NCBI GenBank assembly: GCA_026705925.1
Contig: JAPOZT010000019.1
Coordinates: 49,878-113,877, forward strand
DNA from: Gemmatimonadota bacterium
GTDB taxonomy: Bacteria > JAAXHH01
DNA length: 64,000 nucleotides
Reading direction: 5' to 3'
The translations under genes and the position numbers were made by a program. The notes under the pieces were generated by a model that made no database searches, was not told where the DNA came from, and saw nothing but the letters and a program-made list of their open reading frames with translations. Of this stretch, positions 1-64,000 are shown in pieces (the stretch's first letter is position 1; each line of letters begins with the position of its first letter).

Positions 1-668
1 ACGGGCACGGCGAAGGCCACGGCGTAGCCCTTGTCCTCCTCCGAGATGGCCCGGGTGGGCAGCACGACCACTTCGTCCACGAAGGCGGTCCCCGTGGTAT
101 GGGCCTTGGCTCCGCGGACCACGATGCCGTCGGGACGGCGTTCCACGATGCGCACGTAGTAATCGGGATGGGTCTGCTGGGACGGCAGGCGGCTGCGGTC
201 CCCCTTGGCGTCGGTCTGGGCCACGGCCATGCTCAGGTCGCGGTCGCGGCATTCGGCGTGGTAGTTTTTCACGCGGTCCAGGTACCCGGTGCCGTATTTC
301 TCGTCGATCTGCCGCGCGACAAGCCTTAGGGAGAACAGGGCGTCCGTGCCGATTTCCTTGATGAGCAGGACCACGCCGCTACCCTCGCGGGTGCTGGTCT
401 CGATCATCTCCCGGCGCTTCAGCAAGTCCTCCGTGTTGGCCGGCGGGAGGAAGTAGCGGCTGACGCGCTCGGTCGTCTCGGGACATATCGCCGTGAACAG
501 GTCTCGGTGAGCTTCGTCCTCGGCGAGGTGATAGTCCAGCGCTGTGTGCTCGGCGCCCACGCGCAGTTCCGGATGTTCCATGAGGTCGGGCACCCGCTCC
601 CCGCGAAAGTAGATCGTCCTGCCGTCCCGCAATCCTTCCAGGTATTGTTCAGCCGTTCTCAAACCCAT
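1..668 (-). CDS. HpaB/AbfD-family protein (4-hydroxyphenylacetate 3-monooxygenase oxygenase component / 4-hydroxybutyryl-CoA dehydratase family), N-terminal part only; gene runs off window
   Basis: Minus-strand ATG at 668 with GGAG 8 nt upstream. N-terminus MGLRTAEQYLEGLRDGRTIYFRGERVPDLMEHPELRV resembles HpaB-family N-termini. Open to position 1. Confidence 0.55.
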   Translation of the reverse strand, partial: MGLRTAEQYLEGLRDGRTIYFRGERVPDLMEHPELRVGAEHTALDYHLAEDEAHRDLFTAICPETTERVSRYFLPPANTEDLLKRREMIETSTREGSGVVLLIKEIGTDALFSLRLVARQIDEKYGTGYLDRVKNYHAECRDRDLSMAVAQTDAKGDRSRLPSQQTHPDYYVRIVERRPDGIVVRGAKAHTTGTAFVDEVVVLPTRAISEEDKGYAVAFAVP

Positions 669-812
669 TTTCGGTCTCCGGTCAGTTTCATGATTTCACT
701 AATACACCTTTTGCTACGCGAATTGTCAGGTCGCGCGTCATCCGCCGTCAGGTCGCGCTCCAACTGCCGTCGACCGTGCGCGGTCCGGCGGCGTTTCGTC
801 CGCCCCATATCG

Positions 813-1601
813 TCAAGCCGCGCTCCAACCGCCGTCGACCATCAACACGGAACCGGTCGTAAAGGATGCCTGGTCGGAAGCCAGATACAGGATGGCTTGT
901 GCCACTTCTTCAGGCGCACCGAAACGGTCCATGGGGTGCTTTTTCTTAAGCCGCTCGTACATGGCGGCATGGGCCTGTACCGATTCCGTCATGGGGGTAT
1001 CCACCCACCCCGGCGCTACGGCATTGACCCGTATCCCGCGATCTGCGAACTCGACGGCAAGGACACGCGTCAACTGGTCAAGTCCCGCCTTGGAGGCACC
1101 ATAAGCCGCCGACTTCTTCATTCCCGATTGCCCGAGGATCGAGCTGACGTTGACGATACTCCCGGCGCTCCTGGAAACCATCCCCGGCAGGACTGCGCGG
1201 ATGAGCCGGAACGCTCCCGACAGATTGGTCCCGATAATCTGGTCCCAGATTTCGTCTGTGGTTCTTTCGGCGTCCATCAATGGGCCAGTCCCCGCGTTGT
1301 TGACCAGTACGTCGATCTTCCCATAGGTGGCCGTCGTCTGGTCGACCATCCGCTGGCAATCTTCGGTGATGGCCACATCCCCTGAAACGGCCAAAGCTCG
1401 TCCGCCCGTAGCCTCTATGGAGGCAACGACTTCTTCCAGCGGGGCCTTCCTGCGCCCTGTAACACAGACGGCCGCGCCTTCCTCGGCAAAGAGTCTCGCC
1501 GTAGCGGCCCCGATTCCCGTTCCGCCGCCCGTGATGAGCGCGACGCGCCCTTCCAGTTTCAATGCCGGCTCTCCCGGAGAGCGATCTCGGTCAGCTGCCA
1601 T
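813..1601 (-). CDS. short-chain dehydrogenase/reductase (SDR, FabG-like)
   Basis: TGGGTGIG Rossmann motif, NNAG, YGASKAG catalytic motif. 11-nt overlap (ATGGCAGCTGA) with upstream PhyH gene. Confidence 0.8.
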   Translation of the reverse strand: MAADRDRSPGEPALKLEGRVALITGGGTGIGAATARLFAEEGAAVCVTGRRKAPLEEVVASIEATGGRALAVSGDVAITEDCQRMVDQTTATYGKIDVLVNNAGTGPLMDAERTTDEIWDQIIGTNLSGAFRLIRAVLPGMVSRSAGSIVNVSSILGQSGMKKSAAYGASKAGLDQLTRVLAVEFADRGIRVNAVAPGWVDTPMTESVQAHAAMYERLKKKHPMDRFGAPEEVAQAILYLASDQASFTTGSVLMVDGGWSAA

Positions 1602-2433
1602 TGTTCAACGTGCTCTCGGCCAGCGCGCCTTTGGTCTGCGCCCCATCGATCAGCTCGCCGCCGGTCAGCGCACCCTCTCCGAAGATGACGGGGAAGGTCT
1701 CGCCCGTATTGACCGCCCGGGTGGACGCGTCCATGTATGCGATGCTGAATGCCCTTCGCGGGTTGCAGGAGGGATTGCGGGCCGACCGGTGCAGGAGCAG
1801 GTTGTTCAGGAGAATGGCCTCGCCCGCCTCCGCCTCGAGGTAGATACAGTCTTCCTCCCGCGCGTACCGGGCCTGGTCGGCCTCCGACGGGAAGTGCATC
1901 TCGTTGATCACGCCGTGCTTGTGGCTGCCCACCACCACCTCCATGCAGCCGTTTTCGACCGTCGCCGCATCGAGGGCGGTCCAGACTGTCGTCTCCGGGT
2001 TCGCATCCAGCCCCCACCCGATGCCGACGTCCTGGTGCCAGGGGAGATGGGTGCCGTGCTCTGCAGGTTTGTTCATGAACATGGCCCGGAAGATGGAGAC
2101 GTTTGGACCGACGAGGGCCTCCGTGACCTCACGGAAGAACGGGTGCTGCATGTATCCCAGGAAAAGCGGATCCAGTTGCAGGTCGTCGATACGCCGGTAT
2201 GTGAGCGTCTCCTCGCTTTCCTCGAAGGTTCTTGTCGGCAGTTCGCCGTACTCGCCTGTATCCGTGTCGCGCTGCATGGGCATGCCCTCGTAGCGGACGT
2301 TGCCCAGCATGATGTCATCGATGCGGTCGCGCATGGCCTGCAGGTGTTCCTCGGAAGCCACCCGGCCCAGGCGCAGGTAGCCTTCCTCGGCAAACCGGGC
2401 CAGTTCGCTCATGCCGAAATTATGTATGGCCAT
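1591..2433 (-). CDS. phytanoyl-CoA dioxygenase (PhyH) family Fe(II)/2OG oxygenase, copy 1
   Basis: PhyH-family architecture (HxD...H). Start moved to ATG at 2433 (MAIHNFGMSELARF), downstream of ORF-track start. Coupled to SDR. Confidence 0.7.
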   Translation of the reverse strand: MAIHNFGMSELARFAEEGYLRLGRVASEEHLQAMRDRIDDIMLGNVRYEGMPMQRDTDTGEYGELPTRTFEESEETLTYRRIDDLQLDPLFLGYMQHPFFREVTEALVGPNVSIFRAMFMNKPAEHGTHLPWHQDVGIGWGLDANPETTVWTALDAATVENGCMEVVVGSHKHGVINEMHFPSEADQARYAREEDCIYLEAEAGEAILLNNLLLHRSARNPSCNPRRAFSIAYMDASTRAVNTGETFPVIFGEGALTGGELIDGAQTKGALAESTLNNGS

Positions 2434-2601
2434 TGTAACCTCTGTTTTTATCGATATCGAACGAGTCGGATACGCAAACCGTATCACGCACGATAACCTT
2501 ATGTCAAGCGATATTCCGAATGACCTTGACACAAGTTACTGTGCTATTACGCTTTACCCAAAATGGCGACGTTTGGCGGTGTGTAGATCACGCAGCAGAG
2601 G

Positions 2602-2997
2602 ATGGAGGAGACCATGACGGAACAGGACGTTCAGAACTGGCTCGAGGTATATGGCCGTGCCTGGGTCGGTAGCGACCCGGACCTGGCGGTCACATTGTTT
2701 GCCGAAACGGCCACTTATCGTGAAACGCCTTTTGATGAACCAATGAGAGGACGACACGAAATACGGGCGTACTGGCAGAAATACGCGGTGGAAACACACG
2801 AGGACATCGAGTTTGAATCTCAGGTCTGGGCGGTCAGGAACGATACCGCGATTGCCGGCTGGCAAGCCCGCTACACCCTGCAGGCCACCGGAGCACGGGT
2901 CAGCCTCGACGGGACGTTCAGACTCGTGTTTTCAAACGAAACGGGTGCTCTTCAGTGCACTGTCCTCGAAGAGTGGTGGCACAGAAAAGAATCTTGA
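2602..2997 (+). CDS. SnoaL-like / NTF2-fold protein
   Basis: 131-aa ORF with GGAGGAG upstream. WQARYTL...FRLVF pattern typical of SnoaL-like ketosteroid-isomerase fold. Alternative start at 2614. Confidence 0.55.
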   Translation: MEETMTEQDVQNWLEVYGRAWVGSDPDLAVTLFAETATYRETPFDEPMRGRHEIRAYWQKYAVETHEDIEFESQVWAVRNDTAIAGWQARYTLQATGARVSLDGTFRLVFSNETGALQCTVLEEWWHRKES

Positions 2998-3027
2998 GCC
3001 GGTGACTCCGGCCGCCACTGTCAGTCG

Positions 3028-3750
3028 TTACAGCACCCCGGCCACCCGAAAGAAGTTCTCCAGGATCTTCCGCCCGTGCGGGTAGACGTCCACGAAGTAT
3101 TCCGGGTGGAACTGCGTGCCGTACAGGGGCCGTTCCCGGTGCCTGATCGCCTGGATCCGGCAGTTTTCGTTCGACGCGATGAGATCGAAGTCCGGGGGTA
3201 CAGTCTTCATCTCAGCGTAGTGCGACTGCCGGACGACCACCGGATCGGGCAACCCGTCAAAAAGCGGATCGGCCTTCACCGGATTCACCGGGTAGAAGCC
3301 CTCTTCACAGAAGTAACCCAGCGCATCGGGATTGGGATCGAGCACGTCGGGCTCGCCGGACCGAAGCGGACGCATCATCTCGTCTTCGAGTTTGGCCAGG
3401 TTGCGAAAACCGTCATTGAACATGAACCCCATGAGCTGGTGGCTGGCGCACAGTCCCATGGTAGGCACGTCCACCATCGCGTTCAGCGTATCTTCGAAGC
3501 CGTAGAATTCCGCCGGTTTGAAATGCTGGAAGAAGGTCCCTGCGCCGCTGAGCAGCATGGCGCGAGGTTTCAGCGGCTCGACGATTTCCGGCGTCATCTG
3601 CTCCTGGTGCAGCATCAGGCACGGCTGCCCGGAGATTTCCTCCAGCCGCCGCTTCAGCCAGAAATCCCGGCCGTCTTTATTGTAGGATTCCAGCGTCCCG
3701 ATGCGAATCCAGATGATCAAGTAGTCATCCGTCCTGTTTGGAAACCACAT
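3028..3750 (-). CDS. class I glutamine amidotransferase-like protein
   Basis: GATase1 signature ...LYGTQFHPE... near C-terminus, GLCASHQL nucleophile-elbow region. Confidence 0.7.
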   Translation of the reverse strand: MWFPNRTDDYLIIWIRIGTLESYNKDGRDFWLKRRLEEISGQPCLMLHQEQMTPEIVEPLKPRAMLLSGAGTFFQHFKPAEFYGFEDTLNAMVDVPTMGLCASHQLMGFMFNDGFRNLAKLEDEMMRPLRSGEPDVLDPNPDALGYFCEEGFYPVNPVKADPLFDGLPDPVVVRQSHYAEMKTVPPDFDLIASNENCRIQAIRHRERPLYGTQFHPEYFVDVYPHGRKILENFFRVAGVL

Positions 3751-3777
3751 GCGTACAATTCAACGAGAGTCAACCTT

Positions 3778-4110
3778 CTAACCCTTGACATCTTCCTCTT
3801 TTCTTGATTCGAGATACCCGATCAGCCCTTCATTGATTTTACCGTATGTAGATTCTGCCCCCTTCATTACCTCGTGAATCGTTTCGACTGGCTGTCCTTC
3901 CAATATCAATTCTGCGATAACAGTAACCAATGCGTCTGGATCGTCAACCTTGCCCGGGTCCCAATCTCTGAGTCTTTCAGATTCCTCAGCCATATGTTTC
4001 TGAAAGTACTCTATCTGATCAACTTTCATATCACAAGCTCGAATGGAGAGGCCGAGAAGTAGGTTTTCAATGGCAATCAGCTTTCCATACACAAATGAAT
4101 CTACTCTCAT
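3778..4110 (-). CDS. hypothetical acidic soluble protein (islet gene A)
   Basis: Low-GC ORF. Start chosen at the ATG that forms an ATGA overlap with the stop of upstream gene B at 4107-4110. Confidence 0.4.
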   Translation of the reverse strand: MRVDSFVYGKLIAIENLLLGLSIRACDMKVDQIEYFQKHMAEESERLRDWDPGKVDDPDALVTVIAELILEGQPVETIHEVMKGAESTYGKINEGLIGYLESRKEEDVKG

Positions 4111-4337
4111 TCGGACCACCTCCATCCATTTCGTAAGCGAGGTTCCCTTCTATCGAGTAAAATCTCCTGCCTTCCCTTCACCTCGACAACCACTTCCTTT
4201 ATCTCCTTCAAGTCGTCACGAATACCTCGGATTCCATCTGTGATTTTTGTCAGATACTGCCCTCTTAGAGTGAGAAAAACCATGATGACCGCACAAATGG
4301 CAATGACGCTGGACGGTATGATACTCAGGTCAAACAT
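4107..4337 (-). CDS. small N-terminally anchored coiled-coil membrane protein (islet gene B)
   Basis: Start at MFDLSI with GGGAGAGGGA immediately upstream. One TM helix (IIPSSVIAICAVIMVFLTL) followed by charged heptad-like region. Confidence 0.45.
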   Translation of the reverse strand: MFDLSIIPSSVIAICAVIMVFLTLRGQYLTKITDGIRGIRDDLKEIKEVVVEVKGRQEILLDRREPRLRNGWRWSE

Positions 4338-4596
4338 TCCCTCTCCCTGTATGTCGTTTCGGCCGTTGTATCCAGCAAGCTGCCCGGCGTGGGTGACTAC
4401 ATGAATCTCAAATAACAAAGTCACAAGGTCGGCAAATTGTCAACGCCGATTTTGTTGGCATCTCGTCAACACTCGTGTATCCCAGCCTTCTCATCTCCTA
4501 TGCCATCAGATCAGAGTTCCCAGGCCGGTTTGATCCCGATGTTCACCGTTCGATATAACCCCCTTTCTTTTTTGTTAACGCGATCCCGGATTCACG

Positions 4597-4857
4597 TTAC
4601 TGATGCTGGGATATCCGTAATCGTCCCTCTACCCGTCCCAGGCGCGTATTCATGTCGTGTATCTCTTCCCGCATTGAGGATAACTCGGTACGTATAGCAG
4701 CCAACTCGGTACGCATTTCCGAGAAGTCGGAACGGATTTCATCCCTGAATTCCTGGTTCAGCTGATTGACAAACGCAAAAACGGTAATGACAAGAACCCC
4801 TGCGGCCGTTATGATCTGGGCGCCGAAGGCCCATTGGTCCCGAGACATCGTGGTCAT
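4597..4857 (-). CDS. small N-terminally anchored coiled-coil membrane protein (islet gene C, paralogous in architecture to B)
   Basis: ATG preceded by AAGGAG-N6. TM helix (IITAAGVLVITVFAFV) then EFRDEIRSDFSEMRTELAAIRTELSSMREEI coiled-coil-like segment. Confidence 0.5.
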   Translation of the reverse strand: MTTMSRDQWAFGAQIITAAGVLVITVFAFVNQLNQEFRDEIRSDFSEMRTELAAIRTELSSMREEIHDMNTRLGRVEGRLRISQHQ

Positions 4858-4994
4858 GTCTGACTCCTTCCAAAGTTGATCCAAATAAGCCTACCGCCGT
4901 TGATCCCACGCTGATATCTTAAGAGTCGCATTTCAAGTTTCCTATCTCGCAGAAAAAACGCTGTTGAACACTATCTTGCGAAAAGGACCACACA

Positions 4995-5927
4995 ATGATC
5001 GTCATGGCAACGAACAACGGCGACGTGGGCATCCGGCAGGCGGTGGCCGCGCTCAGGGAAGGCAAGACCGCGGTGGACGCCATCGAGATCGGCATCCGGG
5101 AGGTGGAGGTGCACCGTCCCGACCGTAGCGTCGGCCTGCACGGCTATCCCAACATCCTCGGCTATCCCCAGCTGGACGCCCTCATCATGGACGGCCGCAC
5201 CCGCGACGTGGGGGCCGTGGGCGCAGTGACGGGATACGACCACCCGATCTCGATCGCCCGCTGCGTCATGGAGAAGCTGATACACGTCTTTCTCGTCGCC
5301 GACGGGGCGGAGCGGTTCGCCAGCGAAATGGGTTTCGAGAAGAGCACCTATGTGGACCCCGAAATGCCCGAGATCTACGCGAAGCACGTGGTCGAACAAC
5401 TCGGCATCGACGACCCCGAAGAACTCCAGCACACCAAAGAGCTGTGGAAGCTGAGCCACCTGGCCGTCGATCCGCAGAAGGCCGGGGGCACGACCAACTT
5501 CATCGCGCAGGACGGCAACGGCGACCTCTGCGTGGGCGTGAGCACGAGCGGTTGGGGATGGAAGTACCCGGGCCGCCTGGGTGATTCGCCGGTCATCAGC
5601 GCGGGCGGTTTCGCCGACAACCGCTACGGCGCCGCGGCGTGTACGGGCACGGGAGAGCTGGCCATCCGGACCGGCGCGGCCCGGAACGTGGTGACCTACA
5701 TGAAGATGGGCATGTCGCTCGAAGAGGCCACGGCCGAGGGGCTTCGGGACATGAACGAGCTGGATTCCCAGCGCGTGGGCGGCGTGCAGATCATCTCCCT
5801 GGATGCCAGCGGCGCCCACATGGCGGGAACCACGAGCGACCGGAAAGGCAGCCACGTCTACATGACGGCCGACATGGACGAGCCCGAGTTCGTCGAAGGC
5901 ATCTCGGTGCCGTACGAAAGTGCGTAG
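4995..5927 (+). CDS. Ntn-hydrolase asparaginase-2 family (isoaspartyl peptidase / glycosylasparaginase-like)
   Basis: GGTTNF...TSTSGWGWK...GAAACTGTGE motifs of plant-type asparaginase/glycosylasparaginase family. Confidence 0.8.
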   Translation: MIVMATNNGDVGIRQAVAALREGKTAVDAIEIGIREVEVHRPDRSVGLHGYPNILGYPQLDALIMDGRTRDVGAVGAVTGYDHPISIARCVMEKLIHVFLVADGAERFASEMGFEKSTYVDPEMPEIYAKHVVEQLGIDDPEELQHTKELWKLSHLAVDPQKAGGTTNFIAQDGNGDLCVGVSTSGWGWKYPGRLGDSPVISAGGFADNRYGAAACTGTGELAIRTGAARNVVTYMKMGMSLEEATAEGLRDMNELDSQRVGGVQIISLDASGAHMAGTTSDRKGSHVYMTADMDEPEFVEGISVPYESA

Positions 5928-6069
5928 GGGAAACCGACCAGGACGTTCGAGGCCGTTCGAGGCCGTTCGGGGCATTGCGAAGGTATCGCGGGCGACCGAG
6001 CGGAGCACCGCGAGGGAATTGCACGCGGCCGCTCGCGGCATCGCGGATGGACCCGGAGGAGCATCCCGG

Positions 6070-6804
6070 ATGAAGCTGGAGAACGCCAAGGCCCATCTCG
6101 ACGAACACGGTTACGTCGTGCTCAAGGATGCGTTGACCCCGGAGCAGGCCGGTGCCCTGCGAGATCGCTCGGCCGAGTTGGCCGCGCACGAAAAAGCCGG
6201 AAGCGGAGAACACGTATACTTCGACGGGCAGGCGCAACGGGTGTGGAACCTGGTCAACAAGGGCCGCATCTACGAGGAGATGATCCAACTGCCGCAAGTG
6301 CTCGCGCTCCACGAACACCTGCTGGGCGACGACTGTATCTTAAGCAGCTTTACCGTGAATCTCATCGGCCCCGGCGCGCCGGCTGGCGGTCTGCATGTCG
6401 ACTTTCCGCTGGGTCGTTTCCCGCAGCCGCCTCCACCCTTCGCCTTCTGCGCCAACACGATCTTCGTACTCGACGACTTCTCGCCCGAAAACGGGGCCAC
6501 GCGGATCGTGCCGGGCAGTTACAAACGCGGATACGCCCCCGATCCGGAAAAGGAATACGACGACGTCATCCAGCTGGACGCCCGCAAGGGTGATATCGTC
6601 ATTATCCACGGCGCGACCTGGCACAGCAGCGGCGCCAATCGAACCCGGGAGGACCGGATGATCCTGCTGGGGTTCTTCTGCCGCTCGTTCATGAAGCCGC
6701 AGCAGGACCAGTTCAGGCTGGCCAGCCCCGAGGTCGTCGAGCGGGCGACGCCGACCCTGAAGCGCCTGCTGGGATTCGAGTCGCAGTCGGGCATGCGGAC
6801 TTAA
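6070..6804 (+). CDS. phytanoyl-CoA dioxygenase family, copy 2
   Basis: PhyH-family pattern (HVDFP...ATWHSSGAN). Start moved to ATG 6070 (MKLENAKAHLDEHGYVVLKD); the 50-codon upstream extension in the ORF track looks non-coding. Confidence 0.7.
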   Translation: MKLENAKAHLDEHGYVVLKDALTPEQAGALRDRSAELAAHEKAGSGEHVYFDGQAQRVWNLVNKGRIYEEMIQLPQVLALHEHLLGDDCILSSFTVNLIGPGAPAGGLHVDFPLGRFPQPPPPFAFCANTIFVLDDFSPENGATRIVPGSYKRGYAPDPEKEYDDVIQLDARKGDIVIIHGATWHSSGANRTREDRMILLGFFCRSFMKPQQDQFRLASPEVVERATPTLKRLLGFESQSGMRT

Positions 6805-6944
6805 ATCACGGTTCCGGGCCGGCTGTTTGTCCGCTGGACTGAGCCACGTACCCGGACCGACGGCCCAGGTCCACCTGTCCGCGTTTCCCCCGTCGTCCAA
6901 TTCGCAATTCAATCGTCACATTTATCCTAAGAGAAAGAACCATC

Positions 6945-7703
6945 ATGTCCGATGCTACATCGCCGAATATCGTCCCCAAGACCTACACCTGCTACCGTGC
7001 CTGCGGCTCGATCGCGATCGACGGAAAGCTGAGCGATCCGTCCTGGATCCGGGCGCCCCGCACCGACCTCTTCGTCGACATCGAGGGCGACCTCAAGCCC
7101 ATCCCGCGCTTTGGCACGCGCGCCATGATGCTGTGGGACGACGAGTACTTCTACGTCGCCGCGGACATGGAGGAACCGGACGTCTGGGGCACACTGACCA
7201 AGCGGGATTCCGTCATCTGTCTCGACAACGACTTTGAGGTGTTTATCGATCCCGACGGGGACACCAATCACTACATGGAGTTCGAGATCAACCCCTTGAA
7301 CACCGCCTGGGACCTGTACCTGCCCAAGCCCTACAGCAAGGGCGGGAAAGCCGATCACGACTGGGACTTCGAGGGCGTGCGGCACGCCGTCCATATCGAC
7401 GGAACGGTCAACTGCTCCCACGACGTGGACCGCGGCTGGTCCACCGAAATAGCCTTTCCCTGGACCAGCATGGCCGAATACGCCGGCGTCGACTGTCCTC
7501 CCAGGGCCGGAGATTCCTGGCGGGTCAACTTCTCACGGGTCGAGTGGGAATTCGAGCGTTACAAGGACGGCTATCTGAAGAAAGAGGGGGTTCCCTGCGA
7601 CAACTGGGTCTGGTCGCCGCAGGGAGAGATCAACATGCATATCCCCGAGATGTGGGGACACGTCGTGTTTTCGGATACCATCGTAGGAACGGCGGCGATG
7701 TGA
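6945..7703 (+). CDS. carbohydrate-binding family 9-like (CBM9/DOMON-like) protein
   Basis: IDGKLSDPSW...FEVFIDPDGD...WSTEIAFPW pattern typical of CBM9-like domains. Confidence 0.55.
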   Translation: MSDATSPNIVPKTYTCYRACGSIAIDGKLSDPSWIRAPRTDLFVDIEGDLKPIPRFGTRAMMLWDDEYFYVAADMEEPDVWGTLTKRDSVICLDNDFEVFIDPDGDTNHYMEFEINPLNTAWDLYLPKPYSKGGKADHDWDFEGVRHAVHIDGTVNCSHDVDRGWSTEIAFPWTSMAEYAGVDCPPRAGDSWRVNFSRVEWEFERYKDGYLKKEGVPCDNWVWSPQGEINMHIPEMWGHVVFSDTIVGTAAM

Positions 7704-7723
7704 CGGTTTGTTGCCTTGCCCGT

Positions 7724-8050
7724 TCAGGTTAGCTTCATCACGGTCAAGATTGCCCCGAAGCCCGTTACGAAAATCCCAATAGACCATCGAAACAGTGTAT
7801 TCGAGTGGGCGATCATTTCCGTTCTCATCCGCTCCATGTCCGTTCTCATCTGTTCCATGTCTGTTCTCAGTACACCTAGATCGTCACGTGTGGCTACATG
7901 CTCCAGTTTCTCCTCGATTCTGGTCAATCGGATCTTGATGTTGTCCGAACTGTAGTACAGATCGTCCTCGATCCGCCTGATGGACGCCGCGATTTCCCGT
8001 GAACTCATCCCGGTATTGCCGGTTGGACGTTTGCTTTTTGACTGGTTCAT
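7724..8050 (-). CDS. DUF1640-like tail-anchored coiled-coil protein (paralog D)
   Basis: N-terminal conserved NxSKSKRPTGxTGMSSREIxASIRRIEDDLY shared with neighbour. (T/R)xDL / RTxM heptad repeats. C-terminal TM helix (WSIGIFVTGFGAILTVMKL). Contains 21-nt in-frame tandem repeat. Confidence 0.6.
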   Translation of the reverse strand: MNQSKSKRPTGNTGMSSREIAASIRRIEDDLYYSSDNIKIRLTRIEEKLEHVATRDDLGVLRTDMEQMRTDMERMRTEMIAHSNTLFRWSIGIFVTGFGAILTVMKLT

Positions 8051-8086
8051 TTTCGTCTAGCGGTCCTCCCATTGACCTCTGTTTGT

Positions 8087-8509
8087 TCAGGTTAGCTTCA
8101 ATACGGCCAAGATGACCCCCATGCAGGAAACAACAACGCCGATTGTCCATCGAAATTGCGTGTGAACTAGGGCGATCATTTCCGTTCTCAATTCTGCAAG
8201 GTCTTCCTGTGTGGCGAATGCCCCCAGATCGTCCTTTGTGGCAAAGGCCTTCAAATCTTCCTTTGTGGCAAAGGCCTTCAGATCGTCACGTGTGACGAAC
8301 GCTTTCAGATCATCACGGGTGGCGAATGCTTTCAGGTCGTCACGTGTGACGACATGCTCCAGCTTCTCCTCGATCCTGGTCAGGCGTATCATGATGTTGT
8401 CGGACCCGAAATACAGATCATCTTCGATCCGCCTGATGGACGCCTCGATTTCCCGCGAACTCATCCCGGTTCCGCCGGTTGGTCGTTTGCTTTTTGGATT
8501 GTTCATCAC
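8087..8509 (-). CDS. DUF1640-like tail-anchored coiled-coil protein (paralog E) with expanded TRDDLKAFA repeat
   Basis: Same N-terminus and C-terminal TM as 7724-8050. Five to six in-frame 27-nt tandem units encoding TRDDLKAFA variants. Confidence 0.6.
   Translation of the reverse strand: MMNNPKSKRPTGGTGMSSREIEASIRRIEDDLYFGSDNIMIRLTRIEEKLEHVVTRDDLKAFATRDDLKAFVTRDDLKAFATKEDLKAFATKDDLGAFATQEDLAELRTEMIALVHTQFRWTIGVVVSCMGVILAVLKLT
8214..8348 (-). repeat. in-frame 27-nt tandem repeat array (about 5 units) inside DUF1640-like gene E
   Basis: Units ggcaaaggccttcaRatcKtcMYKtgt seen directly. Paralog D has a 21-nt x2.5 repeat at about 7820-7875. Confidence 0.8.
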
Positions 8510-8906
8510 ACCTGTCCTTTTTGGTTAGTATGGTGACTCATTGATCATACCGATTTGCATGTGAGACGTAGAAAACGCTCCGGTTTGCTTTCTGCCCTCT
8601 GATTCTCTCGTGCTGTAGCACACCTTCGGGGATCGGCGCCACGAATCCACCGCGAATCCTCCGGATCAACGCCCTATAAATGTTTCAGTAGTAGCGCGCT
8701 CGAGATATCTCGTGTTTTACTTTATTTAAAGGCGGTTGGCACGGCGGAGATCGTGTTCGCGATCATCTCATCGCATCACAAATACGATTTAGTTTTTCTA
8801 TAATTAAAATCTAATTTTGGTTTATATAAAATCAACTTGCGTTTATATGAACACTGATTTATCTTTTTAACTAAAATGAGAAAGAACAACGAATCGTGGA
8901 AATCTT

Positions 8907-9263
8907 ATGACCAGCGACACCGATTTAAATAACGACACTGTTCGGATACCGAACCCGCGTTTACCCGCCCATTGCCCGGGCTGTGCCGCGGCCCTGAAGG
9001 TCACCCGCCTGGACTGCACCGAGTGCGATACGGCCGTGATCGGCGGCTTTCACCTGCCGCCGTTAGCCCGGCTTGCCCCGGAGGATCAGGCCTTTGTGCT
9101 CTGCTTTCTCCAGACCGGCGGCAATCTCAAGGACATGGCCGAACGCTACGGCGTCTCCTACCCCACGCTGCGGAACCGCCTCGATGACCTGGTCGCGCAT
9201 CTGGATTCGTTGGGGGCGGTGGACCATCCAGAGGAAGAACTCGGCGAAGCAAGCAGCTTCTGA
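8907..9263 (+). CDS. DUF2089-like zinc-ribbon + HTH protein
   Basis: CPGC...CTEC zinc-ribbon followed by HTH-like segment (DMAERYGVSYPTLRNRL). Preceded by a 370-bp very AT-rich region. Confidence 0.55.
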   Translation: MTSDTDLNNDTVRIPNPRLPAHCPGCAAALKVTRLDCTECDTAVIGGFHLPPLARLAPEDQAFVLCFLQTGGNLKDMAERYGVSYPTLRNRLDDLVAHLDSLGAVDHPEEELGEASSF

Positions 9264-9305
9264 TGCGCATTTCGTTACACATTTCGATGGGCAATACGTA
9301 GAAGG

Positions 9306-10334
9306 ATGCCAGTCATGGACGCTTCCCACACCCTCGCTTCCCACACACGCGAGTCTTCAGTCCAGCGCACGTGGCGCACGTGGCTGTTCAATCCCTTCCA
9401 CTACCTGGCCGGCGGGACGGCGCTGGCCTGGGGACTGGCATGTATCGTCTTGACCGCCTGGCTTGGCGGCGCATTCGATTACCGTTACACGGGCACGCTT
9501 TCCTTCCAGCTTTCGACACCGACGCCAATCTGGCTCGCCATAACGCAGGGCCTTACGGCGTGGATCGTACCCAGCGTCCTGCTTTACCTCGCCGGGCGCG
9601 GTCTCAGCCGCAGCCGCGTTCGCCTCGTCGACGTCTTCGGCACCCAGGCCCTGGCGCGTGCGCCTGGACTGCTCGTGGCCCTGATCGTGTTGTCACCGCC
9701 CTTTCGCGACCTCACGGCCTCTCTGATTGCCCAGGGCGCCTCGCATTTCTCGGTCGCACAGCTTACGGCCCTCACTGCGATAGGTACGGTGATGGCGTTG
9801 CTGCTGGTCTGGATCGTGCTACTGATGTACCGCGCTTTTTCCGTCTCGTGCCATGTCGCCGGAGGATGGGCAATCGCCGCATTCATCGCCGCCATCGCCG
9901 TGGGAGAGGTGGCCACCGGTGCGACGGGACAGTTCCTGCAGGGCGCCGTCGCTCCTCAGCCCGTTGCCAGCGTAACCGTCCAGTCCGATCAACACCATCG
10001 GGCCGAGCAGCTGGCCACACGGATCCTCCAGGGGTACGAACTGGGCCGCTTTGAAGCCCTGAGCCCAGAGGAGGCCACCGAGGTATTTCGCACGGGTTTC
10101 ACCGCGGAGGTACAGCGCCAGAACCATCAGACCATACGGCTGATGTTCGGCGCCTTCGAGGGTCTGGATTACATCGAAACGCGGTACATGGACAGCCAGC
10201 CGCACCTGCTGATTCACCGCTTCAAAGGCCGGTACGGGAACGCGTCCCGGCCGCCCGAAGTGCGCGTCGTCCTCGACCGGGACGGCAGGCTGGCGGGCCT
10301 CTGGATCAAGCCCTGGCAGGATGAATTGCAATGA
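9306..10334 (+). CDS. Yip1-like polytopic membrane protein with C-terminal soluble domain
   Basis: Five predicted TM helices then about 120-aa soluble tail. ATGA overlap with next gene. Confidence 0.5.
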   Translation: MPVMDASHTLASHTRESSVQRTWRTWLFNPFHYLAGGTALAWGLACIVLTAWLGGAFDYRYTGTLSFQLSTPTPIWLAITQGLTAWIVPSVLLYLAGRGLSRSRVRLVDVFGTQALARAPGLLVALIVLSPPFRDLTASLIAQGASHFSVAQLTALTAIGTVMALLLVWIVLLMYRAFSVSCHVAGGWAIAAFIAAIAVGEVATGATGQFLQGAVAPQPVASVTVQSDQHHRAEQLATRILQGYELGRFEALSPEEATEVFRTGFTAEVQRQNHQTIRLMFGAFEGLDYIETRYMDSQPHLLIHRFKGRYGNASRPPEVRVVLDRDGRLAGLWIKPWQDELQ

Positions 10335-10792
10335 ACACCTATCGCCACACCCAGTTCGGCACGGTCAACGTCGTCATCATTATCGCCATCGCGCCATTGA
10401 CCTTTCTGCCCGCGTGGGTGGCCGGAGCGGCACCGGTCGCCTGGCTGATCCTGATTTTCCTGCTGGGGATCCTGGCGCTGTTCCACAACCTGACTGTCAC
10501 GATCGATGGCCAGGACCTGCACATCAGTTTCGGCATCGGCCTGATCCGGAAGCGGTTCCCCCTGGATCAGATCGAGTCCTGTCAGCCAGTCAGAAACTCC
10601 TGGCTTTACGGTTGGGGTATACGACTTACGCCGTGGGGCTGGCTATACAACGTTTCGGGACTGGAGGCGGTGGAACTGGAGATGAAGAACGGCAAGACCT
10701 GCCGCATCGGGACGGATGAGCCCTGGGTCCTGTCCGCCGCGCTGCAGGAGGCGCTGGACAGGTTGGGCGGCTCGAGCGATGCGTCGGAGTGA
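10331..10792 (+). CDS. small membrane protein (2 TM + PH-like soluble domain)
   Basis: Translationally coupled (ATGA) to the upstream membrane protein. Confidence 0.45.
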   Translation: MNTYRHTQFGTVNVVIIIAIAPLTFLPAWVAGAAPVAWLILIFLLGILALFHNLTVTIDGQDLHISFGIGLIRKRFPLDQIESCQPVRNSWLYGWGIRLTPWGWLYNVSGLEAVELEMKNGKTCRIGTDEPWVLSAALQEALDRLGGSSDASE

Positions 10793-10864
10793 GGTGCTGA
10801 ACGAGCGACCCCAAGTTTCGAGAAAGTGCAGACTGCGGCTCCCGTGCGTCACTGGCACGGCCGG

Positions 10865-11047
10865 TCATGCGGTTGGAAGAGGGTTTTTCCATGCGTACCA
10901 GACTTTATCCTGATATCCGTTCTTCAGTCTGATCTCGACCTCAATACCAAGCACCTCAATCTCTTCGTCGGTCAACAGATCCAGTATTTTGCTTTTCAGT
11001 ATCTCGGCCTTTCGTGGGTCAATCAGCCGACCTTTCTAGTCTACCAT
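10865..11047 (-). pseudogene. small islet gene interrupted by in-frame amber codon at codon 4 (MVD*KGRLIDPRKAEILKSKILDLLTDEEIEVLGIEVEIRLKNGYQDKVWYAWKNP...)
   Basis: AAGGAG-N8-ATG, then TAG at 11036-11038, then 56 open codons in the same frame to TGA at 10865. Confidence 0.4.
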
Positions 11048-11127
11048 AGGAATACTCCTTCAACCCCGCCAAAGTTGGAATATGATGGTTATTAGCCCGC
11101 CGATGATCGCAGTTCCCAGTCCATAGA

Positions 11128-11310
11128 CTACCCTCCGCAGGAATCGGACTCGGCATCAAACTCCGACATCCTCTTGTAGGAATGGTCGATAAGTTTGTAT
11201 ATGCTGACTTCGGTTCTTTCAAGACCGAATAACCTGCTCTTTATATTTTCGTCTTTAAAAAACACTTCATCCAGGAGCTTTTCTGTCTCTCGTGAATTAC
11301 CTGTGTTCAT
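11128..11310 (-). CDS. hypothetical 60-aa protein (possible partner of the amber-interrupted ORF)
   Basis: Low-GC ORF MNTGNSRETEKLLDEVFFKDENIKSRLFGLERTEV... with weak SD. No recognisable family. Confidence 0.3.
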   Translation of the reverse strand: MNTGNSRETEKLLDEVFFKDENIKSRLFGLERTEVSIYKLIDHSYKRMSEFDAESDSCGG

Positions 11311-11498
11311 GTTTCATGACCTTTACAAGTTTGAGTTACAAGTGCTAACTTAAATGGACATCTATACAGAAAAACCGGCGGCGGCGATTCACGCTTAAAC
11401 CCGAACCTTCTATATTAAATGGTCATAGGGAGAACAGATTATCTCGTGTTTTATCTTTCTGATAGTTTGTTAGCCGATCTACATCACAGGAGCGTAAC

Positions 11499-11735
11499 GT
11501 GCCTAAAGTCAGCTCTAAACGACAGATTACGCTTCCGGCGGATCAGTGCCGTTTAGTCGGCATCGAGCCGGGCGACGAGTGCCAGAGCTTCGTGGCCGAC
11601 GGACGCATTACCATAATACGCCAGGAGCCCGGCATCGCCTGGGGATGCCGGGCGCATCTCGAAGGCGATCCGACGGTTTCGGAAGAGGAATCGCGCCAGG
11701 ACGCGATAGAAGGAAAGCGAGAACAGACGCCTTAA
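11499..11735 (+). CDS. vapB: AbrB/MazE/SpoVT-family antitoxin (VapB-like)
   Basis: GTG start with AGGAG 8 nt upstream. MPKVSSKRQITLPADQCRLVGIEPGDE is a SpoVT-AbrB swapped-hairpin signature. Confidence 0.7.
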   Translation: MPKVSSKRQITLPADQCRLVGIEPGDECQSFVADGRITIIRQEPGIAWGCRAHLEGDPTVSEEESRQDAIEGKREQTP

Positions 11736-12130
11736 TCGCCATCGACACCAATGCCCTGCTGCGCTATCTCCTGAGAGACGACGATGGGAAGGCTGAACAT
11801 GCATGTCGCGTGATAGAAGGCGGCGAGCGTGTGCTTATTACGGATATGGTACTGGCGGAAACGGTGAGGACGTTAGCCAGCCCAGGAATCGCGTGACCCG
11901 GGCGGAGCTGATCGACCTGATCAATAACCTGCCGCAAGGTGCAAATCTGCACTTTGAGGATGACGAAGCGGTCTGAAGCGCCCCGCAGGCCTATCGTAGG
12001 ACGAAGGCGGACTTCGCCGACGCCCTGATCGTGTGCAAGGCCGAAAAGCTGGCTGTCGCGGGCGACGAGTTGAGCGCTGTTTACACCTTCGATGACGTCG
12101 CTTTGCAATTGCCCGGTACTGCAAAGCCGT
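11729..12130 (+). pseudogene. vapC: PIN-domain toxin (VapC) disrupted by at least two frameshifts and lacking canonical start
   Basis: Three consecutive frames encode IAIDTNALLRYLLRDD... / RAELIDLINNLPQGANLHFEDDEAV / ADFADALIVCKAEKLAVAG...YTFDD, which are consecutive PIN-domain segments. Confidence 0.6.
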
Positions 12131-12160
12131 AGTACATTTCCGATTCCCTAACGATACCCC

Positions 12161-12937
12161 TTACCCCACCCCAACCTCAATCCCGATCGGACAGTGATCC
12201 GACCCCATGACGTCCGGCATGATCCACGCGTTGGAGACTGAGGGCATCAGGTCCTCGGTCACGTAGAAGTAATCGATGCGCCAGCCCACGTTCCGCTTTC
12301 TCGCTCCGGACATGAGGTGCCACCAGGTGTAGTTGTCCGGCCCTTCGTCGAATTGCCGGAAGGTATCTACGTAACCCATATCAACGATTTTGTCGATCCA
12401 CTCGCGTTCCATGGGAAGGAACCCAGAGATCTTCTCGTTGTCCTTGGGGCGGGCGAGGTCGATCGCTTTGTGGGCCGTGTTCACGTCGCCGCATATGACG
12501 AGTTTTTTACCATCCGCACGGAGCGACTCCCAGTGGGCCAGGATGGCCGCGTAAAAGTCCATTTTGTACTGCAGCCGTTGGGCGTTCTGCTTACCATTCG
12601 GGAAGTACACGTTGAACAGGGTGAAATCGGGGTACTCCAGCACCAGGGTCCGGCCTTCCGAATCGAAACGTTCCTCGCCGAACCCTTTCTCGACGCTGAT
12701 GGGTTCGTGGCGCGTGTAGACGCCTACGCCGCTGTATCCTTTTTTCTCCGCTTCCGACCAGTAACTCGTATATCCTTCGACATCCGTGATCTTGGCGTCC
12801 AGTTGCGACTCCTGGGACTTGGTTTCCTGAATGCAGAGGATGTCCGGCGCCTCCCCCTGGAACCACTCGATGAAGCCCTTCTTCGCCACCGCCCTTACCC
12901 CGTTCACGTTCCAGCTCAACAGATTCCATGAAGACAT
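12161..12937 (-). CDS. xth: exodeoxyribonuclease III
   Basis: MSSWNLLSWNVNG...QETK...GDVN...SDHCP are ExoIII/AP-endonuclease family signatures. Confidence 0.85.
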   Translation of the reverse strand: MSSWNLLSWNVNGVRAVAKKGFIEWFQGEAPDILCIQETKSQESQLDAKITDVEGYTSYWSEAEKKGYSGVGVYTRHEPISVEKGFGEERFDSEGRTLVLEYPDFTLFNVYFPNGKQNAQRLQYKMDFYAAILAHWESLRADGKKLVICGDVNTAHKAIDLARPKDNEKISGFLPMEREWIDKIVDMGYVDTFRQFDEGPDNYTWWHLMSGARKRNVGWRIDYFYVTEDLMPSVSNAWIMPDVMGSDHCPIGIEVGVG

Positions 12938-13042
12938 GAAGATCACCTTTCCTGGTTAATGCTGCTATTTGGATTCCTTTGTGTGGAACTACAGACGAAA
13001 CGATAACCAAAAGGATGGCTAATCAGATTATGATTAACAAAA

Positions 13043-13077
13043 AACCCGACGCTGACAGACACGTCGGGTTTGTTTCA
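13043..13077 (-). terminator. Rho-independent terminator (bidirectional hairpin; T6 tail on minus strand)
   Basis: aaaaaaCCCGACGctgacagacaCGTCGGGtttgttt: 7-bp GC-rich stem, A-tract 5' and T-tract 3' on both strands. Confidence 0.7.
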
Positions 13078-13173
13078 ATGAGATTACGTCCACTCGATCT
13101 AAAGAGAGGCTGTCATTGAAATCACTGTAATTGAGTAACACTGTCTCCAACTTGACAAATATGTGGCTATTCG

Positions 13174-13317
13174 TCATTTACGGCTGTCAGCCGATTTGAT
13201 GGAACTACCCTGATTGGGTGGCTTGGGCCTTGTCGCCCTGTTCGTTAAGGGCTTTGGCCTGTATCCTCTCGTCTCAACATCTCTACGATTAGGTCCGCTC
13301 TTGGGGGACTTACTCAT
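13174..13317 (-). CDS. 47-aa basic Pro/Lys/Arg-rich peptide
   Basis: Perfect AGGAGG 7 nt upstream of ATG, located 20 nt downstream of the 13338-13973 gene and upstream of the terminator. Sequence MSKSPKSGPNRRDVETRGYRPKPLTNRATRPKPPNQGSSIKSADSRK. Confidence 0.35.
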   Translation of the reverse strand: MSKSPKSGPNRRDVETRGYRPKPLTNRATRPKPPNQGSSIKSADSRK

Positions 13318-13337
13318 ACTTGGTCCTCCTGGTCGTT

Positions 13338-13973
13338 TTAACTCGGCAAGAACTCAATAGAGCTTATGTCTCGGCCTGTAAGGTACACACCGTGACCATT
13401 AGTAACCCAATTGTTTTCTTCATCTAGCTCGAATATCTCTTCGATATACAAATCTCGTTCATCGGGATCAGAAGAGATAAACGAATCTGCTCCTAGGAAA
13501 CCGCCAAACATGGAACCGTTATTCAATCTAACCAGTATATACTGTTCATTCAAGTCTGAAAACGTCCAATCCCAAGCACTCGGAGTTGGATGTATGGGAT
13601 TAAGCCTGATTTTCTTTAACGTTTTATACAGTAACGTTCTGTTTGAAACAGCTCCAGTAACAGCACCTACAATGACTGGAATTATAACAAGAAAAACCAA
13701 CCACCTTAGCGTACCTAGTGTTGGACCTTCCCACCATAAATGATTTGCAATCAACACGTCTGTAATTAGGAACAACACAGCCCAGTAAATCGTGGAAACC
13801 GTTAAATAAAGTAAGAATCCTGCTGGATATGGAAGAATCCTTCCTGAAACTAGTTGCGACCTGACAAAAACGATTATGAATCCTGGCGTGACAGCCATAA
13901 TAAAAACCAGCGCTGTGGGATTTACTTTTAGCGAATGCCACCCAGGAAACAATTCACCGATTAGGTTTTCCAT
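13338..13973 (-). CDS. hypothetical membrane protein (4 N-terminal TM helices + soluble C-terminal domain) in about 40% GC islet
   Basis: Long ORF with strongly AT-biased codon usage versus neighbours. No family recognised. Confidence 0.55.
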   Translation of the reverse strand: MENLIGELFPGWHSLKVNPTALVFIMAVTPGFIIVFVRSQLVSGRILPYPAGFLLYLTVSTIYWAVLFLITDVLIANHLWWEGPTLGTLRWLVFLVIIPVIVGAVTGAVSNRTLLYKTLKKIRLNPIHPTPSAWDWTFSDLNEQYILVRLNNGSMFGGFLGADSFISSDPDERDLYIEEIFELDEENNWVTNGHGVYLTGRDISSIEFLPS

Positions 13974-14147
13974 TTTTTAGTACTGTTCCCCTGATATGCT
14001 GCAGGTTTATGGAGCGAAATCCGATTGTGTCTATTATCAGCTCATAGAATCGTGAGTTTTACGATTTATTACGACTTGGAATCTGATCCTCCTTTTAGCT
14101 TTCGAGTGAAACTTCTGACTTATTGGTAGGCTTATTCCTAATGAGTC

Positions 14148-16403
14148 TCAAGATTCCTCTCGAATCTCGTTAACAAACTCCACATCCGCGATACCGACCC
14201 GTTCAATCCGGTCCCCCCTCGCCCGATGGCTTCGAATGGGAAAATCGTCCGCTTTGAGGTACTCGCAGGTTTCCTCCCCGGCCTTCGCGTCCAGAACTTT
14301 CAGCACGATCTCCGGATCGGCCTCCGCCGTGAAATCCAGCAACTCCGAATCCCCGGGCACGAGTTCGTAGAGCTGGTTGATCCGGCAGCGGTCCATGGTG
14401 CAGCGCTTAATGCAGGCGTATCCTTCGAGATCGCGGTAGGCGACGGTGAACACGCGGCCCGGTTCCTCCATGGCGCAGTACAGGATATCGAGATCGACGT
14501 ACATTTTGTCAAGGGTATTGTGGACGCCAGCGACGCCCCCGGATCGGACGATCACGACCCGGTCGTATAGGGAGACGTTGAAGAGCGGCCGGCCGCTCTC
14601 GATGGTGTATCCCATGTACCCGGATTCGGTGTCGTAACGGAGCACCAGGTCGCGGGCTGCGGCGTCGCGTTCCTCTACCGGCGTGAAGGGTTTGACCTCC
14701 GAGCGGCGGGGATGCTCGTCGCGGTAGGTGCGGATGAGCTGCTCCAGGAAATCGATGGCGAATTCCGTCAGGTGATGAAGGTTGTGGAGCACCGTCCTGA
14801 GCTGGCCTTCGAGATCCCGCATCTCGGCTTCGGCCCGGTCGATGCCGTACCGGGTGATGCGGTGGATCGGTATGTCGAGGAGCCGGTCCAGGTCCTCCTC
14901 CGTCAGGTTGTCGGCCGTAATGATGTCTTCCACGGCGGCCATGCGCCGCGTCGCGGTCAGCTCGTGCCGGATCGCCGCCAGCAGCGACCGCACCAGGCGT
15001 CGATGCGGCTCCGGTCCGTGACCGACCGCGTCCAGGTTCCGTGCGATCATCTCGCGGCTCGGTCCGTAGTGCTCGAAATCCAGGCTGCGGTACACGGTAG
15101 TCAGCAGGCTGCGGGCCGCGTCGCGGATCTCCGGCAGCGCGTCGTTGAGTTCGATCATGCCCCGGTCCACGGCGCGGGCCGTGGTCGAAACCGGGCTATA
15201 CTTCGCGATGGCCTCGCGCACGGCGGCGTATACCCCCTCGATGTTATCTATTTCCTCGATGTCCTTGTATATCCGGTTCTCGATGAAGACCTGCTCGAGC
15301 CTGCGGGCGCGGAGCTGGGCGCGCAGGTCCCGCTCCTCGATCTTCAGTTCCGCTTCGAGGATCTCCAGCAGCCGGGTCGTGCTGTGCCGGATCATGTCCG
15401 TCACGGTCATCACGCGGGGATGGCCGCCTGAGATGACCAGCAGGTTGGCGGCGAGGGCGACCTCGCAGGACGTGAAGGCGTAGAGGCCCTGCAGGATGTC
15501 GTTGATGTCCGCGGTTTCCGCGCCGGGGTCCGTCCGGATCTCGATCTCCACGTCGCCGGTGGTGTAGTCCGTCATTCCGGACACCGCGATGCGCTTCGCC
15601 CGGGCCGCCTCCTCGATCGATTTCATCAGGCTTTCGGTCGTCTCGCCGAAGGGCAGCGCGCGGACCATGACCACGCTGTCGTCCCGGGGTTCCAGCCGCG
15701 CGCGGGTATATACGCGCCCGTTTCCGTCCTCGTATTCGCTCACGTCCATGAGACCGCCGGTGGGGAAGTCGGGGTACAGGTGGAAGGGCTCGCCCTTGAG
15801 GCAGGACACCTGGGCTTCCATGACCTCGATGGGGTTGTGGGGCAGGATGCGGGTGGACATGCCCACGGCGATGCCTTCGGCGCCGAGGATGAGCGCCACC
15901 GGCACCTTGGCCGGGAAGACCACGGGTTCGCGGGCGCGGCCGTCGTAGGAGTCCACGTACTCCGTGATCTCCGGGCTGAGCAGCACTTCCCGGGCGAGGG
16001 GCGTGAGCCGGCATTCGATGTAGCGCGCGGCCGAGGCCTGGCCGCCCGTGAGCACCGAGCCGAAATTTCCCTGCTTGTCGATGAACAGGTTCTTGTTGGC
16101 GAGCGATACCAGGGCGCCGAAGATGGACTGGTCCCCGTGGGGATGGAACCGCATGGTCTGGCCGACGACGTTGGCCACCTTGTGGTACTTGCCGTCGTCG
16201 ATCTCGAAGAGGGTGTGCAGGATGCGGCGCTGAACGGGCTTCAGGCCGTCGTCGATCTCCGGAATCGCCCGGTTCTTGACGACGTAGGTGGCGTATTCGA
16301 GGAAGTAGCGGTCGTATAGGGTTTCGACGTCGGCCAAGATCGGACCCCGGCAGTGGCTAGAACACGTATCGGTTTCCGTACGAATGCAGGCCGGAATCTG
16401 CAC
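14148..16403 (-). CDS. type IIA DNA topoisomerase subunit A (ParC/GyrA family, ParC-like: no GyrA box seen)
   Basis: LKPVQRRILH, active-site region, long coiled-coil/tower. Start uncertain (an internal TTG giving MADVETLYDRY is possible). Confidence 0.8.
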   Translation of the reverse strand: MQIPACIRTETDTCSSHCRGPILADVETLYDRYFLEYATYVVKNRAIPEIDDGLKPVQRRILHTLFEIDDGKYHKVANVVGQTMRFHPHGDQSIFGALVSLANKNLFIDKQGNFGSVLTGGQASAARYIECRLTPLAREVLLSPEITEYVDSYDGRAREPVVFPAKVPVALILGAEGIAVGMSTRILPHNPIEVMEAQVSCLKGEPFHLYPDFPTGGLMDVSEYEDGNGRVYTRARLEPRDDSVVMVRALPFGETTESLMKSIEEAARAKRIAVSGMTDYTTGDVEIEIRTDPGAETADINDILQGLYAFTSCEVALAANLLVISGGHPRVMTVTDMIRHSTTRLLEILEAELKIEERDLRAQLRARRLEQVFIENRIYKDIEEIDNIEGVYAAVREAIAKYSPVSTTARAVDRGMIELNDALPEIRDAARSLLTTVYRSLDFEHYGPSREMIARNLDAVGHGPEPHRRLVRSLLAAIRHELTATRRMAAVEDIITADNLTEEDLDRLLDIPIHRITRYGIDRAEAEMRDLEGQLRTVLHNLHHLTEFAIDFLEQLIRTYRDEHPRRSEVKPFTPVEERDAAARDLVLRYDTESGYMGYTIESGRPLFNVSLYDRVVIVRSGGVAGVHNTLDKMYVDLDILYCAMEEPGRVFTVAYRDLEGYACIKRCTMDRCRINQLYELVPGDSELLDFTAEADPEIVLKVLDAKAGEETCEYLKADDFPIRSHRARGDRIERVGIADVEFVNEIREES

Positions 16404-16649
16404 CGGCGCGCATCAGAATCCGGGGGAATAAAGCAATCGCTGCATTGAACTTATACGTTTCCGGGGCGGATTACAATACATTTGTACCGGTGTCATGCGG
16501 TAAGGGTTGCCCGCGGGTTCGTTCACGTGCATAATGGACGAGGTTGTGCGTGGCGTTTCCGCCGCGTGACCCGGGAACCGGTCAAACCGGCCAGAAACCG
16601 GCCGAGATTGCTGGCCGATGTCCAAAAGATCACAAGGAGCCTCAGATCC

Positions 16650-18509
16650 ATGCCTTCCCGTTGGGAACGAATTGAAGAAGGTATCTACCGATTTCAGGAC
16701 AGCTGCATCGTCTATGCCGTCGAAGGACCGGAGGGGGTCGTGCTGGTCAACGCCGGCACCGGCGAGGCCGCGGACCACCTCGACGAGATCGCGGGCGGCA
16801 GGCCGGTGACGGTCCTGCTTACCCACCACTTCCGCGACCACACTGATGGCGCCATCAGGCTGCGCGAGAAGGGGGTCCGGATTCTCGGCCCGTACTGGGA
16901 CCAGGAGTATCTCGTCGACCCGGAACAGCATTTCCGCGAACGGCAGCACTGGAACTCCTACGACAACCGGTGGGACCGCTTCTCGCCCGTCCGGCCCGTG
17001 CCGGTCGACGGCTGGATGATGGATTACGAGACGCGCGGCATCGCGGGGCTGTCGTGGGAGGTCGTGCCCACGCCCGGCATGACCAACGGCGCGAGCAGCT
17101 ACGTTGTCACTGTTGGCGGCCGGCGCATCGGATTCGTGGGAGAAGTGATCTGCGGGACAGGGAAGACGACCCGCCTGGCGCCGCTGCAATACAACTACAA
17201 CGACTATACCGGCGCGTGGAACCTGTACCACGCTGTCAACCGCCTGCTTGCTGCCGAGGCGGACCGTCTGCTCCCGAGCCTGGGGGACCCGGTGGACGAC
17301 CCGGCCGACGCCATCGCGGCCTTCAAGGCGAACCTGAAGCGCCTCGAGGAGATCCAGCCCGGTGTCGCCGAACCGATGGAGGATGCGGACGAGGACGATA
17401 TCGAGGAAGTCCTGCCGCACCTGTACCGCTCGAAGTATGCCGGGGCGGAGACCCATTTCGTGATCAGCGACACGGGCAAGGTCATGTCCATCGACTACGG
17501 CTACAACGTGAAGACCGGGTTCCAGCCCGGCAAGTCACATGTATCCAACCGAAGGCCGATCCTTCACGGGATCAACGGGCTCAGGAAGCGCTTCCGGATC
17601 GACCGAATCGACGCGACGCTCGTCTCCCATTTCCACGACGACCACGTCAACGGCATCCCCATGCTCCAGCGTCTCTACGGGACGGAGGTCCTGGCGGGCG
17701 AACAGTTCAGCGACCTGCTCGAGCACCCGGTGAAATACGACCGGCCTTGTCTCTGGCACGAGCCGATCCGGGTGGCCCGGCACATCCCCAACGGGACGAC
17801 CGTCCACTGGGAGAACATCCCCATCACGCTGTATCCCATGTCGGGACACACCCGCTTCGCCACGTTGATCTGCATGGAGATCGACGGGACCCGCGTAGCC
17901 CATACGGGCGACCAGGCCTTCTTCAACACGGGGGGCGGCGTGGGCTACGAGGCCGGCGCGCGCATGTTCACCAACCACGTATACAAGAACGGGCTCGACC
18001 TGGGGTGCTACAAACGGTTCCTGAAAGATCTGAAACGCTTCGAGCCCGAACTGGTGATCACGGGCCATACCCGCCCCTACCGCACGTCTCCCGAATGGTA
18101 CACCGAGATCGACCGGGCCGCGACGGCCTTCGACGAAGTGCACACCACGCTCATGTTGCTGGATGACGACACGGCCCACTTCGGCGCCGAGTCTCAGGGC
18201 GGCAAGCTGGTGCCGTACCGGGCCCACGCGCCCGAGGGCGGACCGATCGAGTTCAGCGGATGGGTGCTCAATCCCTTCCCCACGGAACAACCGGCTCGCA
18301 TACGGCTGGTGGGTCCCGAAGGCTGGCAGAGCGAGACGGTGACCCTGTCCCTGGGTCCACGGGAACAGAAGGAGATCCGCCTGGTGCTTCACGTTCCGGA
18401 GGGCACGCAATGCCGGCGGCAGCCCGTAGCGCTCAACCTGACGGTGGGCGGGCGGCCCTTCGGGCAGGTGACCGAGGCCCTGGTGACGGTGGGGATGGCG
18501 AAGTGGTGA
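16650..18509 (+). CDS. tandem double MBL-fold metallo-hydrolase
   Basis: Two metallo-beta-lactamase HxHxDH-type motifs (LLTHHFRDHTDG and VSHFHDDHVNG). Start moved to ATG 16650 with AAGGAG-N9. Confidence 0.65.
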   Translation: MPSRWERIEEGIYRFQDSCIVYAVEGPEGVVLVNAGTGEAADHLDEIAGGRPVTVLLTHHFRDHTDGAIRLREKGVRILGPYWDQEYLVDPEQHFRERQHWNSYDNRWDRFSPVRPVPVDGWMMDYETRGIAGLSWEVVPTPGMTNGASSYVVTVGGRRIGFVGEVICGTGKTTRLAPLQYNYNDYTGAWNLYHAVNRLLAAEADRLLPSLGDPVDDPADAIAAFKANLKRLEEIQPGVAEPMEDADEDDIEEVLPHLYRSKYAGAETHFVISDTGKVMSIDYGYNVKTGFQPGKSHVSNRRPILHGINGLRKRFRIDRIDATLVSHFHDDHVNGIPMLQRLYGTEVLAGEQFSDLLEHPVKYDRPCLWHEPIRVARHIPNGTTVHWENIPITLYPMSGHTRFATLICMEIDGTRVAHTGDQAFFNTGGGVGYEAGARMFTNHVYKNGLDLGCYKRFLKDLKRFEPELVITGHTRPYRTSPEWYTEIDRAATAFDEVHTTLMLLDDDTAHFGAESQGGKLVPYRAHAPEGGPIEFSGWVLNPFPTEQPARIRLVGPEGWQSETVTLSLGPREQKEIRLVLHVPEGTQCRRQPVALNLTVGGRPFGQVTEALVTVGMAKW

Positions 18510-18614
18510 AGCTGCCGAGGCGGTCGTGTATAAAGTTCAGTTATTTCAATAATTTATAGCTGATATTCACGGAAGTTATAACTGGTATCGTCAACAACCC
18601 GAAAGGAAGGATCC

Positions 18615-19697
18615 ATGATCGGTCAGACCAGCTTGGCGTCGCTGCCCTCGCTGCGCGTTTACGACAGCCGCCGGATTTCCAGCTGGAATACTTCAGGTGA
18701 AAACGCCGATTTCTGGCGCATCGAAGCCGGCGAGAAACGGGTCATCGGCGAGATCAACGAACCGGGATGCATCAAGCATCTGTGGATGACGCTGGGGCTG
18801 CCGGCCGAGGACTACTGCCGCCGCATCGTGCTGCGCATGTACTGGGACGGCAGCGCGGAACCGAGCGTGGAGTGCCCCATCGGTGATTTCTTCGGCCTCG
18901 GCCACGGCATGCGCAAGGACTTCATCACCGCCCCGCTGCAGATGAGCCCGCAGGACGGCAAGGGGTTCAATTCCTGGTGGCCCATGCCCTTCAGGGACAA
19001 GGCCGTGATCGAAGTGGAGAACCAGGGGACCGAGGGATACAACCACTATTTCTACATCGATTACGAGACGTATCCCACGGCCGAAGCGGTGGCCGATCAG
19101 GCGTATTTTCACACGCAGTGGCGGCGGGAAGCCAACACCCGGGGATGGGCCTACGAGGAAGGACTCAAGCCGGAAGCCTACCGGAACGACCCGCGCTGGG
19201 CAAACTTAAGCGAGCGGGAAAACTACGTCATCTGCGACGTCGAAGGAAACGGCGTCTACTGCGGCGCCCACCTGGACATCGACTGCTTCCAGCGGAATCC
19301 GAACGACTGGTACGGCGAGGGAGACGACATGATGTTCATCGACGGCGAGGCGTGGCCGCCGTCGCTGCACGGGACCGGCACCGAGGACTGGTACCATTGC
19401 GCCTACTGCCCGACCGACGAGTACAACGCGCCCTATCACGGCATCATCCTCTACAGCGGCAACGACGAGTGGCGGTGGAAGGGCAAGAACACGGTCTACC
19501 GCTACCACATCGAAGATCCGATCCGGTTTCGAAAGAGCTTCCACATCTCCATCGAGCACGGTCACGCGAACAAGCTGAGCAACGATTACTCAAGCACGGC
19601 GTACTACTACCTCTCCGAACCGCGGCACGGCGGACCGGCCCTGCTGCCAGTCGAGGACCGGATTCCGCGTCCGGACGAACCGCACTACGGAGAGTGA
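18615..19697 (+). CDS. DUF2961-like protein (glycoside hydrolase family 172-like), copy 1
   Basis: 360 aa, RISSWNTSGEN...GPGCIKHLWMT... No signal peptide. Family assignment from memory, moderate. Confidence 0.5.
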   Translation: MIGQTSLASLPSLRVYDSRRISSWNTSGENADFWRIEAGEKRVIGEINEPGCIKHLWMTLGLPAEDYCRRIVLRMYWDGSAEPSVECPIGDFFGLGHGMRKDFITAPLQMSPQDGKGFNSWWPMPFRDKAVIEVENQGTEGYNHYFYIDYETYPTAEAVADQAYFHTQWRREANTRGWAYEEGLKPEAYRNDPRWANLSERENYVICDVEGNGVYCGAHLDIDCFQRNPNDWYGEGDDMMFIDGEAWPPSLHGTGTEDWYHCAYCPTDEYNAPYHGIILYSGNDEWRWKGKNTVYRYHIEDPIRFRKSFHISIEHGHANKLSNDYSSTAYYYLSEPRHGGPALLPVEDRIPRPDEPHYGE

Positions 19698-19735
19698 CGG
19701 GCGGACCACGTCCACAAACCTGCAAGGGAGGATCC

Positions 19736-20815
19736 ATGATCGGTCAGACCAGCCTGGCGTCGCTGCCCACGCTGCGCACGTACAGGAGCCACCGGATTTC
19801 GAGCTGGGACACGACGGGCGCCAACACCGACGCCTGGCGGATCGAGGCCGGTGAGAAACGCGTCATCGGGCAAATCGACGGCCCCGGCTGCATCAAGCAT
19901 ATCTGGATGACGCTCGGGATCCCGTCCGAGGACTACTGCCGGCGCATCGTGCTGCGCATGTACTGGGACGGCTGCGCGGAGCCGAGCGTGGAGTGTCCCA
20001 TCGGCGATTTCTTCGGCCTGGGTCACGGCATGCGCAAGGATTTCATCACCGCCCCACTGCAGATGAGCCCCCAGGACGGCAAGGGTTTCAATGCGTGGTG
20101 GCCCATGCCATTCAGTGAAAAGGCCGTGGTGGAAGTGGAAAACCAGGGCGACGAAGGCTACTTCCACTACTTCTACATCGACTGCGAAGCCTATCCCACC
20201 GTTGACGCGGTGGCGGATCAGGCGTATCTTCACGTACAGTGGCGCCGGGAAGCCGACACGAAGGGCTGGGCCTTCGAGGAAGGGCTCAAACCCGAAGAAT
20301 ACCGGAACGACCCGCGCTGGCTGAATACGAGCGACCGGGACAACTACGTCATCTGCGACGTCGAGGGTGACGGCATCTACTGCGGCGCCCACCTGGACAT
20401 CGACTGCTTTCAGCGGAACCCGAACGACTGGTACGGCGAAGGCGACGACATGATGTTCATCGACGGCGAGGCGTGGCCCCCGTCGCTGCACGGCACGGGT
20501 ACCGAGGACTGGTATCACGGCGCGTACGGCCCTACGACGGAGTTTCAGGCGCCGTACCACGGGATCATTCTCTACAGCGGCAACCCGGACTGGAGATTCA
20601 AGGGAAAGAACACCGTCTACCGGTATCACATTGAAGATCCAATCCGGTTTGAGAAGAGTTTCCGCATGTCCATCGAGCACGGCCATGCGAACAAGCTGAG
20701 CAACGATTACTCCAGCACGGCCTACTACTATCTTTCCGAGCCACGGCGCGGCGGTCCGGCCCTGCTGCCGGTGGAAGAACGCCTACCGCGGCCGAACGAG
20801 GAGCGGTACGGCTGA
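19736..20815 (+). CDS. DUF2961-like protein, copy 2 (tandem paralog, about 85% aa identity to copy 1)
   Basis: Same N-terminus MIGQTSLASLP and same RBS context (gaRggatccATG) as copy 1. The ORF-track long ORF 18977-20815 is an out-of-frame run-through of copy 1. Confidence 0.5.
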   Translation: MIGQTSLASLPTLRTYRSHRISSWDTTGANTDAWRIEAGEKRVIGQIDGPGCIKHIWMTLGIPSEDYCRRIVLRMYWDGCAEPSVECPIGDFFGLGHGMRKDFITAPLQMSPQDGKGFNAWWPMPFSEKAVVEVENQGDEGYFHYFYIDCEAYPTVDAVADQAYLHVQWRREADTKGWAFEEGLKPEEYRNDPRWLNTSDRDNYVICDVEGDGIYCGAHLDIDCFQRNPNDWYGEGDDMMFIDGEAWPPSLHGTGTEDWYHGAYGPTTEFQAPYHGIILYSGNPDWRFKGKNTVYRYHIEDPIRFEKSFRMSIEHGHANKLSNDYSSTAYYYLSEPRRGGPALLPVEERLPRPNEERYG

Positions 20816-20844
20816 GGGCAAGCAGTCCCATCACGGAGGTTCAG

Positions 20845-21699
20845 ATGTTATCCCAGGAGCAGGTTGAGTTCTACCACGAGAACGGTTACATGACCGTCGA
20901 TAAAGTGCTTTCCGACGCTGAGGTCGCGGATCTCCAGCAGGTGACGGACGAATTCGTTCAGAAAGCGGCCGCCTTTACCGATCACACGGATTTTTACGAT
21001 CTCGAGCCGGGTCACACATCGCACGATCCACAGGTGCGCCGCCTGAAGAGCCCGATCGACCATCACGACGTGTACATGCGCACCATCAAACACGACAACA
21101 TCCTCGACATCGTGGCGCAGTTGATCGGCGACGACATCCGGACCAACGGCAACAAGCTGAACATGAAGTCCGCCGACTACGGCAGCCCGGTGGAGTGGCA
21201 CCAGGACTGGTCCTTTTATCCCCACACCAACGACGACATTCTGGCCGTGGGCGTCTGCATCGATGAGATGACCGAAGCCAACGGCGCCCTGCTGGTGATT
21301 CCGGGCTCCCACAAAGGCCCGACTTACAATCACCACCAGGACGGACGGTTCTGCGGCGCGGTGACCGATCCCGATTTCACCGCGGAAAACGTCGTGGCGC
21401 TCGAAGTGCCCGCGGGAGGTATATCCATCCATCACGTCCGGACACTGCATGGTTCAGCGCCGAACTATTCGGGCGCACCACGGCGCTTGCTCTTGTTCCA
21501 GATGGCTGCCGCCGACGCGTGGCCGCTCACGGGAGCGGGCGACTGGGACGCCTTCAATGGCAACCTCCTCCGGGGCGAACCGACCAACGTGCCGCGCATG
21601 GCCGACCTGCCCGTACGCATGCCTCTGCCTGGTCCGGAACGAGGCGGCTCGATCTACGAGACCCAGTCGGTCCTCGAGAACAAGACCTGGGCCCGGTAA
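20845..21699 (+). CDS. phytanoyl-CoA dioxygenase family, copy 3
   Basis: WHQDWSFYPHTNDD...PGSH...HHVRTLHGSAPN: 2-His-1-carboxylate PhyH pattern. Confidence 0.7.
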   Translation: MLSQEQVEFYHENGYMTVDKVLSDAEVADLQQVTDEFVQKAAAFTDHTDFYDLEPGHTSHDPQVRRLKSPIDHHDVYMRTIKHDNILDIVAQLIGDDIRTNGNKLNMKSADYGSPVEWHQDWSFYPHTNDDILAVGVCIDEMTEANGALLVIPGSHKGPTYNHHQDGRFCGAVTDPDFTAENVVALEVPAGGISIHHVRTLHGSAPNYSGAPRRLLLFQMAAADAWPLTGAGDWDAFNGNLLRGEPTNVPRMADLPVRMPLPGPERGGSIYETQSVLENKTWAR

Positions 21700-21739
21700 C
21701 CAACCTCTGCGGTAACGGAATCGGCCCGGTGAAGGACGC

Positions 21740-22228
21740 GTGGTGGTGATCGACTCGGCCCACAGTGAAGCGGAACGCAGGCAGCCGATCCTGTTTTTCG
21801 ATGGCGTGTGCGGTCTCTGCAACCGGTTCGTCGACTTCATGCTGTGGTCGGATAGCCGGCATCGGTTCCGGTATGCGCCACTGCAGGGCGTAACCGCTCG
21901 ACGCCTGCTGGGGGTGGACGGCGAGGCCGGGGACCGCCAGCCCGAGGGCGGCAAGGCAGGCGACCAACAGGCCGGCCGCGAGGCGGTCGAACCCCGATCT
22001 TTCATTTTCCTCGATACAGACAGGTGTTTCGAACAGTCCAATGCCGTTTTGCACGCCATGGTACGACTGGGCGGTGCATGGCGGCTAATTGCCGTGCTCT
22101 ACGTTTTTCCACGTCCCCTGCGCGATTTCGTCTATCGCGTCGTCGCGCGCAACCGGTACCGCTGGTTCGGCAGGCGCGACGCGTGCAGGCTGCCTACACC
22201 CGATGAGCGTGCTCGGTTTCTGCCGTGA
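21740..22228 (+). CDS. DCC-family thiol-disulfide oxidoreductase (DUF393)
   Basis: ILFFDGVCGLCNRFVDFMLWSD...RFRYAPLQG signature. Confidence 0.7.
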   Translation: MVVIDSAHSEAERRQPILFFDGVCGLCNRFVDFMLWSDSRHRFRYAPLQGVTARRLLGVDGEAGDRQPEGGKAGDQQAGREAVEPRSFIFLDTDRCFEQSNAVLHAMVRLGGAWRLIAVLYVFPRPLRDFVYRVVARNRYRWFGRRDACRLPTPDERARFLP

Positions 22229-22314
22229 CGGGCGACACCGGTTGAAGTTTCGAACAACGGTTCGTGTCCTGACCATTCGGCCTGTGTCGTCCCTCTCCTC
22301 GCGATCATTCCATC

Positions 22315-23196
22315 ATGACCGCCAGATACACTTCTGATAATCATCCCTTCGTGACCCCCGACCGGGTCAACGTGCTTCCGAGCAAGCCCGCGGATGTCCG
22401 ATCGTCTTACGGTTCAGAGCCGCCCCAATTCGGTGAACTGCGGTTGCCGGCCGGGCGCGGTCCTCATCCGGTGGCCGTGGTCCTGCACGGTGGCTGCTGG
22501 CTTTCGGTCTACGCGGACCTGCGCAACGCGGATGCGCTGGCCGACGCAATTCGGGACGAGGGCGTCGCGACCTGGAACGTCGAATACCGGTGCGTGGACC
22601 AGGAAGGCGGCGGATGGCCGGGGACCTTTCTCGACGCCGGGAGCGCGACAGACCACCTGCACTCGCTGGCCGCCGATCACGACCTCGACCTGAACCGCGT
22701 CATCACCATCGGTCACTCGGCGGGCGGCCACCTTGCCCTCTGGACGGCGGCACGCCACCGGCTGCCTGAGAAAAGCCCGCTCTGGACCGCGGACCCGTTG
22801 CCATTGCGCGGCACCGTCGTACTGGGCGGCCCCGGGGATCTGAAGCGATTTGTTCCTCAAGCGGACGCGGAGTGCCGGCAAGGCGTCGTATCGGAACTGC
22901 TTGGGTGTCCTGGCGTATCATCCGAAGAGCTTGAGCAGCGCGTGGAAGGGCGATTCAGGTGCGGATCTCCCGCGGATTTGTTGCCCCTGGGCCTTCCGCA
23001 GGTCATGATCAGCGCGGAACACGACTGGGTTGTGCCGCCCGAACTGGGTGAGGCCTACGCGACGGCGGCCCGTTTGGCCGGTGACCCTGTCGAGCACGTC
23101 ATCATCCCGAATGCCGGCCACCACGAGTTCATGGTACCGGGTTCCGTGACGTGGCCCGCCGTACGCCAGGCCGTGCATTCGTTGATCGAACACTGA
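22315..23196 (+). CDS. alpha/beta-hydrolase fold esterase
   Basis: VVLHGGCW oxyanion region, GHSAGG nucleophile elbow, C-terminal His. Confidence 0.7.
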   Translation: MTARYTSDNHPFVTPDRVNVLPSKPADVRSSYGSEPPQFGELRLPAGRGPHPVAVVLHGGCWLSVYADLRNADALADAIRDEGVATWNVEYRCVDQEGGGWPGTFLDAGSATDHLHSLAADHDLDLNRVITIGHSAGGHLALWTAARHRLPEKSPLWTADPLPLRGTVVLGGPGDLKRFVPQADAECRQGVVSELLGCPGVSSEELEQRVEGRFRCGSPADLLPLGLPQVMISAEHDWVVPPELGEAYATAARLAGDPVEHVIIPNAGHHEFMVPGSVTWPAVRQAVHSLIEH

Positions 23197-23282
23197 AACA
23201 GTTTGCTGGCCCGGTCGATAACTGTCTGCTGGTCCGGTCTACTAATCTCTGAATGTCAGGTCCATTATCGAAAGGCCAGGTC

Positions 23283-23669
23283 ATGCCCAACATCACCGTT
23301 AAACCCGACTGCAAGAACGCGCCGAAAAAGGCCCTGTTGCGTGACTTCATCTCCGCCTTCGCGCACGCCGATATCGACGGGGTCCTGTCGCCGATGAGCG
23401 ACGATATCGTCTGGAACCTGGTGGGTGACAGCGTGATCGAGGGAAAAGATAATGTCCGCGCATTGCTGGAAGCGATGAAAGGCGTTGGAACGAGCGACCT
23501 GGTCATCGAATCCATCATCACCCATGGCCGGGAAGCGGCAGTCAACGGCGTGATCCGATCAAACTCAGGCCAGGCCCACGCCTTCTGCGACGTCGTTCAG
23601 TTTACCAGTGCGTCGAGCATGAAGATAAAGACCATGACCTCCTACTCAATCGCCCTAGACGATGAGTAG
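23283..23669 (+). CDS. SnoaL-like / NTF2-fold protein, copy 2
   Basis: About 128 aa, alpha+beta cone pattern. Alternative upstream start at 23253. Confidence 0.45.
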   Translation: MPNITVKPDCKNAPKKALLRDFISAFAHADIDGVLSPMSDDIVWNLVGDSVIEGKDNVRALLEAMKGVGTSDLVIESIITHGREAAVNGVIRSNSGQAHAFCDVVQFTSASSMKIKTMTSYSIALDDE

Positions 23670-23795
23670 GCCTAGCCGACCAGGAACGCCCCGTACGAGG
23701 TGGACGCGTACCTGTCCTAGCTTCCGGAAGCGCAAACGGAGAAGGCCTGCGGGCGCGTCTATTGGAGTTGGAGGTTGTAAAAAGGAGGACCCAAA

Positions 23796-23999
23796 ATGAC
23801 AGAACGAAGATCCCGTCCCCAAATGCCCGCATTCGTGAAGGCTTTGGTCGCTATGATGTTCGGCATCCTGGCCGGCGGCGCGATCAATTTCATGCTGGGC
23901 GAGCAAGGCGCGGATACGCCTGCCTTCGCGATCTACGGTGGGGCGCTTGCGCTCGTGATCTACGTTATTCAGGCCAGGCTAAGGTCGCGTAGAAAGTAA
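23796..23999 (+). CDS. small 2-TM membrane protein
   Basis: AAGGAGG 7 nt upstream of ATG. Two hydrophobic helices. Confidence 0.5.
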   Translation: MTERRSRPQMPAFVKALVAMMFGILAGGAINFMLGEQGADTPAFAIYGGALALVIYVIQARLRSRRK

Positions 24000-24055
24000 C
24001 TGCCGGATGTCTGCGGCTGGTGACCCTGGGCTGGCGATCACTGTTCGGCCGAACG

Positions 24056-24508
24056 CTACGTATCGAGTCTCAGCGTCCAGTTGTTCCACTTGCAGTCCGG
24101 CTGTCCACCCAGGGACCGGTAGAATGCCTCGGCGTCGACGTTCCCGGTCATGACTGTCCAGATGACTTCGGACGCGTCCATAGACCGGGCATGCGCAGTC
24201 ACCAACGCCATCAATGCCTTTCCCACGCCCATACTCCGGGCAGCCTCGGCAACAAACAGCTCTTTGAGCACGAGCTTCGGACGCAAGGTGTAGGTCCAAT
24301 GGATCGGATAGGTGACCGCCATTCCGACCAGTTCATCGTCGTGTTCGGCAACGAACGCGGTGAACAGCCGCTCATCGCCAAATCCGTGCTCGAGGATGCT
24401 CTCCCGCGTCACGGCGAACTGGTCGATGTAGTCTTCGTACCGCGCCAGCCCCATCATGAGTTCGAGCAGGCGATCGGTGTCTTCCGGAACGGCTTGTCTG
24501 ACGTGCAT
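24056..24508 (-). CDS. GNAT family N-acetyltransferase
   Basis: RSMGVGKALM acetyl-CoA binding motif. Immediately downstream of hisC. Confidence 0.65.
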   Translation of the reverse strand: MHVRQAVPEDTDRLLELMMGLARYEDYIDQFAVTRESILEHGFGDERLFTAFVAEHDDELVGMAVTYPIHWTYTLRPKLVLKELFVAEAARSMGVGKALMALVTAHARSMDASEVIWTVMTGNVDAEAFYRSLGGQPDCKWNNWTLRLDT

Positions 24509-24538
24509 GTGGAATCGTCCGACTTCGGGGGAACGCAC

Positions 24539-25630
24539 TCAATCCTGCGTGGCCAGCACTTCCCGCAGCGCCTCGAGAAAGGCGTCATTTTCTTCCGGCA
24601 GTCCGATCGTCACGCGCATGCCCCGCTCCAGCATGGGATAGCGGCTGACGTCGCGGATGAGCACGCCCCGTTCGATGAGGCCGTGAAAAACCCCGGCGAC
24701 CAACCGGTCCGTCTCGAACAGGACGAAGTTGGCGTGGGAAGGATAGGGCTTGATGCCCGGCAGGTCCCGCAGGGCTTCGAAGACCCGTTGCCTTTCCGAC
24801 CGGATCAACGACGTACGTTCCTCGATCAGTACATCCTGGCCGATCAGCATTCGTGCCGTGATCAGGGAAATGATGTTGACGTTGTAGGGAAGTTTGACTT
24901 TCTCGATCTCCCGCGCCACGGCAGGATCGGAGACGAGATATCCCAGCCGAAGGCCGGCCGCGCCGAGGGCTTTCGAGAAAGTGCGCGTGATCACCAGGTT
25001 GGGATGGCGTTCCAGCAGTTCAATGCACGATACGCCGACGAACTCGAAATAGGCCTCGTCCACCACGACCAGGCCCGCGGTCGCGTCGGCGATCCGCGCC
25101 GTATCTTCCGGTGTGATCATCGAGCCGGTCGGGTTGTTCGGCGAACACAGCACCACCAGCCTGACGTCCGAATGAGCGCTTTCTTCCGCCAGCCGATCGA
25201 CGTCGAAGCTCAAGTCGCGCTTGAGGTGTACCGTTCGGATCTCGGCGCCCGCGATCCTGCCCATGAGCGCGTACAGGGTGAAGGTCGGCGCGGGCAGCAC
25301 GACCGCATCGCCCGTCGAGACCGTCGCCTGGAAGATCGACTGGATCAGTTCGTTGGAGCCGTTACCGATCAGGACGTGCTCGGGACCCAGCCCGTGCCGC
25401 TCGCCGATGGCCGCCTTGACCTCGCCGGGCACAAAACTTGGATATCGGCCCCAGTTGCTCGCCAGGGCCTCGTCCACGATCTCCCGCTTGAGTTCCTCGG
25501 GCACGTCGAAGGGGCATTCGTTCTGGTTGAGCTTGACCGGGCAGTCCGGCTGGACCAGCGTGTAACCGGACATGGCGCGGACCGCCGCCTTCACCCCGGT
25601 AACGTCGGCCTTTCGAAGCTTCTGATCCAT
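24539..25630 (-). CDS. hisC: histidinol-phosphate aminotransferase
   Basis: Class-II aminotransferase with LNQNECPF, NPTG, TFSKA(L/Y)GLAGLRLGY lysine motif. Confidence 0.85.
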   Translation of the reverse strand: MDQKLRKADVTGVKAAVRAMSGYTLVQPDCPVKLNQNECPFDVPEELKREIVDEALASNWGRYPSFVPGEVKAAIGERHGLGPEHVLIGNGSNELIQSIFQATVSTGDAVVLPAPTFTLYALMGRIAGAEIRTVHLKRDLSFDVDRLAEESAHSDVRLVVLCSPNNPTGSMITPEDTARIADATAGLVVVDEAYFEFVGVSCIELLERHPNLVITRTFSKALGAAGLRLGYLVSDPAVAREIEKVKLPYNVNIISLITARMLIGQDVLIEERTSLIRSERQRVFEALRDLPGIKPYPSHANFVLFETDRLVAGVFHGLIERGVLIRDVSRYPMLERGMRVTIGLPEENDAFLEALREVLATQD

Positions 25631-25643
25631 GGTGCGGCCACCG

Positions 25644-26513
25644 TCAGTAAATCACCTTGTTCAGCGGATATTCCACCAGGCCCTGGGCACCGGCCCTTTT
25701 GAGCGCCGGGATCAGCTGCCGGATGGTGTGCTCCTCGATCATCACTTCGATGGCCACCCACTCCTGATCGGCCAGGGGGGATATGGTCGGGTTCTGCAGC
25801 GCGGGCAGCAGGGCGGACACGGCGTCGAGGTCGGTACGCTTCACGTTCATCTTGAGGCCGACCATCTCCTCGGCGAGCATGGCGCCTTTGAGCAGCAGGG
25901 CGATGTTCTCGATCTTGCGCCGCTTGTCCGGATCCTGCCAGCTCGTCTTGTTCGCGATGAGCCGGTTGGTGGACACCATCAGGGTATCGATGATCCGAAG
26001 CTTGTTGGCCCGGATCGAGCCGCCCGTTTCGGTGATTTCCACAATCGCGTCCGCCAGTTCCGGGGCCTTGGCCTCCGTGGCGCCCCAGGAAAACTCCACC
26101 TTCGCGTTCACACCGTGTTTCTTCAGGTAGTCTTCCGTGATGTTGACGACTTCCGTGGCGATGCGCTTGCCTTCCAGGTCCTGGACACTGTGGATGTCCG
26201 AGGCCTCGGGCGCGGCCAGCACCCATCGCAGGGGCTGCCGGGTATGCTTGGCATAGACCAGCTCCGCCACCTCCACCACGTCCGCCCCGGTCTCCACGAT
26301 CCAGTCCTTGCCCGTTAGCCCCGCGTCGAAGACCTCGTCCTCGACGTAACGGCCGATCTCCTGCGCCCGGATCAGCATGATCTCCAGTTCTTCGTCGTCC
26401 ACCCAGGGGGAATAGGACCGGCTGCTGACCGTGCAATGAAAACCCGCCTTGCGCATGAGCTCGAAGGTGGATTCCTGCAGGCTTCCTTTCGGCAGCGCCA
26501 GTTTGACTAACAT
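25644..26513 (-). CDS. hisG: ATP phosphoribosyltransferase, long form
   Basis: [13 protein letters not shown]-terminus, catalytic core, C-terminal regulatory domain. 13-nt gap to hisC. Confidence 0.85.
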
Positions 26514-26691
26514 CTTAGTATGCTCCTCGTGACTCTTGTAGGGATCGATTCCCTTTGTTACCTTCTATGATCTGCCCTTCACAAAGCCGCCTGAAAATAG
26601 CACGACACGCCGGGAATGTCCATTACTATTGAAATCAGCACCCAATCGGGATCGATCACCTCTTCACGCTGACGCCGCATCATTCGAACAA

Positions 26692-27357
26692 ATGAAACCA
26701 ACAAACACCGCCGTGATATTCGATATCGACGGGACCCTGGTCGAGAGTTCCGGTTTCGAAGACGACTTGTACATCGCCGCCGTAAGAGATGTATTGGGAG
26801 ATGTGTGCATCCGCAAAGCGTGGAATACATACAGACATGTAACCGATTCAGGCATTCTGCGTCAGATCATGGAAGAGCACCGGATTCGCGGCAAGGACCG
26901 AATTCGGGAGGTCCGCTCCAGGTTCGGCGACAAGGTCGGCCAGTACTTCCGCGACGGAGGCGAATGCAACCCGACGATTGGGGCGATCGACCTGATCGAC
27001 GAGCTTCGCGCAGCCCCCGGATTTGCCGTCGGATTCGCCACCGGTGGATGGGGCCAAACCGCCCGAATGAAACTCGAACATGCTGGATTCAACCTGAAGC
27101 ACGCCGTCCTGGCTTCCAGCGATGACGGCCACGAACGGACGGTGATCATGCGGAAGTGCCTGGATACGCTGGATGCCAAGGGGAACTCCTTCCAGCGAAT
27201 CGTATACGTAGGCGATGCCGAATGGGATGTTCGGGCGACCCGGGAACTGGGATGGCATTTCATCGGCGTCGGACCGCGGCTTAAGGGCAGGTGTACATGC
27301 TGGGTCGAAGACTTTTCGAACCAGAAGGTATTTATGGAGATGCTGCATGCTCGTTAA
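26692..27357 (+). CDS. HAD-superfamily hydrolase, copy 1
   Basis: FDIDGTL motif I, GDAEWD motif IV. Confidence 0.7.
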   Translation: MKPTNTAVIFDIDGTLVESSGFEDDLYIAAVRDVLGDVCIRKAWNTYRHVTDSGILRQIMEEHRIRGKDRIREVRSRFGDKVGQYFRDGGECNPTIGAIDLIDELRAAPGFAVGFATGGWGQTARMKLEHAGFNLKHAVLASSDDGHERTVIMRKCLDTLDAKGNSFQRIVYVGDAEWDVRATRELGWHFIGVGPRLKGRCTCWVEDFSNQKVFMEMLHAR

Positions 27358-27369
27358 CGGAGTCGCGCT

Positions 27370-29772
27370 TTGCTGAAACACTACTTCACGATCAGTGCGA
27401 GGCATCTGCTCAGGCACAAACCCTATGCCGCGCTCAATATCCTTAACCTGGCCGTCGGCATGGCCTGTGCGGTCCTCATCGGCCTGTATATACAAGACGA
27501 ACGGGCCTATGACCGGTACCATGCGAACGCGGAACGGATCTACCGCATCGTGAACGGGACCAATGCGAAGACGACCCCCGCCCTCGGTCCCGCCATCCAT
27601 GAACTCCTTCCTGAAGTCCAGTCATACGCCCGCATAAGTCCGCCCTTCGGAGGGTGGATCATACGCTATGAAGACCAATCGTACTTCGAAGACCGCGTGT
27701 TCTGGGCGGATCCCGATCTCTTCGAGGTTTTCTCCTTTCCACTGGTGCGGGGCAATCCCGCACAGGCGCTGCAGGATCCGGGGACGGTCGTCATCACCGA
27801 GTCCATGGCGCGCAAGTACTTCGGAAGCGCCGACCCCCTCGGCGAGACGGTATCGCTGGATACGTATCCCTTCACCGTCACCGGGGTGATGCGGGATATG
27901 CCCGAGCACTCGCATTTCCAGGCTGACTTTTTCCTCGGGATCGAGGGGTCGCTCGGTATCCTGGGAGATGATTACCTGGAGCAGTGGGATTGGCCTTCGT
28001 TTTATACCTACCTTTTGCTGTCACCGGATGTAGATCCCGTCGACTTCGCGCGGAAAATGCCGGATGTGCTCGAAGAAAGGTTTGGCGCCCGGTGGGAAGC
28101 CGAGAACATCACGATGGACCTCCGGCTGCAGCCGCTGACCGACATCTACCTTTACTCCCAACTCGAGAACGAGGCCGGCGAGAACGGCAACGGCACGTAC
28201 CTGCTGCTCCTCGGCGCCCTGGCCGTCGTCATCGTCCTGCTGGCCTGTTTCAACTTCATGAACATGGCGACCGCCCGCTCTCTCACGCGTAACCGCGAGG
28301 TCGCGCTTCGGAAGGCCTTCGGCGCGAACCGGGGTCAGCTGGTCCGCCAGTTCATGGGCGAATCCTTCGGCATCACCTGCGTCGCCATCGTGACCGCGCT
28401 GATCCTCGTCGCGCTCAGTCTGCCGTTCTTCCAGGACCTCACCGGAAAGACCATCGCGCTCGACATCTTTAGGTCCTGGCAGTTCTGGATGGGCATCGCC
28501 GCGGTAACCCTCCTGGTGGGGTTCGTTTCCGGCAGCTATCCCGCGTTTTTCACGGCGGCCTTCACGCCGGCAGCACACCTGAAGGGCAGGACCGGAACCG
28601 GCGCAACCCGCCACCTGGTACGCAGGCTGCTGGTCATGGGCCAGTGCATGATGGTAATCCTGCTGCTCGGCAGCACCTGGGTATTCACCGCGCAGCTGGA
28701 CTACATACAGGCCAAACGGCTGGGCCTGCAGCCGGAACGAGTGCTCGTCGGACCCTCCAGTTTCCCGGCCTTCGTGGATCAGTATCCGGTTTTCAGGGAA
28801 ACACTCGAGCAGTATCCCCGGATCGAAAGCGTCGGTACCACCCTGATGCTGCCTGGCCGCACGGGGCGCAAGGGTTTGCTCGCCACGACGGGGACGCGGC
28901 GGACCGACCGGCCGCAGACGGAAGCGCAGAACCTGCTCGACTGGGCGATCACCGACGATTTCGTCGAAGTATTCGGGATGGAGCTGCTGGCCGGCCGGAG
29001 TCTTTCCAGTTCGCGTCTGGCGGATCGGAGGGAAGCCGTGATGATCAACGAAACCGCCATGCGGCAGCTGGGATGGAACGCGCCCGAAGAGGCCATCGAT
29101 CAGGAGGTCCTGATCCACATCGGCCATCCCTGGGTACACGATCGCCGGATCATCGGCGTGATCGCGGATTTCCACATGCGGTCGCTGCACCATCGCATCG
29201 AGCCGATGATCATCCGGCATTGGCCCAGGGAGAACTTGCCCTTCTACGCGATCCGCATCCGATCCGATGACGTGACCGGCACGGTCTCATGGATCCAGGA
29301 AACCTGGAAGCGACAGATGCCGGACGTTCCCATGGTGTATTCGTTTCTCGATGAGGATTACGGGCGGCTCTACGCGGCCGAGGCGACGCTCCGCGAGGTC
29401 TTCGGCGTTTTCTCGTCCGTGGCGGTCTTCATGGCCTGCGCCGGGCTGTTCGGCCTGGCCTCATTCATGTCGGCGCGGCGTACGAGGGAAGTAGGCATGC
29501 GGAGGATTCTCGGGGCCTCAGTCGTCCAGACGGCGGGTCTGCTTCTGAGGGAATTCGTCTACCTGGTCCTGATCGCTACGGTACTGGCCGCGCCCATCGC
29601 CTACTTCGCCATGCGGCAGTGGCTTCAACTGTTCTCCTACCGTGCGGACGTCGGTCCCGTAGCCTTCTTCGCCGCTGGCGCGGTCGTCCTGGTCATCGCC
29701 CTGATGACGGTGAGTCTCCGTGTCGTCGGCGTGGCCCGGGCGAACCCGGTGGACACGCTGAGGTATGAGTAG
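27370..29772 (+). CDS. FtsX-family (MacB-type, two FtsX domains) ABC transporter permease, 800 aa
   Basis: N-terminal TM, large periplasmic domain, four TM, repeated. Characteristic FtsX loop motifs. No ATPase gene adjacent. Confidence 0.75.
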   Translation: MLKHYFTISARHLLRHKPYAALNILNLAVGMACAVLIGLYIQDERAYDRYHANAERIYRIVNGTNAKTTPALGPAIHELLPEVQSYARISPPFGGWIIRYEDQSYFEDRVFWADPDLFEVFSFPLVRGNPAQALQDPGTVVITESMARKYFGSADPLGETVSLDTYPFTVTGVMRDMPEHSHFQADFFLGIEGSLGILGDDYLEQWDWPSFYTYLLLSPDVDPVDFARKMPDVLEERFGARWEAENITMDLRLQPLTDIYLYSQLENEAGENGNGTYLLLLGALAVVIVLLACFNFMNMATARSLTRNREVALRKAFGANRGQLVRQFMGESFGITCVAIVTALILVALSLPFFQDLTGKTIALDIFRSWQFWMGIAAVTLLVGFVSGSYPAFFTAAFTPAAHLKGRTGTGATRHLVRRLLVMGQCMMVILLLGSTWVFTAQLDYIQAKRLGLQPERVLVGPSSFPAFVDQYPVFRETLEQYPRIESVGTTLMLPGRTGRKGLLATTGTRRTDRPQTEAQNLLDWAITDDFVEVFGMELLAGRSLSSSRLADRREAVMINETAMRQLGWNAPEEAIDQEVLIHIGHPWVHDRRIIGVIADFHMRSLHHRIEPMIIRHWPRENLPFYAIRIRSDDVTGTVSWIQETWKRQMPDVPMVYSFLDEDYGRLYAAEATLREVFGVFSSVAVFMACAGLFGLASFMSARRTREVGMRRILGASVVQTAGLLLREFVYLVLIATVLAAPIAYFAMRQWLQLFSYRADVGPVAFFAAGAVVLVIALMTVSLRVVGVARANPVDTLRYE

Positions 29773-29800
29773 GCGTAAAGCGGCTGCGGAGAGCAACCGC
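29773..29800. terminator. possible bidirectional terminator hairpin between convergent genes (no T-tract)
   Basis: GCGGCUGC-GGAGA-GCAACCGC, 7/8-bp stem. Confidence 0.3.
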
Positions 29801-30784
29801 TCAAAGTAATCCGGCGTGGCCAAGTCGTATTCTCAAACCTTCGATTCCGTCCTCCACCAGATCCGACTTTCCTTCTTCCAAACCGTAGATGACCTCGTGA
29901 CAGGAAGCCATCCAGGTGTAGAACCGGAGCCTGTTCACGAAGTTGACGTCCAGTGCGCGATGGATGCATGACGTGTGCTGGACGACGGATGCGCCCTGGA
30001 CGTCTGACTCGCGCTGATAACCGGTTCGTATCCTTTCAACGGCCTCCATGCCGTAAGTAACATAAATACCGACGAAATCGATCGCCGGATCGCCGATGGT
30101 CGCGTCTTCGAAGTCAATCAGCCCGGTCACGGCCATCCCGTCCTCGACGATCAGGATATGCTCGCAACCCAGGTCGCAGTGCACCAGGGCGACGTCATCA
30201 AGCGTCGTGAGTTCCTCGTCGAGAAACCGGTTGAAACCGCGTTCGACCGCGTTGAGTGTGCGTGTATCCAGTAAGCGCGAAACCGTGGCGCGTACCGTTT
30301 CCCTCAACTCTTGGTAGCGCTGCCGCCATGCCTCGACGGTGGCTTCAACGCCACAGGCCTCAGCGACCAGCGAGGCGGGAATGGCATGAAGTGAGGAGAG
30401 CGCGGCCGCTATGGATCCGGCCAATTCAGCAGCGAGCTTGACGCCGGACATTTGGAGGCTGGACAGAGGACGACCCGGAATCCGCCAATACCCCGCATAG
30501 GGTTGATCACGCCAGGTTCCCACATATTCGAAACACGGTACGGCGAACTCGACCTGTGGAGCGACTACTGACAGAACCGTATGCTCTTTTTTCAGGTTTT
30601 CAGCGACGACACTGTTTTTTGGAAATCGAAAGATCCAGCCCGGAGTCGTGGACACGGCCTGCTCATCGTGGCTCCTGTGCTTGACTTCGAAGGTCCAGTA
30701 CGACCAGCCACCCGCGATGGGATGGACCCGTCCGTGATCCAGTCCGAGGCTGATGAGCAGGTTTTCAACATCACGGATTGTCAC
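29801..30784 (-). CDS. aminoglycoside/choline-kinase-type phosphotransferase (APH family), copy 1
   Basis: HCDLGCEHILI catalytic loop and IDFEDATIGDPAIDF Mg-binding motif. Confidence 0.7.
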   Translation of the reverse strand: MTIRDVENLLISLGLDHGRVHPIAGGWSYWTFEVKHRSHDEQAVSTTPGWIFRFPKNSVVAENLKKEHTVLSVVAPQVEFAVPCFEYVGTWRDQPYAGYWRIPGRPLSSLQMSGVKLAAELAGSIAAALSSLHAIPASLVAEACGVEATVEAWRQRYQELRETVRATVSRLLDTRTLNAVERGFNRFLDEELTTLDDVALVHCDLGCEHILIVEDGMAVTGLIDFEDATIGDPAIDFVGIYVTYGMEAVERIRTGYQRESDVQGASVVQHTSCIHRALDVNFVNRLRFYTWMASCHEVIYGLEEGKSDLVEDGIEGLRIRLGHAGLL

Positions 30785-30976
30785 AAACGGGTACTGTATG
30801 ATCGATCCGCCTTTCTTCTCTGGTGAGTGTGGTCATCAGAAGGAGCGGCAATGTATCTGGCGATTTGGTCAAAATGGGCCCAGAACAGTCTTAAACTATA
30901 CAACACAGAACCGGGCTTAACGCTGCTGTCCATCTCCGGGCAATAACTCCGTCCAGGTAGATTACAATCTGACCAG

Positions 30977-31013
30977 TTGACGTAGCATGGATGCGGGGCT
31001 ATTATGCTATAAT
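30977..31013 (+). promoter_or_regulatory. sigma70-like promoter of higBA (TTGACG-N17-TATTAT), -10 region abuts the start codon
   Basis: Hexamers read directly. Predicted TSS at about 31012, implying a leaderless or near-leaderless higB mRNA. Confidence 0.4.
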
Positions 31014-31305
31014 GATAATGTCGTTCCGCAGTAAAGGAACTGAAGATATCTTCGATGGACGCGAAACACGTGCTGCGCGCTCCACATGTCCGTCCTCACT
31101 ATGGTCTGTTGCTGTACGTAAACTTGAACAGTTGGATTCGGTTGATAAACTACATGACATGAACAAACCCCCAGGCAATCGTCTCCAGTCCCTGCGAGGT
31201 GCGCGTTCCGGGCAGTACAGCGTTCGAATCAACGACCAGTACCGCGTGTGCTTCGTCTGGTCGGATGCTGGACCGCGGGATGTTGAAATCGTCGACTATC
31301 ATTAA
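31012..31305 (+). CDS. higB: HigB toxin (RelE/ParE superfamily, plasmid-maintenance killer protein)
   Basis: MIMSFRSKGTEDIFDG...PPGNRLQSL...YSVRINDQYRVCFVW...DVEIVDYH matches HigB family. Confidence 0.75.
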   Translation: MIMSFRSKGTEDIFDGRETRAARSTCPSSLWSVAVRKLEQLDSVDKLHDMNKPPGNRLQSLRGARSGQYSVRINDQYRVCFVWSDAGPRDVEIVDYH

Positions 31306-31326
31306 AACAAGTTAGAGGTGTTTATT

Positions 31327-31641
31327 ATGGTACGTGTTCCTACAAATCGCATTCCAACCCATCCGGGTGAAATGCTGCTGGAAGAGTTCCTGATACCTAT
31401 GAAGTTGACGCAGCGTGAATTGGCTGACGCACTTAACGTTCCCTACCAGCGCGTGAACGAACTGGTAAACGCCCGTCGCGGTATTACACCCAGCACAGCG
31501 CTGCGCCTGGCCAAGTACTTCGACGTGTCGCCCTCATTCTGGCTGAATCTACAGCTACGTTGGGACTTGTATCACGCTATGCGGTCAGAAGCCCGCGAGT
31601 TGGCGGCGATCGAGCCTCGGCGCATAGGCGTCGAAGCGTAA
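31327..31641 (+). CDS. higA: HigA antitoxin (XRE-family HTH addiction-module antidote)
   Basis: HPGEMLLEEFL...LTQRELADALNVPYQRVNELVNARRGITPSTALRLAKYF. Confidence 0.75.
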   Translation: MVRVPTNRIPTHPGEMLLEEFLIPMKLTQRELADALNVPYQRVNELVNARRGITPSTALRLAKYFDVSPSFWLNLQLRWDLYHAMRSEARELAAIEPRRIGVEA

Positions 31642-31711
31642 ATGGCAGGCAGGAATCAGACCAGTTATCGGATTTGTGAGTTTCCCAGTTCGGCCTCACC
31701 CTTGTTCGGCC

Positions 31712-34114
31712 TCACCCGGTACGCAACGCGTCGACTGGATTGGCCGTGGCGGCCTTCAACGCGTGGTATCCCACCGTCAACCAGGTAACAAGTAGCGTTG
31801 CAAGGCCGGCAAACACGAAAACCCACAGGCTCAGTTCGATACGATAGGGAAAGTTTTCCAGCCACGTCTGCACACCGAAGAAACCTGCCGGAGCGCCGAT
31901 CACGAATGCGAGCAGGACCAGCTTAGTGTAGTCCCCGGACAACAGCAGTATGACGTTCGAAATCGTAGCGCCGAGGACCTTGCGTACGCCGATTTCCCTG
32001 GTCCGCTGCTCCGCCATGTAGGCTGCCAGTCCCAGAAGTCCCAGGCACGCGATCAGAATGGAAAGCACCGCGCCGGCGACGAAGACGGATCCCAGCCTTT
32101 GCTCGGCATCGTACTGTCGCTCGAGTTCCTGGTCCAGGAAGTAGAAATCCATGCCGGGATGGCTTTGATACGTTGTCCGCCACCGGTCCTGTAGGATTTC
32201 AAGTCCGCGGGGCAGGTCCTGTCCCTGCAGCCTGACCACCATAAACCTGCCTTCTGGCCAGTACATTACGATCAAGGGCTCAATGCGTTGATGCAGCGAT
32301 TGGTGGTGATAATCCGCCATCAGGCCGATGACGTTCCTGGATGGAGCAGTATCTGGTGCGCCCGGCTGCCTGAAGGTCTTTCCGATCGGGTCTTTCCATC
32401 CAAAAGTGCGTGCGGCAGTTTCGTTGATCACGACGGCGTCGTTGTCGGAGGTGAAAGTCCGCGAAAACGAACGGCCGGACTTGATCTCGATGTCCAGTGT
32501 TTCCAGGAAGTCGAAGTCCGCCCAGATCGTGGCGACCAAAGGCGTCTGATCCTCCGGGAATCCTTCTGGTTGAATCGAATTGAGCGAGGGTGCCGTCCCG
32601 GGTACGCTGGCCGATGAACTCACGTTTAAGATTTCCGGATACTGCATGACCTCGCGCTTGAATACCGGATAACCAAGCACAGCCTCTCTATCGGGAAGTC
32701 GTATGACTACCACGTGTTCTTTATCGAATCCCAGCTTCTTGTTCCGCATGTACTCCACCTGCCCGAGCACGGTAGCCGTTCCGATAATCACGACAATCGA
32801 GACGATGAACTGGAAGGTGATCAGCGCTATTCGCAGAAAGGACAGGGAGCCCCCCGCTTTCAACTCGCCACTCAGTACGGCAACCGGCCTGAAGGACGAA
32901 AGGACGAGTGCGGGATATCCGCCGGCAGCGATTCCCGTAAAAAGGATTATCGCCCCGAGGGTCGGCACCAGCCATGTTGACTGATAGTCCATTTCCAGCG
33001 CTTTACCGGACAACTGGTTGAACTGCGGCAGGAGCAGGTGGACCAGTGCGAGTGCGACGATCAGCGCGATCAGGGAAAAGAAGACCGACTCTCCGATAAA
33101 CTGCTTGATCAGCTGGACCCGGTGGGCACCCAGTACTTTCCGGATGCCGACCTCCTGCGCCCTTCTGACGGCACGGGCGGTGGCCAGGTTCATGAAGTTG
33201 ACGCAGGCAATCAGCAAGATGAAAGCGGCCAGGGAGGAGAAGATGTAAACATACCGTACGTCGCTGTTCGCTTCGATCTCGAGCTTCAGATGGGAGTGCA
33301 GATGTATGTCGGTGAGCGACTGCAGGAACGGTCTCATTTCCATGCCCAGTGCCTTCAGTTGCTCACCCACATGTCTATCCAGAAACTGAGGGAGTTTCTT
33401 CTCCAGATCTTCGGCGGCACGTCCTTCCTTGAGCAGAAGATACGTGTACATGGAGGAGTTCAGGTTCCTCATCGTGGTCGGCTCGAAGTATATGCCATCC
33501 ACCGCCATGGTGGCGAAGGAGGCCAGGAAGTCGGCGTGGAAATGCGAATTTGCAGGCATGTCCCGCATGATCCCCGTAACCGTAAAGTTATACTGGTCGT
33601 CAGCAGCGATGACTTTTCCAATCGGATTTTCATCTCCGAAATACTTCTCCACCATCGCTTCCGAAACCACCACGGCGTGCGGTTCCGCCAGGGCTGTCTT
33701 TGGATTTCCCTGAACAAGGGGGATAGTGAAAATGTCAAAGACCGACGAATCCGCGAAGACGAAATACTTCTCATAGGACCGATTATCGCCGTAGCGAACG
33801 AGCCAACCGGTGTTCGGCGGCTTTATCCGCGTGTAGTGTTCGATTTCAGGGAATTCCGACGCCAGTACAGGGGCCCAGGACGGAGGCGACATCGCCCATT
33901 CATCCGGTTTGCCACCCGCCATCTCGGAGATCGCCAGGCGATAAATCCGTTCCTTCTTCTCGTGGTGCTGGTCGTAGCTGAGTTCGTCCTGCACATAGAG
34001 CATGATCAACACGCAGGAGGCTATACCGATAGCCAATCCAAGCACGTTGATCGCCGAATAGCCTCTGTACTGGAGCAGATGCCTTATGGCGGTGTTCAGG
34101 TAGTTTCTGAACAT
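31712..34114 (-). CDS. FtsX-family (MacB-type) ABC transporter permease, 800 aa, paralog of 27370-29772
   Basis: Same architecture and N-terminus (MFRNYLNTAIRHLLQYRGYSAIN versus MLKHYFTISARHLLRHKPYAALN). Confidence 0.75.
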   Translation of the reverse strand: MFRNYLNTAIRHLLQYRGYSAINVLGLAIGIASCVLIMLYVQDELSYDQHHEKKERIYRLAISEMAGGKPDEWAMSPPSWAPVLASEFPEIEHYTRIKPPNTGWLVRYGDNRSYEKYFVFADSSVFDIFTIPLVQGNPKTALAEPHAVVVSEAMVEKYFGDENPIGKVIAADDQYNFTVTGIMRDMPANSHFHADFLASFATMAVDGIYFEPTTMRNLNSSMYTYLLLKEGRAAEDLEKKLPQFLDRHVGEQLKALGMEMRPFLQSLTDIHLHSHLKLEIEANSDVRYVYIFSSLAAFILLIACVNFMNLATARAVRRAQEVGIRKVLGAHRVQLIKQFIGESVFFSLIALIVALALVHLLLPQFNQLSGKALEMDYQSTWLVPTLGAIILFTGIAAGGYPALVLSSFRPVAVLSGELKAGGSLSFLRIALITFQFIVSIVVIIGTATVLGQVEYMRNKKLGFDKEHVVVIRLPDREAVLGYPVFKREVMQYPEILNVSSSASVPGTAPSLNSIQPEGFPEDQTPLVATIWADFDFLETLDIEIKSGRSFSRTFTSDNDAVVINETAARTFGWKDPIGKTFRQPGAPDTAPSRNVIGLMADYHHQSLHQRIEPLIVMYWPEGRFMVVRLQGQDLPRGLEILQDRWRTTYQSHPGMDFYFLDQELERQYDAEQRLGSVFVAGAVLSILIACLGLLGLAAYMAEQRTREIGVRKVLGATISNVILLLSGDYTKLVLLAFVIGAPAGFFGVQTWLENFPYRIELSLWVFVFAGLATLLVTWLTVGYHALKAATANPVDALRTG

Positions 34115-34298
34115 GGCGCTATGCCGACATTCTCGGATATCCCGGGCGTTCCGGGTATTTCGAGTAAAATGATGCGGAAGGGTTCAAACTGGCGTAGTCC
34201 CGTCTGTTAGACGATTCTCATCGAACACATTTCAAATATAAACTCAAACGACTCGTAGCGTCTATCCGCAAATCACACCCGGCAGCCCTTCGCCCTGG

Positions 34299-35570
34299 CT
34301 ACAGCTTGTAGTTCCCGGCGTTGATGGTGAGCGTTCCGTCTTCGTGTTCCTCGTGCTCCTCGTGTTCCTCCTGCTCCTCTTCGTTACTTTCCGTCCCTTC
34401 GGCCGCATCGTGCATCGTGCCTTCATTGACGACCATTCTGGCTTCAACTGCGCTCATCTGGTCCGGAAAGCAGGTTATCGTTCCCCAATTGTAAACTGCG
34501 GCCAGACGATCATGAAGTTGCCCGGCGTCTACGTCTTCTTCAATGGTCAGGTTTCCCGAATTGTACAGTGTGGCGGTCCAATCGATCAGATCCAGGCGCG
34601 ACTGGCGAAGCGTGAGGTCGGTTTCCACGACCCAGAGGGCGCCCTCATAGAAGGCGACATCGGTGTTCAAAGTATCGCAGGTGCCCGAAAAGACTTCGCT
34701 CAGCGGTTCCGGGCACAGGACCCTGCCCGTACAGACGAGACCATCGAGCGCCCGGTCCAGTGCGTCTGCGTCTATGTCGTCATGAATCGTGACGTCCCCG
34801 TTAGCGTAGATCTTCCTCCCCTTCCACGACCGGATGCTTCCGGCGGTCAGGGACAGGTCGCGTTCGACCAGTTCATGGTCGTCGGGCACGACGGTCGTCT
34901 GCGGAGTACCGGCCCCGGGATCATATTTGGAGCGAAGCATACGAACGTTTCCCGCGCGGCAGAGGACATCGCCCCTGACGTGGACCGTATTGAGCTTCCG
35001 GTCGAGCGCGTCGTTCGGCACGGGCTCCGGAATCCTGAGATTCCCGGTGATGACCAGGTCCACGCCATCGGGCAGTGTCGCCAGATAGACTTCATCCAGC
35101 ACGACGTCGCCGTTAATAAGTTGCGCGGAGGTCCTGTACGAAGCGAGGCCTCCCATATTGGACGTCAGTTTGTTCGTGATCGGTCCGGCCACGTGTTCCG
35201 GGTACAGGATGTTCCCCATGTTGATGATTTCACTCCATGAACCTTCCACTCCTTCAGCGGTGACATCCGGTTCCAGTGTGATGTTGCTCATATTCAGGAT
35301 AAGAAACGGCTCTGGTTCACCTGAAAACGCATCCCTGCCCAGGATCTCATCTGCCATGACCGTCTTCAGCCTGACCTCTTTGGGGACTTCGATCAGGGTT
35401 CCCATGTTATTGGAAAACATCGACAGGAAATCTCTGGTTTCAGGCGTCACCAGTACGGTGCCGGCATTGACATGCAAGATCCTGGACGCTACCTGTTCCG
35501 TGGTTTCCCGCATGTCCAGTGTGCCGCAATTGATTCGAACCGAACGGGGGGCGCGCTCTTCGAGTTTCAT
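34299..35570 (-). CDS. soluble repeat protein (beta-helix-like xNGDVxIxxDxD modules) with C-terminal Glu/His-rich tail, downstream of ECF sigma
   Basis: AGGAGG-N6-ATG. At least three internal repeats (LINGDVVLDEV..., YANGDVTIHDDIDADALDRALDG..., YNSGNLTIEEDVDAGQLHDRLAA...). Tail EEQEEHEEHEEHED. Confidence 0.5.
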   Translation of the reverse strand: MKLEERAPRSVRINCGTLDMRETTEQVASRILHVNAGTVLVTPETRDFLSMFSNNMGTLIEVPKEVRLKTVMADEILGRDAFSGEPEPFLILNMSNITLEPDVTAEGVEGSWSEIINMGNILYPEHVAGPITNKLTSNMGGLASYRTSAQLINGDVVLDEVYLATLPDGVDLVITGNLRIPEPVPNDALDRKLNTVHVRGDVLCRAGNVRMLRSKYDPGAGTPQTTVVPDDHELVERDLSLTAGSIRSWKGRKIYANGDVTIHDDIDADALDRALDGLVCTGRVLCPEPLSEVFSGTCDTLNTDVAFYEGALWVVETDLTLRQSRLDLIDWTATLYNSGNLTIEEDVDAGQLHDRLAAVYNWGTITCFPDQMSAVEARMVVNEGTMHDAAEGTESNEEEQEEHEEHEEHEDGTLTINAGNYKL

Positions 35571-35672
35571 GGTCTTCCTCCTGTCCTTTGGTGTGGCATG
35601 CATCCGCAACCGGGAACCAGTAACTGAGGTACCTCGGCATTGTGCTCTCGGGGATTCGATACCGACGCATCG

Positions 35673-36185
35673 TCAGGCGAATCGGGATTTTCGCGCACGC
35701 AGTTTCCTGATGGCCACATGCAGGCGAAAACGGACCGTCGAAGCCGGAATTCCCGTCCGACTGGCGATTTCCTCGCTGGTCATTCCCGTTACGAAACGCA
35801 TATGAAAGAGATCGTGATCTTTCTCCGGTATGTGCCTCATCATCTCCGGTATGCTGATCGTTTCGAAAATGTGTGCATCCGTATCAGACCGCCATCCGGC
35901 GGTTTTATGGATCGACTCCTCCTTTAGGATTTGGTGTAGTGTCCCGAGGAATGCCCTTTCTCTCCGCCGGGCACGTTGCTTGTCCACGAACAGATTGCCC
36001 ATGGTCCTGAACATCCAGGCACGCCTCCGGTGGGGCGACAGCGATTTGAGCAGACGCAGGTTTCTCATGGCTCTCATGAACGTCTCCTGAAGCAGATCGT
36101 CCGCGTTGTCTTCGTCCGCTGTCAGCCGTCGAGCGTGCTTCATCAGTTGAGCGGCATACGTTTCATAAAGATCATCGACAGTCAT
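35673..36185 (-). CDS. ECF-subfamily RNA polymerase sigma-70 factor
   Basis: Region 2 (DDLLQETFMRAMRNL) and region 4 HTH (MTSEEIASRTGIPASTVRFRLHVAIRKLR). Confidence 0.8.
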   Translation of the reverse strand: MTVDDLYETYAAQLMKHARRLTADEDNADDLLQETFMRAMRNLRLLKSLSPHRRRAWMFRTMGNLFVDKQRARRRERAFLGTLHQILKEESIHKTAGWRSDTDAHIFETISIPEMMRHIPEKDHDLFHMRFVTGMTSEEIASRTGIPASTVRFRLHVAIRKLRARKSRFA

Positions 36186-36583
36186 CCGCGAATCCGATCA
36201 TCAACCTGAGAGCAATTAAAATCGAAGCAGTTCTCATGCCTATGGCAGTCTGGCGTCCAGGGTGTTTGCCACAGTTGGCGTTCCTTCGCTGATGCCGCGC
36301 TGCCGCGGGTGATGCTCCGGCGTCCAGGGCGCTCCACCGAGTGTGGCATTCTGTCACAGGTTACGCTCCACCGTGGGTGACGGCCTTTCACGGGTGGCGC
36401 CCCGCCGCGGGTGGCCGTCTACTATCTACGACGATCCACGATGAGGAACCGTTTGAAAAAAGAATGTAAATCCGTGTAGACGAAACCAAAACCCGGCCAG
36501 GCAAGTCAATACAGTGCGGGACGTGGCGATCATCCTGTCAGAAACGGTCATTCCATCGTACGAGATATCGGTCAGGAGGGTAT

Positions 36584-38244
36584 ATGTGGCCAGCGTTGCG
36601 GGATTTCCTGGACGTACCTGAAGAGTTGACGGGAAAGGGCGTCCGTATCGCCATTGTCGACGGCGATTTCCCGAATCATCCAGATATCACTACGAACCAA
36701 CACCGTACTTCCCACAAAGTAATGGTGATGGATCCAGATCTGGTTCCGAAGGAGTTTAACGTTGAATCCGGACCGTGGAAAGGCGGTGCCCACGGTCTCT
36801 GGGCCGCGGCCTCCGCGGCAAGTTCCGGCGCCGAATCCAGGGGGCTGTACAAGGGTGTGGCCCACGATGCGGATCTGTTTCTCGTCGCCCGTTATTTTCC
36901 CGGACAGAGCCGGCAACCGGGAAAATAGATGAAGCGCATCTCAGGTCCCTGGAATGGATCCGGGACAATTGGCGGAAGTATGAGATTCGCGGAGTTTTAA
37001 CGGCCAGAAAAAGCGCTTTGGACGCAAGCCTTCTACCCTGGCAGTCGGACCCAGTCAGGGTATTGTGCGAGGAAATCGCGTCCGAGGGGGTTCTTGTCGT
37101 ATCCGGTTCGGGAAACCTATCTGACCGGACGGCCGCTTTGGCAGAAGCAGCGGCTCCTTCCGCTCTTTCTGTCGGCGGGGTCGTGATTCCATCGAATGGA
37201 GATCCTGGGAGCGCGGATGTTTTTCCCGGATGCCGGGGAACGACCTTCGAAGGGAAGTGGATACCCGAAATCCTGGCGCCCGCAGCGAACATCGTGCTGC
37301 CGCATGGAACCGATAAAGAGATTGAGCACCACTACTACGGGAAGATCGACGATCTGCCCCGTCGATACGCGCGACTGCACGGCACCTCGTTCGCCGGACC
37401 GATAGTCCTTGGCGTCGCGGCCTGTCTGTGGCAGGCGCGACCCGAATGGACGAGCCAGGAAATGAAGTCGGCCCTCATCGAATCGTCCATACAACAGCCG
37501 GGATGGACCGACCTGCGCGCCGGTCTCGTTTCGGTCCGCGCCGCCCTGGGCTCAACGCCATCAGCAACCCGTCGTGACCACGGAATCTGGCCCCGCCAGC
37601 CCTGGACCGTGTTACGCTCGCTATCCGTAGCGTCCAGACTGGGGATGCTGGGAGATAGCGATCCGGAACACGTTATAGCAGCCATTCTCTCTTTTGTCGG
37701 AGACGAGAACGCGCTCCCTGACAATGTATTGATACCCTTCCGGACGTGTTTGCGACATACGGATCCCCGCGTCCGAGCCGCTGCGTCGTGTGCCCTGGCC
37801 ATGGGACGCTCCTCGATAAACGCTTCCGAGATCATCGAAGCGTTCAGGGACGATTCTCCTTTCGTCCGCGCCGCCATCATATCTCTGCTGCGTAAACATT
37901 CGGATCTCTGGACAGAATGCACCACGGCGTTACCCGACCTCTTCAATGATACGAACCCGGATGTCCGCTACGCGGCCCTCCAGCTTGCCGTACAGATGGC
38001 GGATCCGCGAATGGCCTGTGCAATCCTGGCCGGCCTGGAGGAGGACGCCCGGGCGAATCGAATTTCGAGCTTTGCAACTCGAAGGAATGCGCTGGAAGCA
38101 ATAACGGCTCACCGGCTGGAAATGACGCCGCCTTACAGGCATGGAGAGCCGTTCTACTCCGACGACCTCCGTGCATCGCGGCTGGATCTTGCGCGCCGAT
38201 GGAATGAGTGGATCCGGGAAGAGTGGCTGCCGGAACGTGCGTAG
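36584..38244 (+). pseudogene. S8 subtilisin-family peptidase fused to C-terminal HEAT-like repeats, split by a +1/-1 frameshift near 36895-36915
   Basis: Frame A carries Asp (IAIVDGDF) and His (HGLWAAASAASSG) motifs. Frame B carries Ser motif (GTSFAGPIVLG) and HEAT-like repeats (PDVRYAALQLAVQMADPRMA). Junction in tttt/ccc run. Confidence 0.6.
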
Positions 38245-38397
38245 CGTCTCAGCCATTCATACACAAGTAAGAGACCATAAGTAGCAAGGCGACATTCAGC
38301 AGGTCGCCTGGAGCACGAAGTTCGGCCTCATCCAGGGACTAAGTTGGTGACAAAGGCCTGAGGACTTGATGTGCCAGCAATGGTCAATCACTACGGT

Positions 38398-38610
38398 TCA
38401 CTGCTCAAGATTCGTAATCTTCTCTTCAACAAACACCTGCTCAATCGGCATATCAAATAACCTGGAGATCTTGAAGGCCAGGGACAGGCTCGGGTCATAC
38501 TTGCCTTTCTCAATGGCATTCACTGTCTGCCTCGAGACTTTCAAACGATCCGCCAATTCGGCCTGGGTCCAGTCCCTTTCGGCGCGCAATACCTTCAGAC
38601 GGTTTCTCAT
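38398..38610 (-). CDS. XRE-family HTH transcriptional regulator (70 aa), cassette 1
   Basis: MRNRLKVLRAERDWTQAELADRLKVSRQTVNAIEKGKYDPSLSLAFKISRLF, Cro/C1-type HTH. Confidence 0.8.
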   Translation of the reverse strand: MRNRLKVLRAERDWTQAELADRLKVSRQTVNAIEKGKYDPSLSLAFKISRLFDMPIEQVFVEEKITNLEQ

Positions 38611-39005
38611 CGGTACTTCCTACCGGCGACGAGTTGCCCCATACTCCAAAGCAGAATCATGACAAAGCCAACCCACATCGTGTTGAAGGAAGGAAATCCC
38701 ACGTTTTCCAGCAACCCGTAGCTCAAACAGAAAATCAGGGTGGCAATGTACGCGATCACAACCGCTTCAAGATGTAAGTGCCTGAGCATTTCATCCATAC
38801 GCCGAACGAAACGAACCACGGCCAGCATCATGAACACGAAGGGGATCACCGGCGCCACCGTAACCGGGATCCGCCAGGGTGAATCGAGGTTCTCTCTCAG
38901 AAACATCAGCGACGCTACCTGTACGACTACATAGGCCAGCATGGAGCCGCCGAATTCCAGCAAATAACGTATTGTAGTTTGTCTCATCGTGTGCTGCCTC
39001 CTCAC
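38607..39005 (-). CDS. small polytopic membrane protein partnered with XRE regulator, cassette 1
   Basis: ATGA overlap with downstream HTH gene. Four hydrophobic helices. TTGACA-type promoter upstream. Confidence 0.55.
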   Translation of the reverse strand: MRRQHTMRQTTIRYLLEFGGSMLAYVVVQVASLMFLRENLDSPWRIPVTVAPVIPFVFMMLAVVRFVRRMDEMLRHLHLEAVVIAYIATLIFCLSYGLLENVGFPSFNTMWVGFVMILLWSMGQLVAGRKYR

Positions 39006-39212
39006 TCGAAGATTGAATTTGTAATGTACTGAAGTAATCGCCGTGTCGAGTTATTATGACATAATGTAAATATATATAATCATTTTGTCAAGTTTTATAT
39101 ACATTATTTACAGGGTGATCCCTACTTCCTAATACTGTACTTTAGGCTGAAGTGCGATTTTCCGGTCTAAATCTGTCTGTATGGCTTTCACCGAAGCTAC
39201 CTGGGGTAAACC

Positions 39213-39905
39213 GTGAACATCACCGCAATCTCCTTCGACGTCGACCAGACCCTGATCGACACAGACCTGGTCATCATGCGATCCATGGAATCCGTTCGTG
39301 AGGAACTGATAAAGCGCGTACCGGGCGAGCGATCCCAGAGCCTGACGGTTGAGCAGATGTGGTCTATTCGTGACCGGGAAGAGAAAGATTACGTGGGAAA
39401 GGTAAGAGACTTCGACGAGATACGGCGGAGGTCCTTCCTCAGGATGCTTGATCATGTCGGATACGCGGGTCCCGATCTGTCGGCGCGTCTCAACGAAGTA
39501 TATCTGAAACACCGGTACAACGACATCAGACCTTACGAGGACGTCGTGCCCATGCTCGATGCCCTTGCCCTGCGTTTCAAACTCGGGCTGCTGTCGAATG
39601 GCAACAACTATCCGGAGTACTTCGGGCTCGCTGACCGTTTTGACTTCGCCGTCTACGCCCAGGATATCGAAATCGAGAAACCGGATCCGAGGGCGTTTCA
39701 GATCGCGGTGGAACGGGCGGGTTGTAGCCAGAACCAACTGCTACACGTGGGAGATTCGCTGGAAACGGACGTCGAAGGCGCACAGGCGGTTGGTGTGCGT
39801 GCGGTATGGTTGAATCGCAATGGCGCATTCAATGATACGGGAATAGAACCCGATTATCAAATCGCTACATTGACCGACCTCCCTGCCCTGTTAAGTCTGG
39901 ATTGA
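39213..39905 (+). CDS. HAD-superfamily hydrolase, copy 2
   Basis: SFDVDQTL motif I, GDSLETD motif IV. Confidence 0.7.
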   Translation: MNITAISFDVDQTLIDTDLVIMRSMESVREELIKRVPGERSQSLTVEQMWSIRDREEKDYVGKVRDFDEIRRRSFLRMLDHVGYAGPDLSARLNEVYLKHRYNDIRPYEDVVPMLDALALRFKLGLLSNGNNYPEYFGLADRFDFAVYAQDIEIEKPDPRAFQIAVERAGCSQNQLLHVGDSLETDVEGAQAVGVRAVWLNRNGAFNDTGIEPDYQIATLTDLPALLSLD

Positions 39906-39959
39906 GACTGGTTCGAAACGTATTCACGTGAAATCAAGGTCAGGGAACATCATCCGGAC

Positions 39960-40541
39960 ATGCCAGATCACTTTGCCGGGCACCAGGTCCATCTGCAAAC
40001 CGCGCGCCTGCAACTTCGTCCTTTCCGGGAGGCAGATTTCGAGATCGCGGAGGCCTACTACCGGGATCCCGAATTCCTGAATGCCATGGAAGGAGAACCG
40101 CCGGCCGATCCTCCGACGGCGGATTCGCTCACGCGGGTGGGCAGGATCATGGCAGAGCAAAGGTTTCTTTTTGCCATCGTGGAAAGGGCGAGCGACCGGA
40201 CGATCGGCGAGGTATGCCTTCAGTGGATGAATCTGGACCGCGCAAAGATTCCGGACGAGAAGGTGATGCGCATGCCGATCGGGATTTGGGACAAGTCCTT
40301 GTGGGGCCGAGGATATGGCAGGGAAGTAGTATGCTGTTTGATGGATTACGCGTTTGAGGTGCTGGAAATAGACCGGCTTCGTCCCTTAGATGTTTCCGAG
40401 GACAACGCCCGTTCCGTCGCGCTATGGCGGGCCTGCGGACTGAGGATCGCCTGCGAATCGTCGGACAGAAAGCTGGATTTCGAGATCACGCGGTCGGAAT
40501 ACGTCCGGCAACGCCCGATTCATCCCGATCAGAATCCATAA
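39960..40541 (+). CDS. GNAT family N-acetyltransferase (RimJ/RimL-like), copy 2
   Basis: LRPFREADFE..., WGRGYGRE motif A. Confidence 0.65.
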   Translation: MPDHFAGHQVHLQTARLQLRPFREADFEIAEAYYRDPEFLNAMEGEPPADPPTADSLTRVGRIMAEQRFLFAIVERASDRTIGEVCLQWMNLDRAKIPDEKVMRMPIGIWDKSLWGRGYGREVVCCLMDYAFEVLEIDRLRPLDVSEDNARSVALWRACGLRIACESSDRKLDFEITRSEYVRQRPIHPDQNP

Positions 40542-40595
40542 GGCAGGCTCAACGAAAGAACCTTCAGAGCGACTCGATGGGTGAACTGATCCGAT

Positions 40596-41081
40596 CTACT
40601 CCACTCGGCTGAACGCCAGGCGCTCTCCGGCGAATCCTTCGCGCCAGACGCTCATGCACGCCTCCACCATCTCCTCGAGATTCTCTGTAATCTCGCCGAA
40701 GCGATTGCCGGGAACCAGGCCCATGTTGGGGGACAGGATCAGATTGTCCCGTCCGTAGAAGATCGCGAGATCGACCAGACCCGTACTGAACGCGGCCTCG
40801 CGCAACGATGGCACATTGACGGCGCCGGGGGGAAAGAAGAAGTAAAGCAGATCGCCGGTGATCGGCGTAACTGTGGGATTCTCCATACCGATCTCGCTTG
40901 GCGCGAAGGAAGGGACGAGGGTATAGACTTCGTTGCTCGCGTACTTGGCGTGATAGGCATCATTCTCCTGCGGCAAGGCATTCCACACCGCCTCGCACGT
41001 CTTCGGCGCGAGGTCGTCCAGCAATCGTGCTATGCAGCTCACACCGCGTTTCTTCAAGGTCACTTCAATATAACGATCCAT
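40596..41081 (-). CDS. hypothetical protein (last gene of ADC-like / racemase-family operon)
   Basis: 161-aa ORF co-oriented with and 29 nt downstream of 41110-41835. Confidence 0.4.
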   Translation of the reverse strand: MDRYIEVTLKKRGVSCIARLLDDLAPKTCEAVWNALPQENDAYHAKYASNEVYTLVPSFAPSEIGMENPTVTPITGDLLYFFFPPGAVNVPSLREAAFSTGLVDLAIFYGRDNLILSPNMGLVPGNRFGEITENLEEMVEACMSVWREGFAGERLAFSRVE

Positions 41082-41109
41082 GCGGTTCTCCTTTGGTATC
41101 CGTCAAACG

Positions 41110-41835
41110 TCATGCGGTGACTTCCATCAACCGTCCCAAACCGGACTGCTGTGTCAGACGGTTCGCAAGCCGCAGGGCCTCCCACATCGTCACCTGGTTC
41201 GCCGTCAGTACCGTTTTGCTGACTGCCGTCTCGAGTTCAGACAGGAAACCCACGGTGTGCAATGCGGTGTCGGGAATCAGGACTGCTTCTGCGTCTGGAT
41301 GATCGTTGGCTCGTGCGAAGCGCAGGACCTCGTCGCGATCAATGAGCGCGGACTCATCCCCCGTCCAGACCTCGAGACATCCCATGTGGACTACTTCGAG
41401 GCCGTCTGCCTCGAGAAAAGTGCGAAAGGCCTTCGACAGCTCTTGCGGATAGGTCGCCGCTACCGCAACCCGTCTTAGCCCGAGGGCTTTGCAAGCACTC
41501 AGGTACGCCAGCGACGTACTCGATGACGGTACGCCGAGTGCATCGGCAAGATCCTGTGCCTGGCGCCGGGCTCCATCGAGGCCGAAGACGAAACTCCCGC
41601 TCGTGCACGCCCACATACAGACGTCGACGTCGTGAGAACGCAGTTCGTCCACGCCCGCCAACAGGTATTCCCGGCTTCCTGTGATCTGAGTCTCGTCAAT
41701 ACGATGCAGGTTCGGACTGTCGGTATGGATCACCCGGACCTCCACTGCGGGCTTCAGCGCGGCAGCGAGGCGAGGGTAGTCGTCCTCCGCGGAATGCGCG
41801 GGATAGAGGACTCCGATTTTCAGCCTGTCTTCCAT
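41110..41835 (-). CDS. Asp/Glu/hydantoin racemase superfamily protein (maleate isomerase / arylmalonate decarboxylase-like)
   Basis: About 240 aa with two Cys-containing half-site motifs (CTSGS...). Overlaps upstream gene by ATGG. Confidence 0.55.
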   Translation of the reverse strand: MEDRLKIGVLYPAHSAEDDYPRLAAALKPAVEVRVIHTDSPNLHRIDETQITGSREYLLAGVDELRSHDVDVCMWACTSGSFVFGLDGARRQAQDLADALGVPSSSTSLAYLSACKALGLRRVAVAATYPQELSKAFRTFLEADGLEVVHMGCLEVWTGDESALIDRDEVLRFARANDHPDAEAVLIPDTALHTVGFLSELETAVSKTVLTANQVTMWEALRLANRLTQQSGLGRLMEVTA

Positions 41836-41838
41836 CGA

Positions 41839-42672
41839 TCACGGTTCCTCGCTCAGATAGTCGTAAACAACCCGGGCGTACCCTTCGGTGTAGCTGCTCT
41901 CCATGTGGAAGGCGTCGCCGTATTCGAGCGGCGCGAGCGGCGTGAGGTCGCACCGCGGGGAAGCGCCGAGTTCGATAGTGCCCTTCCCCTGCGCGAAGGC
42001 GTGCACTTCCACGTCCTGTGTCGTTTCGCTGCAATCGATCAACTGTTTGAGGGCAAGTCCCGGACCGTCAGCCCGGGGTATGATCTTCAGACGCCAGGCC
42101 GGGGTCAGGGCGGGCATCGCGGCGTGGCCAGCACCGGCATCGGGCGCGGTACAGGTGCCGGGCGCGGCGCCGACATCCTGCGAAGCGCCGGCGGCCTGGC
42201 CGGCAACGGCATCCCGGGGAACGCCGGTTTCCACGCTTGAGGCAATGCGCAATACCGGCACCCCGCCATAGGAGGTCTCCGTCACCATGTACCGGTCCTC
42301 ATGGATCACCCTCATGTCCGCATACACCTTCGGCGTCCCGTAGATCTCCCTGCCCGCGGCGATGCCGGCGGGTCCGTTGTGGAAGACATGGGAACAGTAG
42401 AACCCGGTCTGATCTTGGAAATGGCACTTCATCACGATAAACGACTCTTCGAAGGGACCGTAGTTCTCACAGTGAGGCACCTCCAACCCGGAGGCCACGC
42501 ACAACCCGTCCTCCGCCGCCTGCAAGGGCTCGGGGAGAAAGTCCTGTACGGCGGACGGCGCGGCGTGAAAGAAGACGAACTGGAACCGCACATTTCGATA
42601 GACCGCCGGAAGCGGGGGATAGAAGGGGCTTCCCGCCGGGATGTTCCATCCGTCGTCTTGTTTGAGTCTCAT
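41839..42672 (-). CDS. acetoacetate decarboxylase (ADC) family protein
   Basis: N-terminal YPPLPAVYRNVRFQFVFF pattern of ADC-fold proteins. Start moved to MRLKQDD. Confidence 0.5.
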   Translation of the reverse strand: MRLKQDDGWNIPAGSPFYPPLPAVYRNVRFQFVFFHAAPSAVQDFLPEPLQAAEDGLCVASGLEVPHCENYGPFEESFIVMKCHFQDQTGFYCSHVFHNGPAGIAAGREIYGTPKVYADMRVIHEDRYMVTETSYGGVPVLRIASSVETGVPRDAVAGQAAGASQDVGAAPGTCTAPDAGAGHAAMPALTPAWRLKIIPRADGPGLALKQLIDCSETTQDVEVHAFAQGKGTIELGASPRCDLTPLAPLEYGDAFHMESSYTEGYARVVYDYLSEEP

Positions 42673-43002
42673 GTCCGGGTCTCCAGCGACACGGTCCGGG
42701 ACCATGCGACACGGTCCGGGTCTGGGCCCGCACCCAGGGCAATTCGAGTTGCCGCGCCGGATTCAATTCCGCGAAAGTAAGATTCAGGATTCGTCTGCGA
42801 CCTTGCAACTTGTCATTAACTTAATCGATCGACATATTAGGTACAGGATGAATCCGCCAGCATTTTCGTCAACGTCTCAGACAACGTCTCTGTCAACGTC
42901 TACACCTGTGTCTGCGACTGCCATTTCAGCCGGCGGTTGCGAGACCGTATCAACCGGAAGCAGGTGGCCCCGGACCGCTTCCCTTATCGCCAGAATCTAA
43001 CC

Positions 43003-44508
43003 ATGCCCACTTCCACGCCCAACATCATCTACATCCTCGCCGACGACATGGGATACGGCGACATGGGGTGCAACAACCCCGATTCGAAGATCCCGACGCC
43101 CCACCTGGATTTGCTCGCCGGGGAAGGCATGCGCTTCACCGACGCCCACGCCCCTTCGAGCGTGTGCACGCCGAGCCGGTACGCCCTGCTGACGGGCCGC
43201 TACTGCTGGCGCACGCCCCTGAAGAACAGCGTCCTCTGGCCCTACGACCCGCCCCTGATCGAGCCCGGACGCCTTACCGCGGCGGAATTGCTTCGCCAGC
43301 AGGGCTACCGCACCGCGTGCATCGGAAAATGGCACCTCGGCTGGGAATGGGCCACCCTGGACGGGAAGCCCGCCCACGAGGGCACGGCGGTGGGCAGGCT
43401 GGACCGGGAACTGAGGGAGGAACGGGAACGGCACGTCGATTTCAGCACGCCCATGCGCGGGGGGCCGGTCGACTGCGGATTCGACACGTACTTCGGCGTG
43501 GATGTGCCGAATTTCCCGCCCTACACCTGGTTCGAGCAGGACCGGCTCGCCGGGGAGCCGACCGTACCCAAGCCCGACGACATGTTCGGATGGCCCGGCA
43601 TCATGAAACCCGGCTGGTCGCTCGAGGAGATGATCCCCGCGTTCATACGCCGCGTGGTCAACTACATCGAATCGTCCGGACCCGATCCGTTCTTCCTCTA
43701 CTTCCCGCTCACTTCGCCCCACACGCCCATCGTGCCCAACGCGCCGTTCATCGGAAGGAGCGGCTCGGGGCTCTATGGCGATTTTGTGTGTGAAGTGGAC
43801 TGGGTGGTGGGCCAGATCATGGCGGCCCTCGAGCGCCGCGGCATCGCCGACGACACCTTGCTGATCTTCACGAGCGACAACGGACCGGAGTGCGCCCCGG
43901 CCGCGGACGGCGGGAGCTACGAACACGCACGAATTCATGGCCACTACAGCATGGGGAACCTGCGCGGCGTCAAGCGCGACGTGTGGGAGGGCGGGCACCG
44001 CGTCCCCTTCCTCGCTCGGTGGCCGGGCGTTGTGCCCGCCGGCGCGGTCTGCGACCAGCTCACCACCCTGGGCGACTTCATGGCGACCTGCGCCGACCTG
44101 ACCGGCTTCGATCTCGGGGAGGACGAAGGCGAGGACAGCGTGAGCATGCTGCCGCTGTTGCAGGGGGAGACCGGTGATCCGGTGCGAGACTTCGCCGTGC
44201 ACCACAGTTGCCACGGGACCTTCGCCATCCGCAGAGGCAAATGGGTCTTCATCGATGCCCCGAACGGAGACGACAACCGCGAGCCCGACTGGTTCAAGGA
44301 AGAGCGTGGCTATACCGCCCACGATTTCCCCGGCGAGCTCTTCGATCTCGATAAGGACCTATCGGAACGGGTAAACCGATACGGCGACCATCCGGAACTC
44401 GTCCGGGAGATGTCACGGATGCTGGAACAGGTGAAGTCGGAAGACATCGCGGTAAGGCCTTCGCCCGCGGTACCTTTCTGTAATGATGACCGTGAACGGA
44501 AAGCATGA
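43003..44508 (+). CDS. arylsulfatase-family sulfatase (formylglycine-dependent)
   Basis: ILADDMGYGD, C-T-P-S-R formylglycine motif (SVCTPSRYALLTGR), GKWHLG. No obvious signal peptide. Confidence 0.85.
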   Translation: MPTSTPNIIYILADDMGYGDMGCNNPDSKIPTPHLDLLAGEGMRFTDAHAPSSVCTPSRYALLTGRYCWRTPLKNSVLWPYDPPLIEPGRLTAAELLRQQGYRTACIGKWHLGWEWATLDGKPAHEGTAVGRLDRELREERERHVDFSTPMRGGPVDCGFDTYFGVDVPNFPPYTWFEQDRLAGEPTVPKPDDMFGWPGIMKPGWSLEEMIPAFIRRVVNYIESSGPDPFFLYFPLTSPHTPIVPNAPFIGRSGSGLYGDFVCEVDWVVGQIMAALERRGIADDTLLIFTSDNGPECAPAADGGSYEHARIHGHYSMGNLRGVKRDVWEGGHRVPFLARWPGVVPAGAVCDQLTTLGDFMATCADLTGFDLGEDEGEDSVSMLPLLQGETGDPVRDFAVHHSCHGTFAIRRGKWVFIDAPNGDDNREPDWFKEERGYTAHDFPGELFDLDKDLSERVNRYGDHPELVREMSRMLEQVKSEDIAVRPSPAVPFCNDDRERKA

Positions 44509-44520
44509 GGGAAGCTGAAG

Positions 44521-46221
44521 ATGATTGACAATTTCGATTTCGATCCGGGATCAGGACGCATCGCGCTGCTGTGCCGGGGCGTCACCGGTGAGCGGTGGAT
44601 CGAGATACGAAATCCGGCCGGGGAGGCAATTCGCCGGATCCCACCGAACTATCTGCCCCATCACCCGCGCTGGTCTCCGGACGGCAAGAAGTTGACCTTC
44701 TCGGGTAACGACGGACGAATTGCCGTACATGACGTTTCCAGGGACGAAACCACGATCATATACGACGACAGTGTATTGAAAGCGGGATTCAGCAGGTGGT
44801 CACACGATGGATCTCATCTTTCCTTCACCGCGTCTGGCCGGCATATCACGGAGCACGGTTTCACCCGGCCTCCGGACCTGTTCCGCCATGAAATCGCGAC
44901 GGGAGTTACAGAGAGGCTGACTAATTCGGACAACTTCGTGGACCGGTTTCCCGCATGGTCGCCTTCCGGCAGACAGATCGCATTTCACCGGGGAGACCTT
45001 GATGAAGACGAGAAGCCCCAGGAGGCCTGTATTTATGACCGGACACGGGAATCGGTCCGGCCCGTTCTGAAAGGAACCACCAGTCAGCATATCGGCCTGT
45101 CTCCCTGGTCCGCCGACGAGAGATGGTTCTCACTCAGCGAACGTACCGAATCGGGATACCGCACCCGCGTCGTCGATCTTTCCGGGCAGGCTGCCGATTG
45201 CCTGGAATTTCCCGGGAGGGAGGGTGTATTTTCGTCCGAACCGGGTTCGACCGAGCTGCTTTGCATTGACACGGGCGAGGTGGCCTGGCACGAGGTTCCC
45301 TCCGGGCGAAAGTGCGCGTCAATCCAGCTCCCGCCAGGAGTCGAAGTAGCGAAGGAATTGACCTGGCACAAGGTCGCCTTCGGGGATCATGGCCGGTGTG
45401 TGTATTTTATCGGTACGGACGGCAAGGTTTATTTCGGGGAGAAAGGAGCCGGGTGCGCCGTATTCGCCGAATACGATGAACCGGCGCCGGAATACAGCCT
45501 GCAGGAGTTCGTCGTCACCGCGTCCGACGGGCTGAAATTGCCCGCGCAGCGCCTGGTACCCGCCTCTCCGCGCAATGTGGCCGTAGTATACGTCCACGGA
45601 GGCCCGGGGGGTGACCTGAACCGGACCGACTCGTGGGCGATGTGTCTTGTGCGCGAAGGGTTTGAAGTGGTCCGCGTGGCGTATCGCGGATCGCGAGGAT
45701 TCGGCGACAATCTGTTCCAGGCAAACCGGGGCGTCGCGGGAGTCAAAGACGTCCAGGATGTGATCGATACCGGGATTGCATGGCATAATCAATTCGGCGC
45801 AGGCCGCGATCTGGCGCTGTTCGGAAACAGCTACGGCGGGTATCTCGGCATGATGGCTGTCAAGCATCCTGAATCGCCATTTTCGTGCGTCGTAGCGACC
45901 TGTTGCTGCATGAATCTCCGTGTGCTGCCTGGTCGCCACGGCACGTTGCTTCCGCCAGGCGCAATCGAGCGGGAGAGGGCGCTGGAGGAAAGATCCGTAC
46001 GGCGTAACGTCGAAAGGATCAGAGTACCTGTATTGCTCTTTCACGGAGAGCTGGATACCGTAGCATCGACGAGTGACATGCGCCGGTTGCATGAAAGCAT
46101 CAATGAATCGGGCGGCGACTGTTCCCTGGTGGTCTACCCCGACGACACGCACAACCTCGCGAAACATCGGGCCGAGATCTTCGCGAAGGTCTCGCAATTC
46201 GTCGATCGTAACGCGGCGTAA
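44521..46221 (+). CDS. S9 prolyl-oligopeptidase family peptidase (beta-propeller + alpha/beta-hydrolase)
   Basis: N-terminal propeller repeats (WSPDGKKLTF), GNSYGG nucleophile elbow, C-terminal Asp/His. Confidence 0.8.
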   Translation: MIDNFDFDPGSGRIALLCRGVTGERWIEIRNPAGEAIRRIPPNYLPHHPRWSPDGKKLTFSGNDGRIAVHDVSRDETTIIYDDSVLKAGFSRWSHDGSHLSFTASGRHITEHGFTRPPDLFRHEIATGVTERLTNSDNFVDRFPAWSPSGRQIAFHRGDLDEDEKPQEACIYDRTRESVRPVLKGTTSQHIGLSPWSADERWFSLSERTESGYRTRVVDLSGQAADCLEFPGREGVFSSEPGSTELLCIDTGEVAWHEVPSGRKCASIQLPPGVEVAKELTWHKVAFGDHGRCVYFIGTDGKVYFGEKGAGCAVFAEYDEPAPEYSLQEFVVTASDGLKLPAQRLVPASPRNVAVVYVHGGPGGDLNRTDSWAMCLVREGFEVVRVAYRGSRGFGDNLFQANRGVAGVKDVQDVIDTGIAWHNQFGAGRDLALFGNSYGGYLGMMAVKHPESPFSCVVATCCCMNLRVLPGRHGTLLPPGAIERERALEERSVRRNVERIRVPVLLFHGELDTVASTSDMRRLHESINESGGDCSLVVYPDDTHNLAKHRAEIFAKVSQFVDRNAA

Positions 46222-46403
46222 GTCTTCTCACAGCTCGATCTGATTGTTTCCCTTCTATCGCTTTCTCATTGGAACCTGTACACCATACCCGGCGGGCATA
46301 TCGAACTCGGTGAGACGACGGAAGAAGCGCTGACACTTCCTGTCGACCGGTACACGGCCCGCGCCGTCGAAGCCCTGCTCGCAAGGCGGAGATCCAACAA
46401 GTA

Positions 46404-47102
46404 ATGACCCGGTTTGTCCTCTTCGACCTGGATGGAACGCTGATCGACACGTTGAACCTGTATGTACGGTCGGTCGTCCAGACGCTGCAGGCGACCGGAC
46501 ACAACCTGTTGTCCCTGGAAGAAGTACTGGCGCTCCGCCTGAATTCCGAACCGCGCCTGATGGCCCATTTCTATCCGCCGGATGAAGTTGAAAGCGCCCA
46601 TCGGCGATTCCTGGAAAACTACCGAGGCCTACACGCCAGTTACTTCGATGGTGTGTATCCCGGTGTCGACGGACTGTTGACATCGCTGCGTAGTCGCGGT
46701 ATCAAGATGGGTATCGTTTCCGGCAAGAGCCGGGGTGCCTGGGCGATCACCCGCGAACACGCCCGGTTGGGCGCATTCGATACGCTGGTCTTCGATGACG
46801 ATGTATCCGCGCCCAAACCGGATTGCGAAGGTCTCGTGAAGGCGATGAGCAACCTGGGCGCTTCACCTTCTGATACCGTCTACGTCGGCGATTCCGTCGA
46901 TGACCTGGAAGCCGCGACGGCCGCGGGGGTCTCTTTCTATGCGGCCCTGTGGTCGAAATCCGAATCGGAAACGCTGGCGTTCGAGCAGGCCGCTGCCGGG
47001 ATCGGCCCGTATGCAGGCGTGGACCATCCGGGGAAGGTTGTACAGATGGTATATGACGCTGGAAGGCGACAGGGCGGTTACCGTCCGAGGGCGGAACTGT
47101 AG
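46404..47102 (+). CDS. HAD-superfamily hydrolase, copy 3
   Basis: FDLDGTL, VGDSVDD. Confidence 0.7.
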   Translation: MTRFVLFDLDGTLIDTLNLYVRSVVQTLQATGHNLLSLEEVLALRLNSEPRLMAHFYPPDEVESAHRRFLENYRGLHASYFDGVYPGVDGLLTSLRSRGIKMGIVSGKSRGAWAITREHARLGAFDTLVFDDDVSAPKPDCEGLVKAMSNLGASPSDTVYVGDSVDDLEAATAAGVSFYAALWSKSESETLAFEQAAAGIGPYAGVDHPGKVVQMVYDAGRRQGGYRPRAEL

Positions 47103-47173
47103 TGGAGTACGCTACGTTGAAACAGACCCCGACGGAGGAAACCGAGACGGAGGAAACCGCGACGGAGCACACC

Positions 47174-48040
47174 ATGCCGGATTACAACTATCATTTTGAT
47201 CGAGACGACATAGAGGCGGCCCTGGCCTGCCTGGATAAGTACGGCTTCTGCGTCATCCGGCAGCTGATCGACCGGGACATGGTCGCCGCATTGAAGGATT
47301 CCATCGACCGGCACCTGGATCCGGAGGGTGACCTGGCCCCGGCGTCCAACCGGTACCACATGTCCTTCGCCGAGGACAGCGAACCTGTCTGGGACCTGGT
47401 CGACCACCCGGCCTACATGGGATTCATTCGCACTATCCACGGCACCGACGACCTCTGCCTGCATCGGTCCGCGGCCATCCTGCGCACTCCGGGCGAGGGC
47501 ATGGGCCGCTGGCACCAGGACCACCGGGGACACATCGACAATCCGCAGCGGGCCAATGACGTCCTCAACCGCTATCCCATCCCCAGCGGCTGCTGGTTCT
47601 ATCTCAACGGAAGCCATCCGGACCGCAGCGGTATCGCGGTCATCGAGAAGTCCCACCATCTCGAGTGGGACGGTCCCGACGGGTTCGTCATGGGACCGAA
47701 CCGGGTCGGTCTGTACCCCGAAGGTGGTACGCCCGATACGCCCTACGACCCCATGTCCGTGCCCGGCTGCGTCCCGGTCCTCGCCGACCCCGGCGACCTG
47801 ATCTGCTTCGCCGCGCTCACCTGGCATGCCAACATGGCCACCCGCGAAAGACGCTACTCCTGCGGCATCGGTTTCCGCCCGAAAGCGTGGCGCATCGACG
47901 CGCCGTGGCCCCTTCCCGCTTCGGCCGCCGCCCTCGCCGAACGGCTTCCCGATCGTCTCAAGCATTTCACCGACGGATATACGGGTTTCGACGGGTTGTG
48001 GAGGGCGGAGGAAACAGCGGACGCATCCAGGCACGGCTGA
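47174..48040 (+). CDS. phytanoyl-CoA dioxygenase family, copy 4
   Basis: WHQDHRGH...H pattern. Start moved to ATG 47174; the upstream 24 codons are a 15-nt tandem repeat. Confidence 0.65.
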   Translation: MPDYNYHFDRDDIEAALACLDKYGFCVIRQLIDRDMVAALKDSIDRHLDPEGDLAPASNRYHMSFAEDSEPVWDLVDHPAYMGFIRTIHGTDDLCLHRSAAILRTPGEGMGRWHQDHRGHIDNPQRANDVLNRYPIPSGCWFYLNGSHPDRSGIAVIEKSHHLEWDGPDGFVMGPNRVGLYPEGGTPDTPYDPMSVPGCVPVLADPGDLICFAALTWHANMATRERRYSCGIGFRPKAWRIDAPWPLPASAAALAERLPDRLKHFTDGYTGFDGLWRAEETADASRHG

Positions 48041-48100
48041 CGTGCGACCAGATTCCTCCTCGCAGACGAATCCTGATTTGTGATCCCCGGTTGGACCTTG

Positions 48101-48787
48101 ATGACTACAACGTTGTTCTTCGATATCGGTGAAACCATCCTGGACGCCGGACCACAGATGGACGCGTTGATGGAAGTGCATCGAAACGCCCTGGAGGACT
48201 TCGGCTTTTCCATATCGCAGGACGAATACCGGCAGCTGGATGATGCGATGATAAGGTCCTTCGTGCCCAGTGCGATGCATGCGATTACGTGGCATTTTGC
48301 GAAATCGGATAAAGGCCTGCACGACGACATTACCCGCAAGATACGTTCGCATTATGATGAGATCAGGCAGATTGAAATCAGACTCAATCCCGGCGTAGAT
48401 AGGCTACTGGAAAAGTTGGCCGACGCTTATACGCTTGGTCTTGCCGGAAACGCGCCCGCATCGGTTCGAGAACTTCTGGAGGAACTTGGCATATTACACC
48501 GGTTCACCCACACCGACGTATCCGGGAGTATCGGAGTAAAGAAACCGGATCAACGCTTCTTTGAGACCATCCTCGCGAATGCGGACACGAAGGCGTCCGA
48601 AGCAATCATGATCGGAGACCGGCTCGACAACGACATCATACCGGCCAGGCGAATCGGCATGAAAACGATATGGTTACGATGGGGGCGTTATCGTATGATG
48701 GAACCTCGCACACCGGATGAGGCTCCTGATACGACCGTGGCCGATGTGCGCGAAGTTTCGGACGCGGTAAACTCGCTAGCTAGCTGA
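48101..48787 (+). CDS. HAD-superfamily hydrolase, copy 4
   Basis: FFDIGETI, IGDRLDND. Confidence 0.65.
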   Translation: MTTTLFFDIGETILDAGPQMDALMEVHRNALEDFGFSISQDEYRQLDDAMIRSFVPSAMHAITWHFAKSDKGLHDDITRKIRSHYDEIRQIEIRLNPGVDRLLEKLADAYTLGLAGNAPASVRELLEELGILHRFTHTDVSGSIGVKKPDQRFFETILANADTKASEAIMIGDRLDNDIIPARRIGMKTIWLRWGRYRMMEPRTPDEAPDTTVADVREVSDAVNSLAS

Positions 48788-48858
48788 CTCCCTGTGCCGA
48801 ATCGTAATAACCTCCTGCAGCCTCCTGCATCGATTGCCTGCAGTTTTAAGAGAAAACC

Positions 48859-49671
48859 ATGCGTTCCCATCCGCCTACTCCGAATAGCCTTCCCGATCCC
48901 GTCCGTGATCGCCTGAGGGGATACAAGTCTGACGGCCGCAATCAGAGGACCGAATCCTGTTCGGACGTCTTCCTCTATACGCACCCCTTGAAGAGCGGCC
49001 TGATCCTGAAGACACGAGACGTCCGATTGAGGCTGCAGGAACCGGACCTGCTGGCGGAGACCGTGGCCCTGACCTGGTTGCAAGACAAACTGCCCGTACC
49101 CGAGTACCGGTGTTTTCACGTGGAAGGCGATATCCAGTACCTGCTCATGACGCAGTTGGAAGGCGTAACAGGGATACATCCGGACGTGACCGGCGATCCT
49201 GCGCATCTCGTGGCGGAATTCGCACGGGGCCTGCGCGAAATACACGCACAGGACATCGGATCCTGTCCCATGGATTGGCGCATGTCGCGGTTCTTTCAAT
49301 GGGCGGAGGACCTGATCGACGGTGGTGTGTTTGACGATCGGATCCCGGCAGGCGGTACCAGAGACGGTCTAAGGGAAGAACTCGACGCGATCAAAACCGC
49401 TCTGCCCGAGGAGGAAGACCTGGTCTTCACACACGGCGACTACTGCCTGCCCAACGTCCTGTTCAAGGACGGCGAACTGACCGGATTCATAGACCTTGGT
49501 TACGCGGGTGTCGGCGACAGGTACCTGGATTTCGTGTCCGCGACCTGGACGATACAGAGAAACCTGGGCGAGGAGTGGATCTCCCGGTTTTTCCACGCCT
49601 ATGGCCTCGAGCATCCCGATCGGGAGAAAATGAAGACCTGGCAGAGCGTGTTCGAGTTTGTTTTTCGATAG
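48859..49671 (+). CDS. APH(3')-type aminoglycoside phosphotransferase family protein
   Basis: VFTHGDYCLPNVLF catalytic loop and GFIDLGYAGVGDRYLDF motif match APH(3') signatures. Whether it confers resistance is not inferable. Confidence 0.7.
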   Translation: MRSHPPTPNSLPDPVRDRLRGYKSDGRNQRTESCSDVFLYTHPLKSGLILKTRDVRLRLQEPDLLAETVALTWLQDKLPVPEYRCFHVEGDIQYLLMTQLEGVTGIHPDVTGDPAHLVAEFARGLREIHAQDIGSCPMDWRMSRFFQWAEDLIDGGVFDDRIPAGGTRDGLREELDAIKTALPEEEDLVFTHGDYCLPNVLFKDGELTGFIDLGYAGVGDRYLDFVSATWTIQRNLGEEWISRFFHAYGLEHPDREKMKTWQSVFEFVFR

Positions 49672-49707
49672 GAAATTGGCACGCACACGACACCACGACG
49701 GGAGACG

Positions 49708-50532
49708 ATGTACGTGAATATACCCCACGCCCAGGTCGAAGCCCTTCTTCGCGAAGCCACCGAGCAAATCGTCATGCCGTTCTGGAGGAATCTGGGTCGA
49801 GACGACATCACCGAGAAGAGTGCGGGCGATGTGACCACGTCGGCCGATACCCGGTGCGAGGCTTTCCTGACATCTCAACTACCCGGTTTAATCGAAGACT
49901 CGCTGGTCCTGGGCGAGGAGAGCGTCCATGACGATCCCGGTCTGTTGGCCGCGCTCCAGACGGATGCGCCTGTCTGGGTAATCGATCCCCTGGATGGCAC
50001 AAAGTACTTCGCGGCAGGCCAACCGGAGTTTGCTATCATGGTTTGCCTCATTCAGTCGGGCTTGACGATAGGAGCGTGGATACTCAACCCGATAGACGGC
50101 CAGTTGACGAGTGCGGAACGGGGGTGCGGGGCCTTCCAGGGAGACAGGCCCCTGACCGTTGACCCATCCTCCGTTCCCCTGGATCGTATGCGCGGCGTGG
50201 TGGCGACATGGTACCTGCCTGATTCCTTGCGACCCACCGCCGAAGCGGTACTGGGTTCCTTCCTGTACATCGAACGTACCCGGTGCGCCGGCTATAACTA
50301 TCCTTCCTTCGCAAAGAACGAACTGCACTTCCTGTTCTTCTATCGCACCCTGGTCTGGGATCACGCGCCGGGCGCGTTGATCGCGCAAGAGGCCGGCGGT
50401 TTCGTGCGCAGACTGGATGGGAGGGAGTATTCGCCGGTGGATGACCGCAAGGGGCTGCTGTGTGCCAACAACCCGGAAACGTGGAAATCGGTACAGCGGA
50501 CGCTGGTGCCGTCAGTATCGGTAGTCGGTTAG
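49708..50532 (+). CDS. inositol monophosphatase family protein
   Basis: WVIDPLDGT metal-binding motif, LGEES upstream motif. Confidence 0.75.
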   Translation: MYVNIPHAQVEALLREATEQIVMPFWRNLGRDDITEKSAGDVTTSADTRCEAFLTSQLPGLIEDSLVLGEESVHDDPGLLAALQTDAPVWVIDPLDGTKYFAAGQPEFAIMVCLIQSGLTIGAWILNPIDGQLTSAERGCGAFQGDRPLTVDPSSVPLDRMRGVVATWYLPDSLRPTAEAVLGSFLYIERTRCAGYNYPSFAKNELHFLFFYRTLVWDHAPGALIAQEAGGFVRRLDGREYSPVDDRKGLLCANNPETWKSVQRTLVPSVSVVG

Positions 50533-50669
50533 GCTCCGCGTAAGGCTCTGCTACGACTTTAGGTGCCGGACAAATACTGATGTCAAAAATTCTTGACACG
50601 CCAGTTAATGTCTAGTATTTTTTACACCATGTCAAGTATATCAGTCATATGATCCGCATTGGGAGACGC

Positions 50670-51089
50670 ATGAACATGTCCTTCGAAGAGAAGAGTGTCT
50701 GGGTTGAATTCGTCAGTTACTTCATCGGCCTGGGCGGCTACCTGATTGTCGCCGGCCGCATGCTGTCAAACGGTGTCAGTGCCTTGCCACCCTACGTGCC
50801 GGTCTTCGCCGTGGCGGTCGTCTTCATCGTGGCTGTAAATATCGTAGGACACATCGTCGCGGCAGCCACCAGCCGGTCGGACGAGGTCGACGAGCGTGAT
50901 CGGCTCATCGGCTGGCGCGCGGAAAGCGGGTCGTCGTGGATCCTGGGCTTCGGCGTCATCGGCGCGATCACTGCGCTGATCTTTTCGGTCGGCAGCGTCT
51001 GGGTGGCTCACCTGCTTCTCATCTCGTTGTTCGTATCCGAAGTGACGAAGAACGTGTTGCAGATCGTCTACTACCGCCGGGGGATCTGA
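50670..51089 (+). CDS. small polytopic membrane protein partnered with XRE regulator, cassette 2
   Basis: GGGAG 4 nt upstream of ATG. TGTCAAaaattcTTGACA inverted repeat / -35 box upstream. Paralogous in layout to 38607-39005. Confidence 0.55.
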   Translation: MNMSFEEKSVWVEFVSYFIGLGGYLIVAGRMLSNGVSALPPYVPVFAVAVVFIVAVNIVGHIVAAATSRSDEVDERDRLIGWRAESGSSWILGFGVIGAITALIFSVGSVWVAHLLLISLFVSEVTKNVLQIVYYRRGI

Positions 51090-51091
51090 AC

Positions 51092-51331
51092 GTGGCTAGA
51101 TCGAGAGTGAGCATCCGCAACCAGATCCGGATCCTGCGGTTCCGCCACGGCGAGATGACGCAGCAGCAACTCGCCGACCAGGTCGGTGTCACCCGGCAGA
51201 CGGTCAACGCGATCGAGGGCGGCAAATACTCGCCGTCGCTCGAAGTCGCGTTCCGGATAGCCCACGTATTCGGGGAGCCGCTCGAAGAAGTGTTTCAGTT
51301 CGTCGATGCAGAGCCCGGGCGTCGCGGATAG
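51092..51331 (+). CDS. XRE-family HTH regulator, cassette 2 (GTG start 2 nt after partner stop)
   Basis: ...IRNQIRILRFRHGEMTQQQLADQVGVTRQTVNAIEGGKYSPSLEVAFRIAHVF aligns with 38398-38610 product. Confidence 0.7.
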   Translation: MARSRVSIRNQIRILRFRHGEMTQQQLADQVGVTRQTVNAIEGGKYSPSLEVAFRIAHVFGEPLEEVFQFVDAEPGRRG

Positions 51332-51342
51332 GCGCAAATAAT

Positions 51343-51519
51343 CACGGACCAGGCGTCCTGATTGCGCAGGAGGCGGGCGGTTTCGTGCGAAGGTTGGACG
51401 GCACCGAGTACACCCCTGTGGATGACCGCAAGGGGCTGCTGTGTGCCAACAATCCGGAGATGTGGAAGTCGGTGCAGCGGACGCTGGTGCCGTCCGTCGA
51501 GATCGACGGCAAAATCTAG
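51343..51519 (+). pseudogene. 3' fragment duplicate of the inositol monophosphatase gene (last about 58 codons)
   Basis: About 85% nt identity to 50356-50532, translating to HGPGVLIAQEAGGFVRRLDGTEYTPVDDRKGLLCANNPEMWKSVQRTLVPSV.... Forms direct repeats flanking cassette 2. Confidence 0.75.
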
Positions 51520-51636
51520 CACCTACTCTTCTGTGGAGTTCATGGATAACGTGGCCCCGCGACTTCCACGGGGCCACGCCTGGCCGCGAAATGCCGGTTC
51601 ACGATGCGAGGCGCCACTTCACCTCGAGACGTCCTT

Positions 51637-52431
51637 TTACCTCGTGGTCTGGAACGGTCGAACTGTTCCGGAGAAAGGTAACGGCGGATCAAGTCGCCAA
51701 ACCCGGGATACAGCCGCAATTCTGGCCAGTTTTGCATACGCTCCGTCAATCGAATCGTATTCGGCTTCAAACCGGTCAATGGTACCGGACGTTTCACCAG
51801 GATGTTCTCCCATAGATTCGGAGTGCGACGTATTCCCGGTGGATGCGTCATACACCAGTGAAAGGTTGAATAACACCGGTTTGCCTTCCGATTTGCCGTC
51901 ACTGGCGAAGATGACCGCCGGCAGTACGGGAACGATACCGACGTTTCCGTATACAGACGCAAATTCAGCCGGCGTTACGGAACTCCGGGGCCGGATGATG
52001 AATCGACTGCCATACCGATCGACACAGAGCAGCGCTTCCTCGGGGGATCGAATGCCCAGCCTGCCGGGAATCGCGATACCGAACCGGTAGGTAATAACAT
52101 CCTTCTCATAGTCCGACGCCGGATCCCCCTCGAACTCCAGTTCCGTCCCGGGACCCGCAGGGAACTGGACGACGCGAGAACGATCATAGACCGGGTCGTT
52201 TACGACCGGAGGGTGGTTAGGACCGTGGTGCACGGGCCGGACCAGGGACATCGCATTGAAGACGGCCGGTGCCGGCTTCCAATGCAGCGCCGGCTGCACC
52301 TGCTGCGCCGGCTTCGTCGACTGCTTCACCTGCGGTGACGTCGTGGAATCCGAGAATCCGATCCAGGCGACCACGAACGTGACCGCGAGTAAAGGAACCA
52401 GAAAGTAGGAAACCAGGGTTGACCGTGACAT
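51637..52431 (-). CDS. hypothetical protein with N-terminal signal-anchor/TM
   Basis: 264-aa ORF. Hydrophobic N-terminus (LVSYFLVPLLAVTFVVAWIGF). Confidence 0.45.
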   Translation of the reverse strand: MSRSTLVSYFLVPLLAVTFVVAWIGFSDSTTSPQVKQSTKPAQQVQPALHWKPAPAVFNAMSLVRPVHHGPNHPPVVNDPVYDRSRVVQFPAGPGTELEFEGDPASDYEKDVITYRFGIAIPGRLGIRSPEEALLCVDRYGSRFIIRPRSSVTPAEFASVYGNVGIVPVLPAVIFASDGKSEGKPVLFNLSLVYDASTGNTSHSESMGEHPGETSGTIDRFEAEYDSIDGAYAKLARIAAVSRVWRLDPPLPFSGTVRPFQTTR

Positions 52432-52834
52432 GGGTAGCTCCCTTGTTGCTGTGTGAATGAGAACAGGAAGGAACTACGGACATGTGGTCATGGAGGAGAT
52501 CTCGACTGCCAGCTGCTGCGTATGACATCTGGCAATCCGTGTTTTGTGTGTGAATCGTCATCGACGAAAATGACCGGTGCCGAAGAGACAGGTAGCAGGA
52601 TCTTGCGAGACAACGAGTTGACGTGCAGACCGCACAAATCCACCAACCCGTCCAGAGACAGCCTGTCCTGCAAAAAAGAGAAGCATTTGCACACCCAGAT
52701 CCTGATCATGGCCTTTCCTCTCGGACACGTCGAGGTTGACGGCGTCTCTACCCCGTTTTACGACCATGGCAATTCACAGGTTCCCGGGAAAGCGTGAACA
52801 GACGCAAACCGGGCCGGTTTTTTTTGGACGCCAT

Positions 52835-54058
52835 TCAGGAATTGGAAATCTGCGGCGGCCGCAATCCGGTGTATCTGGCCCGCGGCCGGATGAGCTGGTC
52901 CCTTTCGTACTGTTCGATCGCGTGTCCGATCCAGCCGGCCGTGCGGCCGAGGGCGAACAGGGCCATGGCGCTGCCTTCGGGCATATTCAGGACGCGCACC
53001 AGCGCCGTGAGGGCCAGGTCGATGTTGTAACGGTCCGGGACCAGACGATGGGTTGTTTCGATGATTTCCCGCGCGAGTAGCAGGTCCTTCGATCCCGGAA
53101 ACCGATCTTCCAGCTTGCGCAACAGCAGGCTTGCCCGCGGGTCCACGTCGCGATAGACGGCGTGGCCGAACCCGGGGATCTTCTCACCGATCCGCAACCG
53201 ATTGGCGATCGCCCGTTCAACGCTGCCGATCGATTCCGCCTCTTGAAACAGCGCTTCGACCCGCTCGCTGGCCGCGCCGTGTTTATAGCCGCGCAGTGCG
53301 GCGAGACCCGCGCAGACCGCACTGTAGGGCGTCGTTCCCGCCGATGCGGCGCATCGCACCGTAAAGGTCGATACATTCAATTCGTGATCCGCGAACAGCA
53401 CCAGGGTCGTATTGATCAGCTCCGCCGCGCCTTCAATGTCCGGCGCCCAGGCCCTTCGCAAGGCCTGGGCGATCCCACCCATCGGGTCTTCGCCCGTGGC
53501 CACACCCGTCATGAACCAGAGAATCCGCATGCCCGTGGCGGCGACCGTGTCCCGCCGCAGGTCCAGTGCGGCCAGGTCATCCGCCTCGGCCAGGGGAAGC
53601 AGCGTCTGGAAGCGTTCGACGGGTTTGAGGTTGTTCAATTTCAACCAGCTTTCGCGGTAGTCTCTCTGATAGGTGTTCGAGAAAATGGGAAAGGAGAATC
53701 GCTTGTCATTGGTCCAGATCAGGGCCGCAACGCGCTCGAACGATTCGTTTGCCGCCAGGATCGTCGCGTCCCGGCCCCGGTAGAACAGCCGCTCGTCCGT
53801 GATCAACGTAATCGCCGATTCCAGGATAGGATCCCCCGTGTACAGGGCTCGTTTTACCGCCCAACCCGGATTCCGGCGGGATCTCTTGCGGGCTTTCAAC
53901 CGCTCGATGTCTTCACTGCGATACAACCGCTTCCGTCTGCCGTCGCCGCTTTCTTCGGACCGGATCATGCCGCGGCTAACATACGCATAGAGCGTAGATG
54001 GACTGACATTCAGCGCGGAAGCCGCTTCGGTGGATGTCATGTATCTTCTGCTGTTCAC
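52835..54058 (-). CDS. HTH (MerR/excisionase-type) fused to citrate-synthase-like domain
   Basis: N-terminal MTSTEAASALNVSPSTLYAYVSRG HTH. Citrate-synthase motifs ADHELNVSTFT, YKHGAASE (His), GFGHAVYRDVDPRA (His), GRTAGWIGHAIEQ. Confidence 0.7.
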   Translation of the reverse strand: MNSRRYMTSTEAASALNVSPSTLYAYVSRGMIRSEESGDGRRKRLYRSEDIERLKARKRSRRNPGWAVKRALYTGDPILESAITLITDERLFYRGRDATILAANESFERVAALIWTNDKRFSFPIFSNTYQRDYRESWLKLNNLKPVERFQTLLPLAEADDLAALDLRRDTVAATGMRILWFMTGVATGEDPMGGIAQALRRAWAPDIEGAAELINTTLVLFADHELNVSTFTVRCAASAGTTPYSAVCAGLAALRGYKHGAASERVEALFQEAESIGSVERAIANRLRIGEKIPGFGHAVYRDVDPRASLLLRKLEDRFPGSKDLLLAREIIETTHRLVPDRYNIDLALTALVRVLNMPEGSAMALFALGRTAGWIGHAIEQYERDQLIRPRARYTGLRPPQISNS

Positions 54059-54077
54059 TGCAATGTCCTCTCGTATA

Positions 54078-54145
54078 TACGGCCCGTTGTGGGTTACGGC
54101 CCGTTGTGGGTTACGGCCCGTTGTGGGTTCCGGGCCGTTGTGGGG
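54078..54145. repeat. 17-bp tandem repeat x4 (tacggcccgttgtgggt) in divergent promoter
   Basis: Read directly. Followed by palindromes TCAATATTGA and TGACA-ata-TGTCA at 54166-54215. Confidence 0.85.
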
Positions 54146-54257
54146 TGTCCCATTTCAAGAATATATGTTGATTGATATTTTAATCAATATTGACAATATG
54201 TCAAATCACCTTTTGTTAGATACGGACGGGACAACTGCCTGATAAAGGAGGAACGAC

Positions 54258-55337
54258 TTGCACCAGATCGCCGTGCTGCCCGGAGACGGGATCGGACCTG
54301 AAATAACCCGCGAGGCCGTTAAGGTTCTGAAGGCTGTAGGGGAGCGACACCAACTGGATCTCGATTTCTCCCACCACCTGGTCGGGGGAGCGCTGCTCGA
54401 TGCGCAGGGCGTCGCCTTGTCCGATGAACTCGTGGAGGCTTGCAGGCGCAGCGACGCGGTACTCTTCGGCGCGGTGGGCGGGCCAAAATGGGACCACCTG
54501 GACATGCAGGACCGGGCGGACCATGCCCTGATTCGACTACGGCAGGAACTAAACGTCTACGCGAATCTACGGCAGTTCCGATTGTACGCGGGGCTGGAAG
54601 ACGCGTCCGCAGTCAAAGCCGATCTCATAAGCGGGGGTGTTGATTTCATCATACTGCGCGAGCTTTCCAGCGGCGCCTACTACGGACGGCCCAAGTTCAG
54701 CGAAGTCACCTCCAGCGGCCGGCGGGCCGTCGATACCATCGAGTACTACGATTTCCAGGTCGAACGACTGGCCCGCTACGGATACGAACTGGCGCGGCAG
54801 AGGCGTGGGAGGCTGACCTCGATGTCGAAGTGGAATGCCCTGGAATCCTCCAGGCTCTGGCGCGATGTCGTCGATGAAGTGGCCCCGGTATATCCCGATG
54901 TCGATACACGGCATGAAATCGTCGACGCAGGCGCCATGAACCTGATCCAGCGGCCCGCCGAGTACGACGTGATCGTCATGCCCAACATGTTCGGTGATAT
55001 ACTGGGCGACGAGGCGGCCGTTCTTGCCGGGTCTATCGGAATGGTCCCGTCCGCGGAGATCTCGCTGGACGGCACCTCGCTGTATGAGCCGATACACGGG
55101 AGTGCGAATGACATCGAAGGCAAGAACATCGCGAATCCCATCGGAACGATCCTGAGCGGCGCCCTGATGTTCCGGTACAGCCTGGACTGTCCCGACGGCG
55201 CCGACGAGATCGAACGCGCGGTCGGCAGGGTGATCGAAGAAGGATACAGGACCGCGGACATCCTGAGGTCGCCCGGTCAACAGAGGGTATCCACGTTGGA
55301 AATGGGCGATCTGGTGGTTGAAATGTTAAGGGAGTGA
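54258..55337 (+). CDS. isopropylmalate/isocitrate/tartrate dehydrogenase family (IPMDH-like)
   Basis: TTG start with AGGAGG-N7. IAVLPGDGIGPEI, NLFGDILSD-like (NMFGDILGDEAA) motifs. Confidence 0.75.
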   Translation: MHQIAVLPGDGIGPEITREAVKVLKAVGERHQLDLDFSHHLVGGALLDAQGVALSDELVEACRRSDAVLFGAVGGPKWDHLDMQDRADHALIRLRQELNVYANLRQFRLYAGLEDASAVKADLISGGVDFIILRELSSGAYYGRPKFSEVTSSGRRAVDTIEYYDFQVERLARYGYELARQRRGRLTSMSKWNALESSRLWRDVVDEVAPVYPDVDTRHEIVDAGAMNLIQRPAEYDVIVMPNMFGDILGDEAAVLAGSIGMVPSAEISLDGTSLYEPIHGSANDIEGKNIANPIGTILSGALMFRYSLDCPDGADEIERAVGRVIEEGYRTADILRSPGQQRVSTLEMGDLVVEMLRE

Positions 55338-55339
55338 TC

Positions 55340-56470
55340 ATGTCTTACTCACCTGGACTCAAGGACGTCGTAGCGGCGGAAACCCGCCTGAGTCATGTCG
55401 ATGGCGAAGCCGGCATACTGGTCATCGGGGGATATCCACTCGAGGAGATTGCCGAAAGGGCGACTTACGAGGAGATGGTATACCTCCTTTGGCACGGGAG
55501 GCTGCCCACCGAGGCTGCCCTCGAGGGATTCGCTGGCGAACTGGCTGCGAGCCGCCCGCTGCCCGGTGTCACCCACGATCTGTTGCGCGGCGCGGCGAAG
55601 GAACGCCGACCTGTCATCGACGTGGTTCGCATGGCCGCGGCCTCCCTTCCTTCCATCGACGACACAGCCGACGCCCGGTCCCTGGTGGCCGGCCTGCCGA
55701 CCATCGTGGCGGCCTACTGGCGCCTTCTTCACGGCAAAGAACCGGTAGCACCCGACGCCAGTCTCGGCCACGCGGCCAATCTGCTGTACATGCTGGACGG
55801 CGAAAACCCCGGCGGTGATCGCGTACGGGCACTGACGACCTATCTCAACACGGTGATCGACCACGGCATGAACGCTTCCACCTTCACGGCGCGGGTTATC
55901 GTTTCCACGCGTTCGGACTTCGTTTCTGCCGTTTCAGGTGCGATCAGCGCGCTCAAAGGACCCCTCCACGGCGGCGCACCCGGCCCCGTCATTTCCATGC
56001 TCGAAGCGATCGGCGACGCCGATAACGCCGAATCCTACCTTCGCGAACGGCTTGAGTCCGGTGAACGGCTCATGGGTTTCGGTCACGCGGTATACCGGGT
56101 TCGCGACCCGCGGGCCGACGTCCTTTCGCGCGCCGCGCGCGCCTTCTTCGACCATGAAGACGACGACCGTGAAGACGACCTGTACGACCTGTACGACCTG
56201 GCCGTGCACGTCGAGAAAACCGCCCTCGAACTCCTCGAAGAATACAAACCCGGCCGGCGCCTGCAGACCAACGTCGAGTTCTACACCGCTCTTCTCCTCA
56301 AGGGGCTGGGGCTCCACCCGGACCTCTTCACCCCCATGTTCGCCGTGGGACGCGTCGCCGGCTGGACCGCACACTGCATCGAGCAGCGGGCCGTCGATCG
56401 TATCTTTCGTCCGGAATCTCTTTACTCGGGCGAGATGGCCAGACAGTGGACGCCCCGTGATGAGCGGTAG
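55340..56470 (+). CDS. citrate synthase (short about 375-aa type; could be 2-methylcitrate synthase)
   Basis: GPLHGGA, GFGHAVYRVRDPRA, GRVAGWTAHCIEQ. Acidic insertion with 9-nt tandem repeat. Overlaps upstream gene stop. Confidence 0.8.
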   Translation: MSYSPGLKDVVAAETRLSHVDGEAGILVIGGYPLEEIAERATYEEMVYLLWHGRLPTEAALEGFAGELAASRPLPGVTHDLLRGAAKERRPVIDVVRMAAASLPSIDDTADARSLVAGLPTIVAAYWRLLHGKEPVAPDASLGHAANLLYMLDGENPGGDRVRALTTYLNTVIDHGMNASTFTARVIVSTRSDFVSAVSGAISALKGPLHGGAPGPVISMLEAIGDADNAESYLRERLESGERLMGFGHAVYRVRDPRADVLSRAARAFFDHEDDDREDDLYDLYDLAVHVEKTALELLEEYKPGRRLQTNVEFYTALLLKGLGLHPDLFTPMFAVGRVAGWTAHCIEQRAVDRIFRPESLYSGEMARQWTPRDER

Positions 56471-56609
56471 CTTATTGCCACGGGTACTCATCTACTTAAC
56501 GCTGGCATAACGTGTCCGAATCTCGCATAATACCATCTTGAGACATCTATACGGTTGAGGACATGACTTCAGGTTGATCTTGCGGGCAATACCGGGAGAG
56601 GAACAGGCT

Positions 56610-57500
56610 ATGGCGATGGTCGACATGAAGCAGATCCACGCGCTGGAAGATGCGACGGACCTGCTGAGACGCCCCGACGAACTGCGGCAACGCGCCGCGG
56701 AGCACGGCTGCCTGTTCTTTCGGCGACTGCTCGATCCGGCGCGCGTGATGGAGGTCCGGCGCCAGGTGCTCGGTGTGTGCCGGGAACACGGGTGGCTTGC
56801 CCCCGGTTCGGATCTCATGGACGGCATCGCGAATCCCGAAATCAGCGTGTTCGAAGGCGACGACCCGCGCTGGACTGCTTTCTACGACGATGTCCAGCGG
56901 ATCCGCGACTTCCACGCACTGGCCCTCGACCCCGCAATCATCCACATGCTCGAAGTGCTGTTCGGAGAACCCGTGCTTGCCCACAGCCGGAACATCTGCC
57001 GGCTCGTATTCCCGGACACGAACACCCACTCGACCCCGCCGCACCAGGACAACTATTTCATCGGCGGTTCGGACGAGACGTGGACGGGCTGGATTCCGCT
57101 GGGAGACTGTCCGGAGGAACTCGGCGGACTCGCCGTCAACCGGAGATCCCACCGTAGCGGCATGCTGGAAACGACCGAGGGCGTGGGGCCGGGCGGGCGG
57201 CAGGTTCCCGTAGAGGACGATTCCGCCTGGGTCGGCGGCGACTACGCCTGCGGCGACGTGATTATCCTGCACAGCCTGACGATTCACCAGGGCCGGGACA
57301 ACATGACCACGGATCGTCTCCGGCTGTCCTCCGACTATCGGTACCAGCCGAGAAGCCACCCCGTCCGGGAGGATTCTCTCCAGCCCCACATGAACTGGTT
57401 GACATGGGACCAAGTTTACGAAAACTGGGAGGAGGACGATCCGGTGAGGTACTATTGGCGGGATTGGCCCCTGGACGTGGTCAAGCGGGAGCCGCAGTAG
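56610..57500 (+). CDS. phytanoyl-CoA dioxygenase family, copy 5
   Basis: HTPPHQD...H pattern. Confidence 0.6.
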   Translation: MAMVDMKQIHALEDATDLLRRPDELRQRAAEHGCLFFRRLLDPARVMEVRRQVLGVCREHGWLAPGSDLMDGIANPEISVFEGDDPRWTAFYDDVQRIRDFHALALDPAIIHMLEVLFGEPVLAHSRNICRLVFPDTNTHSTPPHQDNYFIGGSDETWTGWIPLGDCPEELGGLAVNRRSHRSGMLETTEGVGPGGRQVPVEDDSAWVGGDYACGDVIILHSLTIHQGRDNMTTDRLRLSSDYRYQPRSHPVREDSLQPHMNWLTWDQVYENWEEDDPVRYYWRDWPLDVVKREPQ

Positions 57501-57617
57501 GCGGCCCGCGCCTGGACTTGCCCGCGCCTGGACAGGCCCTTGGACACGGTCCGCCTACGGCCACGCCGGCGCCTGGGCCTGTATCTGGACACTGCCCGCA
57601 CCAGGACACCCCCGGAT

Positions 57618-58733
57618 ATGCCCAATCCAGTTATCAAAACCGCCCAGCACCTGGTGCGCATGTTCCTCCCCAAACCGATGGCAGCGCTGGTCGATATGTC
57701 GGGGCGCTACGTGATCGTGACCGGGGCGTCACCCGGTTCGCTCGGGTACGAAACCGCGCGGGTCCTCGCGGGCTGGGGGGCCAAGGTCGTGGCGACCCGG
57801 GTCCGGCACGTAGCCCTGATGGAAGCGGCGCTGAAAGACGACCTTCGCAGGCGCGGCGACGACGCGGACAACCTCACGGCACACGCACTGGACCTCTCCG
57901 ATGCGCACAGCGTCAACGCCTTCGCCGCCTGGTACCGCGACCGACACCAGGGCAAGCTCCATGTGCTGATCAACAACGCGGGCATCCACAGGAAGACTTT
58001 GGCCCCGCGCAGCGAAGTGCCTTTGACCGAAGATGGCTTCGAAGTGCACTGGCGGACCAACTATCTCGGCGTCTTTCACCTGACCCGGGTGCTGCTGCCC
58101 CTCCTTCAACAATCCGGTATCGAAAGCGGCGACGCACGGGTCGTCAACGTGTCCTCCGGCCTGCACGACAGGGTAGGGAACGCGGACCTGTTCGACGAGG
58201 GGCCGAACCCCGACGGGTCGGGCCGCCACCAGCCGAACCGCTACCGGCCGCGCGGCGATTCAACACGCCGTAACTTGCCGAACGGCAACTTGCCGAACGG
58301 CAACTTGCCGCAACGTGATTTGTCACCCCGCGATAGGCCGCGCTACCACTCCTGGGACGCCTATGGGAAGTCGAAACTGGCGATGAATCACCTGGCCTTT
58401 GAAATCGAAAGGCGATTCGCCGAATCCCACAACCTGCACGGGATGGCCGTACACCCGGGCGTCGTCATGACCAACCTGACCCTGCCGCAAGCGTTTGAAG
58501 GCTGGATTGGTAAGGCACTCCATCGTATCAGTTCCGCGCTGGCCTCGCTGGTCCTGCTGTCCCCGAATGCCGGGGCGCAGACCATCGTGATGTGCGCGAG
58601 CCAGCGTCCCCTGCAAGGGGGAAGATACTATGAGCGCTGCGACATCGCCGAACCGAGCACGGACAGCCTCGACACCGACGCCTCGAAACGCCTGTGGGAA
58701 CAGTCGGAACAGTGGGTCGGGACGCTTGTGTAA
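57618..58733 (+). CDS. SDR family oxidoreductase (retinol-dehydrogenase-like) with low-complexity NLPNGNLPNGNLP insertion
   Basis: VTGASPGSLG, NNAG, YGKSK. 15-nt tandem repeat x2.6 at 58271-58313 encodes the insertion. Confidence 0.7.
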   Translation: MPNPVIKTAQHLVRMFLPKPMAALVDMSGRYVIVTGASPGSLGYETARVLAGWGAKVVATRVRHVALMEAALKDDLRRRGDDADNLTAHALDLSDAHSVNAFAAWYRDRHQGKLHVLINNAGIHRKTLAPRSEVPLTEDGFEVHWRTNYLGVFHLTRVLLPLLQQSGIESGDARVVNVSSGLHDRVGNADLFDEGPNPDGSGRHQPNRYRPRGDSTRRNLPNGNLPNGNLPQRDLSPRDRPRYHSWDAYGKSKLAMNHLAFEIERRFAESHNLHGMAVHPGVVMTNLTLPQAFEGWIGKALHRISSALASLVLLSPNAGAQTIVMCASQRPLQGGRYYERCDIAEPSTDSLDTDASKRLWEQSEQWVGTLV

Positions 58734-58855
58734 GGACGTGGTGCTCGCGCGGCCAACCATGCGGCACACAACGCAAACCGCGCTGAACATGTAGACAATT
58801 CGTAATCAACCCGGGTGAATCAACCCACGGGAATCAAGCTACAGGACAGCCCACT

Positions 58856-59626
58856 TTGGACAACGAACTATTAAAACGGGGGTTCTCACCCCGGCCGCTG
58901 ACGTCCGCGCAACGCAAGGCGCTGGACACCGATGGCTTCATCGTACTGGAGGAGATCATCTCGCCGGACTGGCTCGTCGGGCTGCGCCAGGCTTTCGATG
59001 AGATTCATGACCGCGAAGGCGAAAAGGCCGGAGAGGAGGTCGCCCAGATGGAAGGGGTACGCCGGCTTGCCGATCTGATTAACAAGGGATCGGTTTTCGA
59101 CGCGGTCTACCTGCAGCCCGAGCTCTTGACGGCGGTCTTCCATGTCCTGCAGCGGCCGTTCAAGCTGCACTCGCTCAACGGGCACGACCCGCTGCCGGGA
59201 AGCGGGCTGCAGATCCTGCACGCCGATTGGGGACAACCGACCGCACCCGGCGGACCCTACCACGTCGTCAACTCCATGTGGATGCTCGACGATTTCACCC
59301 GGGTCAACGGTGCGACGCGCTGCGTACCCGGCAGCCACCGAATATCCGGAAGGATTACCGACCATGTAGCTGATCGCCTGGCGGACCACCCCGGACAGGT
59401 CTACCTGACGGGCCGCGCCGGTTCGGTGGCCGTATTCAACGGCAGTCTCTGGCACAGTTCTTACATCAACCGCAGCGACGCCCCCCGGCGAGCCCTGCAC
59501 TGCGCCTTCATCGCCCGTGAACACCCCCAGCAGACGAATCAGCGCGAGTACCTCCGGCCCGAGACGGCTCTACGCCTGTCCCCGCTGGCGCGCTACATCC
59601 TGGACGTCGAGGACGACCCGCGGTAA
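58856..59626 (+). CDS. phytanoyl-CoA dioxygenase family, copy 6
   Basis: LHADW...PGSH...WHSS pattern. Confidence 0.6.
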   Translation: MDNELLKRGFSPRPLTSAQRKALDTDGFIVLEEIISPDWLVGLRQAFDEIHDREGEKAGEEVAQMEGVRRLADLINKGSVFDAVYLQPELLTAVFHVLQRPFKLHSLNGHDPLPGSGLQILHADWGQPTAPGGPYHVVNSMWMLDDFTRVNGATRCVPGSHRISGRITDHVADRLADHPGQVYLTGRAGSVAVFNGSLWHSSYINRSDAPRRALHCAFIAREHPQQTNQREYLRPETALRLSPLARYILDVEDDPR

Positions 59627-59683
59627 CTCATTTAGCAAGCAGGTGCGATCGTCCGGCAACGCCTGCTATCCAGACAGCTCCTG

Positions 59684-61111
59684 CTATCCAAACAGCTCCT
59701 GCACCAGTACCCGCGCCCGATCGATCACGGTTTCGAGGCAGCCGGGTGCCAGCTTTGCCCAGTAGGTGACGTCTTCGTTGGCCTCGTGCCCACCGCGGGG
59801 ATAAGCCTCCCGCGTAGGCAGGTAGCCGACATAGTGCGACGTGAGATGTGCCGGAAACAGATATGAAGCCGGCGAATTCAGTTTGAGCGACAGTTGCCCT
59901 TCCACGAAAGGTTCCCCGGGAAGGCCAATAATACAGAGGTCGCCCACGCGAAATGCCTGGATCTCATAGCTGAACGCGCCGTCCCGCTGCCTGCACAGCT
60001 CGACGCTGCGGGTAGACGCCGCCCGGAACCAGCGTGGGTCTACCTGCCCGTCCGCTTCCCGCGGTGGCTGGGGATGCTCGGCGAGGATCGCATCGACTTC
60101 GCGCAGACGCTCTTCCGGAATCTCGCGAAAAGGCAGGCCGATCGTTTCGATCCGGGTATCCAGAGCGGCTTCGCCCGAAAAGTTGCCGGCGTACGTCATG
60201 TCGTGCACGATACGCTCGCTCAAACCAGACAGTTCGCGGCCCATTCGAAGGTGGTCCGGCCGGAAATCCGGGTCGTAAGGATGCCAGGGGTTGATGTTGC
60301 CGCAACACCCGTTGACGACCAGCGGCACGGCATCGGGACCGAAGGCCTGCTGCATCTCCCGGGACCAGGCGCCGGGCCAATCCGCCGACGCGGCCAGGAA
60401 GGTCTCGCTGTTACCGTACGCATTGACCGGGTGGCACGTGTAGTGCAGCAGAAAGGCGAGCGGCTTACCTGTCATGTCCTGGATACAGCAAACCCCCACT
60501 TCCGGATCGATAGGTCCTTCCAGGTAACACACCTCCGAGATACCGAATGGCTGCTGCTCCCGACCCTGCGGCCTGGGCATGAATAAGGTGCCGTCCCGGC
60601 GTATGCCGCGCCGGTTGAAAGCCAGGTCGCCCATCACGCCGCGACCCAGACCGATGCGCGCGGGCTCAAGCCTGCCCGCCGCTTCGATCGCGGCCTCCAC
60701 GGCAGCGGCTGCGGCCCGGTCACCATAGGCGCGCTCGGCGCCGCGCAGATACTCCGTCTCCTCGGTGGTCTCCAGCGGAAAATCCGGATCCAGCATGAAG
60801 TAGCCGAGGCTCGGGGCGGAATGGGTCTGCGTCGCCTGGACCATGATCGCGTCCCGTTCAATGCCCGTCTGCTCGTGGATCTCCGCGCGGATCCGGTCCG
60901 TGTAGTCGCCGGTAACGATGATGAGATCCAGGATCACCAGGCAGACGCGGCGCCCAGCCACCTCAAAGACGATGGCCTTGGCAAAGAGCGGATCCAGGAC
61001 GGTACTGGCCGGACGGTGGTCACCGGCTCCGCTGCCCCCCAGATGTGTCCCAACCGAAGGGGAGATGTCGATCATCGCCGCACCGGCGCTCAGCTGGTTT
61101 GACGCGTTCAT
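59684..61111 (-). CDS. hypothetical protein, possibly neutral/alkaline ceramidase-like family
   Basis: 475-aa soluble protein. Weak recollection of ceramidase-like N-domain. Low certainty. Confidence 0.4.
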   Translation of the reverse strand: MNASNQLSAGAAMIDISPSVGTHLGGSGAGDHRPASTVLDPLFAKAIVFEVAGRRVCLVILDLIIVTGDYTDRIRAEIHEQTGIERDAIMVQATQTHSAPSLGYFMLDPDFPLETTEETEYLRGAERAYGDRAAAAAVEAAIEAAGRLEPARIGLGRGVMGDLAFNRRGIRRDGTLFMPRPQGREQQPFGISEVCYLEGPIDPEVGVCCIQDMTGKPLAFLLHYTCHPVNAYGNSETFLAASADWPGAWSREMQQAFGPDAVPLVVNGCCGNINPWHPYDPDFRPDHLRMGRELSGLSERIVHDMTYAGNFSGEAALDTRIETIGLPFREIPEERLREVDAILAEHPQPPREADGQVDPRWFRAASTRSVELCRQRDGAFSYEIQAFRVGDLCIIGLPGEPFVEGQLSLKLNSPASYLFPAHLTSHYVGYLPTREAYPRGGHEANEDVTYWAKLAPGCLETVIDRARVLVQELFG

Positions 61112-61201
61112 GGCGGTCCTTTCTTCGTTTCCCTTTCGTTCCTGGATGATTCAGACTAACATAAAGCATCCACATCACATTTTAGAAAGGGGAATTCGAT
61201 C

Positions 61202-62341
61202 ATGATCGAATGGCTGGGTATCGAACACCTTTTCGAACTGTCCCGGACGGAAGCGATCTGGGGATTCTTCACCCCGCTGATCGTCTACGCCGCGTTTTTT
61301 GTGGTCCAACTCATGCTTCCCGGCAGGTGGGTCCCCGGCTACGTCGTCAACCCGGCGACCGGCGAACCCCGAAACTACCGCCTGAACGGCATGCTCGTGT
61401 TCTTGATCGCGATCGTCGTGTGGGCGCTCGAACTCACCGGGCTTCCCCACGACTGGTTCTACCGGTCCTCGGTCTATGCCGTGGCCGGCGGAACGGTCTT
61501 CAGCATAATCTTCACCCTGATCGCCGTGTTTACCCAACCGGAAGGCAAGGTGAAAAACAGGTTCCTGGCGTGGTGGTTCGGCCGTGCGCAGGAGATTTCG
61601 TTCTTCAACGAACGCATCGACGTGAAGATGTACATGTATGTCGTCGGGGGAACGATGCTGTCGCTCAACGCCCTTTCCGGCGCGGTGTATCACTACGAAC
61701 TCTTCGGCGAGAAAGCCAATCCGGGCGTCATCCTCTACGCGGCGTTCTTCACCTTCTACATCATGGACTACATGGTCTTCGAGCGCGTACAGCTCTATAC
61801 CTACGACCTGATCCACGAGAATGTCGGCTTCAAGCTGATCTGGGGCTGCCTCGTGGTCTACGGCTGGTTGTTCATCCTGCCGCTGTGGGGCATGGCCGCG
61901 TACCCGAACCCCGGGTTCTCACCCGCCTGGACGAATGTCTGGCTCATCGGCGCGTCCGCGCTGTTCCTCTTCGGCTGGGGCATCTCGCGCGGCGCCAACC
62001 TGCAGAAATACACCTTCAAGCGATGGCCGGACCGCAAGTTCCTCGGCCTCATCGCGCCGAAGTACATCCAGGCCGGCGAACGCAGGATCCTGTGCAGCGG
62101 CCTGTGGGGCGTCGCCCGTCACCTCAACTACATGGGCGAGGGGTTCCTTGCCCTGTCCATCGCCCTGATATTCGGTTGCTTCACCAACTTCTGGGCGTGG
62201 ACCTATTTCATCTTCATCGTGTCCCTGTTCGTCTACCGGCAGTGGGACGACGACCGTCACTGCGCCGAGAAGTACGGCGCCGAAAATTGGGCGGAATACA
62301 AGGAGCGGGTGAAGTACCGGATCGTGCCGGGGATCTACTAA
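61202..62341 (+). CDS. sterol-reductase family polytopic membrane protein (ERG4/ERG24/DHCR7-like C-terminal signature)
   Basis: LWGVARHLNYMGE...YRQWDDDRHCAEKYGAENWAEYKERVKYRIVPGIY closely resembles the conserved C-terminus of eukaryotic sterol C14/C7/C24 reductases. Confidence 0.6.
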   Translation: MIEWLGIEHLFELSRTEAIWGFFTPLIVYAAFFVVQLMLPGRWVPGYVVNPATGEPRNYRLNGMLVFLIAIVVWALELTGLPHDWFYRSSVYAVAGGTVFSIIFTLIAVFTQPEGKVKNRFLAWWFGRAQEISFFNERIDVKMYMYVVGGTMLSLNALSGAVYHYELFGEKANPGVILYAAFFTFYIMDYMVFERVQLYTYDLIHENVGFKLIWGCLVVYGWLFILPLWGMAAYPNPGFSPAWTNVWLIGASALFLFGWGISRGANLQKYTFKRWPDRKFLGLIAPKYIQAGERRILCSGLWGVARHLNYMGEGFLALSIALIFGCFTNFWAWTYFIFIVSLFVYRQWDDDRHCAEKYGAENWAEYKERVKYRIVPGIY

Positions 62342-62398
62342 GGGAGGGTCGAAGCATTTGTATTCCAGGCACTTCTCGTTCCGACAGCCATCAAGGAG

Positions 62399-63115
62399 AT
62401 GCCGCCAATGGCCTCCAGCAGCACACAGGAATTTCTGAGGTTACTGCACTCCGTGAAGGACAAATACAATGGTCCTGAAGAACTTGATATTCGAAAAGGT
62501 GAGCTGAAAAACGGTATCCGGGAGGCGGAACAGGCGTTCGTGGGAAAGTTCCCGAAAAACAGTCGCCTTCTGGACATTGGTTGCGCGTCGGGACGATTGT
62601 GCTTCGCACTTGCGCGGCAGGGATACGACGTCACCGGTATCGATGTCGCCGAAAATCAGATTGAACAGGCAAGACGTACCGCGGAAGCGGAAGGCGTCGA
62701 CGTGACGTTCCTACAGTACGAGATGCCGAATCTGCCTTTTCCCGACGCCTCATTTGCCGCTGCATTTATGGGAAACGTTTACTGCTATGTCCCGTACCGC
62801 GCGTCACGTATCGCTTTTCTGGAAGAGATCGCGCGGGTGCTATATCCGAATGGCGAGGTGTTTCTTTCGCAGACTGTCCTGGATTCCGTACTGGAGAGTT
62901 ACGATGACCTCTGCGATGACAACCATCGTAAGTTCGCTCCCGATTACGAGACCCTGGAGGAGGGAGACGGATTCGTGCTGGGAGCGCCCCAGTTTCTGCA
63001 CTTCTTCTTCGCCGATGATCTCATGGCAGAACTGGAAACATCTTCATTTCATGTGGCGAGTCCAGAATTGAAGAAGTCAGATTTCAAGTGTGTTTTACGT
63101 AAGCGCAATATATGA
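62399..63115 (+). CDS. class I SAM-dependent methyltransferase
   Basis: LLDIGCASGR motif I, GYDVTGIDV motif II. Lower GC than flanks. Confidence 0.7.
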   Translation: MPPMASSSTQEFLRLLHSVKDKYNGPEELDIRKGELKNGIREAEQAFVGKFPKNSRLLDIGCASGRLCFALARQGYDVTGIDVAENQIEQARRTAEAEGVDVTFLQYEMPNLPFPDASFAAAFMGNVYCYVPYRASRIAFLEEIARVLYPNGEVFLSQTVLDSVLESYDDLCDDNHRKFAPDYETLEEGDGFVLGAPQFLHFFFADDLMAELETSSFHVASPELKKSDFKCVLRKRNI

Positions 63116-63146
63116 GCCGTGCGGTTACATTGTTTCAATGTGCTTT

Positions 63147-63884
63147 TCACACCTTCCTCGCCACGTGTCGATCTTCGTATATCCCTTTAAGGAACTTCTC
63201 CGGATTGAGTTCTTCAGGCATATAATGCCAGGCCGTGCTGTAACGGGTGCGGGTGCTGTGGTTGTCGTAGGCGCCGTGCAGGAGATTGGCGGAAAACAGC
63301 ACGACCGTGCCCGCGGGTATAACCAGGTCCACGGCCTGCGCTTCATCGACCTTTGTCCAGCTGCCATGCCTGCTTAGCTCACTGCGGTGCTCGACGATCT
63401 CACCGATCCGGTGGCTACCTGGCACCACCCGCAGGCAACCGTTCTCCACGTCCGCATCTTCCAGGTAGATCCCGCAACTGACGATGCGATCCGTATCGGT
63501 CCCGAAATAGAAATTGTCCTGGTGCCAGCCCGTCGACGTGCCTCCATCGGGCAATTTCGGAAAGAACTTGGTGCCGAACACGTCGAGATTCTCGCCGATC
63601 AACTCAGCCACGCGGTCTACAATCGCCGGTTCCCGCGCCAGTTCCAGCACGCGGTCGTCGACCACGCATACGCCCTGGACTTTGTGCAGCAGACCCGCCC
63701 TGGGTTCGCCGCCTTCGTCCAGCTCGAGTGACCAGTGCGGGGTCTGCTCATTCAACCGGCTGCCCTGTGTGACAAGTTCATCGAATACCTGCTTGTACCA
63801 GGCCAGTCGCTCGCTCTGTATCAAGGATTCAAAAACGAGAAACCCGTCTTCCCGGTACTGTATTACTTGTTCGTCGGTTAACAT
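63147..63884 (-). CDS. phytanoyl-CoA dioxygenase family, copy 7
   Basis: WHQDNFYF...PGSH...LLHGAYDN pattern. Confidence 0.65.
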   Translation of the reverse strand: MLTDEQVIQYREDGFLVFESLIQSERLAWYKQVFDELVTQGSRLNEQTPHWSLELDEGGEPRAGLLHKVQGVCVVDDRVLELAREPAIVDRVAELIGENLDVFGTKFFPKLPDGGTSTGWHQDNFYFGTDTDRIVSCGIYLEDADVENGCLRVVPGSHRIGEIVEHRSELSRHGSWTKVDEAQAVDLVIPAGTVVLFSANLLHGAYDNHSTRTRYSTAWHYMPEELNPEKFLKGIYEDRHVARKV

Positions 63885-63896
63885 GAGCACCTCTTT

Positions 63897-64000
63897 GGAA
63901 TGGCGTGATCAACCGCCTTGCGTCTCCTCGAGCGTCTCCAGCCAGCGGTAACCGTAAACCGGAACCAGGGGCGATCCGGTCATGCCATCGGGTGATCCGG
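63897..64000 (-). CDS. C-terminal end of an unidentified ORF running in from beyond the window
   Basis: Open frame ending ...YGYRWLETLEETQGG* at 63897. Too short to classify. Confidence 0.2.

What the first reader, a model, noticed from the sequence alone, without database searches (positions are those of the whole stretch)
61202..63115. Eukaryote-like sterol-reductase family membrane protein next to a SAM methyltransferase
The C-terminus of 61202-62341 (LNYMGE...YRQWDDDRHCAEKYGAENWAEYKERVKYRIVPGIY) matches the conserved signature of ERG4/ERG24/DHCR7 sterol reductases. These are rare in bacteria and usually tied to sterol or hopanoid-like lipid modification. It is followed by a lower-GC class I SAM methyltransferase and preceded by a possibly ceramidase-like protein. 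Together they suggest an unusual lipid-tailoring locus.
Basis: partly seen in the sequence, partly recalled or inferred. Interest (0 to 1): 0.5.

Follow-up and report, generated by a model that had tools for sequence, protein, structure and literature searches.

The report
Orphan sterol-reductase-like gene of sponge symbionts
The gene encodes a genuine sterol-reductase-family membrane enzyme, but it belongs to a previously unseparated, highly conserved stand-alone clade passed horizontally among at least eleven named lineages of mostly sponge- and coral-associated bacteria, it is not the C-14 reductase of their sterol gene clusters, and its substrate is unknown.

Summary
ORF 61202-62341 (+, 379 aa) is an ERG4/ERG24-family protein: Pfam 135.9 bits against 32.5 for DUF1295, and its only structural match is the delta14-sterol reductase 4QUV. 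The NADPH pocket and the proposed catalytic Tyr are invariant. A generic class I methyltransferase follows it, and a protein with a neutral-ceramidase fold precedes it.

The "lipid-tailoring locus" reading is not supported. These neighbours accompany the gene only in the window's own lineage plus one other locus, and the methyltransferase is missing from 7 of 12 loci in that lineage.

The gene belongs to one tight clade (75-97% identity, nearly all 379 aa). It is found in at least 559 species-representative genomes, and the best 80 hits cover at least 11 named lineages. All 80 are MAGs; those whose origin I could check come from sponges. Low cross-phylum dS (0.6-1.0), omega of about 0.16 and polyphyletic phyla indicate horizontal transfer under strong purifying selection.

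The clade is only 29-32% identical to the reductase of the published sponge-symbiont sterol cluster (reductase-CYP51-cyclase). Both paralogs coexist on one Nitrospirales chromosome, and four of seven Ircinia MAGs that carry the gene lack the cluster.

Most likely it is an NADPH-dependent sterol-type double-bond reductase of unknown specificity. Earlier work lumped it under K00222.

The parts
61202..62341 (+). Stand-alone ERG4/ERG24-fold membrane reductase, 379 aa, about 9 predicted TM helices. It is the core and only conserved part of the feature.
   Evidence: Pfam PF01222 at 135.9 bits. 4QUV by sequence at E 3.8e-36 and by fold at TM-score 0.68. NADPH-pocket residues R263, N266, K269, K273, W302, R306, H307, N309, Y310, R346, D350, K357, Y358 and the Tyr186/Glu313 pair are invariant in the clade. 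Median omega is 0.157.
62399..63115 (+). Adjacent generic class I SAM methyltransferase, 238 aa, lower GC. It is an accessory neighbour and not a fixed partner.
   Evidence: Methyltransf_25/11 domains only, no Sterol_MT_C domain. Best PDB relatives are uncharacterised or generic methyltransferases. Absent from 7 of 12 loci in the window's own lineage, displaced in L006 and L007, and absent next to the reductase in other phyla except L055. GC is 0.50-0.56.
59684..61111 (-). Divergently transcribed neighbour with a neutral-ceramidase fold, 475 aa, catalytic domain only. It is a lineage-specific neighbour.
   Evidence: AF2 pLDDT 80.4, pTM 0.87. Foldseek matches only 2ZWS, 2ZXC and 4WGK (probability 1.0, TM-score 0.64 over the query). 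A family profile hits 2ZWS at E 3e-6; the ceramidase HTHSGP motif reads QTHSAP here. It lies next to the reductase only in L004-L015 and L020.

Best explanation
The gene encodes an active, NADPH-dependent, integral-membrane carbon-carbon double-bond reductase with the ERG4/ERG24 (MaSR1) fold.

Inferred mechanism, by analogy with MaSR1 and ERG24: NADPH binds in the conserved cytoplasm-facing pocket of the C-terminal half. A lipid substrate enters from the bilayer. Tyr186, positioned by Glu313, protonates the double bond, and hydride is transferred from the nicotinamide C4.

It is not the C-14 reductase of bacterial sterol synthesis. It belongs to a separate, single-gene clade that has spread horizontally among bacteria of many phyla, most of them sponge or coral associates where the origin is known, and it is held under strong purifying selection.

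Because it travels alone and occurs both with and without a sterol-synthesis cluster, its substrate is most likely a sterol or sterol-like triterpenoid that is generally available in the holobiont, either host sterols or symbiont-made intermediates. It would reduce a bond other than delta14, for example a side-chain delta24(28)/delta24(25) bond or another nuclear bond.

Shown here: family, fold, intact cofactor and catalytic residues, paralogy, distribution, HGT and selection. Inferred: enzymatic activity, sterol substrate and which bond is reduced.
For: Family and fold.

Active site: every MaSR1 NADPH-pocket position is invariant in the clade. The proposed proton-donor Tyr (MaSR1 Y241 = Y186) is kept, as it is in MaSR1 and the sterol-cluster reductase, whereas 70 of 77 other family representatives have Phe. 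MaSR1 H260 (= H205) is also kept (residue roles from PMC12489058 and PMC4951196).

Distinct paralog: it is 29% identical to the reductase of the published reductase-CYP51-cyclase cluster and 34% to MaSR1, while those two are 39% identical to each other and group together in the tree. One 2.13-Mb Nitrospirales chromosome carries both a full sterol cluster with its own 366-aa reductase at about 0.75 Mb and the 379-aa gene at about 1.29 Mb. The two are 32% identical.

Stand-alone: no conserved neighbour and no cyclase, P450 or SMT within 6 kb in 80 loci.

Independence from the cluster: of seven Ircinia MAGs carrying the gene, three have the cluster and four (88-94% complete) do not.

HGT and selection: 75-97% identity across at least 11 named lineages. 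The whole family collapses to one 50%-identity representative, with the next relative at 49%. Phyla are polyphyletic in the gene tree. Cross-phylum dS is 0.58-1.0 and median omega 0.157. Gene GC tracks flank GC, r = 0.83.

Niche: the SB06xx and jk18x/p16x MAG series come from sponges. K00222 is enriched in sponge MAGs in all comparisons.
Against: There is no biochemical evidence for any member of the clade.

The near-universal NPR of sterol-reductase signature 1 is replaced by E-[ILM]-S in this clade only, and strict signature 2 is not matched.

By overall score, its nearest non-clade relatives are uncharacterised eukaryotic and bacterial proteins, not proven sterol reductases, so a non-sterol substrate is possible.

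Whether sterol genes are absent from the window's own genome could not be tested.

Sponge or coral restriction is verified only for some MAG series. The environmental origin of most loci is inferred from isolate labels or unknown.

The AF2 model has only moderate confidence (pLDDT 66.6).
Confidence: 0.6

Rival explanations
1. It is an ordinary delta14-sterol reductase (EC 1.3.1.70, KEGG K00222) that works after CYP51 in de novo bacterial sterol synthesis, with the pathway genes simply scattered in the genome.
For: JGI and KEGG name clade members delta14-sterol reductase. The best solved relative is a delta14 reductase. The catalytic Tyr and NADPH pocket are conserved. Kelly et al. note that steroid genes are often scattered in sponge MAGs.
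Against: It is only 29-34% identical to MaSR1 and to the cluster reductase, which group together apart from it. It coexists with a dedicated cluster reductase on the same chromosome. It is present in four of seven Ircinia MAGs scored as lacking the cluster. It is never next to CYP51 or a cyclase in 80 loci. The signature-1 NPR motif is lost.
Confidence: 0.12
2. It is a reductase, or another enzyme of the steroid-dehydrogenase/ICMT clan, that acts on a non-sterol lipid, such as another isoprenoid or a sponge-specific terpenoid or lipid that symbionts must modify or detoxify.
For: There is a secondary DUF1295 hit. The nearest relatives are uncharacterised proteins, most of which lack the catalytic Tyr. 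There is no genomic link to sterol genes. It occurs in MAGs without the sterol cluster. Signature 1 is lost.
Against: Unlike its nearest relatives, the clade keeps the Tyr186, Asp189, Asp202, His205 constellation shared with MaSR1. From my memory of their sequences, DHCR7 and TM7SF2 share it too. The whole-length match is to ERG4_ERG24 and not DUF1295. The next-nearest bacterial relative with informative context (P0131, 42%) sits in a steroid-type cluster with a Rieske/KshA oxygenase, SDRs and a sulfotransferase.
Confidence: 0.2
3. One reading: the reductase, the methyltransferase and the ceramidase-like protein form one lipid-tailoring operon.
For: The three genes are adjacent in the window and in L004, L008 and L012. 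The ceramidase-fold gene is also next to the reductase in L020, in a different orientation. The ceramidase fold is confirmed.
Against: The methyltransferase is absent from 7 of 12 loci of the same lineage and displaced in 2. Neither neighbour accompanies the reductase in the other phyla. The ceramidase-like gene is on the opposite strand. The methyltransferase is generic and has deviant GC.
Confidence: 0.05

Closest known systems
MaSR1, delta14-sterol reductase of Methylomicrobium alcaliphilum (PDB 4QUV), and eukaryotic ERG24/TM7SF2/LBR
   Same: Same fold (TM-score 0.68) and same Pfam family. The NADPH-pocket residues are conserved, as are the proposed proton-donor Tyr and the D-x-x-H-E motif.
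   Different: Only 34% identity. About 48 residues shorter at the N-terminus, so one TM helix fewer. Asp363 is Glu. The signature-1 NPR motif is replaced. It branches apart from MaSR1 and the cluster reductases. It is not linked to CYP51 or a cyclase.
TM7SF2/ERG24 gene of the sponge-symbiont 'cluster of steroid genes' (Kelly et al. 2022, PMC9531527; msbC of the Melophlus msb cluster, PMC7074536)
   Same: Same superfamily, same hosts (multi-phylum sponge symbionts), also spread by HGT and under purifying selection, and given the same KEGG label K00222.
   Different: A different paralog, 29-32% identical. The cluster reductase is 343-366 aa and always sits next to CYP51 and a squalene-epoxidase/cyclase fusion, whereas this one always stands alone. 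Both occur in one Nitrospirales chromosome.
Coxiella burnetii CBU1206/Stmp1 and the sterol reductases of Legionella and Chlamydiae (PMC8787468, PMC2667531, PMC9666466)
   Same: A lone ERG4/ERG24-family reductase acquired horizontally by host-associated bacteria that do not need a full sterol pathway. These are thought to modify host sterols.
   Different: Those are intracellular pathogens or endosymbionts with eukaryote-derived genes. Here the carriers are sponge and coral symbiont MAGs, the clade is bacterial and deep-branching, and it is shared by many phyla.
Uncharacterised short ERG4/ERG24-like proteins of protists and bacteria (e.g. Monosiga A9VAA6, P0123, P0131)
   Same: They are the nearest relatives by score (33-49% identity), of similar length, with Glu in place of MaSR1 Asp363.
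   Different: Most have Phe where this clade and the proven reductases have the catalytic Tyr, and they keep the NPR motif that this clade has lost.

Membership tests
ERG4/ERG24 sterol reductase superfamily (Pfam PF01222) | Whole-protein HMM score above the curated cut-off | tested here: met
   135.9 bits against a cut-off of 27; residues 14-379 on model positions 65-432
ERG4/ERG24 sterol reductase superfamily (Pfam PF01222) | MaSR1-type multi-pass membrane fold | tested here: met
   Foldseek against the PDB finds only 4QUV, TM-score 0.68, probability 1.0. The model's pLDDT is 66.6, with about 9 long helices against 10 TMs in MaSR1.
ERG4/ERG24 sterol reductase superfamily (Pfam PF01222) | NADPH-pocket residues (MaSR1 R313, N316, K319, R323, W352, R356, H357, N359, Y360, R395, D399, K406, Y407) | tested here: met
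   All are conserved and invariant in the clade, with R323 as Lys, as in most family members
ERG4/ERG24 sterol reductase superfamily (Pfam PF01222) | Proposed catalytic pair, Tyr241 and Asp363 in MaSR1 numbering | tested here: met
   Tyr186 is invariant. Asp is replaced by an invariant Glu313, as in the sterol-cluster reductases.
ERG4/ERG24 sterol reductase superfamily (Pfam PF01222) | PROSITE sterol-reductase signatures 1 and 2 (patterns recalled from memory; MaSR1 matches both) | tested here: not met
   0 of 81 clade members match either pattern. The NPR of signature 1 is E-[ILM]-S. Signature 2 reads FVYRQWDDDRHCAEKYG. The strict patterns also fail on the sterol-cluster reductases, so they are only weakly discriminating.
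Delta14-sterol reductase (EC 1.3.1.70; K00222; ERG24/TM7SF2/MaSR1 orthologs) | Orthology with proven C-14 reductases | tested here: not met
   It forms a separate deep branch, 29-34% identical. MaSR1 and the cluster reductases group together elsewhere. A true cluster ortholog coexists with it in the same chromosome.
Delta14-sterol reductase (EC 1.3.1.70; K00222; ERG24/TM7SF2/MaSR1 orthologs) | Genomic or pathway coupling to CYP51 and oxidosqualene cyclase | tested here: not met
   There is no cyclase within 6 kb in 80 loci or in the 64-kb window. P450-type heme motifs occur in only two of the 80 genome loci, L010 and L018. Four of seven Ircinia MAGs with the gene lack the cluster.
Delta14-sterol reductase (EC 1.3.1.70; K00222; ERG24/TM7SF2/MaSR1 orthologs) | Reduction of the delta14 bond of delta8,14 sterols | not testable with these tools
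   Requires an enzyme assay or erg24 complementation
DUF1295 (Pfam PF06966) | Best-scoring family for the protein | tested here: not met
   32.5 bits over residues 209-369 only, against 135.9 bits full-length for ERG4_ERG24. It is a related-family overlap on the C-terminal cofactor-binding half.
Sterol C-24 methyltransferase (SMT/ERG6), for the neighbour 62399-63115 | Sterol_MT_C domain and the SMT motif YExGWG | tested here: not met
   It has only generic methyltransferase domains and is 238 aa long. There is no YExGWG motif anywhere in the window or loci; the motif is recalled from memory and had no positive control.
Neutral/alkaline ceramidase, for the neighbour 59684-61111 | Catalytic-domain fold | tested here: met
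   Foldseek finds only 2ZWS, 2ZXC and 4WGK, probability 1.0, TM-score 0.64 over the query. A family profile hits 2ZWS at E 3e-6.
Neutral/alkaline ceramidase, for the neighbour 59684-61111 | Pfam cut-off, full architecture and intact HxH metal/catalytic motif | tested here: not met
   23.6 bits against a cut-off of 32.1. It is 475 aa against 630-690 aa, so the C-terminal domain is missing. HTHSGP reads QTHSAP, with Gln invariant. The ligand roles are recalled from memory.

The most novel reading that the evidence does not exclude
The 379-aa clade is a shared symbiosis gene of sponge and coral microbiomes. It would be a sterol reductase of new specificity that lets bacteria of many phyla remodel holobiont sterols. 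One candidate role is the missing side-chain (delta24(28)/delta25/delta24) reductase that would turn the unsaturated 24-alkyl products of symbiont or host sterol methyltransferases into saturated 24-alkyl sterols such as 24-isopropylcholesterol. Another is a reductase that converts host sterols for use in, or tolerance by, bacterial membranes.
Probability: 0.2. Interest if true: 0.75.

Novelty: new variant of a known kind. Interest (0 to 1): 0.5.

Why it matters
Sponge symbiont genomes are known to be enriched in "delta14-sterol reductase" (K00222), and this has been read as evidence of widespread bacterial sterol synthesis. This analysis shows that the label covers two different genes: the true cluster reductase, and a more conserved orphan paralog that travels alone across phyla and also occurs in MAGs scored as lacking the cluster. 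That changes how K00222 counts should be interpreted.

It also singles out one small gene, easy to express, that selection keeps nearly unchanged in many unrelated symbionts. If it acts on host or symbiont sterols, it bears on two questions: who makes the unusual sterols of sponges, including the 24-isopropylcholestane biomarker debate, and how extracellular symbionts cope with a sterol-rich host.

Tried and rejected
1. Was the gene the reductase of Kelly et al.'s sterol cluster? The similar alignment length (1,167 nt) suggested so. Direct comparison with a cluster sequence from the paper's supplement rejected it: 29% identity.

2. My neighbour clustering might have missed CYP51 or a cyclase. 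I re-checked with Pfam on three cross-phylum loci and with motif scans that had positive controls. Nothing was found.

3. I used contig-length matching to test whether a cyclase co-occurs on complete chromosomes. It gave one true match (2,133,027 bp, Nitrospirales). One near-match (3,724,546 against 3,724,616 bp) proved to be a coincidence, with GC 0.70 against 0.59. Only the best 120 of 1,046 cyclase hits are visible, so this method cannot show absence.

4. Context look-ups for P0161 and P0200 returned contigs of only 1.3-1.4 kb.

5. A literature search for the sample identifiers carrying the exact window protein found nothing. The window's own environment is therefore inferred from its 97%-identical sponge MAG relative.

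6. The strict PROSITE-style regexes also fail on the cluster reductases, so I use them only as descriptive evidence.

7. The promoter and terminator scan between the reductase and the methyltransferase was uninformative.

8. NCBIfam has no model for the protein.
Full report
**Observation.** ORF 61202-62341 (+) is real. It encodes 379 aa and ends with the quoted C-terminus. Pfam places it in ERG4_ERG24 (PF01222) at E 2.3e-39 and 135.9 bits, covering residues 14-379 and model positions 65-432. DUF1295 scores only 32.5 bits, on the C-terminal half. NCBIfam has no model for it. The best solved relative is the delta14-sterol reductase MaSR1 (4QUV, E 3.8e-36). An AlphaFold model (pLDDT 66.6, about nine long helices) matches only 4QUV in the PDB (TM-score 0.68, probability 1.0). 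The downstream ORF 62399-63115 is a generic class I SAM methyltransferase with lower GC. The upstream, oppositely oriented ORF 59684-61111 falls below Pfam's ceramidase cut-off, but its fold is clearly that of a neutral ceramidase.

**Is it a locus?** No. I fetched 80 genome loci that encode close relatives and looked for the window's neighbours. The ceramidase-like gene, three PhyH dioxygenases, an SDR and citrate synthase accompany the reductase only in the window's own lineage (L004-L015). The ceramidase-like gene appears once more, in a Latescibacterota locus in a different orientation. The methyltransferase is missing from 7 of those 12 lineage loci and displaced in 2. All-against-all clustering of flanking ORFs found no neighbour shared across phyla. 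Direct Pfam annotation of flanks in Nitrospirales, Dehalococcoidia and Alphaproteobacteria loci gave unrelated housekeeping genes: a TPR protein, a TonB receptor, GlyQ, an M16 peptidase, GatB and RuvX. A motif scan with working positive controls found no cyclase in any of the 80 loci or the window, and P450-type heme motifs in only two of the 80 genome loci, L010 and L018. The largest window ORFs are not sterol genes either. The conserved unit is the reductase gene alone.

**What the gene belongs to.** The protein database holds more than 1,000 clusters at 90% identity. The best 120 are 76-97% identical and nearly all are exactly 379 aa. At least 559 species-representative genomes encode it. 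The best 80 are all MAGs. They are named as Gemmatimonadota, Latescibacterota, Acidobacteriota, Nitrospirota, Nitrospinota, Thermodesulfobacteriota, Binatia, Dehalococcoidia, Opitutales, Alphaproteobacteria, Acidimicrobiia and UBA8248. The SB06xx series is sponge-associated, and it includes the 97%-identical L004. The jk18x and p16x series are Ircinia sponge MAGs. For the other series the sponge or coral origin rests on my reading of isolate labels. In a search of 1.84 billion 50%-identity representatives, the whole family collapses to one representative. The next full-length relatives are at 49%, 42% and 39%, and the rest at 33-45%.

**Evidence for horizontal transfer and selection.**
- 121 of 379 residues are invariant in the clade and 113 more are at least 90% conserved.
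- Median dN/dS is 0.157.
- Synonymous divergence between phyla is only 0.58-1.0. Descent from a common ancestor of these phyla would have saturated it.
- Phyla are polyphyletic in the gene tree.
- Gene GC tracks flank GC (r = 0.83), and many copies lie on Mb-scale chromosomes. This rules out mis-binning and shows the copies are ameliorated.

Together these indicate several inter-phylum transfers, followed by vertical descent under strong purifying selection.

**Relation to published work.** Kelly et al. (PMC9531527) reported that K00222, "delta14-sterol reductase", is enriched in Ircinia symbiont MAGs. They found it either scattered in the genome or in a conserved reductase-CYP51-lanosterol synthase cluster, the "CSG", present in 10 phyla. 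I translated the reductase from one CSG in their supplementary FASTA. It is 343 aa, 39% identical to MaSR1 and only 29% identical to the window protein. In a tree of family representatives, MaSR1 and the CSG reductase group together, while the window clade plus its 49% relative forms a separate deep branch.

A search with the CSG cyclase domain found a squalene-epoxidase/cyclase fusion on a 2,133,027-bp contig, the same length as the Nitrospirales chromosome OZ243914.1 that carries the 379-aa gene. That contig has a full cluster at about 0.75 Mb: an MMPL/sterol-sensing transporter, a 3-beta-HSD-type SDR, a Rieske oxygenase, a 366-aa ERG4_ERG24, a P450 and the epoxidase-cyclase fusion. The cluster reductase is 78% identical to Kelly's CSG reductase and 32% identical to the 379-aa paralog, which lies at about 1.29 Mb. 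The two paralogs therefore coexist in one genome. Conversely, in Kelly's Table S1, three of seven MAGs carrying the 379-aa gene have a CSG and four do not, at 88-94% completeness. I found no paper that separates the two genes.

**Active site.** Residue roles come from PMC12489058 and PMC4951196. All NADPH-pocket positions of MaSR1 are conserved and invariant in the clade.
- The proposed proton-donor Tyr241 corresponds to invariant Tyr186. MaSR1 and the CSG reductase also have Tyr there, whereas 70 of 77 other representatives have Phe, including the clade's nearest relatives.
- Asp363 is an invariant Glu, as in the CSG reductases.
- The almost universal NPR of sterol-reductase signature 1 is replaced by E-[ILM]-S in this clade only. 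Neither strict PROSITE-type pattern matches.
- The protein lacks about 48 N-terminal residues relative to MaSR1.

This combination supports an active NADPH-dependent reductase with sterol-reductase-type chemistry but a changed, unknown specificity.

**Mechanism and rivals.**
- Best explanation (confidence 0.6): a stand-alone, horizontally spread sterol-type C=C reductase that acts on sterols or sterol-like lipids available in the sponge holobiont, at a bond other than delta14. The closest functional analogy is the lone, horizontally acquired sterol reductases of Coxiella, Legionella and Chlamydiae, which are thought to modify host sterols.
- Ordinary C-14 reductase (0.12). This is contradicted by the paralogy, the coexistence with a cluster reductase and the lack of coupling to CYP51.
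- Non-sterol lipid substrate (0.2). The nearest relatives are uncharacterised and signature 1 is lost.

A speculative but testable reading: the clade supplies the side-chain reductase that would complete saturated 24-alkyl sterols. The symbiont sterol methyltransferases characterised by Brown et al. leave delta24(28), delta25 or delta24 bonds, and the paper's main text has no match for a side-chain reductase. No SMT lies near the gene in any locus, so this reading has no positive support yet.

**The neighbours.** The ceramidase-fold protein belongs to a family whose identities grade from 95% to 57% in Gemmatimonadota, Latescibacterota and Kiritimatiellaeota. This is a more ordinary distribution than that of the reductase. 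It lacks the C-terminal domain of neutral ceramidases, and the first His of their HTHSGP motif is an invariant Gln. The methyltransferase looks like a recently acquired accessory gene.

**Limits.**
- The rest of the window's genome could not be searched for cyclase, CYP51 or SMT.
- Only the best 80 loci and the best 120 database hits were visible.
- Most isolation sources are unverified.
- The trees are neighbour-joining on identity distances.
- No reference ERG4, DHCR7 or Coxiella sequences were available for direct comparison.

Noticed in passing
L001 6345-8477; L030, L031, L034, L035, L038, L051, L064 (about 1-2.5 kb from the reductase): A catalase-peroxidase (KatG-type, PF00141) gene recurs within a few kb of the 379-aa reductase in two unrelated lineages: the window's lineage and Acidobacteriota Bin61-type MAGs. 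This may be co-transfer or coincidence.
   Followed up: no
L085 3485-10133 (contig ERZ18545484:ptg001969l): The 42%-identical relative P0131, from a gammaproteobacterial MAG, sits in a tight same-strand cluster: sulfotransferase, three SDRs, an SRPBCC/polyketide-cyclase-like protein, ERG4_ERG24 and a Rieske/KshA-type oxygenase. It looks like an undescribed steroid-modifying, possibly steroid-sulfating, gene cluster.
   Followed up: no
L086 8001-9065 (contig ERZ26165376:ctg355623_16x_l, 2.0 Mb): A 354-aa, apparently intron-less ERG4/ERG24 homolog (about 35% identical to the window protein) lies among genes with eukaryote- and animal-type domains (zf-C4 nuclear receptor, Sec7, PH, LIM). A eukaryotic genome, possibly a host, therefore encodes a short family member too.
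   Followed up: no
window 56574-59626 and 63147-63890: Three PhyH-family 2-oxoglutarate dioxygenases and an SDR flank the reductase region. They are syntenic throughout the window's lineage. The downstream PhyH is 82-83% identical in two Latescibacterota loci, which is higher than the reductase itself (77%).
   Followed up: partly
window 57540-58733 (+): The SDR carries an internal low-complexity insertion (…NLPNGNLPNGNLPQRDLSPRD…) that interrupts the Rossmann-fold match after about residue 210. Relatives are only 66-89% identical here although the flanking genes are 81-96% identical.
   Followed up: no
window 62399-63115 (+): The methyltransferase has clearly lower GC (0.50-0.56) than its surroundings (0.59-0.67) and a patchy, position-shifting presence among close relatives. 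This suggests a recent insertion.
   Followed up: partly
window 59684-61111 (-): This is a ceramidase-fold family with Gln in place of the first His of the ceramidase HTHSGP motif and no C-terminal domain. It is probably a hydrolase of different specificity or metal dependence.
   Followed up: partly
L091 1-10363 (Nitrospirales chromosome, 744875-762237): This is a complete bacterial sterol cluster with an MMPL/Patched-like protein that has a sterol-sensing domain next to SdmA/SdmB-like genes, the cluster reductase, CYP51 and a squalene-epoxidase/cyclase fusion. A second P450 fused to a GPP34 domain lies nearby.
   Followed up: no
window 42937-44508, 18977-20815, 27370-29772, 31712-34114: The window also encodes a sulfatase, a DUF2961 protein and two MacB/FtsX-type ABC permeases. 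From what I recall of sponge-symbiont genomes, this gene content fits a host-associated heterotroph.
   Followed up: no
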